Assembly: GCA_046759165.1 (NCBI GenBank)
Contig: JBHIBS010000028.1
Location: forward strand, 1-18,347
Reading direction: 5' to 3'
Length of the DNA stretch: 18,347 nucleotides
Source of the DNA: a bacterium
GTDB taxonomy: Bacteria > UBA6262 > WVXT01
Shown: piece by piece, positions 1 to 18,347 of the stretch
How the letters are laid out: every line of letters begins with the position of its first letter
Position numbering within the stretch: position 1 is the first letter of the stretch
Made by a program: the position numbers and the translations under genes
Notes under the pieces: model-generated
Databases searched by the model: none
What the model was told of the DNA's origin: nothing
What the model saw: only the letters and a program-made list of their open reading frames with translations

Positions 1-1
1 A

Positions 2-196
2 AAGGAAGAATGGGAAGCTACTAAAGAGATTCTCTCCGATAGAGAGATGATGGAGAATATAAGGAGAAGTGAGGAAGATCTTAAAGCAGGGAGAATGAAC
101 GAGTTTATCCCTTGGGGTGAAGTGAAAGAAAAAGATGTATCGGGTAATCCTAATTGCTTTAAGAAGGGCAGAGGTGGCAAGCTCTTACAGGAATAA
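2..196 (+). CDS. 3' end of a putative type II antitoxin (Phd/YefM/RelB-like C-terminus), cut by the window edge
   Basis: Hand translation of frame +2: KEEWEATKEILSDREMMENIRRSEEDLKAGRMNEFIPWGEVKEKDVSGNPNCFKKGRGGKLLQE*. The pattern 'EEWEAT.EILSD..MME.IRRSEED.KAGR...IPW.EVK' resembles antitoxin C-termini. Confidence 0.6.
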   Translation, partial: KEEWEATKEILSDREMMENIRRSEEDLKAGRMNEFIPWGEVKEKDVSGNPNCFKKGRGGKLLQE

Positions 197-251
197 TTTT
201 CCAAGCTCCCCCCATTGTTTTTTAGATTTCGCCGTTTTCTTTAGCTTTTAA
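135..251 (+). pseudogene. Possible 5' stub of a RelE/ParE-like toxin
   Basis: ATG at 135 overlaps the antitoxin tail and gives MYRVILIALRRAE..., a RelE-like start. The frame ends after 38 aa with no further toxin resemblance. Confidence 0.3.
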
Positions 252-419
252 TATCTGTTGGTGGATTTCTTCTACACTTTTTCCCTACATCCTCTTAAAT
301 TCCGAAACAGAATCTCCTTCTCCGCGAGTCACATACATCCAAAATCTTGTAGCACCCAATGGTCCCATTTCCTTCGTTAACACTTCCCAGCCCAAATTAA
401 TAATCTCCTGTTTCTCCCT
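222..419 (-). pseudogene. Degraded small antitoxin-like gene (type usually found beside PIN-domain toxins)
   Basis: Translation REKQEIINLGWEVLTKEMGPLGATRFWMYVTRGEGDSVSEFKRM*GKSVEEIHQQILKAKENGEI*. Internal TAG at 285-287 and no in-frame start codon. Confidence 0.55.
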
Positions 420-479
420 GAACTTCCAAAATCAGCACCAACTTTCAATTTTTCAGACACACACACTTAACGCGGGGCC

Positions 480-508
480 TTGTCAGAAGGGACAGATTAT
501 GGTAGGAT
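480..508 (+). promoter_or_regulatory. sigma70-type promoter with extended -10
   Basis: TTGTCA (480-485), 17-nt spacer, TG at 500-501, TAGGAT (503-508). Confidence 0.5.
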
Positions 509-689
509 TAAGCTCGTAAGATTTACGTGACTAAGAAATTCAGGAAATTTTAAACGGGGCGACTGAATATCTACTTATGGTAAGATTAGAATCGTAGGAT
601 CCAGGTTCAATGGCTAAAAATCTAAAAAATGTTGGAGGGGGTTTACTGAATATTTACGAATAATGTATGGTAAATTGGAGGTGATTTTA

Positions 690-884
690 ATGGATGAAAC
701 TCTTGAATGGTTCACAAAGGCAGATTTAAGTAAATATGAGGATAAATATGTGTCTATTGTAGATAGAGAAGTGGTATTTGCAGATGAAGATCCAGAAGTT
801 GCCTATACAAGTGCCAAAGAGAAATATCCAGATAAAGAAGTTGTACTTTGGAAAGTTCCTCATGGCGAAACCTTTATCTTTTGA
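690..884 (+). CDS. Small DUF5678-like protein
   Basis: Pattern 'L.KY..KYV.IVD.EVV..DED...AY..AKEKYP....L.KVP'. GGAGGTG at 677-683 favours the ATG at 690 over 663. Confidence 0.7.
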   Translation: MDETLEWFTKADLSKYEDKYVSIVDREVVFADEDPEVAYTSAKEKYPDKEVVLWKVPHGETFIF

Positions 885-898
885 GCAAAGAGAACTAG

Positions 899-1309
899 AT
901 GATTGAGTTTGATTACAGACAAGAGCGGCTTCACACAGGAGAGGTAATATTCAGGCCTATAGCTAAGGTCTATCTTCTTAGATCTAAAAATGAATGGATT
1001 GCTGAATATTTCTATGTAGATTCAGGGGCAGATTATACTTTGATTCCCTATCGAATGGGTCGATTCTTAGGCTTAGAGAAAATAGCATCAGAGGTCAAAG
1101 AGATAGGTGGGATTGGTGGAGTTATTGCGGCAAGATTTGCTCTCGTTCCTATGAAAATAGAGAAGTACCAGTTTAGCTGTACCATTGCCTGGGCACAGAT
1201 TGAGCGTATTCCTTTTCTTTTGGGTAGGGAAAATGTATTTGAGTATTTTGATATAACTTTTAGACAAAAAGAAAGGAAGATTATTTTTATATGGAAAGGA
1301 GAAAAATAA
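899..1309 (+). CDS. Retropepsin-like (clan AA) aspartic protease
   Basis: Catalytic VDSGAD motif, flap-like IGGIGG, and LLGRE motif in a 136-aa single lobe. Confidence 0.85.
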   Translation: MIEFDYRQERLHTGEVIFRPIAKVYLLRSKNEWIAEYFYVDSGADYTLIPYRMGRFLGLEKIASEVKEIGGIGGVIAARFALVPMKIEKYQFSCTIAWAQIERIPFLLGRENVFEYFDITFRQKERKIIFIWKGEK

Positions 1310-1362
1310 ATTCAGTTCTAAGTAACGAGGATCGTCCTTGACGAGAAGTGACATCCTTCCAC

Positions 1363-2613
1363 TCATCTGGGTTGACGGGCCTTTTTCATAGCTTCCACCA
1401 AAGGAAGTTTTATTCCCGATAAAAAACGAATAAGAGCACCTCCACCTGTGCAAACATAGCTTATTTTTGATAAGTTTCCCAGCCGATCTGCCGAAGCTAC
1501 TGTATCCCCACCTCCTATCACTGAGTAGCCCCTAGCTTCACCAATTATCCTCCACAGCTCTTTAGTACCATAAGCACCAATTTCCTCTTCATAAATTCCA
1601 GCCGGACCGTTAACAAATATTGTTCCAGCTTTTTCTATTATCTTTTTATATTTCTTTATGGTGTTAGGACCTATATCTATTATTTGTTTTTCTACTGGCA
1701 GCTTATCAGTAGTTACTTCACCCCTTTTTCCTTCATCATCTACTCCAAAATCTAATGGATAGAAGAGTTTATCCGGATAATCTTTTAGATACTCTTTAGC
1801 TGGCTCAACAAATTTTTCCAGCCCCCGATCGGTAATAAATTTTTCAGTAGGAGAACCCAGTTTCTTACCCAGAGCCTTGTGCATAATAAGGGCGGTAACT
1901 CCAGTAGTTAGAAGATAATCAACAGAGCCTTCAGCCAGCACTTTTCTCATCATTCCAAAAGCATCAGATATTTTTGCTCCACCTAAGAGAAAAACAGAAG
2001 GACGATCAGGATTTTCCAGCACCTTGGTAAGTGTGCTTACTTCCTTATCATAGAGTATACCCGCTGCCGAGGGAAGAAGCTCCTGAAAGGCCACCATACT
2101 GGGTGAGCTGCGGTGAGCTGCCGCAAAAGCATCATTAACGTAGCAATCAACCAGTGGAGCTAGATTCCTTACCAAGTAGGTCTTAGTCATCTCTTCAGGG
2201 CTAAGCTTTACATTGTTTTCAAAAGTAGATACCTCTTCGGTTAGATAGCGGAGATTATCCAAAAGAAGAATCTCACCCTTTTTTAGGTTTTTGATTTTTC
2301 CCCTGGCAGCGGGACCAGCAATGTCATCGATAAACTGAACCTCTTTTTCTATTTTTTGAGAAATTTTCTCGGCATGCTCTTTTAAGGAAACAAGGTTCTG
2401 ATAATCCAGAGTATCTCCCTGATGGGCTATTATTACCAGTTTTGCCCCTGAATCTCTCAGTTTTTTAATAGTGGGAAGACTCTTATCAATTCTATTTTCA
2501 TTTACTATCCTCTTTGTCCTTGGATCAACAGGAGAGTTAATATCTACCCGTAAAAGAGCTGTTTTACCTTGATAATTAAAATCATCGAGGGTTAGATAAT
2601 CGCGTTTGGACAT
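1363..2613 (-). CDS. pgk: Phosphoglycerate kinase family, archaeal-like N-terminus, atypical substrate site
   Basis: RVDINSP, DNLRY, NDAFAAAHR, GGAKISD, NGPAG, GGGDT and TGGGA motifs. HQGD replaces the usual HxGR. Confidence 0.92.
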   Translation of the reverse strand: MSKRDYLTLDDFNYQGKTALLRVDINSPVDPRTKRIVNENRIDKSLPTIKKLRDSGAKLVIIAHQGDTLDYQNLVSLKEHAEKISQKIEKEVQFIDDIAGPAARGKIKNLKKGEILLLDNLRYLTEEVSTFENNVKLSPEEMTKTYLVRNLAPLVDCYVNDAFAAAHRSSPSMVAFQELLPSAAGILYDKEVSTLTKVLENPDRPSVFLLGGAKISDAFGMMRKVLAEGSVDYLLTTGVTALIMHKALGKKLGSPTEKFITDRGLEKFVEPAKEYLKDYPDKLFYPLDFGVDDEGKRGEVTTDKLPVEKQIIDIGPNTIKKYKKIIEKAGTIFVNGPAGIYEEEIGAYGTKELWRIIGEARGYSVIGGGDTVASADRLGNLSKISYVCTGGGALIRFLSGIKLPLVEAMKKARQPR

Positions 2614-2622
2614 AGAAAACTC

Positions 2623-3642
2623 CTATTTTAATCCCAAATATTTATTTGTTAGGCCTACTGCTTCTAGGCGATCTTTTTGCATTTCCATGCAGGCTCTCAC
2701 CCCATCGATGGTTTCCGGTGTAACTACCGCCTCCTGAGGAATATTTACGGCGAACATGATATCTTTTCCACTAAAGCCCACTGTCTCCTCAAAAACCGCG
2801 ATTTCATACATATCACCTCTTGGACGACCCAGGTCTCTGGCATAGCGGAAAAGAGAAGTATTAGAGTTAAATCCATCGGCAATTCTCACCACACGGATGC
2901 GGGGGTGTTTTTTGAATTCTTCAAGCACTTCTTTTTTGGTAATTTCTCTCTTGGGAGTAGCAAGGATAGTGATAATGTGTCCATGTGTTACAGGAGTGTG
3001 CACTAAGATCCCTGTTGCTTTTACATGAGGCATAATTTTCATTAAATCAACCGCCTGATGATTGGGAATGGGATCTACCTTAAGAAGGTCAACCAAGCCG
3101 CGGTGGGTATCAGCCGGGTCAGCCACACGACGGATAATGGTAACCGCTACCTTTTTAACCCCTACTGCTCGGTCCAGACAATCCACTGCCCTTATAAAAC
3201 CAGTGGTATTACAGGAGGTGAGTTTTAAGAAGTTTTTCCCCACACCTTTTTCGTAATTGGCATAACCATGGAAAAATACATCTGCCACCTCATCTTTCTC
3301 TCCACCCTGAAAGATTGCTTTTACATTGTATTTAGCATATATTTCTTTATTCTTTGCCCCAATCCCTGCTGGTGTAGCATCCAGTACTACATCCACTTGC
3401 TTAAGAAGATCGTCCATTGTTCCAGAAACGGGAATTCCGGCAGCTTCCAGATTAGATACCCTATCCCGAATAGCGCAGAAGAGCTTATAGGGCATCCCTT
3501 TTTCATGCAGGGCTCTCACAGCCAGGGTAGGCGCTGCATCAACCACTCCTACTAGTTCCATATCTTCCTGCAGAGCAATTCCATCAGCTAAACGCTGTCC
3601 TATAACCCCATACCCAACAACCCCAACTTTTATTTTCGCCAT
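2623..3642 (-). CDS. gap: Archaeal-type (class II) glyceraldehyde-3-phosphate dehydrogenase homologue
   Basis: GYGVIGQRLAD, FQGGEK, catalytic SCNTTG, IRRVADP, GRPRGDMYEI and QEAVVTPETIDGVRA match class II rather than bacterial class I GAPDH. Confidence 0.9.
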   Translation of the reverse strand: MAKIKVGVVGYGVIGQRLADGIALQEDMELVGVVDAAPTLAVRALHEKGMPYKLFCAIRDRVSNLEAAGIPVSGTMDDLLKQVDVVLDATPAGIGAKNKEIYAKYNVKAIFQGGEKDEVADVFFHGYANYEKGVGKNFLKLTSCNTTGFIRAVDCLDRAVGVKKVAVTIIRRVADPADTHRGLVDLLKVDPIPNHQAVDLMKIMPHVKATGILVHTPVTHGHIITILATPKREITKKEVLEEFKKHPRIRVVRIADGFNSNTSLFRYARDLGRPRGDMYEIAVFEETVGFSGKDIMFAVNIPQEAVVTPETIDGVRACMEMQKDRLEAVGLTNKYLGLK

Positions 3643-3659
3643 TTTATCCTCCCTCTAAG

Positions 3660-4766
3660 TTACATCTTTAAAATAGATTCAACAATAGCATCCCCGACTT
3701 CACTTGTGGCTGATGTTCCTCCCAGATCTTTTGTTCTAACATTACCTTCCTTGAGGACTTTTTTTATTGCTTTCATAACCATCAAGGCAGCCTTTTTCTC
3801 TCCCAACTCCTCCAGCATCATTTGCCCTGCCCAGATAGTAGCTATTGGATCTGCCACATTTTTGCCAGTGTATTTGGGTGCTGAGCCGTGGATTGGCTCA
3901 AACATAGAGATGCCTTCTGGATTAATATTTCCTCCGGGAGCAAGTCCCATACCTCCCTGAATCATCGCCCCTAAATCGGTTATTATGTCACCGAAAAGGT
4001 TAGGAGCAACGATGACATCAAAGAACTCAGGATTCTTAACAAACCACATACATATAGCATCCACAAAGGCAAAATCAGTTTTTACATCCGGATATTGCCC
4101 CGAAATTTTCTTGAATAGTTCATCCCAATAGACCATACTATAATTAAGAGCGTTAGACTTGGTGCAGCAGGTGAGATGTTTCTTTCTTTTTCTTGCCAGC
4201 TCAAAGGAATACTTCATTATTCTCTCTACCCCAATCTGGCTGAATACACCCTCCTGAGTCACTAGCTCCTCAGAATCAGCAAAGACCTTGTTTATCTTAG
4301 CATATATAGCATGCTTAGAATCACCTTTTTTGTACTTACCTCCGATTCCGGTATAAAAACCTTCCGTGTTTTCCCTTACTACTACAAAGTCTATATCTTG
4401 AGGACCTTTATTCTTGAGAGGACAGGGAATACTCTCCAACAGTTTAACCGGCCTAAGATTGACATATTGGTCAAAACCAAAGCGAATCTTTAAAAGCAAG
4501 TCCCTTAAGGAGATATGATCAGGAACCTTGGGATCACCAATAGCACCGAGGTAAATAGCCTCATAATCCTTGAGTTTTTCTAGGCCATCATCAGAGATCA
4601 TTTTTCCTGTCTTTAAATAATATTCACAACCCCAGGGAAAATAGCTAAATTCAAAGGTTATATCTCTTAGTTTTTCACCCACCGCTTCTAGGACTTTAAC
4701 CCCTTCTCTAATTGCTTCTGGCCCAATTCCATCACCTGGAATGACTGCAATTCTATGTTCTCTCAT
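3660..4766 (-). CDS. Isocitrate/isopropylmalate dehydrogenase family, closest in motifs to tartrate/D-malate dehydrogenase (decarboxylating)
   Basis: [34 protein letters not shown]...[15 protein letters not shown] and FEPIHGSAP motifs. Confidence 0.85.
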
Positions 4767-4828
4767 TTTCTACTCCAGTGCCAAAAAGAAAGTCCGTCAA
4801 TTTTTTTGAAAAACCAGGGTGAAAAACT

Positions 4829-5677
4829 TCAGTTAGAGGATAGCAATCTTGTTAAAAAATGAATGGATTGTTCCATAGCTGATAAATCATCAGGTACGGG
4901 GAGCACTTCTGCACAGATGCATCCTAGGTAGTTTATTTTCTTTAAAGAACAATAAACCTCCTTAAAATCTATATGTCCCATGCCTGGAGCGAACCTGTTA
5001 CTGTCAGCAAAATGAATACAACTCAAATACTTTTCTCCCTTTAGAATTGCTTCTCCCAGATTAGGCTCGTCTATATTCATATGAAATGTATCCAGTAATA
5101 TTTTAAAGTTCTCAGCCTTTAATTTTTCTACTAATTCTAGTGCCTCTTCTACTGTGTTTATAAAGTTTGTCTCGTATCTATTTATAGGCTCCAGTGTAAG
5201 AATTACTCCATACTTACAGGCATATTCCAGGCTTTCTTTTATACTATCTAAAGTGGCCTGGTATAACTTGTGGGGCACAGGATGTCGCCAGGCAGTGCCC
5301 TCAAAAGTTCCCCTTATTCCTCCAATAATTACCTGAGCACCCAGTTGAGAGGCAAACCTTATATGTCCTTTTAATCTCTGAACCGTCCTTTTACGTTTCT
5401 CTACCTGTTTAGCACATAAACTGAAACCATCTTTATAATAGGATTGTCCGGTAGCGATGGTGGAAACCTTTAGGTTATTTTCTTTTAATAGGTGGGTTAT
5501 TTTCTCTCTATGTAAAAAATCACTATCTCTTAAACTTAGCTCTACAGCACTAAATCCTAACCGACCAGCATTTTCTATTCCTTCCTCAATTTTGCCTGCA
5601 AAAAGAAGAGGACCAAAACCTGACTTCTCCGGTGATAAGGCAACACTTGGCATCTGGTGACCCATTATTTCGTTCAT
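4829..5677 (-). CDS. TIM-barrel sugar isomerase/epimerase (ketose 3-epimerase / IolO-like)
   Basis: EPINRYE, DTFHMNIDE, HFADSNR.APG.GHIDF and a C-terminal Glu, the usual metal-ligand set. Start codon uncertain. Confidence 0.85.
   Translation of the reverse strand: MNEIMGHQMPSVALSPEKSGFGPLLFAGKIEEGIENAGRLGFSAVELSLRDSDFLHREKITHLLKENNLKVSTIATGQSYYKDGFSLCAKQVEKRKRTVQRLKGHIRFASQLGAQVIIGGIRGTFEGTAWRHPVPHKLYQATLDSIKESLEYACKYGVILTLEPINRYETNFINTVEEALELVEKLKAENFKILLDTFHMNIDEPNLGEAILKGEKYLSCIHFADSNRFAPGMGHIDFKEVYCSLKKINYLGCICAEVLPVPDDLSAMEQSIHFLTRLLSSN
5518..5648. repeat. Direct repeat, copy A (5' part of the epimerase gene)
   Basis: Ungapped 131-nt match to 11233-11363 with 17 mismatches by hand count (about 87%). 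Confidence 0.95.
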
Positions 5678-5724
5678 TTAAAATAAATTACCATCTCCTT
5701 TGACTTTTTTCAAGTAAAAATTAG

Positions 5725-6037
5725 GTTGCCTATCCCGTTATTGTTGCTTTTTCTGAGAAAACTTAACCTAATTTATGCCAGTGGTATTAACATCTGCTAA
5801 TTCAAGCTTACATTTTCCGTTGTGTGCATTAAGGTGGCTGGAGCCGAACACACAGACTCAGTTAGTAATCTCTGTGTATTGACCGATATACATTTTCAAC
5901 AACGTATCTTTGGTATACTTACTTCCTGAGGATTGGAGTCCACTCCTCAAAAGAAAGTATGTTCTCCATGATGCTTAAAGATCAAGCATTTACGACAAAA
6001 AACAGTTTAATTTAGCAACAATAACGGGATACGCTAC
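5725..6037. mobile_element. MITE-like non-autonomous element, 313 bp
   Basis: TIRs GTTGCCTATCCCGTTATTGTTGCT (5725-5748) and AGCAACAATAACGGGATACGCTAC (6014-6037), 22/24 match with the inner 18 bp perfect. Flanked by TAG at 5722-5724 and 6038-6040. No long ORF. Confidence 0.8.
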
Positions 6038-6056
6038 TAGATTTTTTATTATTTTG

Positions 6057-7208
6057 TTAATAATGTCCGTATTTCAATGCTGATTCATATAAAGTTAACA
6101 CATTTTGAATAGGAACCTCGGGCTGAATATTATGCACTGGTGCAAAAATAAATCCTCCACCAGGCTTAAGATCTTCAATTCTTTTTTTTACTTCTTTTTC
6201 AACATCTTCTTGCTTTCCAAATGGCAACACTTCTTGTGTATCACATCCCCCGCCCCAGAATACTATATCCTTACCAAATTCTTCTTTCAATGACTTTGTA
6301 TCATTCATACCTCTCACTGTTGGCTGTATAGGGTTCAATATATCTATACCAATTTCAATTAGATCTGGTATTATTTTTCTAATTGCACCATCTGAGTGTA
6401 AGAGTACTTTTACAATCGCCTTACTCTTAATAAAATCTACCAATTCTTTATGTCTAGGTTTAATCAAATCACGATACATATTGGGAGAAACAATAAGACT
6501 ATCTTGAGTTCCTAAATCATCTCCAATTACAGCTACCTGAACATATCTACCAATCCTAGACAATATAGCATCCCAATATCCAATATGGAACTCTAAAACC
6601 TTGTCCATTACTTTAGCTGCTAAATCTTGGTTAGAAGCCAATAAGCAAAACCATTCTTCAAAACCTACCAGCCAAGCACAATCTTGTAAAACACCTCCAG
6701 CAAATTCTTTCTCTTTCCCAACAGATATAGCATAATCAGTATTTTCATAAAAATACTTAGCCTTTTTATCTATTCCTTCAAATCTTCCTTCATCATAGGG
6801 ATCAGGCCAATTAAATCTTTTCAAACTCTGACTAGTAACTTTCTTTAGTGGATGTTCTACCATATCGAAATACCATCCGTTTTTAGGAAGTCTATATTTT
6901 ATCCCCCATTCATCAACATAAGAATTATCCTCTGGGTTTATTTCTATTTTCCAACTTTTTGGTGGACCAGGATATATTCCTAGAATGTCCCCATGAAGTT
7001 TTTCCAACATTTTTTCACTTATTATTACGGTCTGAAGTGAAAACTGTAATATTTCATCCTCAATGTCATCTTTTATACCAAGCTCTTTCTTTAACTCATC
7101 ATAAACAATTCTATGCATTGACGTTGCCAGCGTTCCCCCTATATCAATTGGAATTCTATCCGGTTCTTTATGATTTAAAGCTAAAATGACTCTTTCCCTA
7201 GAATTCAT
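6057..7208 (-). CDS. Uroporphyrinogen decarboxylase / MtaA-CmuA superfamily protein
   Basis: MNSRERV..AL.HKEPDRIPID, GDDLGTQ, HSDG, LNPIQP, FWGGGCDTQ and GGGFIFAPVHNIQ motifs. Confidence 0.85.
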   Translation of the reverse strand: MNSRERVILALNHKEPDRIPIDIGGTLATSMHRIVYDELKKELGIKDDIEDEILQFSLQTVIISEKMLEKLHGDILGIYPGPPKSWKIEINPEDNSYVDEWGIKYRLPKNGWYFDMVEHPLKKVTSQSLKRFNWPDPYDEGRFEGIDKKAKYFYENTDYAISVGKEKEFAGGVLQDCAWLVGFEEWFCLLASNQDLAAKVMDKVLEFHIGYWDAILSRIGRYVQVAVIGDDLGTQDSLIVSPNMYRDLIKPRHKELVDFIKSKAIVKVLLHSDGAIRKIIPDLIEIGIDILNPIQPTVRGMNDTKSLKEEFGKDIVFWGGGCDTQEVLPFGKQEDVEKEVKKRIEDLKPGGGFIFAPVHNIQPEVPIQNVLTLYESALKYGHY

Positions 7209-7219
7209 AATGGCCTAAT

Positions 7220-7261
7220 TAGCACAGGTACCCTTCTGAGAATATAAGGGTACCTGTGCTA
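7220..7261. promoter_or_regulatory. Perfect 16-bp stem-loop downstream of the binding-protein gene
   Basis: TAGCACAGGTACCCTT, 10-nt loop, AAGGGTACCTGTGCTA. No U-tract follows on the minus strand. Confidence 0.85.
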
Positions 7262-7309
7262 TAACCTTCTCTGCTTGAAACTAAATTAACAACAACATAT
7301 TATACTGGC

Positions 7310-8239
7310 TTAATCCAGCCATTGATCCACATTCTCTGCCGTAATCATCGCAGTAGGAACGTCAATCTCTTTAGATACTGGATACCCCTTAAGCGCCATA
7401 TGAACTTGCAATACTGCCCAATATGCCTGGGCCTCTGGTACCTGAGCTGTGGTTACTATCATCCTACCCATTTTGATAGCTTCTATTGCATCAGCATCCC
7501 CATTAAATCCACCGACTAATACCCCTGCGAGTCGACCTGCAGCATCCATTGCTTCTATTGCACCAATAGCCATCGGATCATTAGCTGCAATTACAGCATC
7601 TATATCATCAAATTGCTGAAGTAGATTCTCCATAACTTGCAAGCCATCTTCATAAACAAAATTAGCCGTCTGGGAAGCGAGAACAGTAACATTGGATTCA
7701 CTAACAGCAGCATCAAATCCAGCTTTTCTATCGGTGGCTGTCTGATTTCCAGGTGTACCTTCAAGTATTATTAAGTTGCCTTTATTCCCCATTTTATCAA
7801 TTAAATATTTGGCAACTTCATAGGCTGCACTAAAATTACTAGCACCAGCCCAGCCAACAACTTCTCCACCTTCGGCTTTAGTATTAGATAATCCAACAAG
7901 TATTCCCGCTTCGTTAGCCTTTTCTATTCCAGGAACAATACCCCTGCTATCTGCTGGAACTACGATGATACCATCGACTTGCTGTATTATGGCATTTTCC
8001 ATAATACGAATCTGCTCTTCAACATCGTAGGGTTTTACTGGAGCTGTACCTTCTATTTCAATACCTAGGTCTCGACCAGCTTCTTTTGCACCTTCTATCA
8101 TCCTTTGCCAGAAAGGATGCTGCATTCCTTTAACGATAAAAACAAATTTCATCTTTTCTTTAGCAGCTGCTAAAGGCGAAAAAGATACACCTACTAAACA
8201 CATTGTTATTACCAAGAGCCATAATAATGTTTTTTTCAC
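7310..8239 (-). CDS. Sugar ABC transporter substrate-binding protein (RbsB family)
   Basis: HPFWQRM..GA, ANDPMAIGA and GFNG motifs plus a signal peptide. AGGAG precedes GTG at 8239 (ORF track start 8272). Confidence 0.9.
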   Translation of the reverse strand: MKKTLLWLLVITMCLVGVSFSPLAAAKEKMKFVFIVKGMQHPFWQRMIEGAKEAGRDLGIEIEGTAPVKPYDVEEQIRIMENAIIQQVDGIIVVPADSRGIVPGIEKANEAGILVGLSNTKAEGGEVVGWAGASNFSAAYEVAKYLIDKMGNKGNLIILEGTPGNQTATDRKAGFDAAVSESNVTVLASQTANFVYEDGLQVMENLLQQFDDIDAVIAANDPMAIGAIEAMDAAGRLAGVLVGGFNGDADAIEAIKMGRMIVTTAQVPEAQAYWAVLQVHMALKGYPVSKEIDVPTAMITAENVDQWLD

Positions 8240-8462
8240 TTTCTTGCTCCTTTGCTTGATGATATTGTTCATTTTCCCGTGAAAGCTCCCAAAAAGAGAA
8301 ATTAACCTTTCAACACTTTTCTCTTAAGAAAGCTTTCCTTTGTCTCAGCTAACGGCCTGCCTGGTTTTCACCTCCCCCTGGCCTTATTTTTAGCTTTTCC
8401 CTTACCAAAGATCTAACTTCATAACTAATTGTTAGCAAATTTTTTTGTCAAGAACCCCTTAG

Positions 8463-9416
8463 TTAACTACTTAAACCTAATGTTTTTCTTTTTAATTTTA
8501 AGTTTTCAGTCAAAGTTTTTATTGTTATCATGATTAATATTAATCCTCCTACAGTAAATCTTTGCCAGAGAGGGGAAACACTCATTAAATTCATACCATT
8601 CATAATAACAGTAATAGTCAAAGCACCAATAGCTGTTCCAATTAAATTTCCTTCTCCTCCTCCCAACGATGCTCCTCCTATTATCACTATTGCAATAGCA
8701 TCCAAGGGAAAGCTTGTTCCAATCATAGGCGATGCAGTGTTTAACCTAGCTGTATAAAGAAGTCCAGCAAATGCAGACATTAAACCACTAAGCATATAAA
8801 CTAATACTGTTACTTTCTTTACATTTATACCTACAAGTCTAGCTGACTCAACATTTGAACCTATAGCAAATATGTTTACCCCAAATGCGGTAAATTCCAG
8901 TAATGTATAAAAAATTAATAAAAATAACATACTAAAAATAATTGGCACTGGTATCTCAAAAAGGTACCCAGCACCGATAAAACGAAATCCAGGTCCAAAA
9001 CCAAAAATTGGCCTTCCTCGCAATATTATATAAACAACTCCTCTCGCAATAAACATCATTGCAAAAGTAACAATAAATGGTGGGATTTTTAGATAAGAAA
9101 CCATAGCTCCATTAGACATACCACAGATTATTCCGATACATAGAGCAGTCAAAACACCAAAAACAATAGGTAAATTACTCTTTAACACCATTGCACCAAT
9201 ACAAGAAGAAAGAGCAAGTACAGCTCCGTTTGAAAGATCAATTCCTCCTGTTAAGATAACAAGAGTCATGCCAATACCAAGTACAAACAAAAGAGATGTT
9301 TGACGTAATATATTTATTAAGTTAGTAAGTCTTGCAAAATTATTATTTAAAATAAAAATTAAAAAAGATATAAACACTAATAAACCAAAACGGATGATAA
9401 TATCAAATTTTTTCAA
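8463..9416 (-). CDS. Sugar ABC transporter permease (RbsC family)
   Basis: GGIDLS, IPPFIVT, AIGSN.ESARLVGI and IIGGASLGGGEG motifs; hydrophobic. Confidence 0.92.
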   Translation of the reverse strand: MKKFDIIIRFGLLVFISFLIFILNNNFARLTNLINILRQTSLLFVLGIGMTLVILTGGIDLSNGAVLALSSCIGAMVLKSNLPIVFGVLTALCIGIICGMSNGAMVSYLKIPPFIVTFAMMFIARGVVYIILRGRPIFGFGPGFRFIGAGYLFEIPVPIIFSMLFLLIFYTLLEFTAFGVNIFAIGSNVESARLVGINVKKVTVLVYMLSGLMSAFAGLLYTARLNTASPMIGTSFPLDAIAIVIIGGASLGGGEGNLIGTAIGALTITVIMNGMNLMSVSPLWQRFTVGGLILIMITIKTLTENLKLKRKTLGLSS

Positions 9417-9436
9417 AATTCATATCCAATCAAATT

Positions 9437-10399
9437 TTAAGTTCTTTTTATTAACCTGAACATATTTAAAGACATACCAATGATTAGAAGAAACCCAATT
9501 CCAACATATTGCCAAGCAGTGCTTAAACCTAGAAGGCTAAGCCCATTTATCAATATAGTTATTGTAAAACCCGAAAAAACTGCAAAACCAGGATGACCTT
9601 TTCCACCAAAAAAACTAATGCCAGCTATAGCAGCTGCTGCTATAGCTTCAAACTCACGGCCAAAACCAATAGTAGGATTTCCACTAGCAATTCTTGATGT
9701 AGTAATAATACTCGCAACTCCAGCAAAAGCAGCGCATATGATATATGCCATTATTTTAAAAAAATTAATCCTAACCCCCGCTAAACGAAGAGATTCTTCA
9801 TTATTTCCTACACCCCATATATAAGTTCCAAAAGATTGAAAATTAAATAACCATATTATGAAACACAATAGAATTAGAATTATCCAAAAGGGTACAGGTA
9901 GCCCGATAAATTCCTCTTTCGCAATAGCATTAAACCAATTCTTATCCCAATAAAGAGTCAGGCCACCAGAAAATACAAGTGCCAGACTACTTGCTATTCC
10001 CATTGTGCCTAGAGTAACAATAAATGGTGGTAGTTTTAATGTTGAGGCAAAAATGCCATTTAAAAACCCAATCCCACAACCAATTAAAATTCCAATAAAG
10101 ATTGAAAAAATAATACTAAAACCATTTGCCAAAAAAATAGCTATTACTATACTCACTAAAGAAATAATTGAACCTACTGAAAGATCAATACCATTAGTTA
10201 GCATCACTATTGACATCCCTAAAGCGATTATTGATAGTGAACTACCTTGCAGAAGAATATTTTTAAAATTATTTAAACTGAGAAAATTCTTAGTCGTAGT
10301 TGAAAATATAATAATTAATATTATAAAAATATATATAGTACCTGGAATATTATATAATAATATGTTTTTATACTTTTTATACACAATTACTTTCATCAT
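9437..10399 (-). CDS. Sugar ABC transporter permease (RbsC family)
   Basis: GIDLSVG, LPPFIVTLG, GNNEESLRLAGV and GISFFGGKG motifs. Confidence 0.92.
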   Translation of the reverse strand: MMKVIVYKKYKNILLYNIPGTIYIFIILIIIFSTTTKNFLSLNNFKNILLQGSSLSIIALGMSIVMLTNGIDLSVGSIISLVSIVIAIFLANGFSIIFSIFIGILIGCGIGFLNGIFASTLKLPPFIVTLGTMGIASSLALVFSGGLTLYWDKNWFNAIAKEEFIGLPVPFWIILILLCFIIWLFNFQSFGTYIWGVGNNEESLRLAGVRINFFKIMAYIICAAFAGVASIITTSRIASGNPTIGFGREFEAIAAAAIAGISFFGGKGHPGFAVFSGFTITILINGLSLLGLSTAWQYVGIGFLLIIGMSLNMFRLIKRT

Positions 10400-10451
10400 T
10401 ATATCCTAACATTATATTCCAACATAATATAGCTACGGACAATTATTAAAC

Positions 10452-11198
10452 TTATTCAAGCCCAAACATTTTCTCCACTACTTCTTTCATTGTCAGATTC
10501 TTGCTTTCTTTATCCATTACCTTTTTACCAGACCTAAGAACTACTATTCTAGTAGCAGTTCTAAAAATGCTTTCTAACCTATGCGAGATGAAAATTATTG
10601 AAATACCTTTGCTTTTAAGATTTAATATAGTATCTTCGATAATTTTTAATTCTTTAACAGCTAATCCAGCAGTAGGTTCATCAAGAATGAGTAACCTTGG
10701 ATTAAAAAACATTGAACGTGCTATAGCAACAGCTTGACGTTGTCCCCCAGATAAATCGGAAACTCTTCTCTTGACTGAATCAAAATTGATTTCCGTTAAC
10801 TTTAAGACTTCCCAAGTATTCTTGATCATACTATTTTTGTTTAATAATGGAAGAAAACCTAAAATTTTTTTAGTTAATAGACGTCCTAAAAAAATGTTGC
10901 TATAAATAGGTAAATTATCAACTAATGCAAATGTTTGATAAACTGTCTCTATTCCTAAATTTCGTGAATCTGCAGGATTAGTTATTTTTTGCTCATCTCC
11001 ATTTAAAAAAATTTTACCTGAATCTGCTTTAATTGCTCCACTTAATACTTTAATTAAAGTTGATTTACCAGCTGCATTGTCCCCCACAAGACCAACTATC
11101 TCATTATGCATAACATCAAAATCAACACCTTTTAAGGCTTCAACATGACCGTAACTCTTTCTAATATTCTCCATTCTTACAAAAGGCTGCTTGGCCAT
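10452..11198 (-). CDS. Sugar ABC transporter ATP-binding protein (single domain)
   Basis: Walker A GDNAAGKST, signature LSGGQ, Walker B LILDEPT, H-loop SHRL. Confidence 0.95.
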   Translation of the reverse strand: MAKQPFVRMENIRKSYGHVEALKGVDFDVMHNEIVGLVGDNAAGKSTLIKVLSGAIKADSGKIFLNGDEQKITNPADSRNLGIETVYQTFALVDNLPIYSNIFLGRLLTKKILGFLPLLNKNSMIKNTWEVLKLTEINFDSVKRRVSDLSGGQRQAVAIARSMFFNPRLLILDEPTAGLAVKELKIIEDTILNLKSKGISIIFISHRLESIFRTATRIVVLRSGKKVMDKESKNLTMKEVVEKMFGLE

Positions 11199-11218
11199 AT
11201 TAGTTCCCTTAGAATTTG

Positions 11219-11383
11219 CTATGATGTATCAGAATCACTATCTCTTAAACTCAGCCCTACAGTACTGAATCCTAACTGAGCAGCATTTTTTATTCCTTCT
11301 TCAATATTACCGGCAAAAAGAAGAGGCCCACAACCAGTCTTTTCCGGTGATAAAGCAACACTTAAGGCAAAAGCATTATTTAT
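11219..11383 (-). pseudogene. Truncated 5' copy of the epimerase gene (direct repeat, copy B)
   Basis: INNAFALSVALSPEKTGCGPLLFAGNIEEGIKNAAQLGFSTVGLSLRDSDSDTS*. GGAGG lies 7 nt upstream of ATA, probably a mutated ATG. Confidence 0.9.
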
Positions 11384-11453
11384 TTCCTCTCCTCCAACCT
11401 TACAGGGCCCTTTCTTTTCATCTCGGTCCTCACGCCCTTAAGCTACATTCTTC

Positions 11454-12278
11454 TTACAATTGAATGTTCAGCAGTCTGGCTGCATTATTTCCCAGAATAT
11501 CCGTTTTGTCTTCTTCGCCAAGAAAATCAAATCGCTTAACTAAAAAATTCTGAGATTTGATATAATAATCGGGTGTATGGTGACCAAAAAGAGGAAGGTT
11601 CATAAAGGGCCCTTCGGAGCCCCAAAGTAACCTTTGGGGACCTATAACTTCCACTAAATTTTTCATAATTCTTCCACACAATCCTCTCTTTTTAAAAGCA
11701 TTTTCTATATAATCCAAGAAAGTTATATCCACCCACACATTAGGAGCTGAATAAGCAACTGCCAAAAATTTGTCACACCAGGGAAAACCTCCATGGCACA
11801 TAATGACCTTGAGCTTGGGAAATCGTGTTACAACATCATCTATATAAATAGGACTATTATATTTTAAGTACTGTCTCTGAAGAGCTTTAACACCTGTGTG
11901 AATCATTACAGGAATATTCAATTCCATACATTTTTCGTAAACAAGATCCAAACGCGAATCATTAGGGTAGAAGCCAGCATGAGGATATAATTTCGCGCCT
12001 CTTAATCCCACTTTTTTCACTGCTCGTTCAACTTTCAAATGAGGATTAGATCTATGAGGATGAACCGAGGCGAAACCAACCAGTCGATCCGCATACTTTT
12101 GGCAGAAAGAGGCTACTTCATCATCTTCAAAATTTGTTAAAGCAAAAGTACCGTGATCACACCCCAGAATTATGGATTTATCTATACCTCCTTTATCCAT
12201 TCCAACTATAAATTCTTCTGGTGAATATCTCTCATTCGCGTTCTTATATTCCACATGAGCGTGAATATCTATTATCAT
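11454..12278 (-). CDS. Amidohydrolase family protein (Amidohydro_2-like)
   Basis: IIDIHAH, GAKLYP, PVMIHTG, HGG, WGSEGP and ILGNNAARLL motifs. Confidence 0.85.
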   Translation of the reverse strand: MIIDIHAHVEYKNANERYSPEEFIVGMDKGGIDKSIILGCDHGTFALTNFEDDEVASFCQKYADRLVGFASVHPHRSNPHLKVERAVKKVGLRGAKLYPHAGFYPNDSRLDLVYEKCMELNIPVMIHTGVKALQRQYLKYNSPIYIDDVVTRFPKLKVIMCHGGFPWCDKFLAVAYSAPNVWVDITFLDYIENAFKKRGLCGRIMKNLVEVIGPQRLLWGSEGPFMNLPLFGHHTPDYYIKSQNFLVKRFDFLGEEDKTDILGNNAARLLNIQL

Positions 12279-12324
12279 AATTTTTGTAAGTGAAATATTT
12301 CAAAAAGCTCTCGTTAATAATTGA

Positions 12325-13161
12325 TTATGATTCTTCTAAAAGTTGTATTAAATATCTTCGACTATTTTCTATCATTCTCTGACTTACTTCAAGTGGATCT
12401 TGTCCCTCTGTCTCGTACGAAAGTACTCCCTCATAGTTATTTTGCTTAAGGATTCGAAGACATTCTTTTAAATTCACCTCACCTTGTCCCAGTGTTACCG
12501 CTCTTCTCCCAACCACATCTTTGATATGTACATGCTTCACATAATGGGCAACCGGAATCAAGGTTGCCACTTCATCTCCTTTTTTTGCACCATCTAACTT
12601 CCAGGCATAACCTTCACGAGTTGTGCCTACGTAGTCACCTCTGTGTGGATTGGCTGTGTCAAAGTTAACTCCCATCCACTTTGAAGAAACCAATGAAAGT
12701 ATCTTTGGTAATCCCCCTGGACTCAGGGAGATACTCCCGTGGGTTTCTATAGCCAGGTAGATATTTTCAACTTCTGCCTTTTCTATTAATTTCTCCAATC
12801 GAGGTTGCAAAACCTCCAAACCCTCCTCTTCTGTCATTCCTTCCGGCAGCCTCCCTTCACCTGTGAGAACTACAGGTATTTCTGCAGCTTTTGCCCAAAC
12901 AATAGCCTGATGAATATCTTTTACTGCGCGCTTATCCGTAATTAGTTCCCGGTGTGTCCCTATTGCAGAGACTCCCTTGAAACCAAAGTTGTTAATCTTC
13001 TCTTTAAATCTTATTGGGTCATCCTTATAAGGGTCTGCGTGAGGACACCAGGAGAGGTTCCCCTCAACCTCCACATACTCATATCCCGCATTTGCAATTC
13101 TTTCTAGTGCGGCCTCCAGCGGATACTTCCGGAAATCTACTGTATTGCATCCAATTTTCAT
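12325..13161 (-). CDS. TIM-barrel sugar phosphate isomerase/epimerase family
   Basis: GYEYVEV, AIETHG, NFDTAN, HVHIKD, LGQGEVN and SYETE motifs. GGAGG favours the ATG at 13161. Confidence 0.85.
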   Translation of the reverse strand: MKIGCNTVDFRKYPLEAALERIANAGYEYVEVEGNLSWCPHADPYKDDPIRFKEKINNFGFKGVSAIGTHRELITDKRAVKDIHQAIVWAKAAEIPVVLTGEGRLPEGMTEEEGLEVLQPRLEKLIEKAEVENIYLAIETHGSISLSPGGLPKILSLVSSKWMGVNFDTANPHRGDYVGTTREGYAWKLDGAKKGDEVATLIPVAHYVKHVHIKDVVGRRAVTLGQGEVNLKECLRILKQNNYEGVLSYETEGQDPLEVSQRMIENSRRYLIQLLEES

Positions 13162-13244
13162 TTTGTCTGCCTCCAAAATCAGGTAATTACTTTCCTTCCA
13201 GTCGCTCCTTTCTTACATTTCTTAGAATTCTCTGGCATACGATC

Positions 13245-13997
13245 CTAGCTGTTCTTATTTCTTCCTACTCCCATCATATGATCCACGATTTCTTCGCGGG
13301 TTACCTCATCTTTCTTCTTGCAAGCTACCTTTCGGCCAGTTCTTAAGACCATAATCCGATCCGATACTGTAAAGACATCTTCCAGCCTGTGACTTATGAG
13401 TATGATAGAGTGTCCCTTTGCTTTTAAGTCTTTAATGACCAACAGTAGTCTCTTAACGGCTTCTACGCCTAAAGGAGCGGTAGGCTCGTCCATAATGATG
13501 ACTCCTGGACTCTCTATAAGCGTTCTCCCTATTGCTACTTCAGCACGTTGTCCTCCGGAGAGAAGCCTAACTTTTCTTCGTTCATCAATAGCTATACTTA
13601 AAGATTTTAGGATCCCGCGGGTTCGTCTTCGCATCTTACGAATATCTCGAAACTTTATTCCCAAAACTGAGGTCTCAAGTTCCCTCCCCAGGAACATATT
13701 CTCGGTAACAGTAAGATCTTCAACTAAGGCTAGATCCTGGAAGACCATCCAGATTCCTAGGTTTCTTGCATCTTTTGGAGAATGAATTTTCACTTCCTGC
13801 CCTTTGACAATGATTTTTCCCTCATCAGGAGAATACACCCCGCTTAAGATTTTCATCAACGTTGATTTCCCTGCAGCGTTATCTCCAACCAGGCCCAACA
13901 CTTCTGGAGAGTCTAGGTCAAGATCCACATTACTCAATGCTTGTACTGAGCCAAATCTTTTAGATATATCCCTCATCTCTAGTAAAAAATTTCCCAT
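13245..13997 (-). CDS. Sugar ABC transporter ATP-binding protein (single domain)
   Basis: GDNAAGKST, LSGGQ, IIMDEPT and SHRL motifs. Confidence 0.95.
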   Translation of the reverse strand: MGNFLLEMRDISKRFGSVQALSNVDLDLDSPEVLGLVGDNAAGKSTLMKILSGVYSPDEGKIIVKGQEVKIHSPKDARNLGIWMVFQDLALVEDLTVTENMFLGRELETSVLGIKFRDIRKMRRRTRGILKSLSIAIDERRKVRLLSGGQRAEVAIGRTLIESPGVIIMDEPTAPLGVEAVKRLLLVIKDLKAKGHSIILISHRLEDVFTVSDRIMVLRTGRKVACKKKDEVTREEIVDHMMGVGRNKNS

Positions 13998-14125
13998 CTA
14001 CTACTCCGTGCTTGTATGACTGCGTAGTCCTAAGGCTTGCTTCCTTTAAGACTCAACTTTTGCTCTAGGAGTATCTTTCTGAGCCGGATTTTTTTGTTGC
14101 GTCCCTGGGAGAATTCCCTAAAACA

Positions 14126-14145
14126 AGGAGAGGATGCATGGCCTG
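14126..14145. repeat. Inverted-repeat arm in the 3' UTR of the binding-protein gene
   Basis: AGGAGAGGATGCATGGCCTG is the reverse complement of 15152-15173 apart from a 2-nt indel. Confidence 0.85.
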
Positions 14146-14157
14146 CTTTAGGCTTTG

Positions 14158-15123
14158 TTACTTCATAAACTCTCCGGTGATCACCGCGTAGCTTTTTTGT
14201 AGCTCATCGGTATCTACCACACCTACACCCGAGTTAATATACTCCGGTAGTTTCTTCCCTTCCAGTACTTCCAAAGCTTTGATGACAAAAAGTCGTCCCA
14301 TTCGTTCCGGATATTGAACAACGTCAGCGCCCAATTTTCCTTGGTAAACTGCTTCGATTGCATCGGGTGATCCGTTGTATCCAAGGGTAATAACATCATC
14401 TCGATCGCCAGTACGAAGAGCCTGAATTCCTCCCATAGCCATTTCGTCGTTGAGGAAGAAAATTCCTTGCAAATCCGGAAATCCTGTTATCATGTCCTCG
14501 GTAACTTTCAGACCCAAGTCTCTCCTCCAATTAGCCGCAAGAATCACGCGAATTTCTACATCGGGATATAGCTTCAAGGCCTCAACGAACCCCTTTTTCC
14601 TCAATATATTTACATAAGAAGGGGTTCCCTCTACCATTCCGATCTTGCCTTTCTTACCTATTGCTTCAGCCAACCACATACCACCGTAGTATCCACCAAG
14701 ATAGTTGTCAGTGGAAATATAAGTCTCGTCCCCATCCCAGTTCGCTTTGGTGTCTACAGAAATGATGGGAACTCCTGCTGCTTTAACTTTTTTCAAAGCC
14801 GGGATTATAGCGTCCGAATCCACAGCAGCATACCCTACCACGTCTACCCCTCTTGCAATGAAGTCCTCAAGAAGTCTGACCTGACTCTCGATATCGGTGC
14901 TATACCTTACCCCTAAAGTAATTATCTCCACTCCCGTCTTCTTGGCTTGTTCTTCAGCCGCTTTCCTCAGAGTAGCATAGAACGGATTGCCTAGATGCTC
15001 GAGGGTCAATCCCAAAACAACCTTCTTCTCTGCTGCGCCGGCACTTCCTGAAACTACACCGCTCATTACTACCCCTAGCGTCAAAGTCAAGATCAACATC
15101 AACACTATTACCCTTTTTTTCAT
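14158..15123 (-). CDS. Sugar ABC transporter substrate-binding protein (RbsB family)
   Basis: NPFY, ISTDNY.GG, ANWRR, NDEMAMG and GYNG motifs; signal peptide; GGAGG RBS. Confidence 0.92.
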   Translation of the reverse strand: MKKRVIVLMLILTLTLGVVMSGVVSGSAGAAEKKVVLGLTLEHLGNPFYATLRKAAEEQAKKTGVEIITLGVRYSTDIESQVRLLEDFIARGVDVVGYAAVDSDAIIPALKKVKAAGVPIISVDTKANWDGDETYISTDNYLGGYYGGMWLAEAIGKKGKIGMVEGTPSYVNILRKKGFVEALKLYPDVEIRVILAANWRRDLGLKVTEDMITGFPDLQGIFFLNDEMAMGGIQALRTGDRDDVITLGYNGSPDAIEAVYQGKLGADVVQYPERMGRLFVIKALEVLEGKKLPEYINSGVGVVDTDELQKSYAVITGEFMK

Positions 15124-15151
15124 TACTTTCCTCCGTTACTTAATTTCTGGA

Positions 15152-15173
15152 CAGGCCATGCACCTCCTCTCCT
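15152..15173. repeat. Inverted-repeat arm in the 5' UTR of the binding-protein gene
   Basis: CAGGCCATGCA(CC)TCCTCTCCT, complementary to 14126-14145. Confidence 0.85.
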
Positions 15174-15174
15174 A

Positions 15175-15203
15175 ATTATATTAACCTGTCTGTCTATTGC
15201 CTA
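15175..15203 (-). promoter_or_regulatory. Candidate internal sigma70 promoter for the binding-protein gene
   Basis: TAGGCA (15203-15198), 17 nt, TATAAT (15180-15175). Confidence 0.55.
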
Positions 15204-16196
15204 TTTGTATTTTATCCCCAGTAGCCAAGCAGGATTTCTCTTTAGCATAATATCAAGCGATTCTTTACCAATTCCTGAAGCTATTAGCAATCTGATGTAG
15301 AGTTTCATTCCTTCCACTGGATGAGGGTTTAACATGGAACCAAAATCTGTCGCCAGAACTGTCTTGTCTACCCCTACTTTTTCGATAATCTCTAAGAACT
15401 CTGTTCTATCACAGGTAGGATTATTAAAGTGAGGAATAGCACTATACAGATACAAGCCTATGTATGCTCCCAATTTAGCCATTTCGACTTGCTGGCCTGG
15501 TGAGGCTCTATTAACACTCCACTGGGGGTGAGTTATCAGAATTTTTTTTACTCCAAATTTTTTCGCCTCTTCGGTAATGATCATTCTCTCCTTCGTGGAG
15601 GTATGACAGAGGTCTAAAATAATGTCGTAATCCACAATAATCTTGAATATCTCCTTGAGTTCTGGACGGATCTCATCATTGCCCGTTAGAACCTCTATTC
15701 CTCCTTGCTCACCCAAAACTTTTTTGTGATGCGCAGAATCATGACTTGGAAGCCACACAATCTTAGCACCAAGTTTAGCGGAAGTCTTTACGGCTATAGG
15801 ATTTAGCCCGCCCACCGAGTAATTAAGGACTATCCCCCCAAATACATTAAAAGCATGAGGAGAAGTGGTAGTATGATTTTCGGCGTAGTCATCTATTACC
15901 TGTTGAACAAAATAAGCCATGGGAGCCGTATCAGAATACATACTTTTACAAACAATTGCTCTCATGCCAGCATCATATGCTCGCTTTGCAATTTCTGCAA
16001 AATCCCATCCTGTATCCACTAAAGCTTCTGGATATCCATGAACATGAATATCAATAGCACCTTTCATAACCTGAGCTACATCTTCCTCTGTAATTCTTTG
16101 CCTGGCACCATATTTCTCTACTGTTGAATAACTCAACTTGGCTCTCTCTTTCCAAACCGGTTGTAAAGATTCCTCTTCATATTTTTCTTTTCTCAT
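15201..16196 (-). CDS. DUF6282-like amidohydrolase-fold protein
   Basis: GAIDIHVH, AGMRAIVCKS, FGGIVLN.SVGGLNP, KIVWLPS, ITHP, ATDFG and NPAWLLG motifs. Confidence 0.75.
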   Translation of the reverse strand: MRKEKYEEESLQPVWKERAKLSYSTVEKYGARQRITEEDVAQVMKGAIDIHVHGYPEALVDTGWDFAEIAKRAYDAGMRAIVCKSMYSDTAPMAYFVQQVIDDYAENHTTTSPHAFNVFGGIVLNYSVGGLNPIAVKTSAKLGAKIVWLPSHDSAHHKKVLGEQGGIEVLTGNDEIRPELKEIFKIIVDYDIILDLCHTSTKERMIITEEAKKFGVKKILITHPQWSVNRASPGQQVEMAKLGAYIGLYLYSAIPHFNNPTCDRTEFLEIIEKVGVDKTVLATDFGSMLNPHPVEGMKLYIRLLIASGIGKESLDIMLKRNPAWLLGIKYK

Positions 16197-16197
16197 T

Positions 16198-17220
16198 CTA
16201 CCTTGCCCCGATAACCTTCCAATATTTAGCCAACACAGCCAATAAAATTATTATCCCAATGGACACGAACTGCCAATAAGTGGAAATCCCCAGAAGATTT
16301 AGCCCGTTCCTCATAGTTCCAATAATAAGAGCCCCAATTACGCTACCCAATAAAGTTCCTACCCCTCCCATCAAAGAAGTTCCTCCGATTACTACTGCGG
16401 CAATAGTGTTCATTAAATCATCTTCTCCACCTATCATTCCATGCGCTGCATCCATTCTGCCAGCAGTAATCATCCCAGCAATGCTGGCCAGAAAACTACA
16501 CGTCACTAACGCTGCCCACTTTATAGCCGAGGGGTTAATGCCACAGGCTCTCGCAGCTTCTTTGCTGCCTCCCGTTGCATAACAGTAAAGCCCAAATCTC
16601 CTTCTACTTAGGACGAATTGAGACACCAATACTACTACAATAGCGATAATTACAGGTGTAGGTAAGAGGCCTATTTTACCCTGCCCAATAAACACCACGG
16701 GTTTAGGAAATCCCCATATTGCTTGGCCCTCAGTTATGATGAGCGCAAAGCCACGATAAACATTGGCTATTACAAGAGAGGTGATAAAAGCCGGAATTCC
16801 GAATCTTGCAACAAAGAATCCACTTATCACTCCTCCCAAGGTTCCTGCTCCCAGTCCGATTAAGATTCCTAAGATCCAGTTGACTTTAGCCAAAATAATC
16901 ATATAGGCTGTAACACAGCCACTCCATGCCATTATTGCTCCCACCGATAAGTCTATCTCACCACTGATTATTACAAAAGTCATCCCGCTAGCAAGTATTA
17001 CGAGTGTCGAACTTTGTAGGGCAATGTGTTCTATATTGATCGGAGTGAGAAAACGTGATTGGGTTAATGAAAGAAAAATCCAGAGCCCTACTAGGCCTAT
17101 CAAAGCTCCGAGCCTCTTTAATAAGCCCAATATGCGATGCAAAAAACTACCGACTTCTCTTCGCATTGAAGCTGTTAACTTTTCAGGAATAGATACGTCC
17201 TTCTTCTTCATTACCTTCAA
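16198..17220 (-). CDS. Sugar ABC transporter permease (RbsC family)
   Basis: GEIDLSVG, IPAFITSL, ATGGSKEAARACGI and VIGGTSLMGGVG motifs. Confidence 0.92.
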   Translation of the reverse strand: MKVMKKKDVSIPEKLTASMRREVGSFLHRILGLLKRLGALIGLVGLWIFLSLTQSRFLTPINIEHIALQSSTLVILASGMTFVIISGEIDLSVGAIMAWSGCVTAYMIILAKVNWILGILIGLGAGTLGGVISGFFVARFGIPAFITSLVIANVYRGFALIITEGQAIWGFPKPVVFIGQGKIGLLPTPVIIAIVVVLVSQFVLSRRRFGLYCYATGGSKEAARACGINPSAIKWAALVTCSFLASIAGMITAGRMDAAHGMIGGEDDLMNTIAAVVIGGTSLMGGVGTLLGSVIGALIIGTMRNGLNLLGISTYWQFVSIGIIILLAVLAKYWKVIGAR

Positions 17221-17348
17221 ATATTTAGAGTTTTCAAATCAAGCGACTGACCTTTACTTTTTGCAATAAGTAGGTATTTTGTACTTCCCCATCAGCGTGT
17301 GGAAATCAATTATCATTCTTTTATCCCTTCCTACGGCTTAGATTCTGC

Positions 17349-17544
17349 CTTTGAACAGTCAGGTTCGAAGGACTTCTTCATAGCTTCTTTGGCATCGTTC
17401 AACGAAAATATGTGGTGATCAATTTCTCAAAAGGAAATTACTCTTTATATCTCAACATCACATGCATTGCCTGATAATAACAGTATGGGGATGATTAGAA
17501 TTACCTATAATAAGGACATTTTTTGCTGCCAGGTACCTATAGAC
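17349..17544 (-). pseudogene. Frameshifted 3' remnant of a paralogue of the adjacent Zn-dependent dehydrogenase
   Basis: VYRYLAAKNVLIIGNSNHPHT/YYQAMHVMLRYKE*FPFEKLIT/IFSLNDAKEAMKKSFEPD aligns with VHRHIAAKNVLLIGNTNHPHDGYYTAMEMMIQNRKTFPWSKLITHCFHLKQAKEAMKKAYGPD. Two 1-nt deletions and a TAA at 17438-17440. Confidence 0.9.
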
Positions 17545-17687
17545 TTATTATTACTTTATTCTGTATTTACAAACTCGCTTGTTCAAATTCCTTCACCATT
17601 TCCAATCCCTCTGGAAGAACATCACGGATTCCCACCCCATCTTCTACGCCGGTCCAGAATCTTCAATAACATTCTTATCATTTCAAT

Positions 17688-18347
17688 TTAAGGCACGAAC
17701 ACAACCTTAAGCGCATCTGGTCCATAAGCCTTTTTCATGGCTTCTTTAGCCTGTTTTAGATGGAAACAATGAGTGATTAATTTGCTCCATGGAAAAGTTT
17801 TCCTATTCTGTATCATCATTTCCATTGCTGTGTAATATCCATCATGAGGATGATTAGTATTTCCAATAAGAAGAACATTTTTCGCTGCAATATGACGGTG
17901 TACATTCAGTGCTACATTACCAGTATCTACAAAATTTCCTGTCTCACAGTAAGTTCCTCCCCGACGAAGCATGCGAAGGCCTACATTCAAAACTTCCGGA
18001 CGCCCAACTGCCTCTACAACCATATCTGCTCCCCTTCCTTCTGTTTCATCCCGGATATATTGCACTAGTTCATCACCTGACATCTTGGAAACATTTATCG
18101 CCAGATCGGTCCCAAACTCTTTAGCTAACTCTAATCTGTAATTTATTGTATCAAGACCAATAATTTTACCTGCCCCTAGCAAACAGGCTTTTGCAACCAT
18201 CATCATACCTACGGCACCAAGCCCCTGAATAATCACCGTATCCCCAAAACCGAATCCCCTGGCATCAACTTGGGAATACATCTTAGCCCGATCTAAAATA
18301 GCAGTAACCACAAAGAGCTCTGTCAAAGCGGTTTCCTCAACAGTCAA
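17688..18347 (-). CDS. Zn-dependent medium-chain alcohol/polyol dehydrogenase, 5' end outside the window
   Basis: QGLGAVG Rossmann motif, GRGADMVVEAVG and LITH.F.L motifs. Confidence 0.88.
   Translation of the reverse strand: MTVEETALTELFVVTAILDRAKMYSQVDARGFGFGDTVIIQGLGAVGMMMVAKACLLGAGKIIGLDTINYRLELAKEFGTDLAINVSKMSGDELVQYIRDETEGRGADMVVEAVGRPEVLNVGLRMLRRGGTYCETGNFVDTGNVALNVHRHIAAKNVLLIGNTNHPHDGYYTAMEMMIQNRKTFPWSKLITHCFHLKQAKEAMKKAYGPDALKVVFVP

Follow-up and report, generated by a model that had tools for sequence, protein, structure and literature searches.

The GAPDH and PGK paralogues encoded side by side in the bacterial contig analysed here (the window, the whole stretch of 18,347 nt) are probably, though by no means certainly, an NAD-dependent phosphorylating D-malate-semialdehyde dehydrogenase and a malyl-phosphate kinase, acting ahead of an oxidative decarboxylation to pyruvate; we infer the substrate, the direction and all the chemistry of the pair from sequence and gene context. 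The module would serve catabolic substrate-level phosphorylation and not glycolysis: the type II GAPDH (GAPDH-II) paralogue would convert a C4 acid-aldehyde, with NAD+ and phosphate, to an acyl phosphate, and the PGK paralogue would pass the phosphoryl group to ADP, with D-malate and ATP being formed. The likeliest substrate would be (3R)-3-hydroxy-4-oxobutanoate (D-malate semialdehyde), that is, G3P with -CH2-COO- replacing -CH2-O-PO3. The D-malate may then be converted to pyruvate by oxidative decarboxylation, here by the neighbouring tartrate/D-malate dehydrogenase homologue (TTC homologue) and elsewhere by a Mar2-type racemase together with malic enzyme. The aldehyde would be supplied by a transketolase cutting a 2-keto sugar acid, in many genomes the IolB product 5-dehydro-2-deoxy-D-gluconate, of which D-malate semialdehyde would, from the structures, be the exact transketolase product; in some genomes, a class III aminotransferase would be the source of the aldehyde instead. 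The features of the window are the following:

1363..2613, minus strand: PGK paralogue of the HQGD type, 416 aa (ORF call, translation, Pfam)
2413..2415, minus strand: codon GAT of D67, read as 2415-2413, aligned with Arg65, a phosphate-binding residue of PGK
2623..3642, minus strand: type II GAPDH paralogue, 339 aa (ORF call, translation, profile models)
3660..4766, minus strand: tartrate dehydrogenase / D-malate dehydrogenase (decarboxylating) homologue (TTC), 17 nt upstream of the GAPDH gene
4829..5677, minus strand: TM0416/IolO-like keto-sugar-acid 3-epimerase homologue (profile and PDB matches)
6057..7208, minus strand: URO-D-family protein (Pfam URO-D over residues 169-377 only)
7310..17220, minus strand: two sugar-type ABC transporter sets, interleaved with three enzyme-type genes (profile models)
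11454-12278, minus strand: Amidohydro_2 gene, within the ABC transporter region
12325-13176, minus strand: AP_endonuc_2 gene, within the ABC transporter region
15201-16196, minus strand: DUF6282 gene, within the ABC transporter region
17688..18347, minus strand: Zn-dependent alcohol dehydrogenase (Zn-ADH), N-terminal ~165 aa lost at the contig end (profile models)

Active sites of the pair

The best PDB matches of both proteins are archaeal (2czc, 260.3 bits, for the GAPDH; 2cun, 299.1 bits, for the PGK), and the archaeal type II GAPDHs (1cf2, 2czc, 2yyy, 1b7g) and PGK (2cun) belong to the same folds and families as the window pair, with which they have in common the catalytic Cys and His, the Arg-Arg site, the ATP site and, presumably, the acyl-phosphate chemistry. 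The window pair differs from them in the replacement of the NADP Lys by Asp and of His-His by His-Gln in the GAPDH, in the replacement of the phosphate-binding Arg/Lys by Asp and two insertions in the PGK, and in being bacterial, an extra copy and located in catabolic operons.

The GAPDH exceeds the cut-offs of both type II models (NF003251, 408.9 bits against 185; TIGR01546, 311.5 bits against 232.9), in agreement with the class II motifs reported in a preliminary description of this DNA, and contains P193-N-H-Q-A-V-D199, V33-V-D35-A-A-P38 and T-S-C144-N-T-T. Its stop codon, overlapped by a GGAG, is separated by 9 nt from the PGK start. C144, N145, R171, R172, H195 and H220 are kept; C144, N145, H220, R171 and R172 align to the four solved archaeal enzymes and are conserved in 117-118 of the 118 family GAPDHs, with R171 and R172 of the Arg-Arg substrate-anion site in 118 and 117, respectively. 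The roles of the catalytic Cys, the His base, the Arg-Arg site and the NADP Lys are taken from PMC12041015. In place of the His-His of the second anion site and of the Lys contacting the 2'-phosphate, the window GAPDH has H195-Q196 and D35, respectively. The latter, the Asp of VVDAAP after the second Rossmann strand to which attention had been drawn before, occupies the NADP-determinant position, which is Lys in all four solved archaeal enzymes and Asp in 118/118 family GAPDHs, an invariance that fits NAD use. Q196, at the second His of PSHH, is likewise Gln in 118/118. The contrast previously drawn between PNHQAVD and an archaeal PSHHGPD is thus present in the sequence, and its His-to-Gln part is family-invariant, but its Ser-to-Asn part is not family-wide (Ser in 66, Asn in 50 and Thr in 2 of the 118) and the motif is better written P[S/N]HQ; among the four solved enzymes, PSHHGPD is found in three and PSHHAKD in one, with HH in all. 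We propose that the GAPDH paralogue may be an NAD-dependent phosphorylating acid-aldehyde dehydrogenase.

The PGK matches Pfam PGK (PF00162) over its full length (365.5 bits, positions 1-378 of 379). The AHQGDT motif (H64, D67) of the preliminary description is seen both in the DNA and in the translation, where the stretch reads I62-A-H64-Q-G-D67-T-L-D-Y, and the catalytic Cys of the GAPDH (C144) and the PGK ATP-site motifs (K214, G368, G369, G391-A393) are intact, as it had also stated. At the position of D67, Lys is present in the aligned PDB chain of P. horikoshii (2cun, HQGK), the bacterial PDB chains carry either Lys (HLGK) or Arg (HLGR), and archaeal-type PGK representatives (n=105) have Arg in 103 and Lys in 2; in the HQGD family, Asp is found in 99% of 118 PGKs. 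The family-specific residues are D67, T68, L69 (an insertion), D70, Y71, N73, the S129-T-F-E132 insertion and Q177, of which the insertions L69 and STFE129-132, together with Y71 and Q177, are invariant alongside the Arg-to-Asp change in the 118 members. According to section 3.1 of PMC7729029, Arg65, Arg122 and Arg170 of PGK form the basic patch that binds the 3-phosphate of 3-PG; in the window PGK this patch is incomplete, with D67 for Arg65, R122 and R168 being kept. Also retained are H64, K214 and the residues R22, D24, N26 and R41, to which the same source assigns contacts with the carboxylate/acyl end and the 2-OH, and the nucleotide-side and hinge residues K214, E342, G368, G369, G391, G392 and A393 are conserved. 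The retention of R122 and R168, the replacement of the third Arg by Asp and the insertions suggest that a distal anion is still bound, in a remodelled pocket, and the PGK-like protein is proposed to be an acyl-phosphate:ADP phosphotransferase that would yield D-malate and ATP.

Distribution and genomic setting of the module

A canonical type I GAPDH (TIGR01534, 441.8 bits, cut-off 367.2) is encoded on another contig of the same genome (C65), followed by a canonical PGK of the HLGRP type (530.8 bits), so that the window pair is not the only gap and pgk of this genome; a canonical PGK is also present in 5/5 other carrier genomes examined. In the PGK tree, the HQGDT-type PGKs form one clade (support 100), located within a 19-row clade lacking the Arg (support 98) that is nested in the archaeal-type PGKs. 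The set of loci defined by the motif comprises at least 120 species loci; among the matches listed, the HQGD PGK is found in 120/120 of them, and GAPDH-II is directly upstream of PGK in 69 of the 72 listed loci with enough upstream DNA. In one locus (L005), the two are joined in an in-frame GAPDH-PGK fusion of 761 aa. Clostridium magnum DSM 2767, Flexilinea flocculi TC1, Lucifera butyrica and Clostridium sediminicola are cultured bacteria among the carriers. The HQGD-PGK/GAPDH-II module is defined here as a family by HQGD(T/I)LDY, the STFE insertion and an upstream GAPDH-II with P[S/N]HQ, and the window pair has all these features, as well as a neighbour of the D-malate-consuming type, the TTC homologue. 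None of the 11 closest relatives covered by the search yielded the module, which makes horizontal transfer likely. The extra copy, the clade-wide Arg-to-Asp change and the conserved unit in catabolic clusters point to a repurposed pair and not to housekeeping glycolysis, in line with the earlier proposal, as is the clade of HQGD-type PGKs co-occurring with GAPDH-II in catabolic clusters.

Among 59 loci whose neighbourhoods were counted, a Mar2-type malate racemase was found in 28, a TTC homologue in 7, both in none and neither, as judged within the DNA fetched, in 24; the two are mutually exclusive, and TTC-linked PGKs are scattered among the Mar-linked ones in the tree. The LarA-type neighbour matches Mar2 (6d6z) with 430.9 bits (next match, 285.8), and malic enzyme often accompanies it beside the module; these downstream neighbours are predicted to consume (2R)-hydroxy-dicarboxylates, although the evidence from neighbouring genes is circumstantial. 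Recurrent upstream neighbours are IolG/E/D/B (at least two of them in 21/59 loci), a split transketolase (23/59) and a class III aminotransferase, which in seven loci appears instead, with Mar and/or malic enzyme. IolC kinase was over the cut-off in none of five genomes with an inositol-type module context. In a gut-Clostridia context (L015, L016, L072), flavoproteins are found instead of Mar or TTC.

The window pair ends a cluster of the sugar-catabolic type, as originally described, with sugar ABC transporters, TIM-barrel epimerase/isomerase homologues, metal hydrolases and a Zn-ADH upstream. A scan of metagenomes yielded no more than 10 related loci, of which L137, L140 and L142 were used. 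The TTC homologue, which scores 471.9 with TIGR02089 (cut-off 470.4) and 436.5 with NF006048 (cut-off 501) and has 3flk as its top PDB match (357.6 bits), also adjoins the pair in two close relatives, L140 and L142. The epimerase homologue (271.2 with NF041099, under the cut-off of 300; top PDB match 2zvr, TM_0416, 190.1 bits) is probably the first gene of a four-gene unit; it occupies the same position in L140 and L137, and a homologue is also present in L032. For the Zn-ADH, the top match is a sub-threshold one to the model of scyllo-inosose 3-dehydrogenase (IolM); the protein shares 69% identity with the module-adjoining Zn-ADH of L137 and clusters with that of L032. In L019, a URO-D homologue is encoded three genes ahead of the module, and the URO-D-family protein of the window is possibly a member of the pathway. 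Between positions 900 and 7400, a scan returned 15 promoter-like sites (shuffle mean, 17.9) and 2 terminator-like sites (shuffle mean, 4.7), neither number exceeding that expected from shuffled sequence. The AP_endonuc_2 product was considered as a possible IolE and ruled out (25 bits only, no meaningful similarity).

In the window's genome, which is 92% complete, no match was obtained with the KduI/IolB profile, nor with IolE or IolB by tblastn, and the best IolD-like match (tblastn) is 24% identical; the absence of IolE and IolB and the low identity of the IolD-like match lead us to reject, for this genome, the simple reading of the window as an inositol cluster. The transketolase of this genome is likely the one on contig C69, whose C-subunit is closest to the module-adjoining transketolases of the window's PGK subclade (L047, 50%; L041, 48%); C69 also carries a creatininase-family gene 40% identical to the gene that, in L032, lies between the transketolase and the counterparts of the window's epimerase and Zn-ADH genes. 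C69 ends in the start of an ORF, of 7 codons, and neither an overlap nor a bridging contig was found between C69 and the window's contig. The window has no Mar2 orthologue, and the sole LarA homologue of the genome, on contig C45, was rejected as a partner, as it shares only 31-36% identity with the Mar cluster and has housekeeping genes around it.

Candidate substrates

The earlier proposal of an altered substrate is upheld in that the substrate would differ from G3P/3-PG, but its suggested candidates (glyceraldehyde, neutral tetroses, erythrose-4-P and sulfonates) give way to a carboxylate analogue. Since these proteins match their family models and keep their catalytic residues, and the module was likely acquired by transfer, they could also be read, as the database names say, as an ordinary G3P dehydrogenase and 3-PG kinase of archaeal type gained horizontally as a second glycolytic/gluconeogenic pair. 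The conserved Arg residues of the PGK and GAPDH sites cannot discriminate carboxylate from phosphate. We nevertheless regard this explanation as very improbable, given that one of three phosphate-binding Arg is replaced by Asp throughout the clade, with insertions, that the pair is an extra copy here and in the five other carriers, and that it lies in catabolic clusters with malate-handling enzymes; in addition, the type II GAPDH of P. thermosuccinogenes (CDQ83_07070), possibly a member of the HQGD-linked subfamily, is inactive on G3P with NAD or NADP (PMC6543838). The loss of one basic residue in the PGK might instead indicate an uncharged or sulfonated substrate, such as glyceraldehyde/glycerate, a free tetrose or sulfolactaldehyde/sulfolactate. 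Like D-malate semialdehyde, sulfolactaldehyde is isosteric with G3P, and sulfoglycolysis by way of transketolase exists. We give this possibility hardly any credence: the two invariant PGK Arg and the GAPDH Arg-Arg site point to a substrate with an anionic tail, a second carboxylate would be needed by the Mar2-type racemase, malic enzyme and beta-decarboxylating dehydrogenase downstream, and the contexts are inositol- or amino-acid-like, with no sulfoquinovose or sulfite genes in the annotated families.

The second carboxylate is also present in tartrate semialdehyde (2,3-dihydroxy-4-oxobutanoate), which the same module might take from a 5-keto-hexonate or keto-uronate via transketolase, producing tartrate and ATP, with the neighbour acting as a tartrate dehydrogenase/decarboxylase. 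Tartrates are also among the substrates of the TTC family, and the best models of the neighbour are named tartrate dehydrogenase (TIGR02089, 3flk); the TM0416/IolO-like epimerase and the IolM-like Zn-ADH of the window would fit keto-uronate chemistry, and its lactonase-type hydrolases and the IolE/D/B results for this genome favour the same substrate. Tartrate seems to us unlikely all the same, as the TTC-linked PGKs are intermixed in the tree with PGKs from loci with Mar and malic enzyme, L068 joins IolE/D/B, transketolase and TTC in a single locus, the epimerase-like and Zn-ADH-like genes (W5-like and W18-like) of L032 are accompanied by Mar and malic enzyme, which points to malate, and the substrate-site residues are invariant across contexts. 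D-malate semialdehyde stays our preferred substrate.

Relation to characterized pathways

The Bacillus subtilis-type myo-inositol pathway proceeds by the steps IolG, E, D, B, C, J and A. Homologues of IolG/E/D/B stand beside the module in the 21 loci mentioned above, and the lower half of the pathway (IolC/J/A; for the IolJ step, see also PMC13311982) appears to be replaced there by transketolase, GAPDH-II, PGK and malate enzymes; the window's genome departs from this pathway also in its upper half, as described above for IolE/B and IolD. We tentatively put forward, with a little less assurance than the assignment of the pair itself, that a natural and widespread carboxylate variant of lower glycolysis, leading from D-malate semialdehyde through malyl phosphate to D-malate and ATP, may allow anaerobes to ferment cyclitols, sugar acids and hydroxy-amino acids with the sugar never being phosphorylated, and may give the orphan malate racemases a physiological role; in the window's genome, a non-orthologous feed, composed of the Zn-ADH, the TM0416-like epimerase, the metal hydrolases and the C69 transketolase, would stand in for IolE/D/B. 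If this is true, the module would represent a new substrate-level phosphorylation reaction, a kinase-free end for the catabolism of inositol and related compounds and a natural counterpart of the engineered malyl-phosphate pathway. Hundreds of such genes are annotated as glycolytic GAPDH or PGK, and the metabolic reconstructions of MAGs and gut anaerobes are distorted as a consequence. No description of this route was found in searches of non-subscription literature.

The engineered malyl-phosphate pathway reportedly uses the other carboxyl group of malate, its semialdehyde being the 2-hydroxy-4-oxo isomer. It has the same malate, malyl phosphate and malate semialdehyde chemistry, but is artificial, having been built from aspartate kinase and aspartate-semialdehyde dehydrogenase, and operates reductively; its authors state that there is no natural pathway to their product (PMC5481828, PMC12104201). 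The gene at 3660-4766 is a homologue of the tartrate dehydrogenase/decarboxylase of P. putida (3flk) and of D-malate dehydrogenase, and for a TTC-type enzyme, the proposed function of closing a GAPDH/PGK-like module is a new one. The window uses this homologue instead of Mar2, the malate racemase of Thermoanaerobacterium thermosaccharolyticum (6D6Z), which is of the same type as the LarA-type neighbour in the 28 loci counted above; a link with the module would provide a physiological role for the Mar2-type nickel-pincer malate racemases. The Km of Mar2 for L-malate is 0.38 mM; its authors left the in vivo role open, and their Table S1 records, without comment, a PGK COG beside 3 of 18 group-4 LarA homologues (PMC7583248). 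T. thermosaccharolyticum itself carries an HQGD PGK (P0113). As regards the GAPDH, a point against our reading is that the His-to-Gln change lies in an anion site that is expected to still take inorganic phosphate.

Gene order and the additional GAPDH–PGK pair

The window is an entire contig (C28). Fifteen of its larger open reading frames (ORFs) run in one direction on the minus strand, and the last four are tightly spaced; these four, together with a gene cut by the contig end, are:

4829–5677, minus strand: TM0416/IolO-like TIM-barrel epimerase homologue, first of the four end genes
3660–4766, minus strand: tartrate/D-malate dehydrogenase homologue (TTC), second of the four
2623–3642, minus strand: type II GAPDH (GAPDH-II; NF003251, 408.9 against a cut-off of 185)
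1363–2613, minus strand: PGK (Pfam PGK end to end, 365.5 bits)
17688–18347: Zn-ADH, truncated by the contig end, with about 165 N-terminal residues missing

The GAPDH stop codon, which a GGAG overlaps, is separated by 9 nt from the PGK start codon. Elsewhere in the window, enzymes are interleaved with the two transporter sets, which do not form compact operons, and both ABC ATPases (10452–11198 and 13245–13997, minus strand) consist of a single domain, about 250 aa each, and their matches to the RbsA/XylG/AlsA-type models cover just the first half of these models' roughly 500 aa. Two proteins within the sugar cluster are without a curated NCBIfam assignment: a DUF6282 (amidohydrolase-like) protein (15201–16196, minus strand) and a URO-D-family protein (6057–7208, minus strand), the first ~170 residues of which match nothing.

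The preliminary description held that the pair is not housekeeping and named the presence of canonical gap and pgk genes elsewhere in the genome as the decisive test; both exist on contig C65, in the order type I GAPDH (TIGR01534, 441.8 bits versus a cut-off of 367.2), an HLGRP-bearing PGK (PF00162, 530.8 bits) and secG. A canonical PGK (539–584 bits) likewise accompanies the paralogue (349–370 bits) in all five other carrier genomes tested.

Active-site residues

The motifs reported earlier are all present: AHQGDT in the PGK, with D67 encoded by the GAT codon at 2415–2413, and in the GAPDH PNHQAVD (193–199), VVDAAP (33–38) and Cys144 in TSCNTT. In structure-chain alignments, the HQGD of the window PGK corresponds to HQGK in the nearest PGK of known structure (P. 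horikoshii, 2cun), and to HLGK and HLGR in two bacterial chains. One review describes the 3-phosphate of 3-PG as hydrogen-bonded by Arg65, Arg122 and Arg170, with His62 contacting the bridging oxygen and Asp23/Asn25 the 2-OH (PMC7729029). When 118 family members were compared with 105 Arg/Lys-type representatives, D67 was found in 99% of the former and Arg in 98% of the latter; further family-specific invariant positions are T68, D70, Y71, N73, L74, M142, Y146, A175, Q177, S216 and W354, with insertions at L69 and S129-T-F-E132, and R22, D24, N26, R41, H64, Q65, R122, H167, R168, K214 and the glycine motifs are common to both groups.

In the M. fervidus GAPDH, one anion site comprises Ser139, Asn141, Arg167, His193 and His194, the substrate-phosphate site is Arg167 plus Arg168, and Lys is a marker of NADP-dependent enzymes (PMC12041015). 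Among four solved archaeal GAPDHs, the window's PNHQAVD is PSHHGPD in three and PSHHAKD in one, and its D35 is Lys in all four. The GAPDH homologues (n = 118) are invariant at D35, S143, C144, N145, R171, Q196 and H220; R172 and H195 are each kept in 117, and at position 194 the counts are 66 Ser, 50 Asn and two Thr. From these conserved and family-specific residues, both enzymes appear to retain their chemistry and a site that binds an anionic tail, the latter rebuilt; the GAPDH cofactor determinant is predicted to have switched to the NAD type.

Family, linkage and origin of the module

Among the best 120 PGK homologues, Asp follows HQG in all but one, which has Ser, apart from one without a motif match; HQGDTLDY is present in 114. 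A library clustered at 50% identity supplied 150 representatives, of which the 123 with 370–470 aa were kept and 27 dropped; eight family members and the canonical PGK of this genome were added, and a FastTree phylogeny was built from the resulting 132 rows. The 11 HQGDT rows group as a single clade with support 100. It lies within a larger clade of 19 PGK rows without the Arg (support 98), which in turn is nested among archaeal-type HQ[G/S]R PGKs. A sister clade consists of archaeal-type paralogues in which the Arg is also missing (HQGDP, HQGSD, HQGSM, HQGGD; P0243, P0245, P0252, P0255, P0307, P0359, P0371), and these may be further repurposed PGKs. Several representative relatives of the window PGK are fusions, namely PGK–PfkB kinase, PGK–4Fe-4S ferredoxin domain, cytidylyltransferase–PGK and tandem PGK–PGK (P0386, P0384, P0296, P0247, P0376, P0315).

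The back-translated HQGDTLDY motif, scanned against a single genome for each species, gave at least 120 loci. Those listed span, as labelled in the records, Bacillota, Spirochaetota, Chloroflexota, Actinomycetota, Gammaproteobacteria, Victivallales/Kiritimatiellia, Poribacteria, Synergistaceae and others; a PGK homologue is encoded in 120 of the 120 listed, and GAPDH-II lies directly upstream on the same strand in 69 of the 72 listed loci with at least 1 kb of upstream DNA, the exceptions being L044 (a fragment), L056 and L063. In a Dehalococcoidales MAG (L005:2278–4563, minus strand) GAPDH-II and the HQGD PGK are one in-frame ORF of 761 aa (P0391), a fusion that could also stem from a stop codon misread in sequencing; about 850 bp downstream, a D-isomer-specific 2-hydroxyacid dehydrogenase gene (L005:374–1429) could offer a third way to handle a D-2-hydroxy acid product.

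No match to the module was found in the relatives searched (eight genomes of the same family, two of the order and one of the class), and the best matches in more distant genomes are 35–39% identical, the level of ordinary PGKs; horizontal acquisition is likely. The contig's GC (0.389, against 0.42 ± 0.024 for the bin) and tetranucleotide profile (r = 0.934, 17th from the bottom among 77) are in line with the bin, and a binning error is not indicated.

Neighbouring genes, candidate substrate and its source

Locus ORFs were clustered and representatives annotated.

Table. Neighbours of the pair in 59 loci with at least six ORFs, window included
LarA-family gene: 28
Transketolase subunit: 23
At least two of IolG/E/D/B: 21
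Malic enzyme: 15
Class III aminotransferase, mostly with a sigma-54 activator: 7
Tartrate-dehydrogenase homologue: 7

No locus combines a LarA-family gene with a tartrate-dehydrogenase homologue, and both are missing from 24. The LarA neighbour best matches the malate racemase Mar2 (6d6z; 430.9 bits versus 285.8 for the next chain), whose Km for L-malate is 0.38 mM and whose in vivo role its authors call an open question; in their Table S1, a PGK COG adjoins 3 of 18 group-4 LarA homologues and malic enzyme 6 of 41 group-6 members (PMC7583248). When the PGKs of 54 loci were placed in a tree, TTC-linked proteins fell in at least four places among racemase-linked ones, which suggests one product with two alternative exits.

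Extra copy, family-wide motif change and linkage together support the earlier idea of a repurposed, non-glycolytic aldehyde/acyl-phosphate/acid + ATP module, and D-malate semialdehyde is, with moderate confidence, its most likely substrate. The IolB product 5-dehydro-2-deoxy-D-gluconate, read from the opposite end, is a 2-ketose, and its name denotes the D-threo configuration required by transketolase. Removal of the two-carbon ketol by transketolase would leave OHC-CHOH-CH2-COO− in the D configuration, that is, G3P with a carboxylate replacing the phosphate ester; a carboxylate is smaller and carries a single charge, in keeping with the loop insertions and with the replacement of one Arg out of three. 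Oxidation of the aldehyde followed by phosphoryl transfer would yield D-malate and ATP, and D-malate would leave through racemase plus L-malic enzyme or through a decarboxylating D-malate dehydrogenase. These two exits correspond exactly to the two alternative neighbour types. The same aldehyde could arise from 4-amino-3-hydroxybutyrate by an omega-aminotransferase. The main rival is tartrate semialdehyde as substrate, which is rated less likely; cleavage of 5-keto-D-gluconate by a transketolase, as proposed in PMC7970118, would be a precedent for it. No description of this GAPDH-II/PGK module was found in the openly accessible literature searched, and malyl phosphate appears, in the literature searched, in engineered pathways only. 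A bacterial type II GAPDH tested in one published study had no activity on G3P, and the same paper remarks that functional evidence for type II GAPDHs is lacking in bacteria (PMC6543838).

No IolC kinase over cut-off was found in the five genomes combining Iol genes with the module. In the source genome (92% complete), a search for KduI/IolB found nothing and tblastn gave no IolE or IolB match, the sole IolD-like match being 24% identical. The order IolO-like gene, TTC, GAPDH-II, PGK is kept in the close relatives L140 (PGK 85% identical) and L142. In L137 the pair comes after a Zn-ADH with 69% identity to that of the window, an IolO-like gene and, last, a true IolE (419 bits). Locus L032 carries malic enzyme, the racemase, transketolase, a creatininase-family gene, a homologue of the window epimerase, and a Zn-ADH and binding protein of the window types. 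Contig C69 of the source genome (L132:2186–5641) encodes an HTH-cupin regulator, the transketolase subunits TK-N and TK-C and a member of the creatininase family that shares 40% identity with its L032 counterpart, and ends in a new seven-codon ORF start; its TK-C is closest to module-adjoining transketolases of the window's PGK subclade (L047, 50%; L041, 48%). Since the window's Zn-ADH is truncated and the order of C69 plus the window end matches L032, the two contig ends may abut. The missing IolB and IolE, the relatives' gene orders and the C69 transketolase make a non-orthologous feeder route ending in a transketolase cut the most likely arrangement; it could deliver either the deoxy aldehyde, leading to malate, or the hydroxy aldehyde, leading to tartrate.

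In a Spirochaetales locus (L019:9965–15556), an Ldh_2 dehydrogenase, a creatininase-family gene, a fucose-isomerase-like gene, a URO-D-like gene (cluster of window 6057–7208) and an HpcH/HpaI aldolase, a possible aldolase-based aldehyde source, lie directly upstream of GAPDH-II, PGK and the racemase. Six gut/rumen Clostridia MAGs (L015, L016, L058, L072, L077, L080), in whose fetched DNA no malate racemase or tartrate dehydrogenase homologue was found, present a different context of the module: HI0933-like and FAD-dependent flavoproteins, an ECF S component, a fructosamine-kinase-like gene and a LURP-one-related protein.
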